Shown piece by piece: positions 1 to 64,000 of a stretch of DNA of 64,000 nucleotides. The stretch lies in contig DATEVU010000134.1 of NCBI GenBank assembly GCA_035258345.1, forward strand, positions 340-64,339. The letters are read 5' to 3'. Position numbers and translations under genes: made by a program. Numbering within the stretch: the first letter of the stretch is position 1; every line of letters begins with the position of its first letter. The notes under the pieces are model-generated. The model made no database searches. It was not told the DNA's origin and worked only from the letters and a program-made list of their open reading frames with translations. The stretch comes from Bacteroidales bacterium (lineage in GTDB: Bacteria; Bacteroidota; Bacteroidia; Bacteroidales; UBA10428).

Positions 1-1101
1 TGAAGGGTAACCTGCTATGCTGAAACCTCCCCCTGATTTTATCAGGTCTGCTGCTTCACGGAATTTCAGGTAATTGGGTCCAAAGATCACGGGGATACCA
101 TAAACAGCTGCCTCAAGGATGTTGTGTATCCCTTTTCCGAAGCCCCCTCCGATATATGCCAGCTGCCCGCATGGATAAAGCGAAGAAAGTATGCCCACAC
201 TGTCTATGATGAGTACTTGGTTGCTGGCAACACTTTCCGGAGTTGCAGCTGAAAACAGCAGACAATTTCCCTTCAACATTCCTGTCAGCTTTTTGATATG
301 CCCGTCGCCTGTTTCATGCGGGGCTATAATGAATTTCATATGCTGTCCCTGCTCCTGAATAAAACGGACAAGAATTTCTTCATCCTGCAGCCAGGTGCTC
401 CCTGCCACCATGCAATAGTGTCCTGCAGAGAAAGCCACTGCCAGGTCAATCGTTTTTGCATCAGCCGCAATTCCGGAAACCCGGTCGAACCGGGTGTCTC
501 CGCTGACAGTCACCTCATGAATATCCAGGGATGCCAGCAGGCTGGCAGAAGCCTCGTCCTGGACAAAAAAGTGATTGATAAACCGCAGCTTATTCCTGAA
601 CCATTTGCCGTACCACCTGAAAAATACCTGGTTTGACCGGAAGATGCCTGATATCAAATAAACAGGATGATTGAGGTCGTGGAGCTTTTTCAGATAAAAA
701 TACCAGAATTCGTATTTGATGAAAAAGACTGCTTTGGGATTCACCAGTTTTATGAACCGGTGTGCATTGTATCGTGTATCGAGAGGCAGGTAACAGATGA
801 AGTCAGCTCCGGGATAATTTTTCCTGATCTCATAGCCCGACGGAGAATAGAAAGTAAGAAGTATGCTGTATCCGGGATAATGCAGCCTGAATGCTTCCAT
901 CAGGGGTCGACCCTGCTCAAATTCTCCCAGCGATGCGGCGTGTATCCACAAAACCGGAGCGCCTGTTTTTCGCCAGTTACTAAGTTTTGTTTTCCAGCCT
1001 GTCCTGCCTGTCACCCATAAGCGGGCTTTTTTGTTGAAGGGCGATACCAGCAGCATTACCAGATAAAATATATGGAGCGCAATGGAATACAGGCAAGTCA
1101 T
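1..1101 (-). CDS. waaA: 3-deoxy-D-manno-octulosonic acid transferase (WaaA/KdtA); its 3' end runs off the window start
   Basis: My own minus-strand translation from the ATG at 1101 gives MTCLYSIALHIFYLVMLLVSPFNKKARLWVTGRTGW...VLWIHAASLGEFEQGRPLMEAF. Near position 60-200 it gives GGGFGKGIHNILEAAVYGIPVIFGPNYLKFREAADL. I checked all 367 in-frame triplets and found no stop. The ORF is missing from the track because it is truncated. The + ORFs 298-636 and 667-1020 are its antisense shadows. Confidence 0.88.
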   Translation of the reverse strand, partial: MTCLYSIALHIFYLVMLLVSPFNKKARLWVTGRTGWKTKLSNWRKTGAPVLWIHAASLGEFEQGRPLMEAFRLHYPGYSILLTFYSPSGYEIRKNYPGADFICYLPLDTRYNAHRFIKLVNPKAVFFIKYEFWYFYLKKLHDLNHPVYLISGIFRSNQVFFRWYGKWFRNKLRFINHFFVQDEASASLLASLDIHEVTVSGDTRFDRVSGIAADAKTIDLAVAFSAGHYCMVAGSTWLQDEEILVRFIQEQGQHMKFIIAPHETGDGHIKKLTGMLKGNCLLFSAATPESVASNQVLIIDSVGILSSLYPCGQLAYIGGGFGKGIHNILEAAVYGIPVIFGPNYLKFREAADLIKSGGGFSIAGYPS

Positions 1102-1237
1102 TTCCTTTCAAAACAGTAAAGTAAGTCATTTATCATGGTTCTGATAAACAAACCGGGGTAACAATTGTTACCCATGTAGTATTATTTTAATTTATTCTAA
1201 ATAATAAAATAGTTGTTTAATCTGAAAAATTCAAAGT

Positions 1238-1834
1238 ATGGCATTTGAACTTCCTAAATTGGGTTATGATTACGCGGCGCTGGAACCGCATATTGATGCA
1301 CGCACCATGGAAATACATCATACAAAGCATCATCAGGCTTATATTACTAATGTAAATAATGCTCTCGCCGGCGGAGAATGGGAAAAGAGAAGTATCGAAG
1401 ACATATTGGCCGGGGTATCAAAACTTCCCATGGCAGTCAGGAATAATGGCGGTGGGCATTATAATCACGGTTTATTCTGGAAGATTATGGGCCCGAATGC
1501 AGGAGGGACTCCTACCGGGAACCTGCTTGATGCGATAAACCGGTATTTCGGATCCTTTGATAAATTCAAGGAACAGTTCACAGCTGCTGCCATGACAAGG
1601 TTTGGCTCAGGCTGGGCATGGCTGGTAAAAGCAGGTGATGAGCTTAAAATCACTTCAACCCCAAACCAGGACAATCCCCTCATGGATCTGGCCGAAGTTA
1701 AGGGGACCCCTTTACTGGGAGTGGATGTGTGGGAACACGCATACTACCTGAAATATCAAAACAGGCGCAACGAATACCTTGCCGCGTTCTGGAATGTTGT
1801 GAACTGGGGGGAAGTAGCGGGCAGGATGAAATAA
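1238..1834 (+). CDS. sodA: Superoxide dismutase, Mn-type signature
   Basis: 198 aa. [35 protein letters not shown]; [11 protein letters not shown]; TPNQDNP; [15 protein letters not shown]. Confidence 0.95.
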
Positions 1835-1835
1835 A

Positions 1836-1868
1836 ATTGTTGCGGGTTGTGATGGTTGTGGGTTGTAA
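1836..1868 (+). repeat. GT-rich short tandem repeat (GTTGT core x4, spacing 9/9/7) directly after the sodA stop codon
   Basis: attgttgcgggttgtgatggttgtgggttgtaa. It contains the 8-mer TTGTGGGT at 1856-1863. Confidence 0.6.
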
Positions 1869-1889
1869 TTCTGCCTGAGAATAGTTAAC

Positions 1890-1919
1890 TTGTGGGTATA
1901 TTTACTTTAAAACCCACAA
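1890..1919 (+). promoter_or_regulatory. Inverted repeat TTGTGGGT-N14-ACCCACAA ending 2 nt before the sodB ATG (operator or 5' leader hairpin)
   Basis: ttgtgggt (1890-1897) and acccacaa (1912-1919) are perfect reverse complements. The ATG is at 1922. Confidence 0.5.
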
Positions 1920-1921
1920 TC

Positions 1922-2497
1922 ATGCCATTTGAATTGCCCAAATTGCCCTACTCGCCGGATGCACTGCAACCGCACATTTCGAAAAATACACTGGATTTTC
2001 ATTATGGAAAACATCACCAGGCTTATGTAAACAATCTGAACAACCTGGTGCCTGGTACCAGATTTGAAAATGCCTCCCTGGAACAGATTATTAAGGAGGC
2101 TGAAGGAGGAATTTTTAACAATGGTGCACAAGTGTGGAACCATACTTTTTATTTTATGAGTTTTTCACCTTCCGGGTCCCGTGAACCGCTTGGTTCCCTC
2201 AATACTGCTATCAACAGTGCTTTTAGTTCATTTACAGGATTTAAAGAGCAGTTTACCAAGGCAGCTGCCACACTTTTTGGGTCAGGATGGGCGTGGCTTG
2301 TAAAAACTCCCGGAGGAGCGATTGAAATTATCCAGGAGCCGAATGCCGGGAATCCTTTACGCCAGGGCTATACACCCCTTCTAACATGTGATGTTTGGGA
2401 ACATGCATATTATCTCGATTATCAAAACAAAAGACCTGAATATCTGCAGGCTTTTTGGCAGATACTTGACTGGGAGGTAATCGGGAAACGGTACTGA
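1922..2497 (+). CDS. sodB: Superoxide dismutase, Fe-type signature
   Basis: MPFELPKLPYSPDALQPHISKNTLDFHYGKHHQAYV; NNGAQVWNHTFYF; EPNAGNP; [16 protein letters not shown] chose the ATG at 1922 because the SOD N-terminus begins there; the track start at 1892 is a GTG. Confidence 0.93.
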   Translation: MPFELPKLPYSPDALQPHISKNTLDFHYGKHHQAYVNNLNNLVPGTRFENASLEQIIKEAEGGIFNNGAQVWNHTFYFMSFSPSGSREPLGSLNTAINSAFSSFTGFKEQFTKAAATLFGSGWAWLVKTPGGAIEIIQEPNAGNPLRQGYTPLLTCDVWEHAYYLDYQNKRPEYLQAFWQILDWEVIGKRY

Positions 2498-4774
2498 TCA
2501 AAACGTAAATCCCATATTCAGGTACCACCTCAACCGGTTATCCTTATTGTTTCCGGCAAAAAATAGGGTCATGGGACCCAGTGGTGTTTTGTAAGTAAAG
2601 CCACCTCCATACCCCAGGTGAAGCGATTCATTGTTCCATTCAAGGAATGACAGCGCCAGGTTTTCAAAATTATCTGCGGCCAGCATGCTGTTGGCTGCCA
2701 CCTCTACCTGCAGGTTTTTATTAAGGCGGTAGTTCAGGCCGAGTTTAAGCTGAAGCAGGTTTGTTGCTACTACTTCACCGGGATTGTATCCTATGAAGGC
2801 AAGGTGATTGCGGCGAAGATTATATTTATAACCGCCCACAAAGAAATAATCCGATACAATGTACTCATCGGTGCTCAGTCCGAGTGCCAGGCCGGTATTG
2901 GTGCTGATCCTGGAGCTTATTTTGCTGTAGTTGTCAATAGTGAAGCTGAGCTTTGCGAACGAATTCAGCGATATTCCGGTATTTATGGTGTCAGAAAGAT
3001 ATTTCAGATCGGCTCCGGGTTTATAAATACCTTTTATGCTCAGGTCAAGAAGTGTTCCATCGGAAGGATATATCAAATCATCCAGGGTATTTAGCGTATA
3101 GGTTCCCAGCAATCCCGCACCTTTAAATCCATATCGCTTAAAATTGAAAACTTCGGGGTACAAGGCTTGCATGGCTTTGTTGGGATATACGGCAGAATAT
3201 TCGAAAAGGGCGGCTATCCCGATTTTTTGGTTCAAATTAAAGCCGTGCTTGAGTGACAGGTCTGTAGTAAGATGGTTCTGATGGAAATACCCTAACTCTT
3301 CCCCCTCGAGATAGCCCGGAATGAGGTTTGATTCAAAGTACGATTCAACGCCGGCAAGCAGTTTCTTCTTTGGTCCGGTATATTTCCGGTAGTAAAGCCG
3401 GAGCTGCGGGTATTCACTCAAATCAGCTGAAGCAGTTAGTTTTGCTCCCGATACCAGAAAATTGCTTTGTGTAAAATTTAAGACAAGCCCGGCACCGTAA
3501 AAATTATCATAGTGCAGGGCTACTTTCAGCGCGGCGGGCGGTTTTTCCTTCGCATCCAGGATCAGGCAAAATCCATTTCCGTCTTTTTCAAAATGGTAGG
3601 TCAGCTTATCAAAATACAATGTTCCGAAAATCCTTTCAATTCCCGCTTTTAATTCATTTTGTGCGAGGTAACTGTTCCGTGGTATGTTAAGCATTCCGTA
3701 TACAAGGCTTTGATCATTGTATTTCAGATCATTAACAAATACCCGGGTTATCAATATGCTGTCATGATTATTGAGTGGCAGGGGCTTTGGTTTAAGACCA
3801 TATAATTTCTGGGAGTCAGCCAATGCTTTAAGTTCATGGAAATGTTCCCGGGCTGCATCTTCCCCTGCTTTTTCAATTTCAAGGCTCCTGTTAAAATCAG
3901 CCGAAGAATAATTGGTAAGTTCCGGGGTAATAAATATATCCACCATCTTTGCCTGTTCCCTCGAATCGAATATTCCATAACTCGACGTTGCCCGGGATAG
4001 TATCTGGGCCAGCGAATTCAAATCCCTGGCTGTCACCTTTTCCTTAAAACCGGTATATACCCCGATTATTATATCTGCACCCATTTTCCTGACCTCTTCA
4101 ACCGGGAAATTCCGGATAACACCGCCATCCACAACCACCGTGTTGCTGTCAAACACCACCGGCGTGAAAACACTGGGTATGGCCATACTGGCTCTCATCG
4201 ACCGGGCAAGGTCACCAGAGTTGAATTCTACAATTTCACCGTTAATTATTTCGGTGCCAATACAACGGTAGGGATATGGAAAACTGTCAAAGCGCTCAAT
4301 TCCTGCTGTCCTCCAGGTAAGTCCCGATAACAGGTTGGAAAGGTTCTGTCCTTCAAGCATGCCCGAAGGCAAACCGATCTTTCTATTGCGCACAGGTAGT
4401 TCAATGATATAACGCTTATAATCATGCTTCTCTTCAAGGGATATGTTTCTCAACGGTGTATAATCCGACAGAAGTATCGACCAGTCTAAACTGCTGTTGA
4501 GCCTTGACAGATCTTCGGCGGAATATCCAATGGCATACAAGCCGCCGACAATGCTTCCCATGCTCGTACCACTGATATAATCGGGTGTGATGCCTGCTTC
4601 TTCCAAAACTTTTAAAACACCGATATGAGCAAAGCCCTTGGCTCCGCCGCCGCTTAGCACCACTCCGATCTTCGGCCGCTGTTGCCCCGTATTCTGGGCA
4701 AGAATCAGAGGAATGGGGAGAAAAGCCAGTAAGAGCAGTAAGAGGATAACCTTTTTCTTTATAATATTTAACAT
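2498..4774 (-). CDS. Patatin-like phospholipase fused to an Omp85/BamA-type beta-barrel (PlpD-like, type Vd architecture)
   Basis: 758 aa. Signal peptide; GVVLSGGGAKGFAHIGVLKVLEE...GTSMGSIVGG (patatin GxGxxG and GxSxG); C-terminal beta-strand-rich region ending in ...RLRWYLNMGFTF. Confidence 0.85.
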   Translation of the reverse strand: MLNIIKKKVILLLLLLAFLPIPLILAQNTGQQRPKIGVVLSGGGAKGFAHIGVLKVLEEAGITPDYISGTSMGSIVGGLYAIGYSAEDLSRLNSSLDWSILLSDYTPLRNISLEEKHDYKRYIIELPVRNRKIGLPSGMLEGQNLSNLLSGLTWRTAGIERFDSFPYPYRCIGTEIINGEIVEFNSGDLARSMRASMAIPSVFTPVVFDSNTVVVDGGVIRNFPVEEVRKMGADIIIGVYTGFKEKVTARDLNSLAQILSRATSSYGIFDSREQAKMVDIFITPELTNYSSADFNRSLEIEKAGEDAAREHFHELKALADSQKLYGLKPKPLPLNNHDSILITRVFVNDLKYNDQSLVYGMLNIPRNSYLAQNELKAGIERIFGTLYFDKLTYHFEKDGNGFCLILDAKEKPPAALKVALHYDNFYGAGLVLNFTQSNFLVSGAKLTASADLSEYPQLRLYYRKYTGPKKKLLAGVESYFESNLIPGYLEGEELGYFHQNHLTTDLSLKHGFNLNQKIGIAALFEYSAVYPNKAMQALYPEVFNFKRYGFKGAGLLGTYTLNTLDDLIYPSDGTLLDLSIKGIYKPGADLKYLSDTINTGISLNSFAKLSFTIDNYSKISSRISTNTGLALGLSTDEYIVSDYFFVGGYKYNLRRNHLAFIGYNPGEVVATNLLQLKLGLNYRLNKNLQVEVAANSMLAADNFENLALSFLEWNNESLHLGYGGGFTYKTPLGPMTLFFAGNNKDNRLRWYLNMGFTF

Positions 4775-4824
4775 AACACATTAATGATCAATATCAAAAA
4801 CCCACAACACACACATCCTCGTCC

Positions 4825-5664
4825 CTACTTATACATATATAAAACCCCCGCCCTGGAAAAGCGTTTATTGGGATCACCCTGCAGGGCTTCCAGACTGTAA
4901 AAATAAATTCCGGGGTTTAATTCCTGTCCTGATGCGGTCTTGCCATCCCAGGTCAATACCGTCCCTTCATTTTCGTATACCAGTGTTCCTGCCCGGGTGT
5001 ATATCCTGAGAACCAGCGGAAATCCTCCTTCACTGGAAACGAGGAAGTAATCGTTGATATTGTCTCCGTTGGGAGTGAATACATTCTGAATGGTGATTGC
5101 TTCCATTACCAGCACGAGCTGTGAATTGGTGCTGGTGCACCCGAAATTATCACTTACGGTAAGTGTTACCTGAAAGGTGTCGGTTGATGGAAACACAATT
5201 ATCTCCCGGCTGCCGGTGCGTGTTCCCACACCCTCAAAATCCCAAAGATAATCGTATGTAGTACCGGTTTCCAGCGGTTCGGTGTGCTGAAAAACATAGG
5301 TGTTATATGTTACTGAATCATAATAAGTGAAATTGGCAGGAACAGTTCGATGAACCGTAATGAAATCAGGTTTGCCGATCAACAGATCAGTCCGGTTATT
5401 GTATATCAGGCCTACGGTATAATTACCGGCTGTATTATAGGTAACCGAGTCAGGAGATTCAAGGTTACTGGTTTGCCCGTTCCCAAAATCCCAATAGAAG
5501 CTGGTAATCGTATCAACTGTTGCTGTGCTGGTAAACTCAAATTTCACCTTCATGGGTGTGCAACCTTCAGCATCGCTGACGGTAAAGTCATATTGTCCCG
5601 CAACAGGAAGCGCAAAGATCAACAACAAATGAATAAACAAGAAGAAGGGTTTACATAATTGCAT
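4825..5664 (-). CDS. Secreted PKD-repeat protein with a T9SS type-B (gliding-motility) C-terminal sorting domain
   Basis: 279 aa. Signal peptide; WDFGNGQTS and WDFEGVGT PKD-like motifs; C-terminus VFTPNGDNINDYFLV...GIYFYSL...GVLYMYK. Confidence 0.8.
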   Translation of the reverse strand: MQLCKPFFLFIHLLLIFALPVAGQYDFTVSDAEGCTPMKVKFEFTSTATVDTITSFYWDFGNGQTSNLESPDSVTYNTAGNYTVGLIYNNRTDLLIGKPDFITVHRTVPANFTYYDSVTYNTYVFQHTEPLETGTTYDYLWDFEGVGTRTGSREIIVFPSTDTFQVTLTVSDNFGCTSTNSQLVLVMEAITIQNVFTPNGDNINDYFLVSSEGGFPLVLRIYTRAGTLVYENEGTVLTWDGKTASGQELNPGIYFYSLEALQGDPNKRFSRAGVLYMYK

Positions 5665-5830
5665 AACATCAAAGATATTTCTTGTTAATGATCTTTCAAA
5701 CTATATGCCTCCCATAATGTTGGCTAAAAATACTAAAAATTTTATGCTGCTTTCATGTTAATTGTCTAAAAGAAATCAACATCTGCTAATAACTTTACCG
5801 GAGCCTTTATTTAGGTTAGCATATCTTGAT

Positions 5831-5838
5831 TAATTTTG
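5831..5838 (+). promoter_or_regulatory. Bacteroidota-type -7 promoter box (TAnnTTTG) upstream of thyA
   Basis: TAATTTTG, 28 nt upstream of the thyA ATG. Confidence 0.45.
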
Positions 5839-5865
5839 CCAGCTGTACCAATTTAATTTTTTGTA

Positions 5866-6660
5866 ATGAAGCAGTATCTGAATTTACTGCAACATGTGCT
5901 GGATAATGGCGTTGAAAAGGCCGACAGGACAGGTACTGGGACAATAAGCGTTTTTGGCTATCAGATGCGATTTAACCTGGGCGAGGGATTTCCGTTGATG
6001 ACAACCAAGAAACTGCATTTGAAATCGATAATCTATGAATTGCTCTGGTTCCTCAAGGGGGACACCAATGTTAAATATCTGAATGATAATAATGTAAATA
6101 TCTGGAATGAATGGGCCGATGCAGAAGGTAATCTCGGTCATATTTATGGATTTCAGTGGCGAAGCTGGCCAGGTTATGACGGGAAGTCTACGGACCAGAT
6201 TGAACAGGTTATCCGTTCCCTGAAAAATAATCCCGATTCGCGCAGGCATATGGTGAGTGCCTGGAACGTTTCAGATATCGGAAACATGGCACTGCCACCC
6301 TGTCATGTTATGTTCCAGTTTTATGTGGCCAACAATACCCTTTCTTGCCAGCTTTACCAACGCAGTGCTGATATCTTCCTGGGAATTCCGTTCAATATTG
6401 CATCCTATTCCCTGCTGCTTCTGATGGTAGCTCAGGTAACCGGACTGAAAGCCGGTGAATTTATCCATACCCTTGGAGATGCCCATATTTACAGGAATCA
6501 CCTTGAACAGGTGAATATCCAGCTTTCCCGTGAACCACGTCCGTTACCGGTAATGAAGTTAAATCCGGCCGTTACGGATATCAACCGCTTTGCGTTTGAT
6601 GATTTTATCCTGGAAAATTATGATCCGCTTCCTCATATCCGGGGAGCAATTTCGGTTTAA
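5866..6660 (+). CDS. thyA: Thymidylate synthase
   Basis: 264 aa. [31 protein letters not shown]...[13 protein letters not shown]...[21 protein letters not shown]. Confidence 0.97.
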
Positions 6661-6670
6661 TTTACAAAAA

Positions 6671-7165
6671 ATGAAAAGTATCTCTATTATTGTTGCCCTA
6701 GCGAATGATAACGGAATTGGTAAGGATAACAAACTGTTGTGTCATATACCCGGTGATCTGAAGCGATTCCGGCAGATAACAACAGGACATACCGTAATTA
6801 TGGGAAAAAACACTTTTTTTTCGTTACCCGGCGGTCCGCTTAAAGATCGAAGAAATATTGTCATCTCCGATAATCTCAATGACCACTTTGAGGGTTGTGA
6901 AACTGTTTATTCCCTAAACGAAGCCATTGAGAAATGTGATGACTGCCAGGAGAATTTTGTTATTGGTGGAGCGTCAATCTATCGGCAGTTCCTTCCTTTT
7001 GCCACAAAACTATATTTAACCCTGGTAGATAAATCATTCGAGGCCGATACTTTTTTTCCCGGTGTTAATCCGGAGGATTGGGAGGAGATATCCAGGGATA
7101 ACAAGCAAGCAGGTGATCCGGCCGATTTTTCTTACGCTTATGTCATATTACAAAGAAAAATATAA
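6671..7165 (+). CDS. folA: Dihydrofolate reductase
   Basis: MKSISIIVALANDNGIGKDNKLLCHIPGDLKRFRQITTGHTVIMGKNTF. The ATG at 6671 is 11 nt after the thyA stop; the track start at 6590 lies inside thyA. Confidence 0.92.
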   Translation: MKSISIIVALANDNGIGKDNKLLCHIPGDLKRFRQITTGHTVIMGKNTFFSLPGGPLKDRRNIVISDNLNDHFEGCETVYSLNEAIEKCDDCQENFVIGGASIYRQFLPFATKLYLTLVDKSFEADTFFPGVNPEDWEEISRDNKQAGDPADFSYAYVILQRKI

Positions 7166-7200
7166 CTTAATACGGTGTTAAATCATCTAAACTAAAAACA

Positions 7201-7644
7201 ATGAAGAAATATTTCCTGATCATTACCTGTCTCCTTTTTTCTACCTCCATGGTATTTGCACAGGCCGACAAAATCACCGGTATCTGGGCTCCTGCCAAAG
7301 GAACTTCACAGGTCAGAATATTCAAGGCAACCAACGGTAAATTTTATGGTAAGGTCGAATGGCTTAAAGAGGACAAAGATAAACTCGACGTCAATAATCC
7401 GGAAGAGAAACTGCGTGGAAATAAGATATGGGGCCTGATGATCCTGGAGGACTTCTCTTACAATCAGGAAAAGAAAAGATGGGAAGGCGGCAGCGTTTAT
7501 GATCCGGATAACGGCAAAACCTATGACTGCTATATGTGGTTCGACGGTGATGATAATAAAATGACACTGAAGGGGTATGTATTGGGAATGAAGTTTGTTG
7601 GGAGGGCAGAGGACTGGACAAGAGAATCTGAGCTCAGGAAATAA
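7201..7644 (+). CDS. DUF2147-like periplasmic protein
   Basis: 147 aa. Signal peptide; ITGIW...GKVEWLKE...DVNNPEEKLRGNKIWGLMIL...GGSVYDPDNGKTYDCYMW. Confidence 0.7.
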   Translation: MKKYFLIITCLLFSTSMVFAQADKITGIWAPAKGTSQVRIFKATNGKFYGKVEWLKEDKDKLDVNNPEEKLRGNKIWGLMILEDFSYNQEKKRWEGGSVYDPDNGKTYDCYMWFDGDDNKMTLKGYVLGMKFVGRAEDWTRESELRK

Positions 7645-7763
7645 GCAGGTATAGTTCATCCATTTTTTTAAACCCTTCGGTTGATGTATACGGAGGTTCA
7701 TCAATAATACCGAACACCCTTTGGTGAACATACGTTAATAGTAGTAAACAAGACTATTAATAT

Positions 7764-8150
7764 ATGTTTTTTGCAATGAAACGGGTAATATTTATCTTGT
7801 CGCTCGGAGCCGTCGCCTGTTCAGGGAAAGTAACCATTACGGAAGCGGAGATTAAACCTGATATATTTTATACCAGCGAGGCTTATAGGCCTTTTTCAGG
7901 CAGGTGCATAATTGTTTTCAGCAAAACCGGCCGGATAAAGGATCAATTTACATATAAGAACGGTAAGCTCAGCGGAGAAGCATTTACCTATTACAAAAAC
8001 GGGCAGTTGCGAAGAAAGGGCTACTACCTGGATGGAAAGTTGTCGGGCAAATGGGAATTTTGGGATGAAAAGGGAAATAAGATCATGGAAGCAAGTTATC
8101 AGAACGATGTACTGAACGGAGCCTGTAAGCGTTTTGAAAACTTAAAATGA
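7764..8150 (+). CDS. MORN-repeat-variant (YwqK-like) lipoprotein
   Basis: 128 aa. Repeats YKNGKLSGEAFTYYKNGQL, GYYLDGKLSGKWEFWDEKGN; signal/lipobox LGAVAC. An alternative start is at 7776. Confidence 0.65.
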   Translation: MFFAMKRVIFILSLGAVACSGKVTITEAEIKPDIFYTSEAYRPFSGRCIIVFSKTGRIKDQFTYKNGKLSGEAFTYYKNGQLRRKGYYLDGKLSGKWEFWDEKGNKIMEASYQNDVLNGACKRFENLK

Positions 8151-9005
8151 AAATCCATTTTCCGTGAATGGCATTTCCTGCCATTTTCCGTCAAGCAATA
8201 CCCTTAGGGTTTTAAACCCGATATCCTGTAATACCGATGCAGCATATGAAAATCCCAGGTCAATTTCATCCGGGTGGTGCGAATCGGAATTTATCATAAC
8301 CGGAATACCCTTCTCGTAAATCCTTTCCAATATCCATATACTTGGGTATAACATGGGCGGATTGTGTTTATAGAGACCACGGGTATTGACCTCCACAATG
8401 CATCCGAACCTGGCAACCTGATCAAGTGTTTCTTCCACCTGGCTTACGTACCATTTATCCTCTTCACTGAAATAAGTTCGCACGGTATTGTGCATTTTTA
8501 TTTTATCCATATGTCCGATAATATCAGGGACATCTGTTTCCACCATACCCCTCACGGAATCATAATAAACTGTCAGCGCCTTCCTGAAATCATTTTTGTA
8601 AAGTAATTCCATACCCTGAAAAAATGCCTCCGGCTGGCCATCAAAACAAAAGTAGGTATTGTCGGGGAACTGTCCGATATAATGTACCGAACCGATCAGG
8701 TAATCAAATGCCATTTCCTTAAGTCCTGATGTCCGGCTACCCCACAAACCATCGATAAAGTCAACCTCCAACCCTGTGTATACCTGAATTTTATCAGCGT
8801 AATCATTTTTTATACGGGTTATCTCCTCAAGATAGGCAGGTAATTTCCCGGGATCGATATTCCATCGTGATGAAAATGGCACCGGTGCATGGGAAGAATA
8901 CCCATACGCAGGAAATCCCTTTTCGATGGCAACTGTAATGAAATCTTCGGGTGCGGCTTTTCCGTCGCAGAACAACGAATGTGAATGATAATTTACCCAG
9001 GGCAT
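8142..9005 (-). CDS. PHP-family histidinol-phosphatase (HisJ/HisK-like)
   Basis: 287 aa. NYHSHSLFCDGKAAPEDF...YSSHAP...GSVHY...GHMDKIK...NSDSHHPDEI. Confidence 0.85.
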   Translation of the reverse strand: MPWVNYHSHSLFCDGKAAPEDFITVAIEKGFPAYGYSSHAPVPFSSRWNIDPGKLPAYLEEITRIKNDYADKIQVYTGLEVDFIDGLWGSRTSGLKEMAFDYLIGSVHYIGQFPDNTYFCFDGQPEAFFQGMELLYKNDFRKALTVYYDSVRGMVETDVPDIIGHMDKIKMHNTVRTYFSEEDKWYVSQVEETLDQVARFGCIVEVNTRGLYKHNPPMLYPSIWILERIYEKGIPVMINSDSHHPDEIDLGFSYAASVLQDIGFKTLRVLLDGKWQEMPFTENGFSF

Positions 9006-9035
9006 AATTCGTTTATGAAAATGAAAACAGCAAAG

Positions 9036-9635
9036 TTAGGAGTTTTTATTAAGCCTGTATATATAGCAACCGGCTTCCGAAGGATGATCCTGTACCAGGT
9101 CGCTCATTTTCTCTTTTCGCAGTAAATCAATTACCATAAAGTCCCCTGTTGAAGCTATTGTAAAAAAAGCCCCGAATACCAACAATGCCAGGCTCCCGGT
9201 TATGATACCCACTATGGAAGGGATAATTCCCAGAACAATGGCAGGTACGATGGCTCCAATGATATAATGTTTCACTGTCAGGGGCTCTGTGCAGTGACAG
9301 TAAGGAGTGACCATTTTCCAGATTACTCCGAACTTAACCGACCTGAATCCTTTTGTGGCAAATCTCGACCAGGCTAACCCGTGCAGAAGCTCATGGGCAG
9401 CTATTCCCAGGAAGAGTACCAGCAGCACCGTAAGCGGAAGGCCCCAGTAGACCGACAGGTTGTTGCTTTGAAAGAATTCTGTTATTGTATTCCAGCTGGC
9501 TGATTCGTGCCATATAACAATAAAGGGAAGTACAAAAAACAACCCTACCGGAATAAAAACCAGCAAGGAATACAGATTGGCTTTTCCAATATCAATGGTC
9601 AATTTTTCCTTTTTATAGTTCCCGGGTTGTTCCAT
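9036..9635 (-). CDS. DUF3267-like putative membrane zincin peptidase
   Basis: 199 aa, multi-TM, with an HExxH motif (AAHELLHGLAW). Confidence 0.6.
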   Translation of the reverse strand: MEQPGNYKKEKLTIDIGKANLYSLLVFIPVGLFFVLPFIVIWHESASWNTITEFFQSNNLSVYWGLPLTVLLVLFLGIAAHELLHGLAWSRFATKGFRSVKFGVIWKMVTPYCHCTEPLTVKHYIIGAIVPAIVLGIIPSIVGIITGSLALLVFGAFFTIASTGDFMVIDLLRKEKMSDLVQDHPSEAGCYIYRLNKNS

Positions 9636-9668
9636 AATAAGTAAACTCCTTTATTGGTTGATTCCGGA

Positions 9669-9692
9669 CCCACCCCGAGGGGTGGGGGGGGG
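9669..9692 (-). other. GC-rich hairpin (CCCACCCC/GGGGTGGG) abutting a 9-nt homopolymer (G9 on +, C9 on the - sense strand)
   Basis: cccaccccgaggggtggggggggg. The stem spans 9669-9686 and the G run spans 9684-9692. It lies between the tRNA-His terminator and the DUF3267 gene start. Confidence 0.6.
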
Positions 9693-9696
9693 AGGT

Positions 9697-9728
9697 AAAA
9701 AAAATTCTCCGGAGTATTCCGGAGAATT
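9697..9728 (-). terminator. Rho-independent terminator after tRNA-His
   Basis: On the minus strand: AATTCTCCGG-AATACT-CCGGAGAATT followed by T8. This is a perfect 10-bp stem. Confidence 0.85.
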
Positions 9729-9805
9729 GGGGTGGGAGACCGGGCTCGAACCGGCGACCTCCAGAGCCACAATCTGGCGCTCTAACCAACTGAGCTACAA
9801 CCACC
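9728..9805 (-). tRNA. tRNA-His (anticodon GTG) with encoded G-1 and CCA
   Basis: Hand-folded cloverleaf: G-1 / GTGGTTG / TA / GCTC-AGTTGGTTA-GAGC / G / CCAGA-TTGTGGC-TCTGG / AGGTC / GCCGG-TTCGAGC-CCGGT / CTCCCAC / C-CCA. Acceptor pairs 5:68 (T-C) and 6:67 (T-T) are mismatched. Confidence 0.85.
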
Positions 9806-10012
9806 ATTTTAAAACAATGTAATCCTCACCATGGGAACCCTTCGGGACTTTTGGGAGGAGGGCAAAGATAATGATCTTTTCAGGTTTTTTAAAAAAAAGG
9901 TTCAAAAAAAGACCATGGATAACAGGCATCGATTCAGTAAATTAGAACATAAATCAGCATTTTAATCGAAAAAGAGTACTATTTTTGAGACGCATTAATC
10001 CTAAGCGTTGCT

Positions 10013-11482
10013 ATGACTAACCTGGAGAATTATTTTGAACCGTTCAGAAGTAATATTATCGGAAATGATGCTTGTTTTGATTCTCCTTATGGCAGGATAA
10101 AGATCCATTATCTCGACTGGGTTGCCGGTGGCAGGTTGTACCGGCCTATTGAAGACCGGATAACTAATGTTTTCGGTCCTTTTGTTGCCAATACACATAC
10201 GGAAACCAGCGAAACAGGGAACAGAATGACACTGTGCTATCATTATGCACACGAGTATATTAAGAAACATGTAAACGCAGGGCCCAATGACGTTATAATA
10301 ACGGCCGGTTCGGGAATGACCAGTGTTGTGAATAAACTGCAGCGAATCCTCAGCCTGAGAACCGGCAACAAAAGGGTTAAACCGGAGTGCATCGATGTCA
10401 GGGATCGTCCGGTTATTTTCATTACACATATGGAGCATCACTCCAACCAGACTTCATGGTACGAGACGATGGCTGATGTTGTAATGATCCCCCCAGATGG
10501 ATCGCTGCTGGTTGATATCAAAGCACTCCGCTCAGCATTGCTACGGTACGCCGACCGCAAATTCAAGATCGGAGCATTTACAGCATGTTCCAATGTAACC
10601 GGCATCATTACCCCCTATCATGATATGGCCAGGGTAATGCACGAAAACCAGGGAATTTGTTTTGTGGATTTTGCCGCTTCTGCACCCTATGTGAAGATGG
10701 ATATGCATCCGCCCGATCCCCTGGAAAAACTTGATGCACTCTATTTCTCCCCGCACAAATTTCTGGGAGGACCCGGATCATCAGGGGTGCTGATTTTTGA
10801 TTCTTCACTGTACAATTCCGAAATTCCCGATGACCCCGGTGGTGGTACGGTTGACTGGACCAACCCCTGGGGGGAGTACAAGTATGTGAACGACATTGAA
10901 GCGCGCGAAGATGGAGGAACTCCGGGCTTTTTACAGGCCATTCGGGCAGCATTCGCCATGGAACTGAAGGATAAAATGGGGGTCGAACGCATTATGCAAC
11001 GCGAAGGGGAACTCGTGAATATTACCATGAAGGGCCTTCGTGAGATTCCCGGGATCAATATCCTTGCCGGCAATACACAGCATCGCCTTGGGATCATTTC
11101 GTTCTACCACAAAGATATACATTTCAACCTGATAGTCAAGTTGCTTAGTGACCGGTTTGGAATCCAGGTAAGAGGAGGGTGCGCCTGCGCAGGCACCTAC
11201 GGGCATTTTCTGCTGGAAGTGAGTTATGACAGGTCACACCAGATAACCGAAAAGATCAACCATGGTGATCTGTCAGAGAAGCCCGGCTGGGTCAGGGTAT
11301 CCCTGCATCCGGTTATGAAGGATGAAGAGGTGTCCTATTTTCTCGATTCATTAAAAGAGGTGGTCAGGAATCATTCGATATGGAAAAAAGATTATATTTA
11401 TAATCCAAATAAAAATGAGTTCGAACATCGCTCTAAATTAGAATCCAGGGCCGACTGGCTTCAGGAGTGGTTTTCATTATGA
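10013..11482 (+). CDS. Class-V-fold PLP-dependent aminotransferase / cysteine-desulfurase-like enzyme
   Basis: 489 aa. ...ITHMEHHSNQTSW...FTACSNVTGI...DFAASAPYV...LYFSPHKFLGGPGSSGVLIF (Lys in the SPHK motif). Confidence 0.8.
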   Translation: MTNLENYFEPFRSNIIGNDACFDSPYGRIKIHYLDWVAGGRLYRPIEDRITNVFGPFVANTHTETSETGNRMTLCYHYAHEYIKKHVNAGPNDVIITAGSGMTSVVNKLQRILSLRTGNKRVKPECIDVRDRPVIFITHMEHHSNQTSWYETMADVVMIPPDGSLLVDIKALRSALLRYADRKFKIGAFTACSNVTGIITPYHDMARVMHENQGICFVDFAASAPYVKMDMHPPDPLEKLDALYFSPHKFLGGPGSSGVLIFDSSLYNSEIPDDPGGGTVDWTNPWGEYKYVNDIEAREDGGTPGFLQAIRAAFAMELKDKMGVERIMQREGELVNITMKGLREIPGINILAGNTQHRLGIISFYHKDIHFNLIVKLLSDRFGIQVRGGCACAGTYGHFLLEVSYDRSHQITEKINHGDLSEKPGWVRVSLHPVMKDEEVSYFLDSLKEVVRNHSIWKKDYIYNPNKNEFEHRSKLESRADWLQEWFSL

Positions 11483-12705
11483 TTAAAACCGATCCCATGA
11501 GTTTACTTGAAGTGACTGATAAGAAAACCAGGGAAGAATTTCTGGAAGTGCCCAAGTTGCTTTACCGCAATGATCCGAACTGGGCATGTCCGCTGGATAT
11601 GGAAATTGAAAATATTTTTAATCCGAAAAAGAACTCCGGTTTTCAACACGGGGACGCCCGACGCTGGGTTATAAAGGACGAACAGGGAAGACTAACCGGA
11701 AGGATCGCCGCTTTTTATGATAACAACAAAGCCCATCATAACCGGCAACCTACAGGAGGAACCGGCTTCTTTGAATGCATAAACGATCAGGACGCAGCAA
11801 ACCTGCTGTTCGATGCCGCTAAAAATTGGCTGATCTCGCAGGGTATGCAGGCCATGGACGGTCCCATTAATTTCGGTGAAAATTTCATGAACTGGGGATT
11901 GCTTACCGAAGGATTTGTACCCCAAGGGTATGGCATGCCCTACAATTTTCCTTATTATAAATTGCTCTTTGAGAACTACGGTTTCAAAACCTATTTTAAG
12001 CAATACAGCTTCCACGACAATTTCAGCCTTCCATACCCTGAACATATGCGCAGTTTCGGTGAGCGTTTCTGGAAGAAACCGGCATATTCCTTCAAACACC
12101 TGGAAATGAAGCACGCCGAAAAATACCTGCGCGATATGGTAGCCATGTACAATGAAATATGGGCAGAATTTCTGGAAAATTATACCCCGCTGAAATTCGA
12201 AGATCTTTACCAGATATTTCTGGACGCCAAAGCTATACTGAATGAGAAGTTCATATGGTTCGGCTACCACAACAACAAACCTATCGGATTTCTGATTGTT
12301 TTTCCTGACATGAACCAGGTGCTGAGAAAGCTGAAAAACGGCAAACTCAACCTGTTGAATATTATCAGACTGCTGTACTATAAAAAGCGTGCCATAACCC
12401 GGGGACGGCTATTGCTATCCGGCGTTATTCCCGAGTTTCAGCGAATTGGCGCTGTCGGGGGAATTTATCTCAAGCTTGTGGATACCATGCGCGAAGAGGG
12501 AATGGAGGAACTTGAACTTTCGTGGGTGGGCGATTATAATCTTACGGTTAATAAAATGTATAGTCAGTTTGGTGCTACCAAGGAAAAAACCCATACGACT
12601 TACCGTTGTCTTTTTGATCCGACGGCACCCTACGAAAGATTCAACAACCTGAGCCGGAAATTTGCAAAGGACAGGAAAAATGAACAGAATAATTTTGATG
12701 TTTAA
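11479..12705 (+). CDS. Large GNAT-like N-acyltransferase family protein (function unknown)
   Basis: About 408 aa. The C-terminal part GFLIVFPD...VIPEFQRIGAVGGIYLKLV...LELSWVGDYN resembles a GNAT acyl-CoA-binding core. Its ATG at 11479 overlaps the upstream TGA (ATGA). Confidence 0.5.
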   Translation: MIKTDPMSLLEVTDKKTREEFLEVPKLLYRNDPNWACPLDMEIENIFNPKKNSGFQHGDARRWVIKDEQGRLTGRIAAFYDNNKAHHNRQPTGGTGFFECINDQDAANLLFDAAKNWLISQGMQAMDGPINFGENFMNWGLLTEGFVPQGYGMPYNFPYYKLLFENYGFKTYFKQYSFHDNFSLPYPEHMRSFGERFWKKPAYSFKHLEMKHAEKYLRDMVAMYNEIWAEFLENYTPLKFEDLYQIFLDAKAILNEKFIWFGYHNNKPIGFLIVFPDMNQVLRKLKNGKLNLLNIIRLLYYKKRAITRGRLLLSGVIPEFQRIGAVGGIYLKLVDTMREEGMEELELSWVGDYNLTVNKMYSQFGATKEKTHTTYRCLFDPTAPYERFNNLSRKFAKDRKNEQNNFDV

Positions 12706-12716
12706 AATGGATTACG

Positions 12717-12724
12717 TATTTTTG
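12717..12724 (+). promoter_or_regulatory. -7 promoter box (TAnnTTTG) upstream of rpmE2
   Basis: TATTTTTG, 38 nt upstream of the ATG at 12762. Confidence 0.45.
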
Positions 12725-12761
12725 CATCCCGTTTTGAATTTTTTGATAAAAGAAAACTACG

Positions 12762-13034
12762 ATGAAAAAAGGAATACATCCCGATAGTTACAGGCTGGTA
12801 GCCTTCAGGGATATGTCAAACGGCCATACCTTTCTTACCCGTTCAACTGCACACTCAAGGGAGACTGTTGTGCTGGAAGATGGCAAGGAATATCCGCTGA
12901 TCAAGATTGAAATCTCCAATACATCCCATCCTTTCTATACCGGTAAGATGAAGCTGGTTGATACAGCAGGACGTGTTGATAAGTTCATGAACCGTTACAA
13001 GAGCCATTTCGACAAGAAAAAGAAGCAGGAATAG
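12762..13034 (+). CDS. rpmE2: 50S ribosomal protein L31, type B
   Basis: 90 aa. [29 protein letters not shown]...[20 protein letters not shown]. It has no CxxC zinc motif. Confidence 0.93.
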
Positions 13035-13057
13035 TTGGCGTTAAAAAAGATATTCGG

Positions 13058-13090
13058 CTCCGTTTTCAATACAAAGAAAACGGAGTTTTT
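13058..13090 (+). terminator. Rho-independent terminator after rpmE2
   Basis: CTCCGTTTTC-aatacaaa-GAAAACGGAG followed by TTTTT. Confidence 0.85.
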
Positions 13091-13153
13091 ATATTTTTAT
13101 ATGCAGTATCCAACCTTGCCGGATAGTCAGGGAGATTACCAAGTTATTTTGAG

Positions 13154-13161
13154 TATATTTG
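13154..13161 (+). promoter_or_regulatory. -7 promoter box (TAnnTTTG)
   Basis: TATATTTG, 22 nt upstream of the ATG at 13183. Confidence 0.45.
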
Positions 13162-13182
13162 CATAATAATCAAGCAAGTCCG

Positions 13183-14388
13183 ATGAATGGTACCCCGCGT
13201 AATTTTGTATTGTTCGATGATCAGGCGCGCGGTCATTTGTTGCCGTTTACTTTTATCAGACCGGTGGCAGAGCTACGGGTGGGCATACTGACCATCAGGG
13301 AAAAATGGGAAAAGTGGACCGGGCATTCTTTTACACATGTCACCGAAGACTATCTCGAGGAAAAGTATCCCCTTATCATAGGTGAAGAAAACCTGATTAT
13401 CAACGGATCAGTTATACCCAATCGTGATCTGGTAGATGAAATATCAGCCCTGGTTTGCGGTGAAATGCTGGTGAAAGATAACATCCTGATCGCCGGATGT
13501 CTGGATCAGCCTTCCCTTGAGACCTTTGACCTGTCGGTTCCCACCGGATATACACAAAAACAGGCACAATCAACTTTCAACCGGATCTCAAAACCGTGGC
13601 ATATTTTCAGATTGAACGGAGAAGTGCTTACGGCTGATTTCGGTTTGGTGACTGCGGGCAGGACCTCATCTCTTATCAGTTCAACCAACCACCTCATCGA
13701 GCCCGGGAATATTTTTGCAGAAGAAGGTGCCAGGTTAGAATACTGTACCATAAACGCATCCGGAGGCCCGGTTTACATAGGGAGAAATGCTGAAATTATG
13801 GAAGGCTCCTCGATCCGCGGCCCCTTTGCATTGTGCGAAGGAGGTCAGGTTAAGATGGGAGCAAGAATTTATGGTGCAACAACAATTGGTCCTTACTCCC
13901 GGGTAGGAGGCGAGGTTACAAATTCGGTAATATTCGATTATTCAAACAAAGTACATGAAGGCTACGTGGGCAATTCGGTAATAGGAGATTGGTGTAATAT
14001 AGGTGCCGGCTCCAACACATCGAACCTGAAAAACAATTATGCCCTGGTTAAGGTGTGGAATTATGTGACCAGTAAAGCTGAAGATACAGGTTTGCAGTTT
14101 TGCGGCCTGATGATGGGAGACTATTCCCGCTGTGGCATAAGTACCATGTTCAATACGGGTTCGGTTGTAGGGGTCTCGACCAATATTTTCGGATCGGGTT
14201 TCCCGGGTAATTTTGTTCCGTCGTTTTCCTGGGGAGGTGCTGCCGGTTTTGAAACATACTGGTTGATTAAGGCAATAGAAACGCTTGAGAAAGCCATGAT
14301 ATCACGAAACAGGGTAATGTCTGAATCCGAGCGGAAAATTATCAGCCGTGTTTTTGTGGTAACCGACCGTTACCGCAAATCGGTTTGA
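13183..14388 (+). CDS. GlmU-family putative sugar nucleotidyltransferase/acyltransferase (left-handed beta-helix)
   Basis: NFVLFDDQARGHLLPFTFIRPVAELRVGILTIREKW, then hexapeptide-repeat-like segments (IGRNAEIMEGSSIRG...VGGEVTNSVIFDYSNKVHEGYVGNSVIGDWCNIGAGS). The track start at 13159 is a TTG; I prefer the ATG at 13183. Confidence 0.7.
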   Translation: MNGTPRNFVLFDDQARGHLLPFTFIRPVAELRVGILTIREKWEKWTGHSFTHVTEDYLEEKYPLIIGEENLIINGSVIPNRDLVDEISALVCGEMLVKDNILIAGCLDQPSLETFDLSVPTGYTQKQAQSTFNRISKPWHIFRLNGEVLTADFGLVTAGRTSSLISSTNHLIEPGNIFAEEGARLEYCTINASGGPVYIGRNAEIMEGSSIRGPFALCEGGQVKMGARIYGATTIGPYSRVGGEVTNSVIFDYSNKVHEGYVGNSVIGDWCNIGAGSNTSNLKNNYALVKVWNYVTSKAEDTGLQFCGLMMGDYSRCGISTMFNTGSVVGVSTNIFGSGFPGNFVPSFSWGGAAGFETYWLIKAIETLEKAMISRNRVMSESERKIISRVFVVTDRYRKSV

Positions 14389-14522
14389 TGGCTTAAATGC
14401 ATTTGGTTATTAAGAGTTTCCGGCATGGCATGAAGATTGACATTTATAATGGCTGAACTTTATTCAACACCGGGCTGACATTTTGTCTATTTATTTGTTG
14501 TTTTCAGGAGGAATCTATATTT

Positions 14523-16979
14523 ATGAGCTATTTGCAGGAAAAAAAAATGAGTGGGTTATTTCTTTCATCAACCGTCAACGAAGATACCGACTTCATTCCC
14601 CTGATCTCGGAAGAGGACGAGGAGAGCATTACGATGTCACATGTTCCTGAAACACTTCCAATCCTTCCCTTAAGAAATACAGTCCTGTTCCCGGGAGTAA
14701 TAATTCCTATCACCGTAGGACGCGACAAATCCATGAAACTGGTCAGGGATATTTACCAGAAAAGCAAGATAATGGGAACCGTTGCGCAAAGAGATCCCAA
14801 TATGGATGAACCCGGACCGGATGACATGTTTAATGTAGGTACGGTAGCCCAGTTGCTCAGGATTCTTGAAATGCCTGACGGAACTACTTCTGTGATCATA
14901 CAGGGGAAAAGACGTTTCAAGATCAATGAAGTTGTATCCACCGATCCTTATTACCTGGCGAAGGTAAGTCCGCTGGATGACGTAAAACCACGCCGCAAGG
15001 ACCATGAATTCGAGGCTATTGTCGGATCGCTCAAGGATCTTTCCCTGAAAATAATCAAACTTTCCAGCAATATTCCGCCCGAAACCTCTTTTGCAGTAAA
15101 GAATATCGAGAGTTCTTCATTCCTGATAAACTTTATCAGTTCGAACAGCGATATCCGGATGTCGGAAAAGCAGCACCTCCTGGAACAAAGCAACCTGAAG
15201 AAAAGGGCAACTTCCCTGTTGCAGTACCTTGCACGGGAAGTGCAGATGCTTGAACTGAAGCACGATATCCAGACAAAGGTCAAGATTGACATGGACCAGC
15301 AGCAGCGTGAGTACTTCCTGCATCAGCAGATGAAAACCATACAGGATGAGTTGGGCGGAAACCCGGTTGAACAGGAGATTGAAGAACTTAAGGCCAGGGC
15401 TAAAAGGAAAAAATGGAAAAAAGAGGTTGCCACAACCTTCGGCAAGGAGGTAGATAAGCTTACCAGGTTAAATCCGGCTACCGGTGAGTATTCTGTACAA
15501 CTGAACTATCTGCAGACTTTGCTGGAATTACCCTGGAACTATTACACAAAAGACAACTTCGACCTGAACAGGGCCCAGCGCATACTCGATAAAGATCATT
15601 TCGGCCTGGAGAAGGTAAAAGAAAGGATCATTGAACATCTCGCCGTGCTCAAGCTTAAAGGTGATATGAAATCCCCGATAATTTGCCTGTATGGTCCTCC
15701 GGGTGTCGGTAAAACATCGCTCGGGAAATCGGTTGCCAAAGCCCTTAACCGGAAGTATATCAGGATGTCCCTTGGCGGGTTGCATGATGAGGCGGAGATC
15801 CGCGGGCACCGCAAAACCTATATCGGGGCTATGCCGGGAAGAATCATTCAAAGCCTGAGGAAAACAAAATCCGCCAATCCGGTTTTTGTGCTGGATGAAA
15901 TTGACAAAGTAGGCCGCGATTTTCATGGCGATCCTGCTTCCGCACTTCTTGAGGTGCTTGATCCAGAGCAGAACAGTGCTTTTTATGACAATTTCATTGA
16001 ACTTGAATTTGACCTGTCCAGGGTGTTGTTTATTGCTACCGCAAACACCACCAGCACTATCAATCCTGCCCTGGTAGACCGGATGGAACTCATCAATGTA
16101 AGCGGTTATATTATCGAGGAAAAAGTTGAAATTGCCCGCAGGCATCTGGTCCCAAAGGAGCTTAAGAATCATGGTCTAACATCACGAGCGCTTACGCTGT
16201 CGAAGAAAATGCTGGAATACCTGGTAGAGAATTATACCCGTGAGTCCGGGGTCCGGGAGCTGGACAAAACATTGGCCAAGATCGTCCGTGTAATTGCGAG
16301 GAAAGTTGCCATGGAGGAATCCTATAATAAAAACGTTACCGTGAATGATATTGAGACAATCCTCGGGGCACCCAAATACCTCCAGGATAAATATCAGGGT
16401 AACGACATAGCCGGAGTAGTCACCGGGCTTGCATGGACAGCTTCCGGCGGCGAGATACTTTTTGTGGAAACAAGTCTGAGTAAAGGCAAAGGCACGCTTA
16501 CCCTCACCGGTAACCTGGGCGATGTAATGAAGGAATCGGCTGTTATTGCCCTCGAGTATATCAAATCGCATGGCGAGATACTTGGATTATTACCTGAAAC
16601 TTTTGAAAACTGGAATGTGCATGTGCATGTTCCCGAAGGTGCCATTCCCAAGGACGGCCCTTCGGCAGGTATTACCATGGCCACTTCCATTGCTTCGGCC
16701 ATGACACGGCGTAAAGTAAAAAAGCAGGCTGCCATGACAGGTGAAATTACACTCCGGGGAAAGGTATTGCCTGTAGGCGGAATTAAGGAAAAAATACTGG
16801 CCGCAAAACGTGCCAATATCCTGGAAATAATCCTGTCGGAGGAGAACCGCAGGGATATAGCGGAAATCAACGGGATTTACCTGAAAGGACTTACCTTCCA
16901 TTATGTGAACAATATCATGCAGGTATTTGATCGGGCATTGCTGCAGGAAAAAGTTGAAAAACCGGTAATAATCGCATAA
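14523..16979 (+). CDS. lon: ATP-dependent Lon protease (endopeptidase La)
   Basis: 818 aa. [23 protein letters not shown]; Walker [10 protein letters not shown]; catalytic [14 protein letters not shown]...K. Confidence 0.97.
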
Positions 16980-16990
16980 TACACGTCTAT

Positions 16991-17021
16991 AACCGTAATT
17001 CACCGATTTACGGTTGGTTTT
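16991..17021 (+). terminator. Candidate terminator hairpin after lon
   Basis: AACCGTAA-ttcaccgat-TTACGGTT followed by GGTTTT. The 8-bp stem has only a short, interrupted U tract. Confidence 0.45.
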
Positions 17022-17064
17022 AAGCCCCGGGTGTAATTACTTTGAATCAAAATTTTAATACTAT

Positions 17065-17598
17065 ATGAAAATGGCACCAGGATTATTTTGGGGAGTTCTG
17101 TTGGTCCTGATCGGACTGGCGGCTATATTCCGTGTGGTTTTTGATGTAAACCTCTTCGGCGTACTTTTTGCAATGTTTCTTATTTTTGTAGGTATAACCA
17201 TACTGGTTGGTAAACCATGGATGCTGCAACACCGCAAGGGAGAAAGGAATGTCATGTTTGAGGACAGGTCGGTACACGAACAACCAAGCGACCATTCGGA
17301 ATACAATGTTATTTTTGGCAGATCGGTTTATGACTTCCGAAATATTACATTCCCTAACAACGAACCTATCAGCATTAAAATCAATACAATATTCGGGAAT
17401 ACAGTGATCAGGATCAATAAGGATATACCGTTGAAGATCAAGTCAGATGCGGTATTTGCTTCATCTGCCATGCCCGACGGGAACTCAGTAGTTTTCGGAA
17501 CCATTCATTATAATACCGATTCCTTTGCTGTAAAAACGCATCACCTGTACATTGACGCGCCGGTAGTTTTCGGATCAGTGATGGTGAAAGCTGAGTAG
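17065..17598 (+). CDS. Membrane protein with two N-terminal TM helices and a beta-rich C-terminal domain (possibly LiaF/DUF5668-like)
   Basis: 177 aa. GLFWGVLLVLIGLAAIF...LFAMFLIFVGITILVG. Only a weak family resemblance by eye. Confidence 0.4.
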   Translation: MKMAPGLFWGVLLVLIGLAAIFRVVFDVNLFGVLFAMFLIFVGITILVGKPWMLQHRKGERNVMFEDRSVHEQPSDHSEYNVIFGRSVYDFRNITFPNNEPISIKINTIFGNTVIRINKDIPLKIKSDAVFASSAMPDGNSVVFGTIHYNTDSFAVKTHHLYIDAPVVFGSVMVKAE

Positions 17599-17654
17599 GT
17601 ATTTTAATTCTGATGATAAATACCTAAGTTTACCGCGATCAAATCAACTTTGCT

Positions 17655-18134
17655 ATGTCGGGGGATAAAATAAAAATTGCTGTTTTTCCAGGTTCATTCG
17701 ATCCTTTTACAATCGGACATGAATCGATAGTTCGCCGTGCACTAGATATGTTTGACAAGATCATCATCGGCATTGGTGACAATACCACAAAAACAAGCTT
17801 TTTCCCGGTAGGAAAGCGTATCGGATTGATCAGAAAAGTTTTTGAGGATACCGGGGGACGGGTTGAGGTGAAAATCTTCAAGGGACTGACAGTTGATTTC
17901 TGTAAAATTGAGAAATCACGCTATATATTACGGGGATTGCGCACGGCTGCAGATTTTGAGTATGAACGGGCCATAGCGCAAACCAACAAAGCCATGTACC
18001 CGGATATAGAAACGGTTTTCCTGCTTACTCTTCCCCAGCATACCCATGTAAATTCATCCATCATCAGGGAAATAATTAAACAGGGTGGCGACGCGAGCCA
18101 GTTCCTGCCGATGGGTTTCAGTATTGATCAATAG
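17655..18134 (+). CDS. coaD: Pantetheine-phosphate adenylyltransferase
   Basis: 159 aa. IAVFPGSFDPFTIGHESIVRRAL...ILRGLRTAADFEYE...SSIIREI. Confidence 0.95.
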   Translation: MSGDKIKIAVFPGSFDPFTIGHESIVRRALDMFDKIIIGIGDNTTKTSFFPVGKRIGLIRKVFEDTGGRVEVKIFKGLTVDFCKIEKSRYILRGLRTAADFEYERAIAQTNKAMYPDIETVFLLTLPQHTHVNSSIIREIIKQGGDASQFLPMGFSIDQ

Positions 18135-18154
18135 AATATTATTATTTCAATACC

Positions 18155-19570
18155 ATGGTCAGAATTTTTTTCTTATTTTTCCTGGTATTATATTCCCCCG
18201 GCATGTTTGTTTCTTATGCCCAGCCTGTGGTCATCTCCGGCACTTCTCCTTCCTATGCCAATACCTCGTTTGAATTCCTGAAAACCACCGACTGGATCAC
18301 CGGAACCGAGGAAGTGGCCGGCACCTGCCAGGTGTCAGAAAATGGTGATTTCAGGATAGAGATCCCCCTTGGCGAAACCGAGCAACTGTATCTCTACATG
18401 GGAATATACAGGGGATTCTTTTACGCTGAGCCCGGTAAATCATACCGACTGGTATTACCGGAGCGGCAGGATAAATCACCGGAAGATATGTTGAATCCTT
18501 ATTTTGAGCCTGTGGAGGTGCATATCGGCTTATCCAATTTCAGCAACAGTGATCTGAATATGCTTATTATGATGTTCGATGATGCCTATATCCCTTATTA
18601 TGACAAGCATGTCAACAACCTGTACATAAAGACAGATATTAACCGGCTGGAAGAGGATATTCGAAACATAGAAAATCCATTCCGTGACTATCCCGGGGTT
18701 TTTTTCCGGCAATACCGGCAATACCACTATGGAGTGCTTAAACTGCTCGCTAATCAGCAGCGCGTTCAAAGCCAGTCGGATGAGTATTTTAACGACCAAC
18801 CGGTACAGTATAACAATCCCGCTTATGCCGGACTGTTTAACCAGGTTTATGATAAATATTTTGTGTTCTTCGGCCGGTCTCCGGAAGGCAGCCAGATCTA
18901 TGCGGATATCAACCAATCAGGCAGTTACCGGGCATTATCCGCCACCCTCTCCGGGACCATCAATTTCAGCAACGATACGCTTAAAGAACTGATCATGCTG
19001 AAGCAGATCCACGATGAGTTTTACGGAAACCAGTTTTCCCGGTCCGGACTTATAAAAATACTGGACTCGCTGATGATCGAGACAAAGATTGAAAGGCACC
19101 GGTATATAGGGCAGAACATCAGGGGAAAAATAACCCGGTTACAGCCGGGGTATGAACCTCCGCAATTTGAGCTGCAGGATACCGATGGTAACCTGGTGAA
19201 ATTATCGGATTTCAGGGGCAGTTATGTATACCTTAATTTCTGTACCTGCCAGAGTTATGCATGCCTCAATGAGTTTAACATGCTCACGGCACTTTACCAA
19301 AAACACAAGGATCACCTGGTCATTCTTACCATTGCCACCGATCCCATGGAGGAAATACTCAGGCAGTTCCTGGCAAAAAACAAGTACGACTGGAAATTCC
19401 TTCATTATGATAATCAGCCATCGGTCATCAGGGATTATGACATCAGGGCATTTCCTACCTATTTTCTTATTGGTCCGGACGGAAAACTGATCTTTTCACC
19501 GGCCGATTCGCCGGCTGAAAATTTTGAGCAAAAATTGTTTGAGGCAATGCGTTCGAGGGGGGATCTATAA
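18155..19570 (+). CDS. Exported protein with a C-terminal TlpA/redoxin-like thioredoxin fold and a non-canonical active-site motif
   Basis: 471 aa. The C-terminal 140 aa read PPQFELQDTDGNLVKLSDFRGSYVYLNFCTCQSYACLNEF...AFPTYFLIGPDGKL. The N-terminal roughly 330 aa are unassigned. Confidence 0.7.
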   Translation: MVRIFFLFFLVLYSPGMFVSYAQPVVISGTSPSYANTSFEFLKTTDWITGTEEVAGTCQVSENGDFRIEIPLGETEQLYLYMGIYRGFFYAEPGKSYRLVLPERQDKSPEDMLNPYFEPVEVHIGLSNFSNSDLNMLIMMFDDAYIPYYDKHVNNLYIKTDINRLEEDIRNIENPFRDYPGVFFRQYRQYHYGVLKLLANQQRVQSQSDEYFNDQPVQYNNPAYAGLFNQVYDKYFVFFGRSPEGSQIYADINQSGSYRALSATLSGTINFSNDTLKELIMLKQIHDEFYGNQFSRSGLIKILDSLMIETKIERHRYIGQNIRGKITRLQPGYEPPQFELQDTDGNLVKLSDFRGSYVYLNFCTCQSYACLNEFNMLTALYQKHKDHLVILTIATDPMEEILRQFLAKNKYDWKFLHYDNQPSVIRDYDIRAFPTYFLIGPDGKLIFSPADSPAENFEQKLFEAMRSRGDL

Positions 19571-20179
19571 CAGGTTCTGATACTTAAGTACGTCTATAAC
19601 AGCCAGATAAGTATTACATGTGATTTCGGCCAATTCATCTTTTCTGCACCATATGATTTCGGTAATATCTTCGTCCCATTGCGGAACAGGCTTTGCATTT
19701 CCCCGGTAAACCATTTCAAACCAGGAAGTTTTTTTCAGGATCGCCTGATCATCGAGCTGGTAACAATGATAGGTTGACAGGAGGGGCCCGGTAATCTCCA
19801 GGCCGGTCAGTCCGCACTCTTCATTTACTTCGCGCAGGGCACCCGATTCAAATGATTCATCGCGGTTGAGTTTTCCCTTGGGCAGGTCCCATTTCCCACG
19901 TCGTTTCATGATCAGGTATTTGCCTTCGGTATTCCGCACCAATCCGCCGGCAGCATATACCTGGTCAAAACATGATTTGAATCTTTCCCGCAATTCGTCG
20001 ATGTCATGATGAAACAGGAAAAGGGTGTCAATGCGTTTCAGGTTCCAATAAAAATCAATGAGTTCTTTCAGATCTTCAACATTTCTGTACTTGTAAAAAA
20101 TACCGTACCGTACCTGAAAATTCCTTATAAAATCGTCAGTCAGCAATACAATCTTCTCGTTGAAAAAAACTTTGTACAT
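19565..20179 (-). CDS. NUDIX hydrolase
   Basis: 204 aa. Nudix box GKWDLPKGKLNRDESFESGALREVNEECGL. Confidence 0.88.
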   Translation of the reverse strand: MYKVFFNEKIVLLTDDFIRNFQVRYGIFYKYRNVEDLKELIDFYWNLKRIDTLFLFHHDIDELRERFKSCFDQVYAAGGLVRNTEGKYLIMKRRGKWDLPKGKLNRDESFESGALREVNEECGLTGLEITGPLLSTYHCYQLDDQAILKKTSWFEMVYRGNAKPVPQWDEDITEIIWCRKDELAEITCNTYLAVIDVLKYQNLL

Positions 20180-20186
20180 TTACCTG

Positions 20187-20828
20187 ATGAAAAAGTATGA
20201 AAAAACCATCGCAAGCCTTTTATTACAGTGTAATGCCATAAAACTTAGTCCGGACAAGCCTTTCCAATGGGCTTCAGGGTGGAAGTCACCGGTTTATTGT
20301 GACAACCGAAGGACATTGGCATATCCCGAAATAAGAAATACCATCAAATATAGCTTTGTAGATTTAATAAAGGAAAACTTTTTATCAACAGAAGCCATCG
20401 CAGGTGTTGCCACCGGGGCTATTGCGCAGGGAGTTCTGATAGCCGATATGCTGGGATTGCCTTTCATGTACGTGAGGTCGGAACCCAAGGGTCACGGCCT
20501 TGAAAACCTGATTGAGGGAGAACCGCGGGCAGGACAAAAGGTGGTGGTGATTGAGGACCTGATCTCAACCGGAGGCAGCAGTCTGAAGGCAGTTGACGCA
20601 TTGCGCCGGGCTGGTTGTGAGGTGCTGGGGATGGCAGCAATTTTTACCTATGGATTTCAGAAAGCTGAGGATGCCTTTGCCAGGGCGGAATGTAAATTAC
20701 TCACCCTGAGCAGCTACGAGGCATTGATTCAGCTAACCCTCGAAACAGGCTACCTTGGACAGGAGAATCTGGAAACGCTTCGTCAATGGAGACAATCACC
20801 TGATTCCTGGACGGGAACAGGGAAATAA
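20187..20828 (+). CDS. pyrE: Orotate phosphoribosyltransferase
   Basis: MKKYEKTIASLLLQCNAIKLSPDKPFQWASGWKSPVYCDNR...VVVIEDLISTGGSS. I prefer the ATG at 20187; the track start at 20160 is a TTG inside the divergent NUDIX gene. Confidence 0.93.
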   Translation: MKKYEKTIASLLLQCNAIKLSPDKPFQWASGWKSPVYCDNRRTLAYPEIRNTIKYSFVDLIKENFLSTEAIAGVATGAIAQGVLIADMLGLPFMYVRSEPKGHGLENLIEGEPRAGQKVVVIEDLISTGGSSLKAVDALRRAGCEVLGMAAIFTYGFQKAEDAFARAECKLLTLSSYEALIQLTLETGYLGQENLETLRQWRQSPDSWTGTGK

Positions 20829-20870
20829 CAACCGGGTTACATACAATTTATCCAGCATAAAGAGAATACG

Positions 20871-21281
20871 ATGCTTACTATTGAAAGTAAAACAGGAATG
20901 GCCAGGGGAAGCCAGGAAGATGTGTACCGTTATGTTTCCGATTTCAGGAACTTCGCGCATCTGCTTCCTGAGGATAAAATGAAGGATCTTCGGCTATCAG
21001 GGGATACGATCCGGTTCACCATGGATGGCATCGGAACCATTGGTTTACTGATCACAAAGAAAACTCCCAATTCAGGCATCGTTATCCGGGCAACTGAAGG
21101 GAGTCCGGCTGACTTTACCCTCCGGATCAATATTGCAGAAGAAAGGAATAACCAGTCGCCTGTGAATCTTATACTTGAGGCCAACCTGAACATGTTTCTC
21201 GAGATGATGGCAAAAGGGCCGCTGCAACAGTTTGTTGACCTTATTGCAGATAAGATAGGGGAGGTGGAGTTTGGGGTTTGA
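20871..21281 (+). CDS. SRPBCC-fold (START/polyketide-cyclase-like) protein
   Basis: 136 aa. MLTIESKTGMARGSQEDVYRYVSDFRNFAHLLPED... Resemblance by eye only. Confidence 0.55.
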   Translation: MLTIESKTGMARGSQEDVYRYVSDFRNFAHLLPEDKMKDLRLSGDTIRFTMDGIGTIGLLITKKTPNSGIVIRATEGSPADFTLRINIAEERNNQSPVNLILEANLNMFLEMMAKGPLQQFVDLIADKIGEVEFGV

Positions 21282-21315
21282 GGTATGGGGTTTGAGGTTT
21301 GAAGTTTGAGGTTTG
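21266..21315 (+). repeat. Heptad tandem repeat GTTTGAR that fills the whole spacer between convergent stop codons
   Basis: The GTTTG core starts at 21269, 21276, 21290, 21297, 21304 and 21311 (spacing 7/14/7/7/7). The repeat begins in the last codons of the SRPBCC gene (stop 21279-21281) and ends at the birA stop (21316-21318). Confidence 0.8.
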
Positions 21316-22074
21316 TCAGATATGAAATGTAATTTCCTTAAAATCATAGTGTACTGTTCTTCCATCCCTCTTTGTAACAACCAGTTCACCGGTTTCCGCT
21401 ACGTCGGCGATCCTTCCCTCAAATTCACCGGAATCATCGGTAAACAAAGCCCATTTGTTGATTAGCCAAAGATTGTTCAGATAAGTGGTTTTAATTTCAC
21501 CGTAAGCCTCCCTGTAGAATCTTCCGATATTGACCTGCAAATGTTTCAGGAGAAGCATGAGGGTTTCATCCAGGTCATATTCCCTTCCTGTTGCGAGGTT
21601 TAGTGAGGTCGGATTTGGCAGATCACTGCTGAATTCACGCTGGTTGACATTCAGTCCGATACCAACAATGGAGGTATGCAGGTTTTGGGACATGATTGTA
21701 TTTTCGATCAGTATACCTGACACTTTTTTGCCTTCGATGTAAATATCATTGGGCCATTTAATCCTTGCCCCATCCACATGCGAGGCGATAAATTCAACTA
21801 TGCCGTTTGCAATGCTCATGGAAAGGTAAAATTGTTTCCCGGCAGGTATAAATTCGGGCCTGAGAATTAAGCTTAAAAGCAGGTTCCTGTCTTCCTCACT
21901 TTCCCAGCTTGTGCCTCCCTGCCCCTTCCCCCTCGTCTGGTGTACTGCCAAAATTACAGTGCCTTCCGCCACGGCCTCCTGTCGCAATAACCGTGAAGCG
22001 TAATTGTTGGTGGAATCAACGGAATTAAGCTTTATCAGGGGAAAACCAAGGTTTATTTCTCTCATGGCATGCAA
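21316..22074 (-). CDS. birA: Biotin--[acetyl-CoA-carboxylase] ligase (group I, no N-terminal HTH)
   Basis: 252 aa. STNNYA...GTVILAVHQTRGKGQGGTSWESEEDRNLLLSLIL...IKWPNDIY. Confidence 0.92.
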   Translation of the reverse strand: MHAMREINLGFPLIKLNSVDSTNNYASRLLRQEAVAEGTVILAVHQTRGKGQGGTSWESEEDRNLLLSLILRPEFIPAGKQFYLSMSIANGIVEFIASHVDGARIKWPNDIYIEGKKVSGILIENTIMSQNLHTSIVGIGLNVNQREFSSDLPNPTSLNLATGREYDLDETLMLLLKHLQVNIGRFYREAYGEIKTTYLNNLWLINKWALFTDDSGEFEGRIADVAETGELVVTKRDGRTVHYDFKEITFHI

Positions 22075-22237
22075 GTTTTAAGATGGATTTTATAAAACCA
22101 AATTTTTTGGTATTGTTATTGATACAGATACACTGACCATGAATATCGGATTTAGGGCAAAAATACACAATCAATTAAGCCGCAGGACAATTGATTATTC
22201 ACTATTTTTACATCGTGAAATATAAAATAATTCAGGC

Positions 22238-22594
22238 TTGGGAAATTACGATCAGCTGCTAAAATATATTTTTGAAGGCATACTTGAGAAAAAGGGCAAG
22301 GAAATTATCAATATTGATTTAAGAAAGCTGGACTTTGCGCCTTGTGATAATTTTATAATTTGTCATGGTGAGTCCGGTTCTCAGGTCAGAGCGCTGGCTG
22401 ATTCGGTTGAAGAAAAGGCTGAAACAAATCTCGGTATACACCCCGGACACCGGGAGGGCACGGAAAACGCACAATGGGTATTGCTGGATTATGGAAGCTC
22501 GGTAGTACACATTTTCAGCAAAGAGGCCAGGGATTATTACAAGCTTGAGGATTTATGGGGTGATGCTGATATCACCAGAATACAAGAAGACTAA
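22238..22594 (+). CDS. rsfS: Ribosome silencing factor
   Basis: 118 aa. ILEKKGKEIINIDLRKLDFAPCDNFIICHGESGSQVRALADSV...WVLLDYGSSVVHIF...YKLEDLWGDA. The start codon is a TTG. Confidence 0.88.
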   Translation: MGNYDQLLKYIFEGILEKKGKEIINIDLRKLDFAPCDNFIICHGESGSQVRALADSVEEKAETNLGIHPGHREGTENAQWVLLDYGSSVVHIFSKEARDYYKLEDLWGDADITRIQED

Positions 22595-22609
22595 ACAAGG
22601 AAGAAAAGC

Positions 22610-24694
22610 ATGGAAGATCAAAAAGGAGTAAAAGGTAAAAAGGAAGAGGATAAGAATAACAACGGATCTAAAATTCCCAACAATCTGATGGGTAATAAAA
22701 GGCCGCGATTCAATGCCATGTGGATCTATGGGATCATTGGCATTGCCATTATACTGATCTATCTGTTTGATTCGGGACAGGGACCAACACCTGTTGACTG
22801 GAAATATTTCCAGAATGAATTGTTGCTAAAAAAGGAAATTCAAAAGATACAGGTTGTTAACGAACAAACAGCGGAAATTTTTATTAAGCCGGAATTGCTC
22901 GACCAGCCCAGGCATCAGAAGAATTTCACAAAAGGCTTGAGTGCTCTTGGCAAGGCAGGTCCGCACTACACCATGCCTGTTGGTTCAAACGACATTTTTG
23001 TGAAGATGCTGGATGAAGCCCAGGCTGATGTTCCTGAAACAGAAAGGATATATCCCGAATTCATACGTAAACGTACATTCGGTGATACCCTGTATGTGTT
23101 GGGACCAATCATAATCCTGGTAGTGATTTACCTGATTATCTTCAGGAAGATGAGCGGTTCAGGGGGGGGTGGCGGAGGCACCAACATTTTCAACGTTGGC
23201 AAATCAAAAGCAAGGATCTTTGACAAGGATGAGAACATCCGGCTCGATTTTAAAGATGTCGCGGGTTTGGAAGAAGCCAAGATGGAAGTGAAAGAAATAG
23301 TTGATTTTCTGAAAAAACCCAAAAAGTATACCGACCTGGGAGGCAAGATACCCAAGGGTGCCCTGCTGGTAGGTCCTCCGGGTACAGGCAAGACACTTCT
23401 TGCCAAGGCAGTGGCAGGCGAGGCACATGTTCCCTTTTTCTCCCTTTCGGGATCCGACTTCGTGGAAATGTTTGTAGGAGTGGGTGCGTCGCGCGTGCGT
23501 GATTTGTTTAAGCAGGCCAAGGAGAAAGCACCCTGTATTGTTTTTATCGATGAAATTGATGCGATTGGTCGGGCCCGCGGCAGAAATCCGAACATGGGGG
23601 CAAATGATGAACGTGAAAACACGCTGAATCAGTTGCTTACCGAAATGGATGGCTTCGCGTCCAATGCCGGTGTGATCATCCTTGCCGCAACCAACCGGGC
23701 TGACATACTTGATAAGGCATTGTTGCGTGCCGGACGTTTCGATCGTCAGATCTATGTTGAATTGCCTGATCTGAATGAAAGAAAGGAAATTTTCAAGGTA
23801 CATCTCAGGCCAATAAAAACTGAAAAGGACCTGGAAGTGGATTTCCTGGCCCGTCAGACTCCCGGATTCTCCGGTGCGGATATTGCCAATGTATGCAATG
23901 AAGCCGCACTTATTGCCGCCAGAAAAAATAAGAAGTCAGTACAACGTCAGGATTTCCTGGACGCTGTTGACAGGATTGTAGGCGGACTGGAAAAAAAGAA
24001 CAAGATCATTACCCAGGATGAAAAAAAGACGATTGCTTACCACGAAGCCGGGCATGCCACTATAAGCTGGATGCTTGAACATGCAAGCCCCCTGGTAAAA
24101 GTAACGATTATTCCCCGGGGTAAATCCCTTGGATCCGCCTGGTACCTGCCGGAGGAACGACAGATAACCACCACGGACCAGTTGCTGGAGGAAATGACGG
24201 CCACGCTGGGAGGCAGGGCTGCAGAGCTGATTACTTTTGGCAAGATATCCACAGGTGCGCTTAATGATCTGGAGCGTGTGACCAAGCAAGCCTATGCTAT
24301 GGTTACTTATTACGGACTTAGCGAAAAGATTGGCAACCTGAGTTTTTATGATTCATCGGGACAAAATGAATACTTCTTTCAACGGCCTTACAGTGATAAG
24401 ACAGCTGAACTAATTGACCGGGAGGCAAAAGGAATTATCGATGCCCAATATAACCGGGCTATTGATATCCTCAATCAGCACAAGGAAGGGTTGATCAAGC
24501 TGGCAGAACAGCTGCTTGAAAAGGAAGTGATTTTCACAGAAGATCTTGAGAAAATATTCGGCAAAAGAAAGGGCAAAAGTGGAACACCTGAAAAACCCAG
24601 GAAGACCAGGAAAAGCGGTAAATCTCTGAAAGCAGATGCTGAACCTGTCGCCGGTGAAGTGGAACCTAAGGAAAAGGTCAAACAGTCAGCATAA
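22610..24694 (+). CDS. ftsH: ATP-dependent zinc metalloprotease FtsH
   Basis: 694 aa. Walker [14 protein letters not shown]; [11 protein letters not shown]; HEAGHA zinc site. Confidence 0.98.
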
Positions 24695-24703
24695 CCAGTA
24701 ATA

Positions 24704-25525
24704 TTGAAAAATGTAGTTCAACGGACAGTTTCAGGTATCATCTACCTGGTGGTGATTATTGGTTCCCTGTTTCTCGGACAATTTGCATTTGCTGCATTGT
24801 TCCTGCTAATCAGCCTGCTTGCCCTGTATGAATTTTACGGGATGGCAGTCGTTTCCGGGGGATCTCCTTTTACCTTGCAAGGCCTGATCGCCGGCGCACT
24901 TGTTTATGTTGTATCATTCCTTGCGACATCAGGTATTATTCCCTGGGATCTGCTTGGATTGATACTGATCACTCCTGTCCTTTTACTACTGACAGCCCTG
25001 TATTCCAAAAAGGACGATATAATCAGGAACATCGCGGTTACTTTCCTTGGACTGGTTTATATTATCCTTCCGATGTCCGTCATGAACCACCTGGCATTTC
25101 CAGATGCAACCAGCCATGTTTATACACACCGCATCGTTCTGGGGATACTTATACTTGTCTGGATCAACGATACAGGAGCCTATCTTACCGGGATGACCCT
25201 GGGCCGGCACAGACTTTTTTCCCGTGTCTCACCCAAAAAATCATGGGAAGGAGCTATAGGAGGAGGTGTTCTTACCGCGATTGTTTCCATGTGGATGGTT
25301 CCGCTAATGGGTATATTGACGCGAACGGACTGGATTGCACTGGCTGTAATCATTTCGGTTTTCGGCGTGTACGGCGACCTTACGGAATCGCTATTTAAAC
25401 GAAGCCTGGATATGAAGGATTCAGGATCGATTATACCAGGGCACGGGGGCATACTGGACCGGATGGATTCGGTATTGTTTGTGATGCCGGTTGCTGTTGT
25501 TTATTTATTGTTACGTAACATATAA
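24704..25525 (+). CDS. cdsA: Phosphatidate cytidylyltransferase
   Basis: 273 aa, polytopic. SLFKRSLDMKDSGSIIPGHGGILDRMDS. The start codon is a TTG, with no in-frame ATG nearby. Confidence 0.93.
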   Translation: MKNVVQRTVSGIIYLVVIIGSLFLGQFAFAALFLLISLLALYEFYGMAVVSGGSPFTLQGLIAGALVYVVSFLATSGIIPWDLLGLILITPVLLLLTALYSKKDDIIRNIAVTFLGLVYIILPMSVMNHLAFPDATSHVYTHRIVLGILILVWINDTGAYLTGMTLGRHRLFSRVSPKKSWEGAIGGGVLTAIVSMWMVPLMGILTRTDWIALAVIISVFGVYGDLTESLFKRSLDMKDSGSIIPGHGGILDRMDSVLFVMPVAVVYLLLRNI

Positions 25526-25536
25526 GAACAAAAGGG

Positions 25537-26190
25537 ATGAAAATTCACAGGGAGGGGATAGTCATTATCCTGTTCGTATTATTGCTGATAACCAGTCTGA
25601 ACCTTGTTATTTACTGGTTCGTCAATAGTACCTTTATTCAGTCGTTGCTGATCATTGTGTCCACAGTTTTCTTTTTGCTGGTGGTTTGGTTCTTCCGAAG
25701 CCCTGTTCGGAACGTGATTCCGGAGGAAACAGTAATTTTATGTCCGGCCGACGGTAAAGTGGTGGTTATTGAGGAGGTTATCGAAAAAGAGTACTTCAAG
25801 GACAAGCGGATACAGGTCTCTGTGTTTATGTCACCGCTGAATGTCCATGTCAACAGGTACCCCATCAGCGGTACGGTAAGTTATTATAAATATCACCCCG
25901 GGAAATACCTGGTTGCCTGGCATCCGAAATCATCCGAGCTGAATGAAAGATCTACCGTGCTGATCCGGGATGATCAGGGGCGGGAAATTCTGACACGTCA
26001 GATTGCAGGAGCCGTAGCACGCCGTATCGTTACGTATGCCGTGGAAGGTGAACAGGTAATTCAGGGCGGTGAACTTGGATTTATCAAATTTGGCTCACGG
26101 GTTGACCTGTTTCTCCCGCCGGATACCAAAATATTGGTAAAGGTCGGTGATAAGGTATCGGGGAACCGGACGGTGATCGGTAAATTCTGA
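25537..26190 (+). CDS. psd: Phosphatidylserine decarboxylase proenzyme
   Basis: 217 aa. LNVHVNRYPISGTV...GAVARRIV...GFIKFGSRVDLFLP. Confidence 0.93.
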   Translation: MKIHREGIVIILFVLLLITSLNLVIYWFVNSTFIQSLLIIVSTVFFLLVVWFFRSPVRNVIPEETVILCPADGKVVVIEEVIEKEYFKDKRIQVSVFMSPLNVHVNRYPISGTVSYYKYHPGKYLVAWHPKSSELNERSTVLIRDDQGREILTRQIAGAVARRIVTYAVEGEQVIQGGELGFIKFGSRVDLFLPPDTKILVKVGDKVSGNRTVIGKF

Positions 26191-26208
26191 CTTGAATTGA
26201 AAAATTGA

Positions 26209-27399
26209 TTACTGAATTACCTTCAGTTCCTTCCCAACCTTCACAAAAGCCGCCAGCGCCTTATTGAGATGTTCCCTTGTATGGGCAGCAGACAACTGAA
26301 CCCTGATCCGGGCTTCACCTTTGGGCACTACGGGATAGTAAAAACCGGTCACATAAATCCCCTCTTCCAGCAGTCGGGAAGCAAAATCCTGAGACAACCG
26401 GGCATCGTACAACATGATGGCGATTATGGCCGACTTTGAAGGTTTAATGGTAAATCCGGCCTCCGTTATTTTATTTCTGAAGTAATCGGTATTTTGATGC
26501 AACCTGTCCTGCAGTTCAGAAGTTTCCCGCATCATTTCAAAAAGCACAATTCCGGCGCGGGTGATCATGGGGGGCAAGGAATTTGAGAACAGGTAAGGCC
26601 GGGAACGTTGCCGGAGCATTTCGATGATTTCCCTGCGTCCTGTGGTAAATCCTCCGATAGCACCGCCAAAGGCTTTCCCCAGTGTGCCGGTAATTATATC
26701 AACCTCTCCCCGTATATTATACAGTTCGGTAACCCCGCGTCCGGTATTTCCTACCACTCCGGCGGAATGGCATTCGTCAACCATTACCAGGGCATCATAT
26801 TTACGTGCCAGCCCGCAGATCTTATCCATCGGGGCCACGTTACCGTCCATGGAAAACACGCCGTCGGTGACGATGATCCTGAACCGGTTCACCTGGGCTT
26901 TTTTAAGCTGTTCTTCCAGGTCGGCCATATCGGCATTGGCATACCGGTAGCGCTGGGCTTTGCAAAGCCTTACGCCGTCGATTATCGATGCATGGTTCAG
27001 TGCATCGGAAATGATGGCGTCCTCTTCTCCCACCAAGGGTTCAAATACACCCCCATTGGCATCAAAACAGGCGGCATATAAAATAGTGTCCTCGGTACCG
27101 AAAAACTCCGCTATTTTTTCTTCAAGTTCTTTGTGCAGATCTGTCGTGCCGCAGATGAATCTCACGGAAGACATACCGTATCCGTGCGAATGCAGCGCTT
27201 CGGCTGCAGCCTTAACAAGTGCGGGATGAGAAGACAGGCCAAGGTAATTGTTTGCACAGAAGTTGAGCACTTCGTTGCCGCCTTCAAGTATTATGGAGGC
27301 ATCCTGGGGGGACACGATTATCCTTTCCTTTTTGTAAAGCCCTGCTTCGGTAATGGCTTTCAGTTCCTGCTGCAGATGTTGTTTGATTTTTCCGTACAT
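26209..27399 (-). CDS. kbl: Glycine C-acetyltransferase (2-amino-3-ketobutyrate CoA ligase)
   Basis: 396 aa. NFCANNYLGLSSHP...SVRFICGTTDLHKELE...ISDALNHASIIDGVRLCKAQRYRYAN...TDGVFSMDG...MVDECHSAG. Close to E. coli Kbl as I recall that sequence. Confidence 0.93.
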   Translation of the reverse strand: MYGKIKQHLQQELKAITEAGLYKKERIIVSPQDASIILEGGNEVLNFCANNYLGLSSHPALVKAAAEALHSHGYGMSSVRFICGTTDLHKELEEKIAEFFGTEDTILYAACFDANGGVFEPLVGEEDAIISDALNHASIIDGVRLCKAQRYRYANADMADLEEQLKKAQVNRFRIIVTDGVFSMDGNVAPMDKICGLARKYDALVMVDECHSAGVVGNTGRGVTELYNIRGEVDIITGTLGKAFGGAIGGFTTGRREIIEMLRQRSRPYLFSNSLPPMITRAGIVLFEMMRETSELQDRLHQNTDYFRNKITEAGFTIKPSKSAIIAIMLYDARLSQDFASRLLEEGIYVTGFYYPVVPKGEARIRVQLSAAHTREHLNKALAAFVKVGKELKVIQ

Positions 27400-27405
27400 A
27401 ATATA

Positions 27406-27429
27406 TTTGATGATTTGATGATTTGATGA
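27406..27429 (+). repeat. Octamer tandem repeat (TTTGATGA)x3 in the kbl-tdh spacer
   Basis: tttgatga tttgatga tttgatga, starting 7 nt past the kbl start codon (27399). Confidence 0.85.
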
Positions 27430-27431
27430 TT

Positions 27432-28412
27432 TTACCTGTCCCTTGTCCCTTGTCCCTCATCCTTTCTTTCATTTTTCCTGATCTCGGTTATCATTCTGTC
27501 CGTTATTTGCTGAAGATCGTATTTGGGTTTCCAGACGATGCTGGTGCGAAGTTCGCTGTCGTCGATGCATTTAGGCCAGCTTTCGGCAATTTCCTGCCGG
27601 AAGTCAGGTTTATAAATGATATCGAATCCGGGAATATGGCGGCGGATATCCATCGCAACCTGTTTGGGGAACAGGCTGGGACCGGTGATGTTGTAGGATG
27701 AATGGCAGTCGAGGTTAGCCTGGTCGGTCTCCATCAATCTGATTGTTGCATTTATGGCATCATCCATAAACATCATGGGCATCTCGGTGTCTTCCTGCAC
27801 AAAACAGGTATAGCTTTTATTTCGGACAGCTTCGAAGTAGATCTCAACCGCCCAGTCGGTTGTGCCACCGCCGGGTTCCGTTTTGTAACTGATAAGACCG
27901 GGATACCTGAGGCTCCTGATATCAACATTGTACCGCTTGTGGTAATATTCACACCAGCGTTCTCCTGCTAATTTACTGATGCCGTAAACGGTGGAGGGTT
28001 CCATAATGGTAAGCTGCGGAGTCTTTATATTGGGTGTTGTACTTCCAAATACCGCAATAGAACTGGGCCAGAAAACCTTTTTGACATCTTCCACCAGTTT
28101 GGCAATCTCGAGAATGTTCATCAGGCTGTTCATGTTGATGTACCAGGCCTGGGTGGGCAGTTTTTCGGCATTTCCCGACAAAACCGCAGCAAGATGATAG
28201 ATCTGTGTGATCTTGTTACGGATGATAAAATGTATCAAATGCTTGTCATCCATCACGTCGAGCAGTTGAAAAGGTCCGCTTTCCCTGATATCTGCCGGGG
28301 CATCCTTAACATCGGTGGCAAATACACTTGAATTGCCATAAATACGGCGAAGCTCGAGCGTCAATTCAGAGCCAATCTGGCCCGCAGCGCCAATAATAAG
28401 TATTCTTTCCAT
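27432..28412 (-). CDS. tdh: NAD-dependent epimerase-fold L-threonine 3-dehydrogenase
   Basis: MERILIIGAAGQIGSELTLELR...Y..SK catalytic pair (VYGISKLAGE). It sits immediately upstream of kbl on the same strand. I prefer the ATG at 28412 over the GTG at 28430. Confidence 0.85.
   Translation of the reverse strand: MERILIIGAAGQIGSELTLELRRIYGNSSVFATDVKDAPADIRESGPFQLLDVMDDKHLIHFIIRNKITQIYHLAAVLSGNAEKLPTQAWYINMNSLMNILEIAKLVEDVKKVFWPSSIAVFGSTTPNIKTPQLTIMEPSTVYGISKLAGERWCEYYHKRYNVDIRSLRYPGLISYKTEPGGGTTDWAVEIYFEAVRNKSYTCFVQEDTEMPMMFMDDAINATIRLMETDQANLDCHSSYNITGPSLFPKQVAMDIRRHIPGFDIIYKPDFRQEIAESWPKCIDDSELRTSIVWKPKYDLQQITDRMITEIRKNERKDEGQGTRDR
27437..27460 (+). repeat. Octamer tandem repeat (TGTCCCTY)x3 that encodes the C-terminal tail of Tdh
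   Basis: tgtccctt tgtccctt tgtccctc. On the minus strand this reads GAGGGACAAGGGACAAGGGACAGGTAA = EGQGTRDR*. Confidence 0.85.
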
Positions 28413-28559
28413 ATGAAAAAAAGCATTCACCGAAGTTAAAGTAAAAGCTCATCGAAAAAAAATGATGTTTAACAGGAATTCCCATTATAAATTCTTGCTC
28501 GTTTTGATTTTTCCAAAAAAATAAAGTAATTTTTGAGAAATCAGAAGAATTATCTTAAT

Positions 28560-28584
28560 TTTGTTTATTCAATGAATAAACAAA
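28560..28584. promoter_or_regulatory. Perfect 25-bp palindrome (12-bp arms) 3 nt upstream of the ROK regulator ATG; candidate ROK/NagC-type operator
   Basis: TTTGTTTATTCA-A-TGAATAAACAAA. I checked it base by base, and the pairing fails only at 28559/28585. Confidence 0.6.
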
Positions 28585-28587
28585 CCT

Positions 28588-29769
28588 ATGCCTATGGGTG
28601 CTGATTTTTATACACTCACTGAGAACAGCCATAAGCAGGTTCTAAACGTCATAAGGATATACAAAGAGATATCCGGGGCGGAAATTTCCAGAATTACAGG
28701 ATTTCAGCCATCCACTATCCTGTATATACTTCGCATACTTGATAAAAGGGGCTTTATCAACATCAGCCGTACCGGTGATTCCACCCGCAAGGGAGGAAAA
28801 AGGCCTGTTTTGTGGAAGATCAAACCGGGTATTGGTATGATGTTGGGGGTTGAGGTATTCAGGAACAAACTCCGGTATGTTAAGCTTGATGTTGCCGGAA
28901 ACCTTTACGACAAGGGGGAGATCCCGGTTCCGCTTAGTGTTGAAAATACCGCTGATGTGCTGGTATCAAACATCAGGGATATGCTTTCTCATGAAGAACT
29001 TAACAGCAGAGCCTTTCTCGGGGTGGGTATCGGAATGCCGGGACTTGTTGACAGTCATAAGGGGTTATTGCAGTATTCCGCCCTGCTCGAAGTGAAAAAC
29101 ATGAGCCTGGGCGAGCAGCTGACAAAGAAGCTGGGCCGGCCTGTGTATATCCTGAATGATGCCAATGCAGGAGCCCTGAGCATTTCCTGGTATCATGATC
29201 AGCTGGAGGAAAAACTTCCTGCTAATATTGTTTATCTCACTTACAACAACGGTTCAAAAAACCTGGGTACAGGCCTGATCATCAATAATTCGCTGTATGA
29301 AGGCATTTCTGGTACCGCCGGAGAGATCTTCGATCCGTTGCCTGATCTGGGCCTGTTGGTAAATAACGCGGTTAAGAAATATGGAAGCAATCATCCGCTG
29401 CTGACGGATCACCAGTTGCCTGAGGCAATATCTTTCAAGAAACTTGCGGATTGCGCCCTGAGCGGCTGCAAACTGTCAGTTCACGTGGTAAGCAGGATAT
29501 GTGAACTTCTCAGCGAGGAAATAGTAAGGCTTACCGGTTTGTTGAATCCAAACCTTATTGTGCTTGGCGGTGACATCACTTGCAGGGTTGAATTATTAAG
29601 CGGTTATATTTTACCCAGGATCAGGAAGAAAACCAGCAAATTGCTGAAAATGGGGTTTAAGATACCCGGGATCCGTTATTCATCCTACGGTGAATATTCG
29701 GTGGCCATGGGAGCTACTGCCATGATCTTAAGTATGATTCTTCAAAGTCAAAATCATAAAACAAGATGA
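28588..29769 (+). CDS. ROK-family transcriptional regulator (NagC/XylR-like)
   Basis: 393 aa. N-terminal wHTH (ISGAEISRITGFQPSTILYILRILDKRGFI) followed by a ROK sugar-kinase fold (GVGIGMPGLVD...LNDANAGAL). Confidence 0.85.
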   Translation: MPMGADFYTLTENSHKQVLNVIRIYKEISGAEISRITGFQPSTILYILRILDKRGFINISRTGDSTRKGGKRPVLWKIKPGIGMMLGVEVFRNKLRYVKLDVAGNLYDKGEIPVPLSVENTADVLVSNIRDMLSHEELNSRAFLGVGIGMPGLVDSHKGLLQYSALLEVKNMSLGEQLTKKLGRPVYILNDANAGALSISWYHDQLEEKLPANIVYLTYNNGSKNLGTGLIINNSLYEGISGTAGEIFDPLPDLGLLVNNAVKKYGSNHPLLTDHQLPEAISFKKLADCALSGCKLSVHVVSRICELLSEEIVRLTGLLNPNLIVLGGDITCRVELLSGYILPRIRKKTSKLLKMGFKIPGIRYSSYGEYSVAMGATAMILSMILQSQNHKTR

Positions 29770-29770
29770 T

Positions 29771-32164
29771 ATGAAGTATAACACACAAAGCAAGGTTGAA
29801 GAATACTTCAACAGTATTCACAAAGACTACAGTCTTAGCAGCAAGTTCCATAAAATACCACTTATTGTGGTGGACAATTATATAGAACTGGGTCAGCTTA
29901 CTGCCCTCCGGTTTCTGGAATGGGTGAGCCTCAATCCGGGTGGTATTATTGCTCTTCCCACTGGTAAAACTCCCGAATTCTTCATTAAATGGGTACAATT
30001 TTATCTTGCCAACTGGAAAAAAGAATTGGACAGCGGAATTCTTGCCAAAATCGGGATCGATAAGAAACTGAAACCTGATATACATTCGCTTCACTTCTTC
30101 CAACTCGATGAGTTCTTTCCAATCAAGCCGGAACATGAAAGATCGTTCACCTATTTCGTGAAGAATTTCTACATCGACGGATTCGGCTTTGATCCCAAAA
30201 AGGTACATCTTCTCAATACTTATGATATACCGGAGAAGGCAAAAAAGGAATTCGGCAAAATACAGAATCTTGATGAGGTGTTCCCCGATGGTGTTATTGA
30301 TTTGGGATTGCGCATCCAGAAGCCAAACAATGAGCGCGGCCTGCTGAAACAAAAGACCATTAAGCTTTTTGATCAGTTCTGTCAGGATTATGAAGATGAT
30401 ATACGCAGGCGGGGAGGTATTGGCTTTTTCCTGGGCGGGATTGGTCCCGATGGCCACATTGCCTTCAATGTCAAAGGATCGGCACACCATTCACATACCC
30501 GGCTCACTAACATAAATTATGAGACCCAGGCGGTAGCTGCTTCTGATCTTGGAGGGATAGAACTGGTGCGTAAGAAGGCTGTGATCACTATCGGGCTTGA
30601 TACCATTACCTACAATCCCGAAACAGTAGCTATTATTATTGCTGCCGGACAGTCGAAATCCGACCAGGTAACCAAAGCCATTGAACATGAGCCTTCCATT
30701 ACCTATCCGGCCACGAGCCTGCAGAAGCTTAAAGGAGCCCGGTTCTTCATTACACAAAGCGCCGCAACCTTGCTTACGCTGAGTCCGGAGAACATCAAGC
30801 AGTTATATAAGGAAAGAAAGCTTTCCGGCAACTATTATGAAAAATTACTTGTCGCGGGTGCCGACCGGAATAACCTTTCCCTGATCGAAACTTCGAGAAT
30901 GGATTGTGAAGCAAATTCCGGAGATTTTCCCGAATGGAAAATTGCCTGTGAGATCCGGGGAAAATCGCTCGATGTACTTAGCGAAGAGACCTACAAGGGT
31001 CTGGTGGAAAAAATCAGGCATGGGATCAGTATTCCGGATAACCAGCGGATCCTTCATACAGCTCCGCATCACGATGATATTGAGCTTGCCTATTTCCCGC
31101 TGGTGCATCACCTTGTAAGATCACCCAACAACGAGAACTTTTTTGTGTATTGCACCAGTGGTTTTACCGCTGTGACCAATTTTTATGTAATCGAAAGGCT
31201 GGAGAATTTACAGGCACTGATACTTTCTGACCGGATTGTTGATAACCAGGAATTAAACAGGCTTGCGGATTATAGAAATGCGCAGGATGATATTACCGGG
31301 TACCTCAATGGCATTGCATTGCAGGATACCGATTTGCAGCATTTTCATATCAGTACCCGTCTAACCCGTTTATTCCTCAACCATTTGAAGACCAATGATC
31401 TTGGGAAATTGGCCTCTCAAGTGGGTGAGCTTATTACCAGACTTAAGGGTATTGAGCCCGGCAGGTCGGAGCCTGAAATCTTCCATCTGATCAAAGGTTG
31501 GTTACGTGAGTTTGAGGCCGAGCTCGTATGGGCTTATTTTGGGATCGATATGGATCATGTATCTCATCTCCGGTTACCATTTTATTCTGCCAATATTTTT
31601 CCTGAATATCCTAATTATGAGCAGGATGTACTTCCTGTTACAAAGCTGCTGGAGGAAATAAAACCCACCATTATAACCCTGGCCCTGGATCCTGAGGGAA
31701 GCGGTCCTGATACACACTATAAAACACTGATAGCCCTGTCGGAGGCAATCGACAAGTATGTTGCAGCTCATCCTGAAATGAACATTCGCATCTGGGGTTA
31801 CCGGAACGTGTGGTCGCGCTACCAGCTAACCGAGGTGAACATGGTTATACCTGTCTCTCTCAATTCTTTTGCGGTGTTGCATAACATGTTCAACAGTTGT
31901 TTCCTGAGCCAGAAATCGGCCTCGTTCCCCAGTTATGAGATTGACGGGACCTTCAGTGAGCTGGCCCAGAAAATATGGGTCGAACAGCATAACCATCTGG
32001 TGAATTTGCTGGGCAAGGAGTATTTTTATGACAGTCCCAATCCCATGTTGCGACGCACGTATGGCGCTATTTACTTAAAGGATATGAGTTATAAGGAATT
32101 CAGCGATTATCTGATTCCGGTAAGAAGATTGCTGAAGGCAAAGGAGATGCTTGGCGGCAGTTGA
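29771..32164 (+). CDS. Long-form glucosamine-6-phosphate deaminase: N-terminal NagB domain fused to a C-terminal LmbE/PIG-L-like domain
   Basis: 797 aa. NagB motifs ALPTGKTPEFF, HFFQLDEF, GGIGPDGHIAFN. C-terminal part ILHTAPHHDDIELAY...TLALDPEGSGPDTHYKT. The start is 1 nt after the ROK stop. Confidence 0.8.
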   Translation: MKYNTQSKVEEYFNSIHKDYSLSSKFHKIPLIVVDNYIELGQLTALRFLEWVSLNPGGIIALPTGKTPEFFIKWVQFYLANWKKELDSGILAKIGIDKKLKPDIHSLHFFQLDEFFPIKPEHERSFTYFVKNFYIDGFGFDPKKVHLLNTYDIPEKAKKEFGKIQNLDEVFPDGVIDLGLRIQKPNNERGLLKQKTIKLFDQFCQDYEDDIRRRGGIGFFLGGIGPDGHIAFNVKGSAHHSHTRLTNINYETQAVAASDLGGIELVRKKAVITIGLDTITYNPETVAIIIAAGQSKSDQVTKAIEHEPSITYPATSLQKLKGARFFITQSAATLLTLSPENIKQLYKERKLSGNYYEKLLVAGADRNNLSLIETSRMDCEANSGDFPEWKIACEIRGKSLDVLSEETYKGLVEKIRHGISIPDNQRILHTAPHHDDIELAYFPLVHHLVRSPNNENFFVYCTSGFTAVTNFYVIERLENLQALILSDRIVDNQELNRLADYRNAQDDITGYLNGIALQDTDLQHFHISTRLTRLFLNHLKTNDLGKLASQVGELITRLKGIEPGRSEPEIFHLIKGWLREFEAELVWAYFGIDMDHVSHLRLPFYSANIFPEYPNYEQDVLPVTKLLEEIKPTIITLALDPEGSGPDTHYKTLIALSEAIDKYVAAHPEMNIRIWGYRNVWSRYQLTEVNMVIPVSLNSFAVLHNMFNSCFLSQKSASFPSYEIDGTFSELAQKIWVEQHNHLVNLLGKEYFYDSPNPMLRRTYGAIYLKDMSYKEFSDYLIPVRRLLKAKEMLGGS

Positions 32165-32175
32165 GAATCTGGTTC

Positions 32176-32220
32176 AAAAAAAAACCTTCAGGGGACTTTG
32201 ATCGCCTGAAGGTTTTTTTT
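32176..32220. terminator. Bidirectional rho-independent terminator between convergent genes
   Basis: A9-AACCTTCAGG-12 nt loop-CCTGAAGGTT-T8. Confidence 0.88.
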
Positions 32221-32235
32221 AGTTCCTCCGGTCTA

Positions 32236-34350
32236 TTAATAAAACTCCCGGCGGTTGTCTTTTATATTGGCCAGTTCTTTAAGTGCTTCGAAAGCAAAAT
32301 AATTAGTTTTTGCACCGTTGCTGCGTTCTATGTAATTACGGGCCAGGTCAGTCTCTGATATATCCTCCCCGGAAGGTTCAGAAATATTGGTAACAGATAA
32401 CAAATATACCCCATTCTCGCCGGCAACCGGACCGGAAATGACCCCTTTTTCCAGGGATGTAGCGGCCGCAATAACATTGGGTTCCACGCCGGCATTACCA
32501 AGTACGGTGGAGGTAAAGCGGAGGCTACTTACAGGCTGCACCTGTAAACCAAGACTTTTTCCCAGCTCTTCAATGCTTTCTGCTCCCGATTTTTTAGATG
32601 CCATGGAAGCCATGATCTGTTCTGATTTTTTCTGCTGTCGTACCCTGTTTTCGATGTCAGCCCGGATTTCTTCAAGATCAGCAAATCCTTCTTCCCTTAC
32701 ATTATCAACAACGGCTACCACGTACCTGTTGCTAAACTTGAAGACCGCTGAGACATCCTTTTCTTCTGCTTTATAAGCCCAGTTAACCAATGGCCGGGCC
32801 ACTTCGAGATCATTTACTCTCTTTTCCATTGGCGCCAGGTTTAAGGCAGTCTGCGTGGTGGACTGCAGCTTTCCGTCTTCGATGGCCTTGTTGAATTTAT
32901 CCCAGGAATCGTTAACACCTGCAAATTCATTGACTTTTACATAGTATAGATGATCAGTTTCTTCGCTTGGTACTACGTTTTTAACAACTGTCCCTACCTG
33001 CACCTGTTTTACCGGTTCCGACTGATCAAGGATCTCTAAGATGTGAATGCCATATTGTGTTGCTACAAGTTTAACATCTCCTTTTTTTCCGAGGAAACAA
33101 CTGTCGCTGAACGCCTTTACCATTTCACCTTCCCTGAACCATCCAAGATCACCCCCGGTTTGTGCAGAACCGTCGGATGAATTCATCATGGCCAGCATGG
33201 AGAAGTCTGCACCTTCCTTGATCATTTTCATTAAACTGTCTGCCAACTGGTAGATAGTTTGCACATTGTTCTGCGTTGCCTGAAGGAGGATATGCCTGGC
33301 TTTGACCGAGTCAGGTAAAAAGTTGATTGCAGCCAGTCTTGAAATTTTGAATGCATTGTTTTCGAAATAGGGTCCGTATAAGGCTCCTGTCTGGGCTCCA
33401 AACATAAAATCGTTCAGCGTATCGGACAATTCACCCGGGTTATAATTCTTTTCATCGAAGGATTCGTCCGATTCCATATTTACGAACTGCTTGACATCTT
33501 CTGCCTTCTCAAACTCCGGCTTAATTTCGTTTATCCATAGTTCTGCAGCCTTGAAATCGTCCTCTGAGGGCACAACTTCAAAATAAGTATAGCGGATATC
33601 CCGTGATTCAGATTGTTTGAATTGATTGATGTTTTCCTTGTAATATTTCCTGATATCACTTTCCGTTATTGAAATGGATGAATCGGATATTGTATTGAAA
33701 TTCTGAACAATAAAATCCAAATCAACTGCCCTGGAGGATTCCTGTTGCTGGCGGAGGGCTTCGAATTTTGTGGCGTAGAGTCCTTTTCTTATCAGGTTCA
33801 GGTATTTTGTGTTCTTACGTTGTCTGAATATCTCGTTTTCGATATAGAGGTAGTACCTTTTCTCGTCGGTTTCTTCTTCCTCGGTTTGTATCCTTTGCAT
33901 GAATGAAAGGAATGCCCCACGGTTGAATACTCCGGTCTGGGGATCGGTGAACAACTGTGCAATTGCGGGATGCGGATTTTCCCCCATGATCATATCGGTT
34001 AGTTCTTCCTGGGGTACATCAATTCCGAGTTTGGCATATTGCTTTTCAAGCAGCAGGTCCTGGATCATATTTTCCCAGGTAACGTTACGGATCTGATCCA
34101 TAGTTTGTTCATCTATGCTTAACTGACCAGTCTGAAGTTTCTGGATCTCTTCAAGTTCATTTACCCGGGTTTCATAATCGGTATAAGGAATTGACTTACC
34201 GGAGATCTCGGCGATCTCAAATTTTGAACGGGTAAACAATGATCCTCCCGAATCAAGGAAATCACTCAGCACAAATGCCAGTAAAGCCAGTCCAATAACA
34301 ATAGCCAGCAAAAGCCCGGCCCTGACACGTAATTGTTCTAAAATTGCCAT
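32236..34350 (-). CDS. ppiD: Periplasmic chaperone / peptidyl-prolyl isomerase PpiD-like (SurA N-terminal domain plus parvulin)
   Basis: MAILEQLRVRAGLLLAIVIGLALLAFVLSDF...; parvulin region ARHILL...GGDLGWFREGEMVKAF. I prefer the ATG at 34350; the track start at 34356 is a TTG. Confidence 0.85.
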   Translation of the reverse strand: MAILEQLRVRAGLLLAIVIGLALLAFVLSDFLDSGGSLFTRSKFEIAEISGKSIPYTDYETRVNELEEIQKLQTGQLSIDEQTMDQIRNVTWENMIQDLLLEKQYAKLGIDVPQEELTDMIMGENPHPAIAQLFTDPQTGVFNRGAFLSFMQRIQTEEEETDEKRYYLYIENEIFRQRKNTKYLNLIRKGLYATKFEALRQQQESSRAVDLDFIVQNFNTISDSSISITESDIRKYYKENINQFKQSESRDIRYTYFEVVPSEDDFKAAELWINEIKPEFEKAEDVKQFVNMESDESFDEKNYNPGELSDTLNDFMFGAQTGALYGPYFENNAFKISRLAAINFLPDSVKARHILLQATQNNVQTIYQLADSLMKMIKEGADFSMLAMMNSSDGSAQTGGDLGWFREGEMVKAFSDSCFLGKKGDVKLVATQYGIHILEILDQSEPVKQVQVGTVVKNVVPSEETDHLYYVKVNEFAGVNDSWDKFNKAIEDGKLQSTTQTALNLAPMEKRVNDLEVARPLVNWAYKAEEKDVSAVFKFSNRYVVAVVDNVREEGFADLEEIRADIENRVRQQKKSEQIMASMASKKSGAESIEELGKSLGLQVQPVSSLRFTSTVLGNAGVEPNVIAAATSLEKGVISGPVAGENGVYLLSVTNISEPSGEDISETDLARNYIERSNGAKTNYFAFEALKELANIKDNRREFY

Positions 34351-34459
34351 GTACAACTAAAATTTAATGAAAAAAAAACAGGGTACGAATATAGTAATTA
34401 ATCTTATTTAATGAGAACGAATGCAAAAAATTAGCGATCCGGAAATTGCAGGGCAGGAT

Positions 34460-35725
34460 TTACTCATTCAGGGTTTTCAGCTGCACAAGATCAATGCGTG
34501 TCCGGCTTACTTTTAGGATCCTGAATTCATATCTTCCGATAATGATCTTATCATTCAACTGGGGTATATTTTGGTGATGAAATATTATGTACCCTGCCAG
34601 GGTGTCATATTCCTCCGATTCAGTAAAATTCAGGCCATACTTTTCATTCAGGTAATCAATTTCCAGCCGGCCCGAAAAAACATACCAACCATCCTCGGGA
34701 TTTTTTTCGATGAATTCATCTATATCATGTTCATCATCAATTTCACCAAAGATCTCTTCGATAATATCCTCAATGGTAAGCATACCGGATATACCCCCGA
34801 ATTCATCAACAACCACAGCAACGCTTTTATGTTCCTGGATGAATTTCTTAAGCAGTTTGTTGGCCGGAAGTGTTTCCGGCACATACGACACATTGATCAG
34901 CATGGATTTTATACTGGGCGGATTTCTGAACAGCTCCTTGGAAGTGACATACCCGATAATGTTCTCGATCGATTCATCGTAAATAAGGATTTTTGAAAAA
35001 CCGGTATCAACAAATTTTTGATTCAGCACATCCACCGGTTCATTGCTCTCAACGGCAATGATCTCTGTTCTGGGGATCATACAATCCCTCACTTTAATTC
35101 TGGAAAAATCGAGTGCGTTCTGGAAGAGTTTAATTTCATCTTTTTCCTGGCTGTTACTCTCGCCATTCATATCGTGACTTTCACTGATCAGGTGGTCCAG
35201 GTCAATTTTCCCAAAAACCATAGTGTCATACTGGTTTACCGAATCCATGCGCAGGATCTGCTTCAGGATCAGTTTGGACAGCCAGTGTACAAAAGCACTT
35301 GCCGGGTATAGTACAACAAACATGAGCAGCAGCGGGAACGACATGATGCGGAGGGCCAGGTTGGGATTTATCCTGACGAGTGTTTTGGGGATGTACTCGG
35401 CTACGGTGAGGACTATAAGGGTTGATAATAGCGTTTGTATTACCAGAATTCCCGTTTCCGATTGGATGAATCTTCCCAGGAAAGGGTCAAGCCCCCTTGC
35501 GATGAAAATTCCGTAGATGACAATGGCAATATTGTTGCCGAGCTGAATAGTGGCTATGTACTGTCCCGACCGGGCCTGAAACAATGCAATGATCCGTGAG
35601 GAAAACATTCCCTGTTTTCGGTCGAGTTCGAGCCTTAGCTTGTTTGAGGACAGGAATGCTATTTCCATTCCGGCAAAAAGGGCTGCCAGCAACAACATTA
35701 AGATAATAACAAACACCTGACTCAT
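34460..35725 (-). CDS. DUF21-CBS-CorC_HlyC protein (hemolysin / GldE-like)
   Basis: About 421 aa. N-terminal 4-TM DUF21, a CBS pair (VRDCMIPRTEIIAV...GFSKILIY), and a C-terminal CorC/HlyC-like domain. I prefer the ATG at 35725. Confidence 0.85.
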   Translation of the reverse strand: MSQVFVIILMLLLAALFAGMEIAFLSSNKLRLELDRKQGMFSSRIIALFQARSGQYIATIQLGNNIAIVIYGIFIARGLDPFLGRFIQSETGILVIQTLLSTLIVLTVAEYIPKTLVRINPNLALRIMSFPLLLMFVVLYPASAFVHWLSKLILKQILRMDSVNQYDTMVFGKIDLDHLISESHDMNGESNSQEKDEIKLFQNALDFSRIKVRDCMIPRTEIIAVESNEPVDVLNQKFVDTGFSKILIYDESIENIIGYVTSKELFRNPPSIKSMLINVSYVPETLPANKLLKKFIQEHKSVAVVVDEFGGISGMLTIEDIIEEIFGEIDDEHDIDEFIEKNPEDGWYVFSGRLEIDYLNEKYGLNFTESEEYDTLAGYIIFHHQNIPQLNDKIIIGRYEFRILKVSRTRIDLVQLKTLNE

Positions 35726-35755
35726 AACCCGCAAATTTATAAATTGTTTCCTGAT

Positions 35756-36355
35756 CTATGGAGCAGGGTCCTGATCTTCTCTGAAGTTAACTGTTCCTTT
35801 TGAACCGATAAGTCTCCACTTTGTGAGATCCTGTCGCGATTCAAAACCATTCTCTCCATAAAAAACACCATCGCTGTTGGTAAGTTTGGTAAATTTATCG
35901 GTGTAAATTTTTTCTTCCCTGCGGTTCCAGAACATCTGTTCGGTTTCAAGTTTTTCTCCCTCGCGCGGATTATCTGCAATTACCTGACCACGGGCCTCCC
36001 AGATATCAGTGTTTTCATAAAAGATTGCATAGTTGGCCTGTATGGTTGATTCAGGATTTCCAACTTCATCATAAAAAATAACCTTCATGCCCCTGGGAAA
36101 TTCAAAATAGGGTTCTTCCTTGTTGCTGTAATGATTCACCTCCGGAGCTATGATCTTTCCCACCAGTAACCCGGAATCGGTATAAGTTGTTTCGAAATCG
36201 AAACCAGACTGATCGGGGAGATTTAATTCGCTGGTTAGTGCATTGATGGTTTCAATATCATTCTTGCAGGAAAATTGTATAAATAATATAATGGTTATCA
36301 GAAAGAAAATTCTGAAGGTTGTTAACTGTAAACGTTTGTTGCATGCAGGTATCAT
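35756..36355 (-). CDS. lptC: LPS export periplasmic protein LptC-like
   Basis: 199 aa. Lipoprotein-like N-terminus followed by an OstA-like beta-jellyroll sequence. Its ATG overlaps the coaX stop (ATGA). The order coaX-lptC-CBS-ppiD is the conserved Bacteroidota order. Confidence 0.7.
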   Translation of the reverse strand: MIPACNKRLQLTTFRIFFLITIILFIQFSCKNDIETINALTSELNLPDQSGFDFETTYTDSGLLVGKIIAPEVNHYSNKEEPYFEFPRGMKVIFYDEVGNPESTIQANYAIFYENTDIWEARGQVIADNPREGEKLETEQMFWNRREEKIYTDKFTKLTNSDGVFYGENGFESRQDLTKWRLIGSKGTVNFREDQDPAP

Positions 36356-37086
36356 TTTTTATCCGGCATATTATACTCAAGGATGTGATTTAATCCCGAA
36401 AGTACCAGTTCGGGTATTGCAAAGATGGTACTTTTTAGTTCACGAACAAAGAACGATGCATCACCGCCGGTTAGTATTATTTTACAACCGGGATACAACG
36501 TTTCAAATTCATGGATATAACCGTTAATCTCATAAATAATACCTTGCTGCACACCGGCAGCAATAGCAGACCCGGTGTTGTCACCAAACCGGGGGAATCG
36601 GTCGTCTTTCTCAACCAGGGGTAACCGCGCGGTATAATCGTTCAGTGACCTGAATCTTGTATACAGTCCGGGAGAGATATTCCCTCCCCGGTATTCACCA
36701 GCGGCGGCTACAACATCAATTGTAATGGCGGTTCCCATGTCAATGATAAGCATATCGGAACCGGGGAATGACTTCCAGGCACCGACAGCCGCAGCAACCC
36801 GGTCGATTCCCAATGATTCCGGAGTTTTATAAACAATTGACAGGGGTAACGGGGTGGTGTTATCAAGCAACAAAAGCCTGCTGCCAGGACTAACTGCAGC
36901 AGTGATTGCATCGCGGTGTGCATTGCCCACCTCTGAAATAATAACCTTTTCTGCAGGCCTGGCTTCAATGCAGCCTGTTATATCTTCCTTCGCCGGGTTT
37001 TCAAACCGCAACATTCCGGTGAGTGCACCCTTATCGAACCAGGCAAGTTTGGTGAGGGTGTTGCCGATATCAATTACCAGATTCAT
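36352..37086 (-). CDS. coaX: Type III pantothenate kinase
   Basis: MNLVIDIGNTLTKLAWFDKG...LIIDMGTAITIDVV...GGNISPG. The ATG at 37086 avoids overlapping the upstream gene. Confidence 0.92.
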   Translation of the reverse strand: MNLVIDIGNTLTKLAWFDKGALTGMLRFENPAKEDITGCIEARPAEKVIISEVGNAHRDAITAAVSPGSRLLLLDNTTPLPLSIVYKTPESLGIDRVAAAVGAWKSFPGSDMLIIDMGTAITIDVVAAAGEYRGGNISPGLYTRFRSLNDYTARLPLVEKDDRFPRFGDNTGSAIAAGVQQGIIYEINGYIHEFETLYPGCKIILTGGDASFFVRELKSTIFAIPELVLSGLNHILEYNMPDKK

Positions 37087-37123
37087 GGACGTGTCTTTAA
37101 ATGCAATTCGTTTTATACTGTTT

Positions 37124-38572
37124 TCAGGGTGTATGGAAAGAACGTGCAAATCCGAAGATTGTATTGACGTTCAGCAAGCCTGTAATGAATGAGATTACCG
37201 CGGCAAAAACCAGATAAAATCCAAAGGAATAATACCAGCTGACCGGTATTTCTCTGAAAATAAAACAGCTGACAGCGATTACCACCGCAAATACAATAAT
37301 TCTGAACATAAGGTTATAATCGGGTTTGAACTTAAAGATCCTGCCTGCGAGAACAACCTGGTATACAGATGTGAAAAGTTGTGTTGCCATATTGGCAATG
37401 GCAGCGCCGAAAACCCCGAATTCCCGGATCAGCATTACGTTCAGTGAAATATTAATGACAACGGCAATTGCTGCCATTGTGTTAAGCTGTCGGAGGCTCC
37501 CGTTGGCAGTCAGCAACGTCCCAAAAATATATGTCGTGCACATGCCCAGAAAACTGAAAATTTGAATTCCAAAAACCCTGGAGGATTGCTGCACATGTTC
37601 GTTATAAAGAACACCGATGATTTCATTTCGGTAAGTCAGGCATCCGAAAGCAATTATTACTGCCGGTACAAATAGCAATGTGAACGACAGGCGGGTGAGC
37701 TGTTCAACTGATTCACCCAGTTTGATCATCCGGGAGAAAACAGGCAACAATATTAGTGTAAAAAGATAACCATAGTTTGACAGGATCTCTATGATCCGGA
37801 AACTCTGGGCATAAATACCGGCCTGTTCTTTTCCGTTTTCCAGCAGCTTACCAAGTAAAACCGTATCGATCCGCAGGTAGGTTGCCATAAGCAGGATAAG
37901 CAGTGCATAAGGAAGGCTGCGACGCAAAAAGGAAAGGTAATATTTCAGGTTAAACCTGAACCTTACGGCGCCTGCTTTCGCAAGCAGGATACTGAAGGAA
38001 ATAACGGCCACGATAAGGTAAGCTACTGTTTGGGCATAAACCAGCCATTCGATCCGGAATGTACTCCGGATCAGCGGGTCGAGTAAAAGAAAACCACAAA
38101 TTAAAATTACGATGAAACGGTCGATGACCGAAATAATGCTGTCGGCAGCGAACAGATGCAAGCCACCCAGGTTAGCCCTGAAATATAGTATGAAGCTTGC
38201 CAGGAATTGGTTAAATAACAGTACCAGCAAAAGCTTGAACTCTTGTAACTGCCATCCCAGAAAATAACCCACCAGTGAGCAGAAAATAAGATAGCATGCG
38301 CCCAGTAAAATTTTCAATGGCAATATGTTCGAAAAATACTTGGTAAGCAGGTGACTATGCCGTGCAATCTCCCGGCGACTGAAGTTTTCAATCCCCAGGT
38401 CAAGCAATATTTGAAAAATCAGGGAAAAGTTCAGCAGGATATAATAACTGCCATAGCTTGTAGCACCAACCGCATTCTGTACACCAACATCGATGCCAAA
38501 TGCATATACAGGTTTGATAAGCAAATTCAGAAAAAGAAGAAGGGCCAGATTCGTGACGAATTTCCTTTTCAA
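37124..38572 (-). CDS. MOP-superfamily polysaccharide/oligosaccharide flippase-like membrane protein
   Basis: 482 aa and highly hydrophobic, with about 12-14 predicted TM segments. Family call is by architecture only. Confidence 0.55.
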   Translation of the reverse strand: MKRKFVTNLALLLFLNLLIKPVYAFGIDVGVQNAVGATSYGSYYILLNFSLIFQILLDLGIENFSRREIARHSHLLTKYFSNILPLKILLGACYLIFCSLVGYFLGWQLQEFKLLLVLLFNQFLASFILYFRANLGGLHLFAADSIISVIDRFIVILICGFLLLDPLIRSTFRIEWLVYAQTVAYLIVAVISFSILLAKAGAVRFRFNLKYYLSFLRRSLPYALLILLMATYLRIDTVLLGKLLENGKEQAGIYAQSFRIIEILSNYGYLFTLILLPVFSRMIKLGESVEQLTRLSFTLLFVPAVIIAFGCLTYRNEIIGVLYNEHVQQSSRVFGIQIFSFLGMCTTYIFGTLLTANGSLRQLNTMAAIAVVINISLNVMLIREFGVFGAAIANMATQLFTSVYQVVLAGRIFKFKPDYNLMFRIIVFAVVIAVSCFIFREIPVSWYYSFGFYLVFAAVISFITGLLNVNTIFGFARSFHTP

Positions 38573-38673
38573 TACTGTTGAAAATTGGTTTCTTTACAAA
38601 TGTATAAAGTTTTGGGTACAGGCACCATTCTTTTTTAATGTGTTTCATAAGCCTTTCTGTAACAAACCGAAAC

Positions 38674-39285
38674 ATGAACCATGTCATGCTAAAGAGTCAT
38701 TTAATTTCAGGTGTTCATGAAGCAGGGTGTGATGAGGCCGGTCGTGGCTGTCTTGCCGGACCTGTTTTTGCAGCGGCCGTAATACTGCCTCCCGGTTATA
38801 AAAACCCGGTTCTCAATGATTCCAAGAAGCTTTCACCGGAAACACGGTCAAAAATGCGCGTAATAATCGAAAAAGAGGCCCTTGCATGGTCAGTTGCCTG
38901 GCTTGACAATGAAAAAATAGATGAGCTGAACATTCTACGTGCTTCGCTGCTTAGTATGCACCTGGCACTTGATAAACTGAAAATCAGGCCTGAACATATC
39001 CTGGTGGACGGAAACAGGTTTTATCCGTATCATTTGGTACCGTACCGTTGCATTGTAAGGGGTGACGGGTTATATGCTTCAATTGCAGCCGCTTCGGTTC
39101 TGGCTAAAACCTGGCGCGATGAATTCATGGTATCGCTCCACAGCCAGTATGCGCATTACGGTTGGGACCGGAATAAGGGATATCCGACTTCAGTTCATCG
39201 CCAGGCAATCAGGAAATTCGGTATTTCTCCCTATCATCGGAAAAGTTTTTCGCTTTTTGGTAACCAGCCTGAATTAATTTTTTGA
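38674..39285 (+). CDS. rnhB: Ribonuclease HII
   Basis: HEAGCDEAGRGCLAGPVFAAAVIL...DSKKLS...LVDGN...ASIAAASVLAK. The start is ambiguous (38674 or 38686). Confidence 0.92.
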   Translation: MNHVMLKSHLISGVHEAGCDEAGRGCLAGPVFAAAVILPPGYKNPVLNDSKKLSPETRSKMRVIIEKEALAWSVAWLDNEKIDELNILRASLLSMHLALDKLKIRPEHILVDGNRFYPYHLVPYRCIVRGDGLYASIAAASVLAKTWRDEFMVSLHSQYAHYGWDRNKGYPTSVHRQAIRKFGISPYHRKSFSLFGNQPELIF

Positions 39286-39322
39286 TTTTTGCACAGATTT
39301 TTATTAATCCATTTTTTATAAC

Positions 39323-41476
39323 ATGAAACGATTTTTATTCTTTTTCCTGATCAGCCTGGTGACGTGGGGCACAAATCTGAAAGCAGATGAGGGAATGTGG
39401 CTGCTTCCTTTGATCGAGAAGCTAAATATCGACACCATGCATGCGCTTGGCCTGAAATTAAGTGCGGAGGATATTTACAGCATAAACCACAGCAGCCTGA
39501 AAGATGCCATAGTGATGTTCGACGCAGGCTGTACCGGTGAGATCGTTTCGGAAGAAGGACTCTTGCTGACCAATCATCATTGTGGTTACGATGCTATTCA
39601 AAACCACAGTACCGTGGAGCAAAATTACCTCAGGGACGGATTCTGGGCCGGGAATCATGGTGAAGAATTAACCAATCCCGGCATGACGGTGACGTTCCTG
39701 ATACGAATTGAGGATGTTACCGACACGGTGCTGTCGGGATTACAAGATACCATGTCAGAAAGCAACAGGATCCAGAAAATTGCCGAGATCACCACCTCAA
39801 TCTGCAGGGATGCCTCTGCAGGCACCCATTACGAGGCCGTGGTTGAGTCATTTTTCGGCGGCAATAATTTCTATTTGTTCGTATACGAGATATTCAATGA
39901 TATCAGGCTGGTAGGGGCTCCTCCGACTTCCATTGGAAAATTCGGGCATGATACCGATAACTGGATGTGGCCGAGACATACGGGCGATTTCAGTGTATTC
40001 AGGGTTTACAGCAACAAGGATGGGAAACCGGCAGCATTCTCCTCCGGCAATATTCCGCTTAAACCGAAGCACGTTCTTCCGGTTTCACTCAAGGGTGTAC
40101 AAAACGACGATTTCACTATGATCATGGGATATCCCGGATCTACCGACCGGTATCTTACCTCCTGGGAAATTTATGAAATGCTTAACATCACCAATCCCAA
40201 CAGGATAAAGATTCGTGGTTTGCGTCAGGATATTTTGCTCGAAGACATGGCTGAGAATGAGAAAATTAACATTCAGTATGCTTCAAAGTATTCTATTTCC
40301 TCCAACTACTGGAAATATTCCATAGGTCAGAACCAGGGGCTGAAAAGACTGAATATACTCAGACAAAAAGAAGATCAGGAGATGGAATTTACCAACTGGG
40401 TAAACGGAGATGAACAGCGAAAGCAAAAATACGGTGATGCGCTCGACATGATAAAGAAATCGGTGCAGGGACGTGAGGAATTTCAACATATGTTGCAATA
40501 TGCCTATGAAACTTTTTTTTCAGCATCAGAGATAACAGCTTTTGCAAACAAGGCAACCTACCTGTATGTTACCTTGCTCAGGGAACCCGGAAACCGTGAT
40601 CTCACGGATTCTCTGACCACACTGCTCCGGAATAACTGGGAGGCTTTCTACAGCGAATACAGCGTTTCCACCGATCGCAAAGTTGTACCTGCTGTTATGC
40701 GACTTTTCAGTGAAAATGTGCCGGCTGAGTTCCATCCGGCTTTTTTTGAAACCGTAAGGTCCAGGTATAATGGTGATTTTGAGAGGTATGCACAGGATAT
40801 GTTCGATAAATCTATTTTTGCCAATCGCGAAAAAATGGAAAACTTCCTGAGGCAACCCGCATCCAGGATACTGGAAAAAGATCCGGCATTTTCCGCCGCC
40901 CGCTCATCACTGGATATATACAGGATCGCCTACCTGGGACTTACCTCCTTTGATGAACAATATGAAAAGGGGCACAGGCTGTATGTGGCGGGTCTGATGG
41001 AAATGGACAGCGATAAGGTGTTTTATCCCGATGCCAATTCAACCATGCGGTTGAGCTATGGTACGGTAAAGGATTATTGTCCGCTGGATGCGGTTCATTA
41101 TGACTATTTTACAACGCTGGACGGCGTGATGGAAAAGGAAGATCCTGACAACCGGGAATTTGTGGTACCGGAAAAACTAAAGGAACTTTATGCGACCAGG
41201 GATTACGGACAATATGGTTCAGATGGAAAAATGCCTACCTGCTTTATCACCACCAATGATATAACAGGGGGAAATTCAGGCAGCCCGGTTATTGATAGTG
41301 AGGGGAACCTGCTGGGACTTGCATTTGACGGTAACTGGGAAGCCATGAGCGGTGATGTGGTTTTTGAACCTGCCGTGCAGCGGTGCATTTGTGTCGACAT
41401 CCGTTATATCCTGTTTATTATGGATAAATTTGCCGGTGCCAGTCATCTGATCAATGAAATGAAGATCGTCAGGTAA
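39323..41476 (+). CDS. S46-family dipeptidyl-peptidase (DPP7/DPP11-like)
   Basis: 717 aa. Signal peptide, then DEGMWL; TNHHCG (His); GGNSGSPVIDSEGNLLGLAFDGNWE (Ser). Confidence 0.92.
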   Translation: MKRFLFFFLISLVTWGTNLKADEGMWLLPLIEKLNIDTMHALGLKLSAEDIYSINHSSLKDAIVMFDAGCTGEIVSEEGLLLTNHHCGYDAIQNHSTVEQNYLRDGFWAGNHGEELTNPGMTVTFLIRIEDVTDTVLSGLQDTMSESNRIQKIAEITTSICRDASAGTHYEAVVESFFGGNNFYLFVYEIFNDIRLVGAPPTSIGKFGHDTDNWMWPRHTGDFSVFRVYSNKDGKPAAFSSGNIPLKPKHVLPVSLKGVQNDDFTMIMGYPGSTDRYLTSWEIYEMLNITNPNRIKIRGLRQDILLEDMAENEKINIQYASKYSISSNYWKYSIGQNQGLKRLNILRQKEDQEMEFTNWVNGDEQRKQKYGDALDMIKKSVQGREEFQHMLQYAYETFFSASEITAFANKATYLYVTLLREPGNRDLTDSLTTLLRNNWEAFYSEYSVSTDRKVVPAVMRLFSENVPAEFHPAFFETVRSRYNGDFERYAQDMFDKSIFANREKMENFLRQPASRILEKDPAFSAARSSLDIYRIAYLGLTSFDEQYEKGHRLYVAGLMEMDSDKVFYPDANSTMRLSYGTVKDYCPLDAVHYDYFTTLDGVMEKEDPDNREFVVPEKLKELYATRDYGQYGSDGKMPTCFITTNDITGGNSGSPVIDSEGNLLGLAFDGNWEAMSGDVVFEPAVQRCICVDIRYILFIMDKFAGASHLINEMKIVR

Positions 41477-41510
41477 ATTATTATTAACTTTTTTTTTAAT
41501 CGGTTGAATT

Positions 41511-42095
41511 ATGCAGGTCAGAATCCTCGATATCATTTCCGTGTTTATGGTGCTGTTTGCCGTGATCGATATTACAGGTGCCATTCCCTATATTCTGGAA
41601 CTAAAAAGGAAATCCGGTGATATTGAAGCCGGGAAAGCAACATTGGTTGCCTATTTTATTCTGGTTCTTTTCCTGTTCATCGGAGAACCATTTCTTAAAT
41701 TATTCGGAGTTGATATCAATTCTTTTGCTATTGCAGGATCATTTGTACTGTTGTTCCTGGGATTGGAAATGGTGCTTGGAATAGAATTCTTCAAATTTGA
41801 ATCGATAAAACACACTTCCATTTTTCCGCTGGCATTCCCGCTTATTGCCGGCGCCGGCAGTATGACAACCATTATTTCACTGAAAGCCGCATATGATATG
41901 TGGACGATTTTTATTGCCCTGAGTTTGAATATGATCCTGGTTTACTTTGTGTTACGAGCCACCAAAATAGTGGAAAGGATTCTCGGCCCCACCGGAATTC
42001 TTATTCTTACGAAAGTTTTTGGCATAATTCTGCTTGCCATAGCCATCCGGTTGTTTTTATCCAATACCGGAATCAAGTTGCCAAATGCACCATAA
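41511..42095 (+). CDS. MarC-family (UPF0056) integral membrane protein
   Basis: 194 aa with 6 TM segments. FAVIDITGAIPYIL...FPLAFPLIAGAGSMTT. Confidence 0.8.
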   Translation: MQVRILDIISVFMVLFAVIDITGAIPYILELKRKSGDIEAGKATLVAYFILVLFLFIGEPFLKLFGVDINSFAIAGSFVLLFLGLEMVLGIEFFKFESIKHTSIFPLAFPLIAGAGSMTTIISLKAAYDMWTIFIALSLNMILVYFVLRATKIVERILGPTGILILTKVFGIILLAIAIRLFLSNTGIKLPNAP

Positions 42096-42564
42096 GATCA
42101 TTTTATATACCGATGGAGCCGCCAGTGGTAATCCTGGTCCCGGCGGATTTGGGGTTGTGCTGATCTCAGGACGCCACCGGAAGGAGATTTCGCAGGGATA
42201 CCGTCACACCACAAACAACCGCATGGAACTCCTGGCGGTCATTACCGGACTGGAGGCATTGAAAGCCGGGAACTGCGAAGTCACAGTGTACACCGATTCG
42301 AAGTATGTGGCTGATTCTGTTGAGAAACGATGGGTGTTTGCCTGGGAGAAAAAAAAGTTTGCAGGTAAAAAAAACCCGGACCTTTGGAGGCGTTTTCTTG
42401 CCATTTACAGGAAGCACCAGGTAAGGTTTGTTTGGATCAAAGGTCATGCTGATATACCTGAAAATGAGCGGTGTGACAGGCTTGCGGTTGAAGCCTCCCT
42501 GAAACCCGACCTGCCCGAAGATGAGGGATATTCCGGCAATGGATCAACACAGGCAATTCCATAG
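42085..42564 (+). CDS. rnhA: Ribonuclease HI
   Basis: 159 aa. ILYTDGAASGNPGPGGFGVVL...NNRMELLAVITGLEAL...VYTDSKYV...WIKGHADIPENERCDRLA. Confidence 0.95.
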   Translation: MHHKIILYTDGAASGNPGPGGFGVVLISGRHRKEISQGYRHTTNNRMELLAVITGLEALKAGNCEVTVYTDSKYVADSVEKRWVFAWEKKKFAGKKNPDLWRRFLAIYRKHQVRFVWIKGHADIPENERCDRLAVEASLKPDLPEDEGYSGNGSTQAIP

Positions 42565-42672
42565 CCTGTATATAAGTGCAAAGAAAGTTTCCTGATTTGT
42601 AACCATCTGCATTGATAATACGTTCTATTATTTGGCCGGGATAACAGCTGTAAACCGGACCAGATTGAATAT

Positions 42673-43215
42673 ATGATTAAATCCCAACCAGTTTTGGAAA
42701 ATAAAAAGATTATTGATTTTAGTGGCACCATTCAATATGAGACCATTGGTGAATTAATTCATTTATTTAAAAATCAGGTTCATACACTGGGTGTTCAGAC
42801 TGGAACTTATAAAAAATTACTGCTTGTTATGATCGAGTCGCTTGAAAACATCATGAAATACAGTGAATGTCCGGCCGTTACTGCGGAAACCGGAAAGACT
42901 TTTTTTCCGGATTTCTCCATCCGGAAAGACATGAACAGGTATATTATTTCTTCATCAAACCCCATGCAGAAGCAAAATATTTCCCCCCTGGAAAAAAAAC
43001 TGAACCATCTGAACACGATGAATCAGCAGGATTTAAAAAATTTCTACAAGGAAACAATTACCAACGGACAATTCACAGAATATGGAGGTGCCGGGCTGGG
43101 ACTGATTGAGATGGCAAAAATTTCGGGTAAACGGATGGAATATCAATTCCTGCCAATAGATGATCTCTATGCCCGTTTTAGCCTGATGATTACAATTGAT
43201 GATGGTTCTTCCTGA
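42673..43215 (+). CDS. GHKL-ATPase-fold SiaB-like / anti-sigma-type protein kinase (DUF6272-like)
   Basis: 180 aa. N-box-like ESLENIMKYS and G-box GGAGLGLIEMAK. No SiaA, SiaC or STAS partner is visible nearby. Confidence 0.55.
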   Translation: MIKSQPVLENKKIIDFSGTIQYETIGELIHLFKNQVHTLGVQTGTYKKLLLVMIESLENIMKYSECPAVTAETGKTFFPDFSIRKDMNRYIISSSNPMQKQNISPLEKKLNHLNTMNQQDLKNFYKETITNGQFTEYGGAGLGLIEMAKISGKRMEYQFLPIDDLYARFSLMITIDDGSS

Positions 43216-43232
43216 CGGTAAGGATCAATCCA

Positions 43233-43640
43233 TTATCTCACCGCAATTTTGTTGTCGCGAAGCACGATATTCCATTCCACGAGTACGTTCAGGGCATGCT
43301 TTAGTTCACGGCGGCAATCATCTTCTGACAGATAATACTTTCTGGAAAATGTATCCAGGATAAACTCCATACGCTGTTTGCGATACGCAGCCATCAGAAG
43401 ATCAGCATAAAAATCGGTAAATTCATGCCTTATATCCTGTCCTTCCGTGTTCCTGGCAAATACGATCACTTCTCCCGATGACATGCGTTTCAATTTGCAT
43501 TCGGGATTTAGCTTGATAGTACCGGCACTAAATGAATCGCGAGGAGGCACGGCTTTTGCAGGAAATATTAAAACCAACGACAAAAAGAGCATACTTGCGA
43601 TTCTGATGATGCTCAGGTTGTATGTGGAATTGGTTTTCAT
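43233..43640 (-). CDS. Hypothetical exported protein
   Basis: 135 aa. N-terminal signal/TM segment (IIRIASMLFLSLVLIFPAKA). The C-terminal roughly 90 aa loosely resemble a PqqD/RRE-type winged helix by eye (very tentative). Confidence 0.45.
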   Translation of the reverse strand: MKTNSTYNLSIIRIASMLFLSLVLIFPAKAVPPRDSFSAGTIKLNPECKLKRMSSGEVIVFARNTEGQDIRHEFTDFYADLLMAAYRKQRMEFILDTFSRKYYLSEDDCRRELKHALNVLVEWNIVLRDNKIAVR

Positions 43641-43846
43641 AAGGTATGTTTTATAAGAAGAACAGTCAATTAGAATAAAGGTTCATATCAATAAGGAAAC
43701 GTATTTTTTTGTGATCTATTGCAGGGTGATATTTGTTACCTGTAAAGGTATGAATATACCTGCATTTAGTCAACTATAATTTTAGGATATTTTGTTGCAA
43801 ATAAACTAAAAATGAAATAGTTTAAACATGAATTTTCAGACTTTAT

Positions 43847-45142
43847 ATGAAGGTGATCATATTACATTATCATTTGAATCCGGGAGGTGTTACACGTATC
43901 GTCGAATCCCAGGTCAAAGGTTTGGAAACTGTTGCCGGTGATATGGAAATCACGATACTCAGCGGACATGAAGGAGCCACCCCTGGTATTTCCGGAGTGT
44001 CTGCCGGGGTGCATACTTCCTTGTATTATCAGTTTCCTGAAAGTCAACATATCAACCAGCATGAGGAAAGGCGGATAATTGTTTCCTATATTAAAGGGCA
44101 CCTCTCACCGGATACGATCCTTCACTGTCATAACGCAAACCTGGGGAAGAATCCTGCATTTTCGGCTGCCGTATTTCAACTCGCTGGGGAAGGGTATGGG
44201 ATCGTCAACCATTGCCATGATTTTCCCGAGGACCGTCCGGAAAATTTTGCTTTCCTGGAAAAGGTTATTGCCGGATCGTTTGGAATACGCCTGGAAACAC
44301 TATTGTACCCCAACCTCCCCCGGTATCATTTTATTACCCTGAACAGCTGTGATCATAAACGGATATTGCAGCACGGTGTTCCTGCAGAGCGGATTCACCT
44401 GCTGCCAAATCCTGTTGTAATGCATAAAATGACCGGGAATGGCAAGTACGAAAAGGACAGGTATGATATAACCAGAGCACTTGAACTGGATGCATCAAAA
44501 AAAATCTGCACCTATCCGGTAAGGGCTATCAGGCGTAAGAATATCGGGGAATTTTTGCTGCTGGCAGCTGTTTTTGAAAAGCAAGCCAGTTTTATTCTTA
44601 CACAACCACCTAAAAATCCCGCTGAATTGCCCGGGTATGCAAGGTGGAAGTACTTTAGTAAATTAATCGGACTTGATGTGAAATATGAAGCCGGAGAAGC
44701 CGTTAATCATGAAATGCTGATCCGTGTATCTGATTTTTGCATTACCACAAGTTACCGCGAAGGTTTTGGCATGACTTACCTCGAACCCTGGATCACAGGT
44801 ACCCCCGTGATCGGAAGGAACCTGGAGTGCATTACAGAAGACCTGAAACAGTTTGGTCTTGTTTTTCCGGGACTTTACAGCGCAATTTGGATAAAAACAC
44901 ATTCAGGATTTACTGATTTCAAGGATCTTACACCTGAAGAGCAGGAAAAGCAAATAGCCGCCGTAAAAGAAAATCCGGTCGAATGCAACAGGCTGCTGTC
45001 GGATAATCCGTTCCTGAACTCCCTGCTTGCACCGGTCTCCCCAGAAATCATTAACAAAAACAGGGGTATCATTGAAAAAAAATTTACGGTAAAGAAATAT
45101 GGAGAAAAATTATTTGCAATATATAAAGCAATTTCTGGCTGA
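43847..45142 (+). CDS. GT-B fold retaining-type glycosyltransferase (GT4-like), paralogue 1
   Basis: 431 aa. MKVIILHYHLNPGGVTRIVESQ; HCHDFPEDRPENF; EX7E motif EGFGMTYLE followed by GTPVIG. Confidence 0.75.
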   Translation: MKVIILHYHLNPGGVTRIVESQVKGLETVAGDMEITILSGHEGATPGISGVSAGVHTSLYYQFPESQHINQHEERRIIVSYIKGHLSPDTILHCHNANLGKNPAFSAAVFQLAGEGYGIVNHCHDFPEDRPENFAFLEKVIAGSFGIRLETLLYPNLPRYHFITLNSCDHKRILQHGVPAERIHLLPNPVVMHKMTGNGKYEKDRYDITRALELDASKKICTYPVRAIRRKNIGEFLLLAAVFEKQASFILTQPPKNPAELPGYARWKYFSKLIGLDVKYEAGEAVNHEMLIRVSDFCITTSYREGFGMTYLEPWITGTPVIGRNLECITEDLKQFGLVFPGLYSAIWIKTHSGFTDFKDLTPEEQEKQIAAVKENPVECNRLLSDNPFLNSLLAPVSPEIINKNRGIIEKKFTVKKYGEKLFAIYKAISG

Positions 45143-46019
45143 TGTTCCGGAAATGAAACCGCTTCCCACCTTGCTGAAACCCTTTGTAAAGAAGGATACT
45201 CTCATTAGGGCAGTATTTTTTGACGTTTACGGAACCTTGCTGATCTCGGCATCGGGAGACATCGATGAGTCGGTGATCTCGACTGAGAACCTGAAGAGCG
45301 CCTTTGATGCCGCGGGTATCAGGCTTGTTGATTACAACCATGATCCCAGGCAGGTGCTCTCTGAAATTCTGGAGGAATTCAAACAGGCGATAAGAAATTT
45401 TCACAATATCCGGAAAACCGAGGATCTGCCTTATCCCGAAGTGGATATCCTGAAGGTATGGGGTGAGATACTGGCTGGCAATCAGCAACGAAACAGGGTA
45501 TATCTAAACGGTCCGCCTTGCATCAGCTGCTTTGTTTTTGTTTTTGAAGTGCTGAGCAACAGGATATATCCAATGCCGGGAATGAAGGAGGTTATAAACC
45601 ACCTTGCCGGTAACGGGTATCCGCTGGGCATCATTTCCAATGCACAGTTTTATACCCCGGTTATCCTGAACTTTTTTATGCATGACAACATTGAAGAATC
45701 CGATGTTGTGGTTCCTTTTGATCCTGATCTGACCGTGTTTTCATATAAGCACATGCGATCAAAGCCGGATTCCATGCTTTTTGATCTGCCAAAAAAAATA
45801 TGTATACAAAAATTCGGTATTTATCCCGACGAGGTATTGTTCGTTGGCAATGATATGTTCCGGGATGTTTATCCGGCCCGCCTGGCAGGATTTAAAACTG
45901 CCTTGTTTGCAGGGGACGCAAAATCGCTGAGGTTAAGACAGGACAAACCCGAATTGAAAAAGATCGTGCCGGATTATATCATTACCGATCTGCGACAACT
46001 CCTTAACATTATGGAATAA
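45099..46019 (+). CDS. HAD-superfamily hydrolase with a haloacid-dehalogenase-type motif I (DxYGT)
   Basis: 306 aa. Motif I FFDVYGTLL, motif II IISNAQ, motif III K in SKPD, motif IV GNDMFRD. The ATG at 45099 overlaps the upstream gene by 44 nt. An alternative ATG at 45153 lies 11 nt past that gene's stop. Confidence 0.75.
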   Translation: MEKNYLQYIKQFLADVPEMKPLPTLLKPFVKKDTLIRAVFFDVYGTLLISASGDIDESVISTENLKSAFDAAGIRLVDYNHDPRQVLSEILEEFKQAIRNFHNIRKTEDLPYPEVDILKVWGEILAGNQQRNRVYLNGPPCISCFVFVFEVLSNRIYPMPGMKEVINHLAGNGYPLGIISNAQFYTPVILNFFMHDNIEESDVVVPFDPDLTVFSYKHMRSKPDSMLFDLPKKICIQKFGIYPDEVLFVGNDMFRDVYPARLAGFKTALFAGDAKSLRLRQDKPELKKIVPDYIITDLRQLLNIME

Positions 46020-47467
46020 TGGATATATCACACCTCAATTACGGTATAATACATTCGCTGATTGGCAAAAACGATGGTGTTTCTATCGTGATCGACCAAT
46101 CGGTGAATGCCATGGTCAAGGATTTTGGAATACCGCTGGGCAATATCTATTTTCTGGGCGCTCATTCATCACCCCGGTTCAATGCTGAAACCCACGAAAT
46201 TTTCTGGCATAAGAACGAAGCCCATAAAACCATAATCCGGAAGTTCAATGAACCCGCAGATGAGTCATTGGACAAGCTTATCCATGAAAGCGCGCTGGTG
46301 GCGAAAGAAATCATCGCCGATTTTGTTAAACGCAACAACATTGATATTATTTTCGCACACAATATTTCACATCCTTACAATTTCATCACGGCTGTAGGCC
46401 TTGGATATTATATCGAAGAATTACGCCGGCAACGTATTATATGGCCGAAAGTGCTGGTATGGTGGCATGATTCTTATTTTGAACGGGAGCAGTTTTCACA
46501 TCCCAACGTGATCATTCAGAAATACCTGAAGTACCTGCCCGGAATTAATGTCGACGGAATTGTCTTCATAAATTCCTCCCAACCGGAACTGGCAAAACGG
46601 GTATTTGAGCATTACGGGGTAGAAAGGCTGGATGAATATTTCCGTGATCGTACTGTGATCATCCCCAATACCCATGATATAACCTGGGATTGGAAGGAGC
46701 GAGACTGGAATGGAAATTCCCTGATCTATCCCAGGCAAGACAGTTACAATCAGTCGTTTTTCAAGGATATCGGCCTTGCAGAAATGGTTGAATCCAGGGG
46801 CTATACCGTGGATGATACCGTGATCTTGTTGCAGCATACCCGAATTGTACCCCGGAAGAAAATTGAACTCGCCATAGACCTGGCTTTTGAGTTGCTCGGT
46901 AAATTTCAGCAGGAAAAACTTAATAAGTGCATCGCCTTGCTGATAAGCGGACACTCCGGTGATGAACAGGCAAAATACAAGGAATTTCTGGCGGAGTATT
47001 TCCATATGAAAAAAGAAGCTGCACCTTCTGCCCCGGTATTTATGATATTTGGTGAAAACCATATCCTTTCTCATCGTGATATCATTGTGGATAAGAAATA
47101 CTACAATTTTTTTGAGATACCTTCCATTATAGCAGCTCACGGTGGGATCGGCACATATTTCAGTGAGGTTGAAGGGTTTGGAAATAATCTGCTGGAGATA
47201 CTGGCTGCCGGGTTACCGGCAATTATTAATAAATACAGTGTATATAAAACCGATCTGGAGCCCCTTGGATTTGATCTGCCTTTTACCGAGGACAATATCC
47301 TCGACCCTTCCCTGATCGATACAACCTTTAGGCTGGCTGCTGATATCCGCTATCGGAACAAACTGGTGAGACATAATCTGAGCATTCTGTCGGAAATGCT
47401 GGCACACCGTATCATAGCCGAATCGCTTGCACCATTGATCAATAATATTTTCACCAGGGGTCTATAA
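46019..47467 (+). CDS. GT-B fold retaining-type glycosyltransferase (GT4-like), paralogue 2
   Basis: 482 aa. GIIHSLIGKNDGVSIVIDQS; WWHDSYFEREQF; EX7E motif EGFGNNLLE followed by GLPAII. Its start shares 1 nt with the upstream stop (TAATG). Confidence 0.75.
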   Translation: MDISHLNYGIIHSLIGKNDGVSIVIDQSVNAMVKDFGIPLGNIYFLGAHSSPRFNAETHEIFWHKNEAHKTIIRKFNEPADESLDKLIHESALVAKEIIADFVKRNNIDIIFAHNISHPYNFITAVGLGYYIEELRRQRIIWPKVLVWWHDSYFEREQFSHPNVIIQKYLKYLPGINVDGIVFINSSQPELAKRVFEHYGVERLDEYFRDRTVIIPNTHDITWDWKERDWNGNSLIYPRQDSYNQSFFKDIGLAEMVESRGYTVDDTVILLQHTRIVPRKKIELAIDLAFELLGKFQQEKLNKCIALLISGHSGDEQAKYKEFLAEYFHMKKEAAPSAPVFMIFGENHILSHRDIIVDKKYYNFFEIPSIIAAHGGIGTYFSEVEGFGNNLLEILAAGLPAIINKYSVYKTDLEPLGFDLPFTEDNILDPSLIDTTFRLAADIRYRNKLVRHNLSILSEMLAHRIIAESLAPLINNIFTRGL

Positions 47468-47485
47468 TGATATTAACCGCGGAGT

Positions 47486-49210
47486 ATGCAGCGCATGCAG
47501 AAGAATTCAGGCGATATTGGGTACGATGACTTTCCGGGTAGGATTGCCCGGCATTTGCAGGTCATTTATAAATCGGATTTCAGTGAAAGTACGGTTAACC
47601 GGATACTGGGAATAACAGGCAGGCATTACCCGGCTGTTTCGCCATGGGATGAAAAGGATGTTGTACTGATCACCTACGGGAACTCGTTTTTATTGCCAGG
47701 GGAAAGACCTTTGAAAACTCTGCACCGTTTCCTGTCCGCGAAACTCAATGATATTATCTCCTGTGTTCACATTTTGCCTTTTTTCCCCTGCACATCCGAT
47801 GACGGATTTGCTGTGAGCGATTTCTCTGCGGTTAACCCGGAGCTCGGCACCTGGGAAGATGTTACCGAAATCGGAAAGAAATTCAGCCTGATTTTTGACC
47901 TGGTGATCAACCATGTTTCAGCCAGCCATTCCTGGTTCAGGGGATTTCTATCGGGTAAGATGCCCTGGAGCCATTATTTTATTGAAGCAGACCCTATGGC
48001 CGATTACAGTAAGGTTACAAGACCCAGAAGCACACCCTTGTTTACTGATTTTGTGACAAAAAACGGGAAGAGATCCATCTGGACCACTTTCAGTGCGGAT
48101 CAGGTTGATCTGAATTTCTCGAATCCTGAGGTTTTGCTGGAAATGATCGCTGTACTGTGTGATTATATCGCACGGGGCGCCAGGATTATCAGGCTTGATG
48201 CCATCGCTTTCCTGTGGAAAGAAAAAAACACAACCTGTCTTCACCTCCCCGAGACACATGAGATTGTTAAATTGCTTCGCGATATTGCCACTTTTATAAG
48301 ACCCGGTGTAATTGTACTTACCGAGACAAATGTTCCCAATAAAGAAAACTGGAGTTATTTCGGAAATGGTGATGAAGCGCATATGGTATATCAATTCAGT
48401 CTTCCTCCATTGCTGCTGCACGCGTTATTTTCAGGCACGTCAACCTATCTGACCAACTGGGCATCGGAAATACCAGGGACCGGAAAGGAACAGACTTTCC
48501 TGAACTATACAGCGTCACACGATGGTATCGGTGTTCGTCCACTCGAAGGAATCCTGCCGGATGCCGAACTGAGATCACTCCTTGCCGGAATGACCGGCTT
48601 AGGCGGCAGGATCAGCCAGAAACGTAACCCGGACGGATCAGACAGCCCGTATGAGATCAATATTACCTACCTGGATGCCATGAAAGGAACAAGATCGGGG
48701 ATTGACGGCCTGCAGGAGCAAAGGTTTATGTGCTCCCAGGCTACCATGATGGCCATGAAGGGTATACCGGCCTTTTACATTCTCAGCTTGCTGGGTACGT
48801 CCAATTATCACGAAGGTTTTGCTGTAACCGGCATTTCCAGGAGCATTAACCGGCGACGTTGGAATGAGACAGAGATCAACGGGTTGTTGTCCGAAGATAC
48901 CCCTCACAAGCGTGTTTTTGAAGCATTAGGAAAACTGATCCTTATCCGGAAACAGTTCATGGCTTTTCATCCCGACAGTCTGCAGGAAATTCTCAGGCCG
49001 GGTGATCCGTTTTTTGCCTTTAAACGGTATGATCCCAAGTCAGGGAATGAAATATTCTGTATATCAAATATGTCTTCGGGAAAAGCAATATTGAGAACCG
49101 ATCAGTTAACCGGTTACACGGCTGGCAACGATTTAATTACATCCGGCAGATGCTTTTCATCACCGGAAGAAATATCCTTTGAACCGTACCAGGTCAGATG
49201 GCTGCTTTAA
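47486..49210 (+). CDS. GH13_18 sucrose-phosphorylase-family sugar phosphorylase, long form (YcjM/glucosylglycerate-phosphorylase-like)
   Basis: 574 aa. HILPFFPCTSDDGFAVSDF; nucleophile region IRLDAIAFLWKE; acid/base LTETNVP; SHDGIGVRP; SPYEINITYLDA. Confidence 0.85.
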   Translation: MQRMQKNSGDIGYDDFPGRIARHLQVIYKSDFSESTVNRILGITGRHYPAVSPWDEKDVVLITYGNSFLLPGERPLKTLHRFLSAKLNDIISCVHILPFFPCTSDDGFAVSDFSAVNPELGTWEDVTEIGKKFSLIFDLVINHVSASHSWFRGFLSGKMPWSHYFIEADPMADYSKVTRPRSTPLFTDFVTKNGKRSIWTTFSADQVDLNFSNPEVLLEMIAVLCDYIARGARIIRLDAIAFLWKEKNTTCLHLPETHEIVKLLRDIATFIRPGVIVLTETNVPNKENWSYFGNGDEAHMVYQFSLPPLLLHALFSGTSTYLTNWASEIPGTGKEQTFLNYTASHDGIGVRPLEGILPDAELRSLLAGMTGLGGRISQKRNPDGSDSPYEINITYLDAMKGTRSGIDGLQEQRFMCSQATMMAMKGIPAFYILSLLGTSNYHEGFAVTGISRSINRRRWNETEINGLLSEDTPHKRVFEALGKLILIRKQFMAFHPDSLQEILRPGDPFFAFKRYDPKSGNEIFCISNMSSGKAILRTDQLTGYTAGNDLITSGRCFSSPEEISFEPYQVRWLL

Positions 49211-49216
49211 TACCCG

Positions 49217-49324
49217 TTACCTTTTATTCTGCTGTTTTTCCTTTTTTGCTGCCCGTTTTTCTTTCAGGGACATTTTGGCAACCTTTTTTTCCTTATCTTT
49301 TGTTGGCGCTTTCTCTTTTACCAT
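49217..49324 (-). CDS. Small lysine-rich basic protein (35 aa), not in the ORF track
   Basis: My own translation: MVKEKAPTKDKEKKVAKMSLKEKRAAKKEKQQNKR* (16 of 35 residues are K or R). An exact TAAATTTG -7 box lies on the minus strand at 49354-49347, 22 nt upstream of the ATG. Confidence 0.45.
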   Translation of the reverse strand: MVKEKAPTKDKEKKVAKMSLKEKRAAKKEKQQNKR

Positions 49325-49516
49325 GGTTCAGATTTTATGGTTTATACAAATTTAATAAAGTTTTTGGCGATTTTGCACCCGGCAAAGGATAAAAACCGCT
49401 TAAATTCATCACTTTCACGAAATAATACAAGAGATGCTTATACTACCAGATAAATGGTATCATCCTGTACTTTACTTTCTGCATAAAAGCAGGTTTTTCA
49501 TGCCAATGAAGGACTA

Positions 49517-50380
49517 TTAAAACTGATGAAATGCATCGGAAATAAATGAAAGTACGTCGGGCAGGGATTCCCGCCAGTAAGTCCAGGTATGCCCCCCATT
49601 ACGGATACGGAACTCATGGGGGATCTCTTTTTTACGCATGGCAATGTGCACCAGTGAATTTCCTTCGTATAAAAAGTCGTCATCCCCACAATCAATGAAC
49701 CACCTGACTGCTGTTTTCTGGTCATCCTGTAAGCTGTCGAGCAGGGGAATTACGCTGTGCCGTCTGTAGTAGGTTTCTATTTCCGCTTCGGTCACATCAT
49801 TCATTCCACTCTGTTCAAAACGGCTTTTTACCTGTTGCAGAGAAAGTGCGCCGGTGTATGCACTAAGCGGACAAGCTGAAGAGAACATTTCAGGATGACG
49901 AAGCGCATACATGAATGTGCCGCCACCACCCATCGACAAACCTGAAATGGCCCGGTACCGTTTTTCGCCTTTTATCCGGTATTGTTTTTCAACAAAGGGG
50001 ACAAACTCCTCAAAGAAAAAATCCTCATACCGCCATTCTCCTTTAATATCATTAAAATAGCCACGCTGACCGGTATTGGCATCGGGCATAACGATGATCA
50101 TGGGTGTGGCCTTCCCATGCTTAATAGCTTCATCGGCAATGTGAAGTACCTCTCCGAACTGTACCCAGCCGGTCTGGTCATCACCGCTGCCATGCAGCAG
50201 GTAAAGCACGGGATAGCTCCGTAGCGAGGTTTCATAGTCGGGAGGAAGATAAATGGCATATTTGCGTTCCATTTTGAGGATCTTGCTGGTCATGAACAGG
50301 TTATCCAGAACCTTGCCGGTTTGGCCCGTCAGCAATGCGGGAATTATCATGGCCAGGGCAAATGATAAAAGTTTTCTCAT
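49517..50380 (-). CDS. Secreted alpha/beta-hydrolase esterase (putative esterase / esterase D family)
   Basis: 287 aa. Signal peptide; YPVLYLLHGSGDDQTGW; nucleophile elbow GLSMGGGG. Confidence 0.8.
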   Translation of the reverse strand: MRKLLSFALAMIIPALLTGQTGKVLDNLFMTSKILKMERKYAIYLPPDYETSLRSYPVLYLLHGSGDDQTGWVQFGEVLHIADEAIKHGKATPMIIVMPDANTGQRGYFNDIKGEWRYEDFFFEEFVPFVEKQYRIKGEKRYRAISGLSMGGGGTFMYALRHPEMFSSACPLSAYTGALSLQQVKSRFEQSGMNDVTEAEIETYYRRHSVIPLLDSLQDDQKTAVRWFIDCGDDDFLYEGNSLVHIAMRKKEIPHEFRIRNGGHTWTYWRESLPDVLSFISDAFHQF

Positions 50381-50398
50381 GGTTAAAGGGTTAGGGTA

Positions 50399-50458
50399 GT
50401 GAAAAATTAAAAGTGAAAACTAAAAGTGAAAAGGTAACAGGACTGTAAGTATAGTGAA
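50399..50458 (+). repeat. Array of four GTGAA words (spacing 14/13/28)
   Basis: GTGAA starts at 50399, 50413, 50426 and 50454. The array is complementary in sense to the TTCAC array at 50480-50521. Confidence 0.75.
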
Positions 50459-50479
50459 TAATGACAAAAAATGCAATTC

Positions 50480-50521
50480 TTCACTATTCACTGTTCACCG
50501 TTCACTATTCACTATTCACTA
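50480..50521 (+). repeat. Six exact-period heptads TTCACYR overlapping the stop codon of the upstream (minus-strand) gene
   Basis: TTCAC starts at 50480, 50487, 50494, 50501, 50508 and 50515. The stop codon of the lipoprotein gene is at 50512-50514. Confidence 0.85.
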
Positions 50522-51405
50522 TCCCTCTCCCTCCAAAACTTAAACTCCTCCACACGAAATCCGATATCATAGGAATCTTTGGTTTCACCTGTCTCAATGT
50601 CAATAAAAAGGACCACATTATCCGGATTCAGGAGGATATAGCAACTGGTTTCCGCATCGTAACCCGACATGCAGGCAAAATAATCATTACGTTCCTGTAT
50701 CTGTACCTGGTAAACCAGTTCACCTGTAGTTGCATCCAGTGTTACCAGGTAATTCCTGTCTGTAACGACATCGTAGGTTACACCAATCAATCGGTCATTC
50801 GCTGCGTCATAATAACCGTTGGCAGGAGCTGCAAATGCTTTCGCCGAATCCACAATTACACCGGTATCAGGATTAATGAATACCAGGGTGCTGTCGGCAC
50901 GCATCAGTATATATTCTTTTTCCGGTGTTTTATAAAAAAAGGTACAGGCCAGGGTCCCGGTGCCCAGGTCAACCTCGTTCCGGGCTGCAATTTCTCCGGT
51001 CTCCAGGTTAATTTTATACACATAGTTGGATCCTGCTTCATAGCACTTCCCGATCAGCATATTTTCAACCGTATCGATGACGGCCTGGGATAAAAATTCA
51101 GGAACGGCAATAGCTTTCAACGTGTCACCGGTGAGCGGGTCAATCAGGTAAAACTTGCCATGACAGTCTACATAGCCATATCCCCCTGTGGTAGGATCGA
51201 AAAGGGTGGATCCGAGCAAATAGCATTCAACCGGGCTGGAAGTAATCTTACCTGATTTTAATCTGACGTTTACGAGTTCGGATGTATTTCCGCTTTTGAA
51301 CCCGGAAAGATTTAAGGTATCAGGTGTCTTTTCCTGCTGCTTTTCACAGGATAGTGCAAGCAATGCCAGGAAAAAAATGCACAGGTAACAGATGTTGTTT
51401 TTCAT
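50512..51405 (-). CDS. Lipoprotein with about five repeated blades (possible beta-propeller)
   Basis: Lipobox LALSC. A recurring D/N-x-x-TG-E/D motif appears every 45-50 aa (IDPLTGDT, INLETGEI, INPDTGVI, LDATTGEL, IDIETGET). I prefer the ATG at 51405; the track start is a TTG. Confidence 0.6.
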   Translation of the reverse strand: MKNNICYLCIFFLALLALSCEKQQEKTPDTLNLSGFKSGNTSELVNVRLKSGKITSSPVECYLLGSTLFDPTTGGYGYVDCHGKFYLIDPLTGDTLKAIAVPEFLSQAVIDTVENMLIGKCYEAGSNYVYKINLETGEIAARNEVDLGTGTLACTFFYKTPEKEYILMRADSTLVFINPDTGVIVDSAKAFAAPANGYYDAANDRLIGVTYDVVTDRNYLVTLDATTGELVYQVQIQERNDYFACMSGYDAETSCYILLNPDNVVLFIDIETGETKDSYDIGFRVEEFKFWRERDSE

Positions 51406-51425
51406 AATTGCATAAATGAAGTACT

Positions 51426-52565
51426 TCAATAACCTTCCTTGCCATTCAATTCCGCAATAACAGCCTCAATTTGCCTGTCGTAATAACCAATTGCATGGGT
51501 GTATTGTTCTGTCTCCTCGTTAATTGATTTGTAAATGAGCTCATAGCTTTTTATTCTCAGGTCGCAATACCACAGGATCTTTTTATTCCTTTCATGCAGG
51601 TCATCAGGCAGGTCAAGCTTGTCAGCCGCACTGACAATCCTGATACTTTCTTTCCAGCCTGGCAGACCATTTTCGGTTATCGCCGATAGCAACTGTTCCT
51701 TCGGCGTGTCTTTGGGCATATTGTATAACCCGAGTGCCTTTTCTTCCAGCGCAGTAAATTCTTTCATAAGGGCATCGTATTTCCCGATATCGTTGGGCAA
51801 TTGCCTGTAAACGATCGCTGAAGCTGAAATAGTTACCAGGGTGAGCAATGCAATGGTCAGGTACTTTAACCAGGGTGCCTTGTGCTTTCTCAGGCTTGGG
51901 AAATAGGCAAATCCAATGGCCACACCACACAGTAACCCGCCGATATGGGCAGCATTGTCAATCCCTCCCTTCATGCCGTAAAGAATATTGTAACCAACAA
52001 ACACAGCAATACTGGTAAACAATGATTTTCTGTCTGACTTTTCAACCAGATCAGAAGTAAGCATGGAAAGAAAAACGCCATACATTCCGAAGATAGCGCC
52101 GGAGGCTCCGGCACTGATCGTATGATCATTCCACCACAGACTGGTCATGCTGGCCGTTATTCCGGTAAGCAGGTAGGCGGCAATAATTCTTCCTGTTCCC
52201 AGGTAAGGTTCCAGTAACAACCCGATATAATAAAGAGCATACATGTTCATTAACAGGTGGAAAATCCCGATATGCAGGAAACAGCTGGTTATCAACCGCC
52301 ACCATTCCCCTTCGAGTGTAATCCCGCGGAAATTTGCGCCCCACGCCAACAGGTTTTCGCTATCCGGTAATAATGCATTCACTCCTGATATTATCATCAA
52401 TCCAAAAACGATGATATTCAGATCAATTATAACCGGGATGACAATGTAACCCTGTCGCGGAACGAACACCAACAGAAATTCCATGACATTGCCGTACGCT
52501 GAGGAATATACGGGTGCGACCTGGCCTTCCTCCTCCCCTGGTTTATGTTTAAAACCAATTGTCAT
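51426..52565 (-). CDS. Rhomboid-family intramembrane serine protease with a C-terminal extension
   Basis: 379 aa. WRLITSCFLHIGIFHLLMNM; GASGAIFGMYG; AHIGGLLCG. Confidence 0.88.
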   Translation of the reverse strand: MTIGFKHKPGEEEGQVAPVYSSAYGNVMEFLLVFVPRQGYIVIPVIIDLNIIVFGLMIISGVNALLPDSENLLAWGANFRGITLEGEWWRLITSCFLHIGIFHLLMNMYALYYIGLLLEPYLGTGRIIAAYLLTGITASMTSLWWNDHTISAGASGAIFGMYGVFLSMLTSDLVEKSDRKSLFTSIAVFVGYNILYGMKGGIDNAAHIGGLLCGVAIGFAYFPSLRKHKAPWLKYLTIALLTLVTISASAIVYRQLPNDIGKYDALMKEFTALEEKALGLYNMPKDTPKEQLLSAITENGLPGWKESIRIVSAADKLDLPDDLHERNKKILWYCDLRIKSYELIYKSINEETEQYTHAIGYYDRQIEAVIAELNGKEGY

Positions 52566-52605
52566 TTCGGATCTGATTTATCGGGTTACATTATAATGAA
52601 CATGG

Positions 52606-53943
52606 CTAAAGTCTCTTAAATTCAATAAAATTCAGATTAAATCCTCCCTTTTCCACAATCAGCCTTAGGGTATTATTTCCTTTTGCAAGGTTTACCTCTC
52701 CCAGCGATATGGTTTTCCATTGCTGATCGCCTCCGGTTATGGGGATAAGTATTGGTTCTGATGAAGAATTCATATTCCAGGATAATCGTATACCCTCCGG
52801 GCTGTTGTTATTTGCCACGCGGGCTGATAGGACATAGGCACCATCGCTTCCGGCTGTGACCGTAAACTGAAGCCATTCGGCATCGTCAACCGACATAACA
52901 TTATACCCGTTTGTGAAACCGGATGAATCCCTGCAAATCCCAATATCAACACCATCATTCCGGTAATAACGGCCTTTGTTCCCGGCCTTTTTTCCGGATT
53001 CTCCCGTATTTTCATTCTCGGTATCGAAATAGGCATGCCCAGTATACCCCATGTCAAAGTCAGCCGCATAGATCCTTCCCGGAATCCTGTTTATCATGTA
53101 GGGCAGGGTGGATAAGTCCTCCCTTTGCCGGAACATCGCATCGATGACATCTTTATTGAAACGGCATTGCTGTGTCTTCATATTTTCGACAATAGTAAAC
53201 AATACCTCAATAGCCAGCTCACGGGAAGGCTTTTCGGTGTTTTTGTTCCAGTAATTCACCAGTTGGTAATATTCTTTGGGTGCAACGATCATCAACGGGC
53301 ATACCGCTGAATTGATTTTCTTTAGTGGCCACCAGGCCCATCCGATATTGTTTTTCTCCAGCAGGGAGATGCAATCGGTAAACCACTTGTTTGAATTTTC
53401 CCCGGTTTCGTCATAATCCGAAATGTTGGCATCTTTCCCTTGTCCTCCCGGAGCTGCATGGAGGTCAAGGATCAGGTAGAGGTTATTGGCCCTGCACCAT
53501 TCCAGCAGGCTGTCGGTAAGTGCAAAGCCCTTCGCAAGCCAGGTATTCCTGCCTTTAGCCGGTTCATCTTCAATGGGCAGGGTGAACAGGTTATAATGCA
53601 TGGGCAGGCGTATGCTGTTAAATCCCCATCTGGCCATGGAATCAACATCCGCCCGTGTCATGTGGTTCTGAAGCCACAGATCGTAGAACCTGTCACAGTT
53701 TTCCGGGCCTATCAGTTCGGTTATCCGCGCCCTTATCACATGTTGCATACCCTGGTTGTTGATTTGCAGCATATAACCTTCCTGCAGCATCCAGCCGCCA
53801 AGTCCCATTCCCCGGAGAATGATCTCTTCCCCGTTTGCTTCAACAATGCGTTTACCATCGGCTTTCAAATAGCCCTGACAATGTATTGGCTTAATTTGCG
53901 ATGCGGATATCGCCAGCGCCAGAATTAACAGTTTGTATTTCAT
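52606..53943 (-). CDS. GH5-derived protein with a C-terminal CBM6/35-like domain; the central catalytic segment is missing (probable pseudo-enzyme or decaying gene)
   Basis: The N-terminal part reads as GH5 (RGMGLGGWMLQEGYM, WGFNSIRLPMHY, LILDLHAAPGGQ). Only about 17 residues separate DLH from the nucleophile-type ETGENSNKW. There is no NEP acid/base motif anywhere in the ORF. Confidence 0.7.
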   Translation of the reverse strand: MKYKLLILALAISASQIKPIHCQGYLKADGKRIVEANGEEIILRGMGLGGWMLQEGYMLQINNQGMQHVIRARITELIGPENCDRFYDLWLQNHMTRADVDSMARWGFNSIRLPMHYNLFTLPIEDEPAKGRNTWLAKGFALTDSLLEWCRANNLYLILDLHAAPGGQGKDANISDYDETGENSNKWFTDCISLLEKNNIGWAWWPLKKINSAVCPLMIVAPKEYYQLVNYWNKNTEKPSRELAIEVLFTIVENMKTQQCRFNKDVIDAMFRQREDLSTLPYMINRIPGRIYAADFDMGYTGHAYFDTENENTGESGKKAGNKGRYYRNDGVDIGICRDSSGFTNGYNVMSVDDAEWLQFTVTAGSDGAYVLSARVANNNSPEGIRLSWNMNSSSEPILIPITGGDQQWKTISLGEVNLAKGNNTLRLIVEKGGFNLNFIEFKRL

Positions 53944-54077
53944 ACTTTCACATAGCCACATTTTTCCAAAACTCTTTGCGAAGCAGTATTATATTCATAC
54001 ACCCCGGTCAGCCTGGGGGCATCAGATTCCCGTAAAGCACGGAGTTCAATTTCACCGGATTTCAGGTACATGGTCAT
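53940..54077 (-). pseudogene. 45-aa GNAT acetyltransferase remnant (N-terminal strand fused to C-terminal helix; acetyl-CoA core deleted)
   Basis: My own translation: [45 protein letters not shown]. Its ATG shares 1 nt with the upstream TAA (TAATG). Its TGA overlaps the GH5 ATG (ATGA). Confidence 0.55.
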
Positions 54078-56104
54078 TATTTAGGTAAAGTTAGCAGGGT
54101 GAGTGCTTCATCAACCTCTTCAACAGGCCGACTGCAGGTCTTATCAATGCACACATAAATCAACGTTTTGTTTCTCACCAGTTTATTTGCGAGCAGGGGA
54201 AGGTTTTCTGCTTTGCCCCCGAGAAACATGGCAGTGGGAAGATAATTCTTTTGAAGTTCAAGGCTTTTAGCGGTAGCCTTTTCGCCGGTAATGGCAACTT
54301 CGTGACTGGGAAACACGACTAATCCGAGTAATAAAGCCCAGTTTGCATAATAGGGCCCCCCGCCGGCCAGTTCTTGTTCCATCTGCCGGAGCATTTGTAA
54401 GGCTCGGCCAATATAAGAACTATTATCATGATAGTGTCCGAGGCGGAACAACACCCTGGCCAATACCGAATTGGATGCTGGAATGACATTGTCGGCCACC
54501 TCGCGTTTGCGGGCTATAAGCGGGTCTGACAGGTCAGAGGTATAAAAAAACAGGGATCCGTTGCCGGCGGAAAAATGTTCCGTTGCAAAAAGAGTTAGCC
54601 TGTCGCTTAGCTCCAGCCAGTGTAAATCAAATGTAACCTCGTACAAATTGATGCATGCTTCGGCAAAAAAAGCAAAATCATCCAGAAAACCCGCAACAGA
54701 TGCTTTACCATTTCTAAAGCTCCGCCACAGGTTACCCAAATCGCGTATCATGTTGTTTTCAAGAAATGTTGCGGCTGAAATGGCAGCTTCAAGGTACAAT
54801 TGTTTACCAAGAGCTTTGAATGCATCCACGCAAGCTGTTATCATCAAGGCATTCCAGGCTGTAATTATTTTTTCGTCACGGGCAGGCCGTGATCTTTTTT
54901 CCCGGGCAAGGAGCAATGTATTATTAGCCTTATCCAGCATTTCTGAAAAATTTTCCGGTTGCAGGTTATGCTGCCTGGCAAAAGCTGCTTTTGACGGCTG
55001 AGCAAGGAGAATATTCTGTCCTTCCTCCCAGTTTCCCTCCGGAATTGCCTGATACCAGGCTGAAATTATCCGGGATACCGATGGTCCGAGAATTTCTTCA
55101 AGCTCTTTAATGCTCCAGGCATAAAACCTGCCTTCTCCGCCTTCGCTATCGGCATCCAGTGAAGCGTAAAATCCTCCTTCCGGGCTCATCAGTTCGCGTT
55201 GTACAAAAGCCACGGTTTGCTCAACAATGCCGGCATAGGCCGGATTCCGGGTTACCTGCCAGGCATGCGCATACAGACTAACCAATTGGGCATTGTCATA
55301 CAGCATTTTCTCAAAATGAGGCACTTTCCAATGTTTGTCAGTTGAATATCTGGCAAATCCACCCCCTACCTGATCATAAATCCCTCCATTTGCCATTGCC
55401 TGCAGAGTAATACCAATACTTTCCAGTGCTTTCTCATTTCCTGTAAGGTAATAGTACTGTAACACGAATTCCCATGCAACGGGCAGGGGAAATTTGGGAA
55501 CAGCAGCAAATCCGCCGGCATGATAATCAATTAAATCCTCCCAGGCCGAAAAGATCTTTTTATATTGATCCTTGTTGAAATCGTAGTGGTCCCTGCTTTT
55601 GGACAGTATAAAGTGATCATTCCGGATGGCTTCTGTCAGTGAATCTGCCTGATGTTCAAGTTCCGTATACTGATCATTATAAATCCGGACAATCCTTTTC
55701 AGCAATTCAAGCCATTGATTTTTTGGGAAATAGGTACCGGCATAAAACGGTCTTCCATCGGGGAGGGCAAAGGCATTCAGGGGCCATCCGCCTCCTCCCG
55801 AAATATGCTGTGCGGCTTCCATATAAATCTGGTCAATATCCGGTCGTTCTTCCCGGTCGATCTTGATACAGATAAAGTGCCTGTTCATGAAACCGGCCAC
55901 CACCTCATCCATAAAAGATTCATGTGCCATCACATGGCACCAGTGGCATGCAGCGTACCCAATGCTGATAATGAGGGGTTTGTTTTCATTTACCGCTTTG
56001 TCCAGCGCTTCTTCACCCCATTCATACCAGTCAACGGGATTCCCGGCGTGTTGCTGCAGGTAGGGACTGCTGGCTGAAGCAAGCCGATTAAGATGGGTAT
56101 CCAT
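54077..56104 (-). CDS. Thioredoxin-domain protein (DUF255 / YyaL / SPATA20-like, with an (alpha/alpha)6 C-terminal domain)
   Basis: [60 protein letters not shown] prefer the ATG at 56104; the track start at 56155 is a TTG. Confidence 0.9.
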
Positions 56105-56207
56105 TTGGTAGTAAAAATCGTCTGTTTCGTCTAATTTTGCAAGTGTGTTGGACAAATCCTGACAAGTATTAATTTAAATTTCTATTTTTAGTACGTCAAA
56201 TCAAACA

Positions 56208-57632
56208 ATGTCAAGAACTAATCATATGAAAGAAAAATCAAAAAAAGGATTAAACCGCAGGGAATTCCTGGGGCTATCAGCGCTTGGACTTACCGGTCTT
56301 ACCATTCTTCCGAGCTATGTGGTGAATGGGATACGCATTGCTCCCAGCGACCGTGTGGTTATGGGCTTCATCGGACTGGGGCAACAGGGATTATCTGATT
56401 TTGCGGGTTTCGCAGGTGTTCCCGGATTACATGTAGCCGCCTGTTGTGATGTGGACTCCATGAAGCAATTGCGTTTCAAAAAGCGCATTGAAACCTGGCA
56501 GCAATCAAAATCAGTTGCACCGCGTTGCGATTCGTATGAACATTATGAGCAGTTGCTGGAACGCAGGGATATTGATGCAATTGAAGTAGCTACACCTGAT
56601 CACTGGCATGCGCTAATGACCATTCACGCCTGCCAGGCAGGTAAAGATGTTTATGTGCAGAAACCATTGGCTTTTACTATCCAGGAAGGTCTGAGGATGG
56701 TAAGGGTAGCCCGTGACAATAAGCGCGTGGTGCAGGTAGGAAGCCAACAGCGGTCGAGCAAGGAGTTCCAGAAAGCCATTGAACTGGTTCAATCCGGTGC
56801 CATTGGCCATATTACTAAAATTTACTCAAAGGTAGGAGATCCGCCCAAGCCGCTCGACCTGCCTGAAATGCCTGTTCCCGGTAATCTGAACTGGAACCTG
56901 TGGCTGGGGCCACTCAATGATTCAAAAATAAATTATCACTCCGACCTGTGTCCTCCCATTTCAGTGGAACCGGAGGAAAGAGAAAAGCTCTGGGGTGCAT
57001 GGCGCTGGTATCGCGAAACCGGAAACGGATTCACAGCCGACTGGGGTGCTCATATGTTTGATATTTCTCAGGCTGCAATTGGTATGGACGGATCAGGACC
57101 ATGTGAGATTATTCCCAAGGGTTACAACGGGCAATCCTATATGACATTTAAATACCTGAATGGTATTATAATGACTGAGCAGCCATACCTCGAAGACATG
57201 CCGGGTGCACAGGGTATCAAATTCATCGGTACCGACGGTTGGATAGAGGTTGCACGGGGTTACCTGGGAAGTTCAAAACCTGCCCTTGTACCGCAGGAAC
57301 TTGCAGGGAACCGGCCTAAGCAGATGACGCCCGAAGAGCGCCGGAAAATGTTTGAACAAATGCAAAATAGTGCTGCACGGGGTTCCGGGAGTTTTGAAAT
57401 CAGCTCACCGCATATGCAAAACTTTGTTGATTCAATACGTTTGCGGATGGATCCCATTGCTCCTGTTGAAGTGGGCTGCAGCACCAACACGCTGTGCTGC
57501 CTGGGCAATATTGCCACGGAGCTGGGCCGCCCGGTAAAATGGAATCCTGCCACGCTGAGCTTTGGTGATGACAAGGAGGCCCTCCACCACAGGCTGAATG
57601 CGTATGCATACAGAAGTCCCTACAAGCTATAA
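56208..57632 (+). CDS. Tat-exported Gfo/Idh/MocA-family oxidoreductase
   Basis: 474 aa. Twin-arginine signal NRREFLGLSALGL; Rossmann GFIGLGQQG...EVATPDHWH. Confidence 0.88.
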   Translation: MSRTNHMKEKSKKGLNRREFLGLSALGLTGLTILPSYVVNGIRIAPSDRVVMGFIGLGQQGLSDFAGFAGVPGLHVAACCDVDSMKQLRFKKRIETWQQSKSVAPRCDSYEHYEQLLERRDIDAIEVATPDHWHALMTIHACQAGKDVYVQKPLAFTIQEGLRMVRVARDNKRVVQVGSQQRSSKEFQKAIELVQSGAIGHITKIYSKVGDPPKPLDLPEMPVPGNLNWNLWLGPLNDSKINYHSDLCPPISVEPEEREKLWGAWRWYRETGNGFTADWGAHMFDISQAAIGMDGSGPCEIIPKGYNGQSYMTFKYLNGIIMTEQPYLEDMPGAQGIKFIGTDGWIEVARGYLGSSKPALVPQELAGNRPKQMTPEERRKMFEQMQNSAARGSGSFEISSPHMQNFVDSIRLRMDPIAPVEVGCSTNTLCCLGNIATELGRPVKWNPATLSFGDDKEALHHRLNAYAYRSPYKL

Positions 57633-57660
57633 TTGCTGGAGGATGTATACCATCGAATCA

Positions 57661-57688
57661 GGACCGCCTAAGGGGCGGTCTTTTTTTT
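57661..57688 (+). terminator. Rho-independent terminator
   Basis: GACCGCC-taagg-GGCGGTC followed by T8. Confidence 0.88.
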
Positions 57689-57741
57689 GCTGTAACAAAA
57701 GCTCCAAATGATCGTCACTATATCAATAAACCCTGTTAAGC

Positions 57742-58693
57742 ATGCAATTCACATTTCCAAAAAACCTGGTATTTATTGCCTTTGTTTTATTAACACATGC
57801 ATGTTTCGCACAAGGTATCAAAGGTACGACTATGCACCCATGAAGGAGGGCAATGTTCATTTTCATATTGGCAGTGAATCCGCGGATAATAATTCTGAGT
57901 CGGGATTGAATTCCTCGTTGAATTCACTGGTTTCGTTACTTTTCCGGCGAAATTATTTAAAGCTCTATCATCAAAATCATGCTTATCTTTCGAACCGGAT
58001 TGATCTGACAAATGGACTGAATCTGTCGGCTACCCTGGGATATAAAACAGCACAGCCATTGAACAACTATTCGGATTATTCATTCTTTTTCAGGGGTGAA
58101 AGGGAGTATTCACCCCACAGCATTATTACCGGGTGTGGGGCGGGAGAAAGCACTACCAGCATTCAAAGTATCCTACTTTATTTGTCCGCAACAGGATGGC
58201 AGTTCCAGGCATTGTAAACAGCACTGCTGATTATGACCTGTTGGAAATTGGTGTAAAGCAGCACAGGGAATGGGGTATGATGCATGCTTTTTCATGGAAT
58301 ATAAAAGGTGGCTTCTTTTTAAACCGCAGCCATATTTACCTGATGAATGACAAATACCTCAACAACCAGGATCTGCCAGTTGCTTTGGGAAATACCGGAG
58401 ATGCCTTCCGCCTGGTACCGTTTTACCGGAATGCCACTACCGGAAATTATGCAGAAGCACATGTAAGATTCACAACACCTTATCTGCTGATAAAATATCT
58501 TCCGTTCCTGAGCAACAAATTGTGGTGTGAGAACCTGCATGTTAACTACTTAACCACCGGCCAGCTGCAGAACTACCGGGGAATTGGGTACAGCATAAGT
58601 CAGATCTACATGGTAGGGAGCATTGGGGTTTTTGCAGGATTTACCGGCACTTCCTATCAATCGTACGGGATACAGGCATCGTTTGATTTTTAG
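57742..58693 (+). pseudogene. Remnant of a DUF5686 / carboxypeptidase-regulatory-domain outer-membrane protein
   Basis: A 33-aa fragment with signal peptide and domain start (MQFTFPKNLVFIAFVLLTHACFAQGIKGTTMHP*) ends at 57843. Two further frames carry only the C-terminal roughly 270 aa (LFRRNYLKLYHQNHAYL...; ...YLLIKYLPFLSNKLWCENLHVNYL...). This implies at least two frameshifts plus loss of several hundred codons. Confidence 0.75.
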
Positions 58694-58815
58694 GAAATAA
58701 TAAACCCATTGATATTATTGAAAATCAACCGCATCTTGCATGATAACCTGGGGAGAACCATATGCCTTGCTCAGGCAATGATAAAACATCGAACAGGTAA
58801 CCATAATGTCACGTA

Positions 58816-59568
58816 TTACCTGTCCATCCAGGCTTTAAAGGCTGCTACCCGTTCACGGCTTACCAGTATATCCTCAGGACCTTCCCAACCTTCGGATTTT
58901 ATTTTTAACCGGCTCGATGAATAGGCGACAACATCTTTGATTGCCGCATAATTGATAATAAAATTCCTGTTGACCCTGTAAAACCTTTCGGGATCAATCC
59001 ATTTTTCTGCTGTATCCAGTGAAAAATCAACTGCATATTCCTTTCCCCTGAAGGTGCCTATAAAACAGTACCGTTCTCGTATGAAAAAGCAGGCTATATC
59101 CGCTGTCTGAATTGATTTATAATGTTCTCCCACTTTGATGAGAAACCGTTCTTTTGTCTTGGTCTGCAGTTGATTGAGCAGGTTTTCAAATATTTCCGTG
59201 TAATCCTCCGTTCTAAAATATGTTTTGAACTTTTGGATGGCTGTTCTCAATGACCCGGGATCAACCGGCTTCAAAAGGTAATCGATGCTGTTTACCTTGA
59301 AAGCTTTCAGGGCGTATTCATCAAAGGCAGTTATAAAGATCACCGGTGTTCTGATCGCAACGTTTTCAAAAATCTCAAAGCATAAACCGTCTTCGAGCTG
59401 GATATCCATCAACAACAAATCGGGAGGAGAATTGCTTAGCCACCAGTTTGTAGTGTCTTCAACCGATTCAAGACGGCCGGCTATTTCAATACCGGGATCA
59501 ATTTCCCTGAGCATACGTTCCAGTTTCAGTGCAGCTGGCCGCTCATCTTCAATGATCAGAACCTTCAT
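58816..59568 (-). CDS. LytTR-family two-component response regulator
   Basis: 250 aa. MKVLIIEDERPAALKL...DLLLMDIQL...; C-terminal LytTR DNA-binding domain. Confidence 0.92.
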   Translation of the reverse strand: MKVLIIEDERPAALKLERMLREIDPGIEIAGRLESVEDTTNWWLSNSPPDLLLMDIQLEDGLCFEIFENVAIRTPVIFITAFDEYALKAFKVNSIDYLLKPVDPGSLRTAIQKFKTYFRTEDYTEIFENLLNQLQTKTKERFLIKVGEHYKSIQTADIACFFIRERYCFIGTFRGKEYAVDFSLDTAEKWIDPERFYRVNRNFIINYAAIKDVVAYSSSRLKIKSEGWEGPEDILVSRERVAAFKAWMDR

Positions 59569-60611
59569 GGTTGTGAATGAATTATCGGGATCTTTACAAC
59601 AAAAAGATTATTTTCTTCTATAATAATGAGGTCATTGCCTAAGATCAGGCGAACCCTTTCCTGGAGGTTTTTTAGTCCCTTTCGGGTGGTTTGCTCCATG
59701 ATGTTCTTTCTTTGCAGCGTATTACTCACCACAATGTAATCATTATCATATGAAATATTTATGCTTAGCGGAGAATTACGGGAATAAGAATTGTGTTTGA
59801 TGGCATTTTCCACGAGCAACTGAATGGATACTGGCAATATCTGGTATTTTTCCATGCTGGGGATGTTGATTTTCAGCGCTATTTTGTCCTCGTCCCTTGC
59901 CTGCTGCAGATTAAAATAATGTTGGACAAAACTGATTTCCTTTGCCAGTGAAATCAATCTGTTTTCCTCATTTTCAATGATATACCGGTACATATTGGAT
60001 AACGCCTGAATGTAATTGTCTGCTTTACCGGCATCCTCATACACCAGTTCCGAGAGGGTATTCAGACTGTTGAACAGAAAATGCGGATTTATCTGCGACT
60101 TGAGCGTTTGGTATTGAAATTTAAGCATTTCCTCCTGAAGTGACTGTTCTTTTTTATAGGACTTACGCCACAGGATGTAAAAAAAGACAATGGAGAAGAA
60201 AAGAAACCAGATTAGCATTTGCCTGCTGGCATAATTCAACTCATGGTAGAACAACCAGGGGGAAAAGCCATGCAAATCCTTTCCAAGGGCCAGAAACCAG
60301 ACAAATACGCCGAGACTTACAACCACATTGGCAATAATAAAAGATGAAATGAAAAATATAAGCAGTCCCGGAACTATGCGATTCATTACTTGCGGGTGCG
60401 ACATTTTTGCCGACCGGTTTACCATATAAACAGCCAGGTAACCGATGAGCGCCGACAGGACAAAAATTGTTCCGAAAGGCACCAGGGTCTCAGGTATTAA
60501 AGCTTTGCCAGTCTGGTTGTATTTCATGATCATTGCTACGATAAGGCTGAAGACAAGCAGACCGCCATGGTATAATAACCAGAATTTTGTTTTGGATGCC
60601 TTTTTCATCAT
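59565..60611 (-). CDS. LytS/2TM-type sensor histidine kinase (His_kinase domain)
   Basis: 348 aa with 4 N-terminal TM helices. LKSQINPHFLFNSLNTLSELV. Its stop overlaps the response-regulator ATG (ATGA). Confidence 0.9.
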   Translation of the reverse strand: MMKKASKTKFWLLYHGGLLVFSLIVAMIMKYNQTGKALIPETLVPFGTIFVLSALIGYLAVYMVNRSAKMSHPQVMNRIVPGLLIFFISSFIIANVVVSLGVFVWFLALGKDLHGFSPWLFYHELNYASRQMLIWFLFFSIVFFYILWRKSYKKEQSLQEEMLKFQYQTLKSQINPHFLFNSLNTLSELVYEDAGKADNYIQALSNMYRYIIENEENRLISLAKEISFVQHYFNLQQARDEDKIALKINIPSMEKYQILPVSIQLLVENAIKHNSYSRNSPLSINISYDNDYIVVSNTLQRKNIMEQTTRKGLKNLQERVRLILGNDLIIIEENNLFVVKIPIIHSQP

Positions 60612-60799
60612 TCACAAATTTAGAGGTTAATGAATTCACCCGTAAAGAAATTCGAAATATTCCGGAGAAATAAATAATTGTTGCGGAGCTGTTAAATGAT
60701 CTGTTCGAGTCGTTTGGTTTCTTTTGTTTTTATCACCAACCGATAGTATAAATCAGTAACTTTCGGTTACCAATAATATTGTGTTAAAATAATTAGGTG

Positions 60800-60994
60800 A
60801 TGAAACGGATTTTGTATGTAATGGTTATAGTACTTATGGCTCCTCAAGGTTACACCCAAACCACAGACGATTATTTCAACCGGTTGAATCCATTGGTCAG
60901 GGGTTATGACGGGGGAAGCGAAATGGCAGGGGAATATTTCAAACGCGGTACGGCAAGAATGGCTGACCGGCCTATTCCTTACCCAGCAACTTGA
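60800..60994 (+). CDS. Possible small secreted protein (64 aa)
   Basis: MKRILYVMVIVLMAPQGYTQ... is signal-peptide-like and lies in an otherwise empty 360-nt gap. Its 3' end overlaps the convergent gene by 23 nt. No recognisable family. Confidence 0.3.
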   Translation: MKRILYVMVIVLMAPQGYTQTTDDYFNRLNPLVRGYDGGSEMAGEYFKRGTARMADRPIPYPAT

Positions 60995-61646
60995 TATCCC
61001 TCACTTCAAGAATACTTTTTGCATACCCGTTCAATGAGACCCTGATCATGGCACCGGCCAGCTCTTTCAAACCTAGAACATACCTGGGAGCTATCTTTTT
61101 TATTGCATATATCAGCCAGGAAGTATACCTGTAAGTCTTATAATAGGTCTGGGTTGGTTTCAACGGCAGGAAGGGATCTATCAGGCCAGGCCGGAGATTA
61201 TACACCTTTTTGAACGGTAACTTCATCAGATCATTTTCAGTTTTTCCCTTCACACGGGCCCACATTATTCTGCCCTGTTCCGAGCTGTCAGTTCCCGCAC
61301 CGGAAATATAGCAGAATGTCATATCATGGTTGAGCTGTGCCAGTGTTTTGGCAAAATTTACCGTAAGAGAATGGGTCAACTTTGTGTATTCGGTTTCATT
61401 CCGGCCCATAGAGGATACACCCAGGCAAAAATAACAGGCATTGTACCCTTTTAACTGGGCATTCAGGGATGAAATATCCATGAAGTTGCTGTGGATAATT
61501 TCTTTCAGTTTCGGATGTGAATAGCCGGTTGGCTTCCGCGAAATGACCAGTATATTTTCCACATCTTTGTGATGGAGGCATAGGTACAGAACGCCTTCAC
61601 CTATCATTCCGGTAGCGCCGGTAATAATGACATTTAATTTGGCCAT
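60972..61646 (-). CDS. NAD(P)H-binding atypical SDR / epimerase-family protein
   Basis: 224 aa. MAKLNVIITGATGMIGEGVL. Confidence 0.8.
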   Translation of the reverse strand: MAKLNVIITGATGMIGEGVLYLCLHHKDVENILVISRKPTGYSHPKLKEIIHSNFMDISSLNAQLKGYNACYFCLGVSSMGRNETEYTKLTHSLTVNFAKTLAQLNHDMTFCYISGAGTDSSEQGRIMWARVKGKTENDLMKLPFKKVYNLRPGLIDPFLPLKPTQTYYKTYRYTSWLIYAIKKIAPRYVLGLKELAGAMIRVSLNGYAKSILEVRDIKLLGKE

Positions 61647-61656
61647 TTGATTAATT

Positions 61657-62532
61657 TTAAGGATGCTCCAAAGAATGTTTACCTATTTCCGTTTCAGGGT
61701 TATCAGATAATCTGATCCGGTCCTTCTCCAATACGATAAGTCCCTTTTTATACAGATCACCCAAGGCACTTTTGAATGTTTTTTTGCTGATGGAAAAAAG
61801 AGAATAAATCGTTCCCGGTGAAGTTTTATCTGAAATATCCGAGTACCCCCCCTGTTGTTTCAGGTATTCGATAATTTTTTCCGTATGTTCTCCCACCTTA
61901 TCATATCCTTCGGCATACAGGCTGAGATCTATTTTATTATCGGGACGTACTTTTTTTACAAATCCTTTAATACACTGTCCGGTATTAAGAGTCCGGAATA
62001 TTTCATTTGAATACAGAATACCCTGGTGGGAATTATTGATAATTGCTTTGTATCCCATATCGGTTGCTTTCCAGATAAGCAGATCGACCTGCTGACCAAC
62101 CTTGTAATCCGCAGGAACAGCGTTAAGAAATTTTTCAAGCTTTGCTGAGGCTGCGATACGGTTGCTGATTTGGTCATAGTAAACATAAACAAGATAGGAT
62201 CTGCCTTCTTCCATGTTTACTTTTTGTTGCCGAAAAGGTACCAGTAAGTCTTTCATCAGTCCCCAATCGAGAAATGCGCCAACCTGATCAACCGATTTTA
62301 CCCGCATAAGGGCAAAATCTCCTACTGTCGCATACGGTTTTTCAGTAGTTGCTATTATCCGGTCACTGGAATCGAAATACAGAAAGACATCTACATCGTC
62401 ACCGGTTTTGCATTCGTGCGGAACATATCTTTTTGGCAGTAATATTCCGCCAAGTTCAGCACCATCGAGGTATACACCAAAATCAAGTTCCTTTATCACC
62501 TTCAATTTATTTATCTTTCCTATCTCAGGCAT
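61657..62532 (-). CDS. CvfB/YitL-family S1-domain RNA-binding protein
   Basis: MPEIGKINKLKVIKELDFGVYLDG...GDFALMRVKSVDQVGAFLDWG..., with repeated S1-like modules and a C-terminal wHTH. I prefer the ATG at 62532. Confidence 0.8.
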   Translation of the reverse strand: MPEIGKINKLKVIKELDFGVYLDGAELGGILLPKRYVPHECKTGDDVDVFLYFDSSDRIIATTEKPYATVGDFALMRVKSVDQVGAFLDWGLMKDLLVPFRQQKVNMEEGRSYLVYVYYDQISNRIAASAKLEKFLNAVPADYKVGQQVDLLIWKATDMGYKAIINNSHQGILYSNEIFRTLNTGQCIKGFVKKVRPDNKIDLSLYAEGYDKVGEHTEKIIEYLKQQGGYSDISDKTSPGTIYSLFSISKKTFKSALGDLYKKGLIVLEKDRIRLSDNPETEIGKHSLEHP

Positions 62533-62674
62533 AATTCGGGGTTTACCGGACAAAGATAAGAAACATCGGCAGAACTCACGATACAACACCTGCAGGTGAA
62601 TATTTCATGCCTGTCACGGTACAATAGCATGAGGGGTTGAATTAATTATTATCTTTATCGTAATATAATTCGAC

Positions 62675-62851
62675 ATGGAAAATACTGAAAAAGTTTATCA
62701 GGCTATGCAAATAGCCGGCAAGCCGTTAAGGACAGGGCAAGTAGCAGAACTGGCCCAAATTGACAAAAAAGATGTTGAAAAGGTCATTAAAAAACTTAAT
62801 GCCGAGGGTAAGGTCTTTTCCCCGGTCAGATGCTTCTGGCAGGCGAAATAA
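62675..62851 (+). CDS. Small winged-helix DNA-binding protein (58 aa), not in the ORF track
   Basis: My own translation: MENTEKVYQAMQIAGKPLRTGQVAELAQIDKKDVEKVIKKLNAEGKVFSPVRCFWQAK*. The helix-turn-helix-wing pattern was judged by eye. Confidence 0.55.
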   Translation: MENTEKVYQAMQIAGKPLRTGQVAELAQIDKKDVEKVIKKLNAEGKVFSPVRCFWQAK

Positions 62852-62869
62852 AAGAGGTCGCGATCTCTT
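62852..62869. terminator. Near-perfect 18-bp palindrome/hairpin between convergent genes
   Basis: AAGAGGTCGCGATCTCTT. The only non-Watson-Crick position is a G-T wobble. There is no strong U tract on the + side; TTATTT follows on the - side. Confidence 0.4.
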
Positions 62870-62883
62870 GTTACAGGGGAGGG

Positions 62884-63429
62884 TCAGGGATTCTTTTCAA
62901 GCACGCCTTTCAGGTTGGCCAACCCTGTTGACAGGTCTTTCCCAACCAATTTTTCCATATCCATGAAAAGCAGCATCAGGTTCATGGGATATTTCATTTC
63001 ACTGTCAAAACCCCACCTTACGGCTGTCTGATCTGCCGATACCGATTCCGTTGTCATGTAGGACCTGGCCTGCGATTCAAACGGCCTGATAAACCGGATG
63101 ATAAAATCTATTCGTTCACCTTCTGTTATTTTTACGATCTCCTGTTCACCTTTTCCTACATTTTTGTTATTACTGTCCCAGGCGGATACAAAACCGACTG
63201 TACCGTCCGTACCGCGGTATTCTTTTTTCATGCCCGGATCCATGGTAGCCCAGACACTGAAATGATCCTGGTTTTTTAAATATTTAATATAATCGAATAC
63301 CTCCTGTCTGGATTTTCCAATGGTAATTTCATGTTCAATGGAATATGCTTTTCTTACAAACAGTGCAATAATCAGTAAGAGCGCTATTACTCCCGCAAGG
63401 ACGATCAGGATGATCAGTATTGTTTTCAT
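62884..63429 (-). CDS. Membrane-anchored SRPBCC-fold protein
   Basis: 181 aa. An N-terminal TM helix followed by a START-like domain (IEHEITIGKSRQEVFDYIKYLKNQDHF...). Confidence 0.6.
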   Translation of the reverse strand: MKTILIILIVLAGVIALLLIIALFVRKAYSIEHEITIGKSRQEVFDYIKYLKNQDHFSVWATMDPGMKKEYRGTDGTVGFVSAWDSNNKNVGKGEQEIVKITEGERIDFIIRFIRPFESQARSYMTTESVSADQTAVRWGFDSEMKYPMNLMLLFMDMEKLVGKDLSTGLANLKGVLEKNP

Positions 63430-63657
63430 ATTCAGGATGGTTTTAGATTTATACAGTGGAAGAATAACAAGGCAGATTTTTAATGGTTCAAAACCGGAAA
63501 AACAGGTATATATTCTTCATAAATCATATTATCTTTTCAGTTAACCGGAAACCAAAATTAGGCTTTTTTATCTTTTACTGAACAACATAGAAGGCTGGAA
63601 TTTTTGCAAATCATTATCTTTACTTTATTCATTTATTCCCAAAAGACCTTCCGGACC

Positions 63658-64000
63658 ATGAAAATCCTGATCTGTCCCGATAAATTCAAGGAATGCCTGA
63701 CTTCCGGAAGTGTTGCTGTGCATATCCGGAACGGAATACGCAAGGTTTTTCCGGAGGCGGAATACAAAATACTGCCATTGGCCGACGGCGGGGAAGGAAC
63801 CGCGGAAGCCCTTACTGAAGCTACCCGGGGCAGGATTGAAAATGCCCGTGTGCATGACCCGCTGATGCGGCCCATCAGTTCATTTTTCGGTGTTTCAGGT
63901 GACGGCAAAACAGCGATTATAGAAATGGCGTCAGCATCGGGACTGGCGCTCCTGAAACCGGTAGAGAGAAATCCCATGGTGGCATCCACATACGGGACCG
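63658..64000 (+). CDS. glxK: Glycerate kinase; the 5' part runs off the window end
   Basis: My own translation: MKILICPDKFKECLTSGSVAVHIRNGIRKVFPEAEYKILPLADGGEGTAEALTEATRG...TAIIEMASASGLALL...NPMVASTYGT. The minus-strand track ORFs here are antisense shadows. Confidence 0.85.
   Translation, partial: MKILICPDKFKECLTSGSVAVHIRNGIRKVFPEAEYKILPLADGGEGTAEALTEATRGRIENARVHDPLMRPISSFFGVSGDGKTAIIEMASASGLALLKPVERNPMVASTYGT

Follow-up and report, generated by a model that had tools for sequence, protein, structure and literature searches.

Described routes to mannosylglucosylglycerate and glucosylglycerate

The published gene set for mannosylglucosylglycerate (MGG) encodes the GT4 glycosyltransferase MggA, the HAD phosphatase MggB, a homologue of MggS and a 'sucrose phosphorylase' homologue (PMC3736172). 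In Rhodopirellula baltica, the genes for MggB, the MggS homologue and the sucrose-phosphorylase homologue form an operon-like structure, with GpgS encoded by rb1005, MggA by rb5546 and MggB by rb12347; Coraliomargarita has the order gpgS-mggA-mggB, and Cunha et al., 2013 gave the name mggA to the gene directly upstream of the mggB-type HAD gene (PMC3736172). The specific activity of R. baltica MggB was very low (0.013 umol/min/mg), and the MggS homologue was inactive in vitro on glucosylglycerate (GG) and GDP-mannose (PMC3736172). Petrotoga mobilis and Thermotoga maritima use two routes to MGG, GpgS-MggA-phosphatase and GgS-MggS (PMC3736172).

GG itself is made by a classical two-step pathway, GpgS (GT81) plus GpgP. 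It is cleaved by glucosylglycerate phosphorylase (GGaP, EC 2.4.1.352), characterised as YcjM of E. coli and also from Meiothermus silvanus and Spirochaeta thermophila (PMC7178133). These GH13_18 enzymes are marked by a TETN motif and a loop-A Glu, and their genes are associated with gpgS, gpgP and glycerate kinase genes, although many organisms carry GGaP without known GG accumulation (PMC7178133).

A four-gene operon in a Bacteroidales genome

We analyzed a 64,000-nt stretch of DNA (the window) from an uncultured Bacteroidales bacterium of anaerobic type, not a marine planctomycete like R. baltica. The features discussed here are:

43641-43846, no strand: intergenic region of 206 bp upstream of GT1; presumed promoter region
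43847-45142, + strand: GT1, ORF of 431 aa
45099-46019, + strand: HAD, ORF of 306 aa
46019-47467, + strand: GT2, ORF of 482 aa
47486-49210, + strand: GH13 phosphorylase, ORF of 574 aa
63664-64000, + strand: 5' portion of a gene for glycerate kinase, which has 385 aa in the source contig, 14.5 kb downstream of the cluster

The four co-directional genes are a real, conserved operon. ENA and JGI, in separate gene calling, also predict these four genes with identical starts, in agreement with the four tightly packed ORFs of the initial annotation. Reading of the sequence showed that GT1 and HAD overlap by 44 nt, that HAD and GT2 share one nucleotide in TAATG at 46019, and that an 18-nt gap precedes the phosphorylase gene, while the 206-bp region separates GT1 from a divergent 135-aa ORF with no assigned function. 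These junctions had all been described correctly, except that the alternative HAD start (ATG at 45153) leaves a gap of 10 rather than 11 nt after GT1. The motifs quoted earlier (EGFGMTYLE, EGFGNNLLE, HDFPEDRPENF, HDSYFEREQF, RLDA, TETN and SHDGIG) were all found. An Rfam search of the 206-bp region gave 0 matches, and a scan for sigma-70 promoters and terminators found no excess over shuffled expectation, the sigma-70 consensus being unsuited to Bacteroidota.

The part of the glycerate kinase inside the window scored 133.9 bits over 111 aa against TIGR00045; the full gene in the source contig was called with PF02595, and the cluster-linked glycerate kinase of a relative (L012) matched the window gene by tblastn (E = 8e-28). 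It lies outside the operon here and possibly supplies an accessory step.

Gene 4 resembles glucosylglycerate phosphorylases

The sequence of gene 4 points to a YcjM-type GGaP, which would catalyze GG + Pi <-> alpha-Glc1P + D-glycerate. Against YcjM of E. coli, a characterised enzyme, it gave 41% identity over residues 19-573 (432 bits, E = 2e-150), while the best solved sucrose phosphorylase reached 172.7 bits and the sucrose phosphorylase model TIGR03852 193.9, under its cut-off of 334.4. The earlier placement of this long-form enzyme in the YcjM branch, and not among plain sucrose phosphorylases, was therefore borne out. Like the characterised GGaPs, gene 4 carries both TETN and the loop-A Glu (PYEIN) and has relatives associated with gpgS and glycerate kinase genes; among its cluster-linked homologues TETN was present in 40 of 40 and PYExN in 34 of 40. 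It is 44-49% identical to the GGaPs of relatives' clusters. The genetic context differs from that of YcjM, which lies in a catabolic and ABC-transporter cluster, whereas the window enzyme is encoded at the 3' end of an operon that also specifies two Leloir glycosyltransferases.

The HAD and the two glycosyltransferases

The HAD protein is a HAD-superfamily hydrolase (PF00702, 39.1 bits, over the cut-off) and is a candidate MggB-like enzyme, that is, a mannosylglucosyl-3-phosphoglycerate phosphatase. Its family is coherent, with members of about 300 aa (629 clusters at E <= 1e-30) from Bacteroidales, Planctomycetes, Opitutales/Puniceicoccaceae, Spirochaetes and Desulfobacterales, and the window protein is 35-40% identical to the HADs in Pirellulaceae and Opitutales clusters. 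It is not known to be related to any of the established GpgP types. MggB homologues have been reported from the same phyla (Cunha et al., 2013; PMC3736172).

GT1 is a divergent member of the GT4-like retaining GT-B glycosyltransferases and a candidate MggA-like glycosyl-glucosyl-3-phosphoglycerate synthase. Its matches to the Pfam GT4 and Glycos_transf_1 families all fell under the cut-offs, and NCBIfam gave 0 matches. Over its full length it is 28-31% identical (E = 1e-45 to 1e-58) to the glycosyltransferase encoded between gpgS and HAD in Opitutales and Pirellulaceae loci, and it lacks the C-terminal extension of about 50 residues that presumptive MggAs from other phyla carry. One natural GT1-HAD fusion (P0509), together with the 44-nt gene overlap, suggests functional coupling of the two proteins.

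By its sequence, GT2 is a long-form, divergent GT4-like GT-B enzyme distantly related to mannosylglucosylglycerate synthase, MggS. The MggS model NF041101 was the only curated NCBIfam family matched (63 bits, E = 2e-17, against a cut-off of 640; next family, E = 0.0065), and the Pfam matches were again under their cut-offs. GT2 shares 25-29% identity (E = 1e-24 to 1e-29) with MggS-like proteins of 421-437 aa that accompany GGaP in Planctomycetes and Opitutales, one of which matched NF041101 over its full length (246 bits); GT2 and its homologues form a separate 482-aa subfamily, and JGI names many of them 'mannosylglucosylglycerate synthase'.

Both glycosyltransferases are predicted to fold as retaining GT-B enzymes (AF2 pLDDT 91.2 for GT1 and 84 for GT2), with GlgM, SPS, BshA, MshA and TreT as Foldseek neighbours of GT1. 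The nearest solved structures of the pair (GlgM, SPS, MshA, BshA) use small phosphorylated or carboxylate acceptors. As the initial annotation held, neither protein is an SPS, GgpS or GpgS (GT81). Its description of the two as 'mutually similar' was overstated: pairwise BLASTP aligned only the EX7E region (E = 0.005), and family profiles aligned over the full length at 19% identity with an hhalign E of 1.3e-3 and a probability of 18%.

The cluster is conserved across phyla

Using the HAD gene, we recovered 80 genomic loci from several phyla. The full order GT1-HAD-GT2-(gpgS)-GGaP was found in 32, both glycosyltransferases were kept together in 48, and GT1 lay directly 5' of HAD in 62-63. gpgS was carried beside HAD in 43 loci and GGaP in 44. 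The arrangement is far beyond chance, and the order is conserved in other Bacteroidota. Most relatives have gpgS between GT2 and the phosphorylase gene, and glycerate kinase often follows the latter (directly 3' in 16 of the 80). These neighbours scored 388 bits (gpgS, over the NF010496 cut-off) and 511 bits (glycerate kinase). Independent gene calls at one locus (L086) read GT1-HAD-GT2-421aa-GGaP-Gly_kinase.

Other loci vary in content. Opitutales-type loci (L061, L080, L084) have gpgS-GT1like-HAD, Desulfobacterales have GT1like-HAD alone, and Pirellulaceae (L057, L075) have GT1like-HAD-MggSlike-GGaP, where the HAD is 35-37% and the GGaP 44-47% identical to its counterpart in the window. These three arrangements mirror the published neighbourhoods of MGG genes. 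In three Prolixibacteraceae loci both glycosyltransferases are missing and the order is HAD-gpgS-GGaP-glxK, which resembles a simple system for making and recycling GG and suggests that HAD members may also dephosphorylate glucosyl-3-phosphoglycerate (GPG).

A probable mannosylglucosylglycerate-type cluster

We consider it probable that the cluster is a Bacteroidales version of an MGG-type compatible-solute cluster with a GGaP, and that its product is the glucosylglycerate-derived diglycoside proposed earlier. Its components correspond to those of R. baltica: an MggA-like protein of family GT4, an unusual HAD (about 300-320 aa), a GT4 enzyme related to MggS and a phosphorylase of GH13_18. However, mggA and gpgS are scattered in R. 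baltica, whereas the mggA-like gene of the window is within the operon and overlaps HAD, and GT2 (482 aa) belongs to a divergent subfamily compared with the MggS homologue of R. baltica type (about 425 aa). Unlike in most relatives, and unlike in the classical GG pathway, gpgS is absent: none was found in the window or in about 75 kb of source contig around the cluster, so no gene there can be assigned to GPG supply. The window thus appears to hold a reduced mggA-mggB-mggS-like-ggaP cluster.

The tie to characterised MggA, MggB and MggS of R. baltica and Petrotoga comes from synteny, taxonomy and a single NCBIfam model, and we infer every reaction step from homology and synteny. GpgS would form GPG from NDP-glucose and 3-phosphoglycerate, GT1 would add a second hexose, by analogy mannose from GDP-mannose, and the translationally coupled HAD would strip the phosphate to give the free diglycosylglycerate. 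GT2 most likely glycosylates unphosphorylated GG in a second, non-phosphorylating branch. There would then be, as in Petrotoga and Thermotoga, two parallel routes to one diglycosylglycerate, via phosphorylated intermediates or free GG, each with one GT4 enzyme; the Petrotoga phosphatase, however, is unrelated to the R. baltica-type HAD, its cluster has no GH13_18 phosphorylase (PMC3736172), and GT2 falls far under the MggS equivalog threshold. The phosphorylase could drain GG once the cell has no more use for the solute, or build GG from Glc1P without nucleotide sugar, and the distant glycerate kinase would feed glycerate back to glycolysis.

Sequence does not reveal which sugar donors are used, so the product may be something other than MGG. 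The same scaffold (GG core, glycosyltransferase plus phosphatase, phosphorylase) could yield, for example, glucosylglucosylglycerate or a triglycosylglycerate if GT1 and/or GT2 used a donor other than GDP-mannose or acted in series. The low identity of GT1 to presumptive MggAs and its missing extension, the divergence of GT2, the inactivity of the R. baltica MggS homologue and the retention of two glycosyltransferases where one is enough for MGG are consistent with this. We nevertheless regard it as unlikely: every member of these families characterised so far makes MGPG or MGG, Petrotoga uses its two glycosyltransferases in parallel for one product (PMC3736172), and the sequence gives no pointer to another donor.

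Far less probable still is that the phosphorylase and distant glycerate kinase serve catabolism of imported GG, downstream of an unrelated glycoconjugate or cell-envelope module formed by the glycosyltransferases and HAD. The context of YcjM, the occurrence of GGaP in organisms not known to accumulate GG and the JGI label on GT1 homologues ('glycosyltransferase involved in cell wall biosynthesis') would fit such a split. However, gene gaps in the operon are at most 18 nt with two pairs overlapping, the GT-HAD-GT-GGaP linkage is kept across phyla, usually with the dedicated GG-pathway enzyme gpgS, no transporter recurs in relatives' neighbourhoods, and both glycosyltransferases lack membrane segments and neighbours related to lipid carriers.

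The initial annotation had instead proposed an undescribed module whose enzymes differ from the known routes, and the sub-threshold matches of the glycosyltransferases, the lack of solved sequence relatives found for GT1, GT2 or HAD and their generic source names ('hypothetical protein', 'glycosyltransferase family 4 protein', 'HAD family hydrolase') could be read that way, but a pathway without characterised counterparts is very improbable, because the cluster agrees with the published MGG genes in content, order, partners (gpgS, GGaP, glycerate kinase) and spread among taxa (PMC3736172), and the link of GGaP to gpgS, gpgP and glycerate kinase has likewise been described (PMC7178133). The cluster matches a described pathway, an outcome that the annotation itself had named as telling against novelty, and is best seen as a variant of a known glucosylglycerate-based gene set for making and recycling a stress protectant.

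Motif I of the HAD family

Motif I of the window HAD reads D42-V-Y44-G-T, with Tyr at Asp+2, as in 139 of 142 family representatives. A point against the MGG-type reading, alongside the very low activity of R. baltica MggB, is that in this family Tyr replaces the general-acid Asp at that position, as it does in haloacid dehalogenases.

Organization of the four-gene cluster

The cluster lies on the forward strand of a sequence from an uncultured Bacteroidales metagenome-assembled genome (MAG), and a glycerate kinase gene follows on the same strand 14.5 kb downstream:

43847-45142 (+), first glycosyltransferase (GT1), ORF of 431 aa
45099-46019 (+), HAD protein (HAD), ORF of 306 aa
46019-47467 (+), second glycosyltransferase (GT2), ORF of 482 aa
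47486-49210 (+), GH13 enzyme (gene 4), ORF of 574 aa
63664-64000 (+), 5' part of the glycerate kinase gene (385 aa in the source contig), which runs off the window end

ENA and JGI gene calls on four independent contigs gave the same four genes with identical starts. Most of the spacing described in the initial annotation could be read directly from the sequence: the 206-bp intergenic region upstream of GT1, the TAATG junction that overlaps HAD and GT2 by 1 nt, and the 18-nt gap ahead of the phosphorylase gene. Every motif quoted there was also found in the four ORFs. At the GT1/HAD junction the 44-nt overlap is present, but the alternative internal ATG, at 45153, leaves a gap of 10 nt rather than 11. 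An Rfam search of window positions 42000-50500 gave no match, and a consensus scan for sigma-70 promoters and terminators returned no more than the counts expected from shuffled sequence.

Gene 4 encodes a predicted glucosylglycerate phosphorylase

Gene 4 matches the Pfam Alpha-amylase family. We checked the GH13 nucleophile Asp (in RLDA), acid/base Glu and transition-state Asp (in SHDGIG), and found them within IIRLDAIAF, LTETNVP and ASHDGIG, all invariant in an alignment with E. coli YcjM, which is annotated and characterized as a glucosylglycerate phosphorylase (GGaP). The two proteins share 41% identity over residues 19-573 of gene 4 (432 bits, E = 2e-150), while the best PDB matches were sucrose phosphorylase (172.7 bits), glucosylglycerol phosphorylase (GGoP, 160.5 bits) and sucrose-6F-phosphate phosphorylase (SPP, 140.7 bits). 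Judged by these scores (432 vs 141-173 bits), the enzyme is nearer to a characterized GGaP than to any of the other three specificities, as had been supposed from its overall layout.

GGaPs are told apart by (T/S)ETN at beta-5 and by Glu in place of Gln in loop A; the genes that often lie next to theirs, for glycerate kinase, GpgS and GpgP, were the basis on which their specificity was assigned (PMC7178133, a review of GH13_18). In gene 4, TETN occupies residues 279-282 and loop A reads SPYEINITY, with PYEIN (E390) aligned to PYEIN of YcjM. Among full-length cluster-linked homologues, TETN was found in 40 of 40 and PYExN in 34 of 40. Sucrose phosphorylase was ruled out, with a TIGR03852 score of 193.9 against a cut-off of 334.4 and a loop A that lacks N(L/V)D(I/L/V)YQ. 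Because of the identity to YcjM and the TETN and PYEIN fingerprints, we classify gene 4, a clear sequence homologue of a characterized GGaP, as a predicted GGaP; its physiological direction is likewise putative.

Two distantly related glycosyltransferases

AlphaFold models of GT1 (pLDDT 91.2) and GT2 (pLDDT 84.0) both adopt a GT-B fold. The top Foldseek matches of GT1 were GlgM, sucrose-phosphate synthase (SPS), BshA and MshA, and the nearest solved folds of both proteins are the retaining GT4/GT5 enzymes GlgM, SPS, MshA, BshA and TreT, which use small phosphorylated or carboxylate acceptors. The fold searches with GT1 and GT2 thus yielded only generic GT4/GT5 GT-B neighbours; PDB sequence and profile searches gave no informative relative of GT1, GT2 or HAD, and all Pfam GT4 models fell under their cut-offs on GT1, whose EX7E motif is EGFGMTYLE. 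Identities of the four genes as SPS, trehalose synthase, GgpS or GpgS (GT81) were rejected, since matches were sub-threshold or confined, weakly, to the surroundings of EX7E.

The initial annotation had called the two glycosyltransferases mutually similar, with shared N-terminal features. Pairwise comparison recovered only the EX7E region (E = 0.005), and family profiles aligned over 376 columns (19% identity, E = 1.3e-3). Motifs of the two proteins fall in register in the profile alignment: HYHLNPGGV with HSLIGKNDGV, HDFPEDRP with HDSYFER, and RAIRRKN with RIVPRKK.

The one curated family that GT2 matched meaningfully was NCBIfam NF041101, mannosylglucosylglycerate synthase (MggS), at 63 bits (E = 2e-17, residues 234-418; next family E = 0.0065), and JGI labels many GT2 homologues as mannosylglucosylglycerate synthase. 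An MggS equivalog was excluded by the 640-bit cut-off, the partial match and the length (482 aa vs about 430), and on sequence grounds we place GT2 in a subfamily related to MggS. In R. baltica, the homologue of MggS showed no activity in vitro (PMC3736172). GT2 is 25-29% identical to short MggS-like proteins (E 1e-24 to 1e-29) and matches the long-form GT2 proteins of Victivallales, Clostridia and Fibrobacteria at 50-61% (E 1e-177 or lower), a subfamily without a characterized member.

A coherent HAD family with an unusual motif I

An exhaustive search at E <= 1e-30 placed HAD in a coherent family of ~300-residue proteins comprising 629 clusters at 50% identity; for 20 representatives the cluster names said only 'HAD family hydrolase'. 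Within the HAD catalytic motifs I-IV, these positions are invariant: nucleophile D42, motif II S180, motif III K222 and motif IV GND252xxxD256. Motif I is D-[IV]-Y-G-T (window 45222-45236, HAD residues 42-46), and 139 of 142 family representatives carry Tyr, not the general-acid Asp, at Asp+2. Phosphatases do not typically have Tyr at this position; L-2-haloacid dehalogenases do. It is near-invariant in the family, yet the putative member from R. baltica is reported as a phosphatase, the novel 36-kDa HAD-like enzyme MggB (PMC3736172), which is close in size to HAD (~35 kDa) and whose specific activity was very low (PMC3736172).

In P0509, a representative of 827 aa from a 5.9-kb ENA metagenome contig, a GT1-like domain (residues 1-483) is naturally fused to HAD (539-825), as would be expected for a synthase and a phosphatase acting on consecutive steps. 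Three others (P0452, P0504 and P0500) have extra N-terminal stretches of 70-145 residues.

The cluster is conserved in distant phyla

A profile built from 45 diverse HAD members was used to recover loci from species-representative genomes, and we analysed the best 80 of 518. All 80 are from MAGs, and R. baltica and C. akajimensis are not among them. The four window proteins served as queries against the ORFs of these loci, which were also clustered de novo. The loci come from Bacteroidales, Prolixibacteraceae, Draconibacterium, Victivallales, Lentisphaerae, a Clostridia MAG, Fibrobacteria, Pirellulaceae, Bythopirellula, Planctomycetaceae, Opitutales, Puniceicoccaceae, Spirochaetes, Desulfobacterales, SAR324 and Gammaproteobacteria, in essence the phyla reported for MggB.

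Gene families at the best 80 of 518 HAD loci
GT1: 63 of 80
GT2 / MggS-like: 48 of 80
GGaP: 44 of 80
Glucosyl-3-phosphoglycerate synthase (gpgS, NCBIfam; fam3): 43 of 80
Glycerate kinase (NCBIfam, 511 bits; fam4): 16 of 80
M20-type amidohydrolase-like (fam5): 14 of 80

Within this set of the best 80 of 518, GT1 immediately precedes HAD at 62-63 loci and GGaP is directly followed by glycerate kinase at 16. The gene order of the window is kept in other Bacteroidota, where GT1-HAD-GT2-(gpgS)-GGaP recurs among these loci; the commonest Bacteroidales order, GT1-HAD-GT2-gpgS-GGaP with or without glycerate kinase (glxK), was confirmed on a 6.7-Mb contig whose genes had been called independently. Other lineages rearrange the same genes, with M20-gpgS-GT1like-HAD and MggSlike-GGaP nearby in the Opitutales type, GT1like-HAD-MggSlike-GGaP(-gpgS) in Pirellulaceae and GT1like-HAD in Desulfobacterales.

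GT1 aligned with the GT1-like proteins of Opitutales, Pirellulaceae and Desulfobacteraceae at 27-31% over its whole length (E 1e-43 to 1e-58), including the glycosyltransferase encoded between gpgS and HAD in Opitutales (28-31% full length, E = 1e-45 to 1e-58). HAD is 35-40% identical to the HADs of the clusters in the same three taxa (E about 1e-61 to 1e-64) and 35-37% identical to those of the Pirellulaceae HAD/MggS-like/GGaP operons, and the window GGaP shares 41-56% identity with GGaPs of these clusters (E 1e-133 or lower). The short MggS-like protein of Bythopirellula matched NF041101 over its full length (246 bits). GT1, HAD and GT2 are thus related by family homology and synteny to genes that lie beside gpgS, MggS-like and GGaP genes in other phyla.

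Two types of GpgS serve this one kind of cluster. That of ~404 aa (loci L012, L043 and L057) resembles the methanogen-type NF040724 over its full length at 359-380 bits, below the 700-bit cut-off, and that of ~330 aa (L030 and L080) is of the PRK13915 type and exceeds the NF010496 cut-off at 388 bits. The window lineage, with its relatives L006-L010 and a few others, has the cluster without gpgS or glxK, and a search of the window and of ~75 kb of its source contig found no gpgS. The gene may lie elsewhere in the genome, as in R. baltica.

Some loci depart from these arrangements. In Prolixibacteraceae / Sunxiuqinia MAGs (L043, L044 and L049, at about 10000-15000) we observed HAD-gpgS-GGaP-glycerate kinase without either glycosyltransferase gene. 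HAD probably acts on glucosyl-3-phosphoglycerate (GPG) there; this reduced arrangement suggests that some family members dephosphorylate GPG and that the solute of these organisms is plain glucosylglycerate (GG). In non-Bacteroidales clusters the gene just ahead of the short-type gpgS is repeatedly an M20-type one of ~390 aa, at 14 of the best 80 of 518 loci (among them L030, L033, L040, L046, L047, L053, L060, L061, L067, L069, L080 and L084). In a Pirellulaceae MAG (L075, 8483-9800) the GT1-like gene upstream of HAD is split into ORFs of 186 and 287 aa, perhaps by a frameshift, by decay to a pseudogene or through misassembly.

Probable relation to mannosylglucosylglycerate synthesis

R. baltica makes mannosylglucosylglycerate (MGG) via GpgS, MggA (a GT4 enzyme) and MggB, and its mggB sits in an operon-like structure with homologues of MggS and sucrose phosphorylase (Cunha et al., 2013, PMC3736172). 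The same study reported gpgS-mggA-mggB in Coraliomargarita, which is the gpgS-GT1like-HAD arrangement that we found in Opitutales, while in Desulfococcus and Spirochaeta it reported mggA paired with mggB (PMC3736172). The linkage of HAD to GT1, GT2/MggS-like and GGaP genes likewise matches the reported genomic partners of mggB. Three direct homologue listings for the window proteins showed only close Bacteroidales relatives among the matches listed; by comparison of neighbourhoods, we infer that the genes beside gpgS, MggS-like and GGaP correspond to MggA and MggB as described by Cunha et al. The published MGG genes agree with the cluster in gene content, order, partners and taxonomic spread, and the cluster is probably a reduced mggA-like / mggB-like / mggS-related / ggaP operon, and the initial proposal of an undescribed module does not stand. 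Its substrates and sugar donors, and hence its product, are putative.

We also considered, as a rather unlikely alternative, that in clusters without gpgS the GGaP makes GG from Glc1P and glycerate and the long-form GT2 extends it. Such a route would save a nucleotide sugar, and its end solute could be other than MGG. It was hypothesized, never demonstrated, by Cunha et al. (PMC3736172). Separately, and again as a rather unlikely reading, the HAD family may be a phosphatase that does without the usual general acid at Asp+2.

For the window itself, reading the cluster as a reduced MGG-type operon mainly assigns putative functions to four genes annotated as 'hypothetical'. Detection of MGG is limited to Petrotoga and R. 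baltica, and mggA and mggB were called extremely rare in 2013, with about twelve homologues each. MGG-type clusters are far more widespread than that count, especially in uncultured Bacteroidales, where the compact mggA-mggB-mggS-like-(gpgS)-ggaP-(glxK) form is common; this form is present in Victivallales, Fibrobacteria, Opitutales, Planctomycetes and Desulfobacterales as well. The conserved pairing of an MggS-like glycosyltransferase with GGaP lends comparative support to the proposed non-phosphorylating route. No account of the cluster in Bacteroidota turned up in the literature searched, which mostly excludes subscription journals. In R. baltica, negatively charged glycosyl-glycerate solutes stand in for glutamate under nitrogen scarcity. 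Given the size of the HAD family and the spread of the clusters, such solutes may occur widely in the anaerobic communities of sediments and digesters.

Flanking genes

Just upstream of the cluster lie a gene for a SiaB-family protein kinase (DUF6272; NF038262, 120.9 bits) at 42673-43215 (+) and, nearer to it, a 135-aa ORF without a family match at 43233-43640 (-). Their conservation beside the cluster is limited to the closest relatives (L006-L010). Downstream, Bacteroidales often have a gene for a YfiR-like periplasmic protein of ~170-200 aa (NF053591, 105 bits) 3' of GGaP on the opposite strand (L006, L007, L009, L011, L013, L016, L018, L019, L021, L024 and L050); in the window, an esterase gene at 49517-50380 stands in its place.
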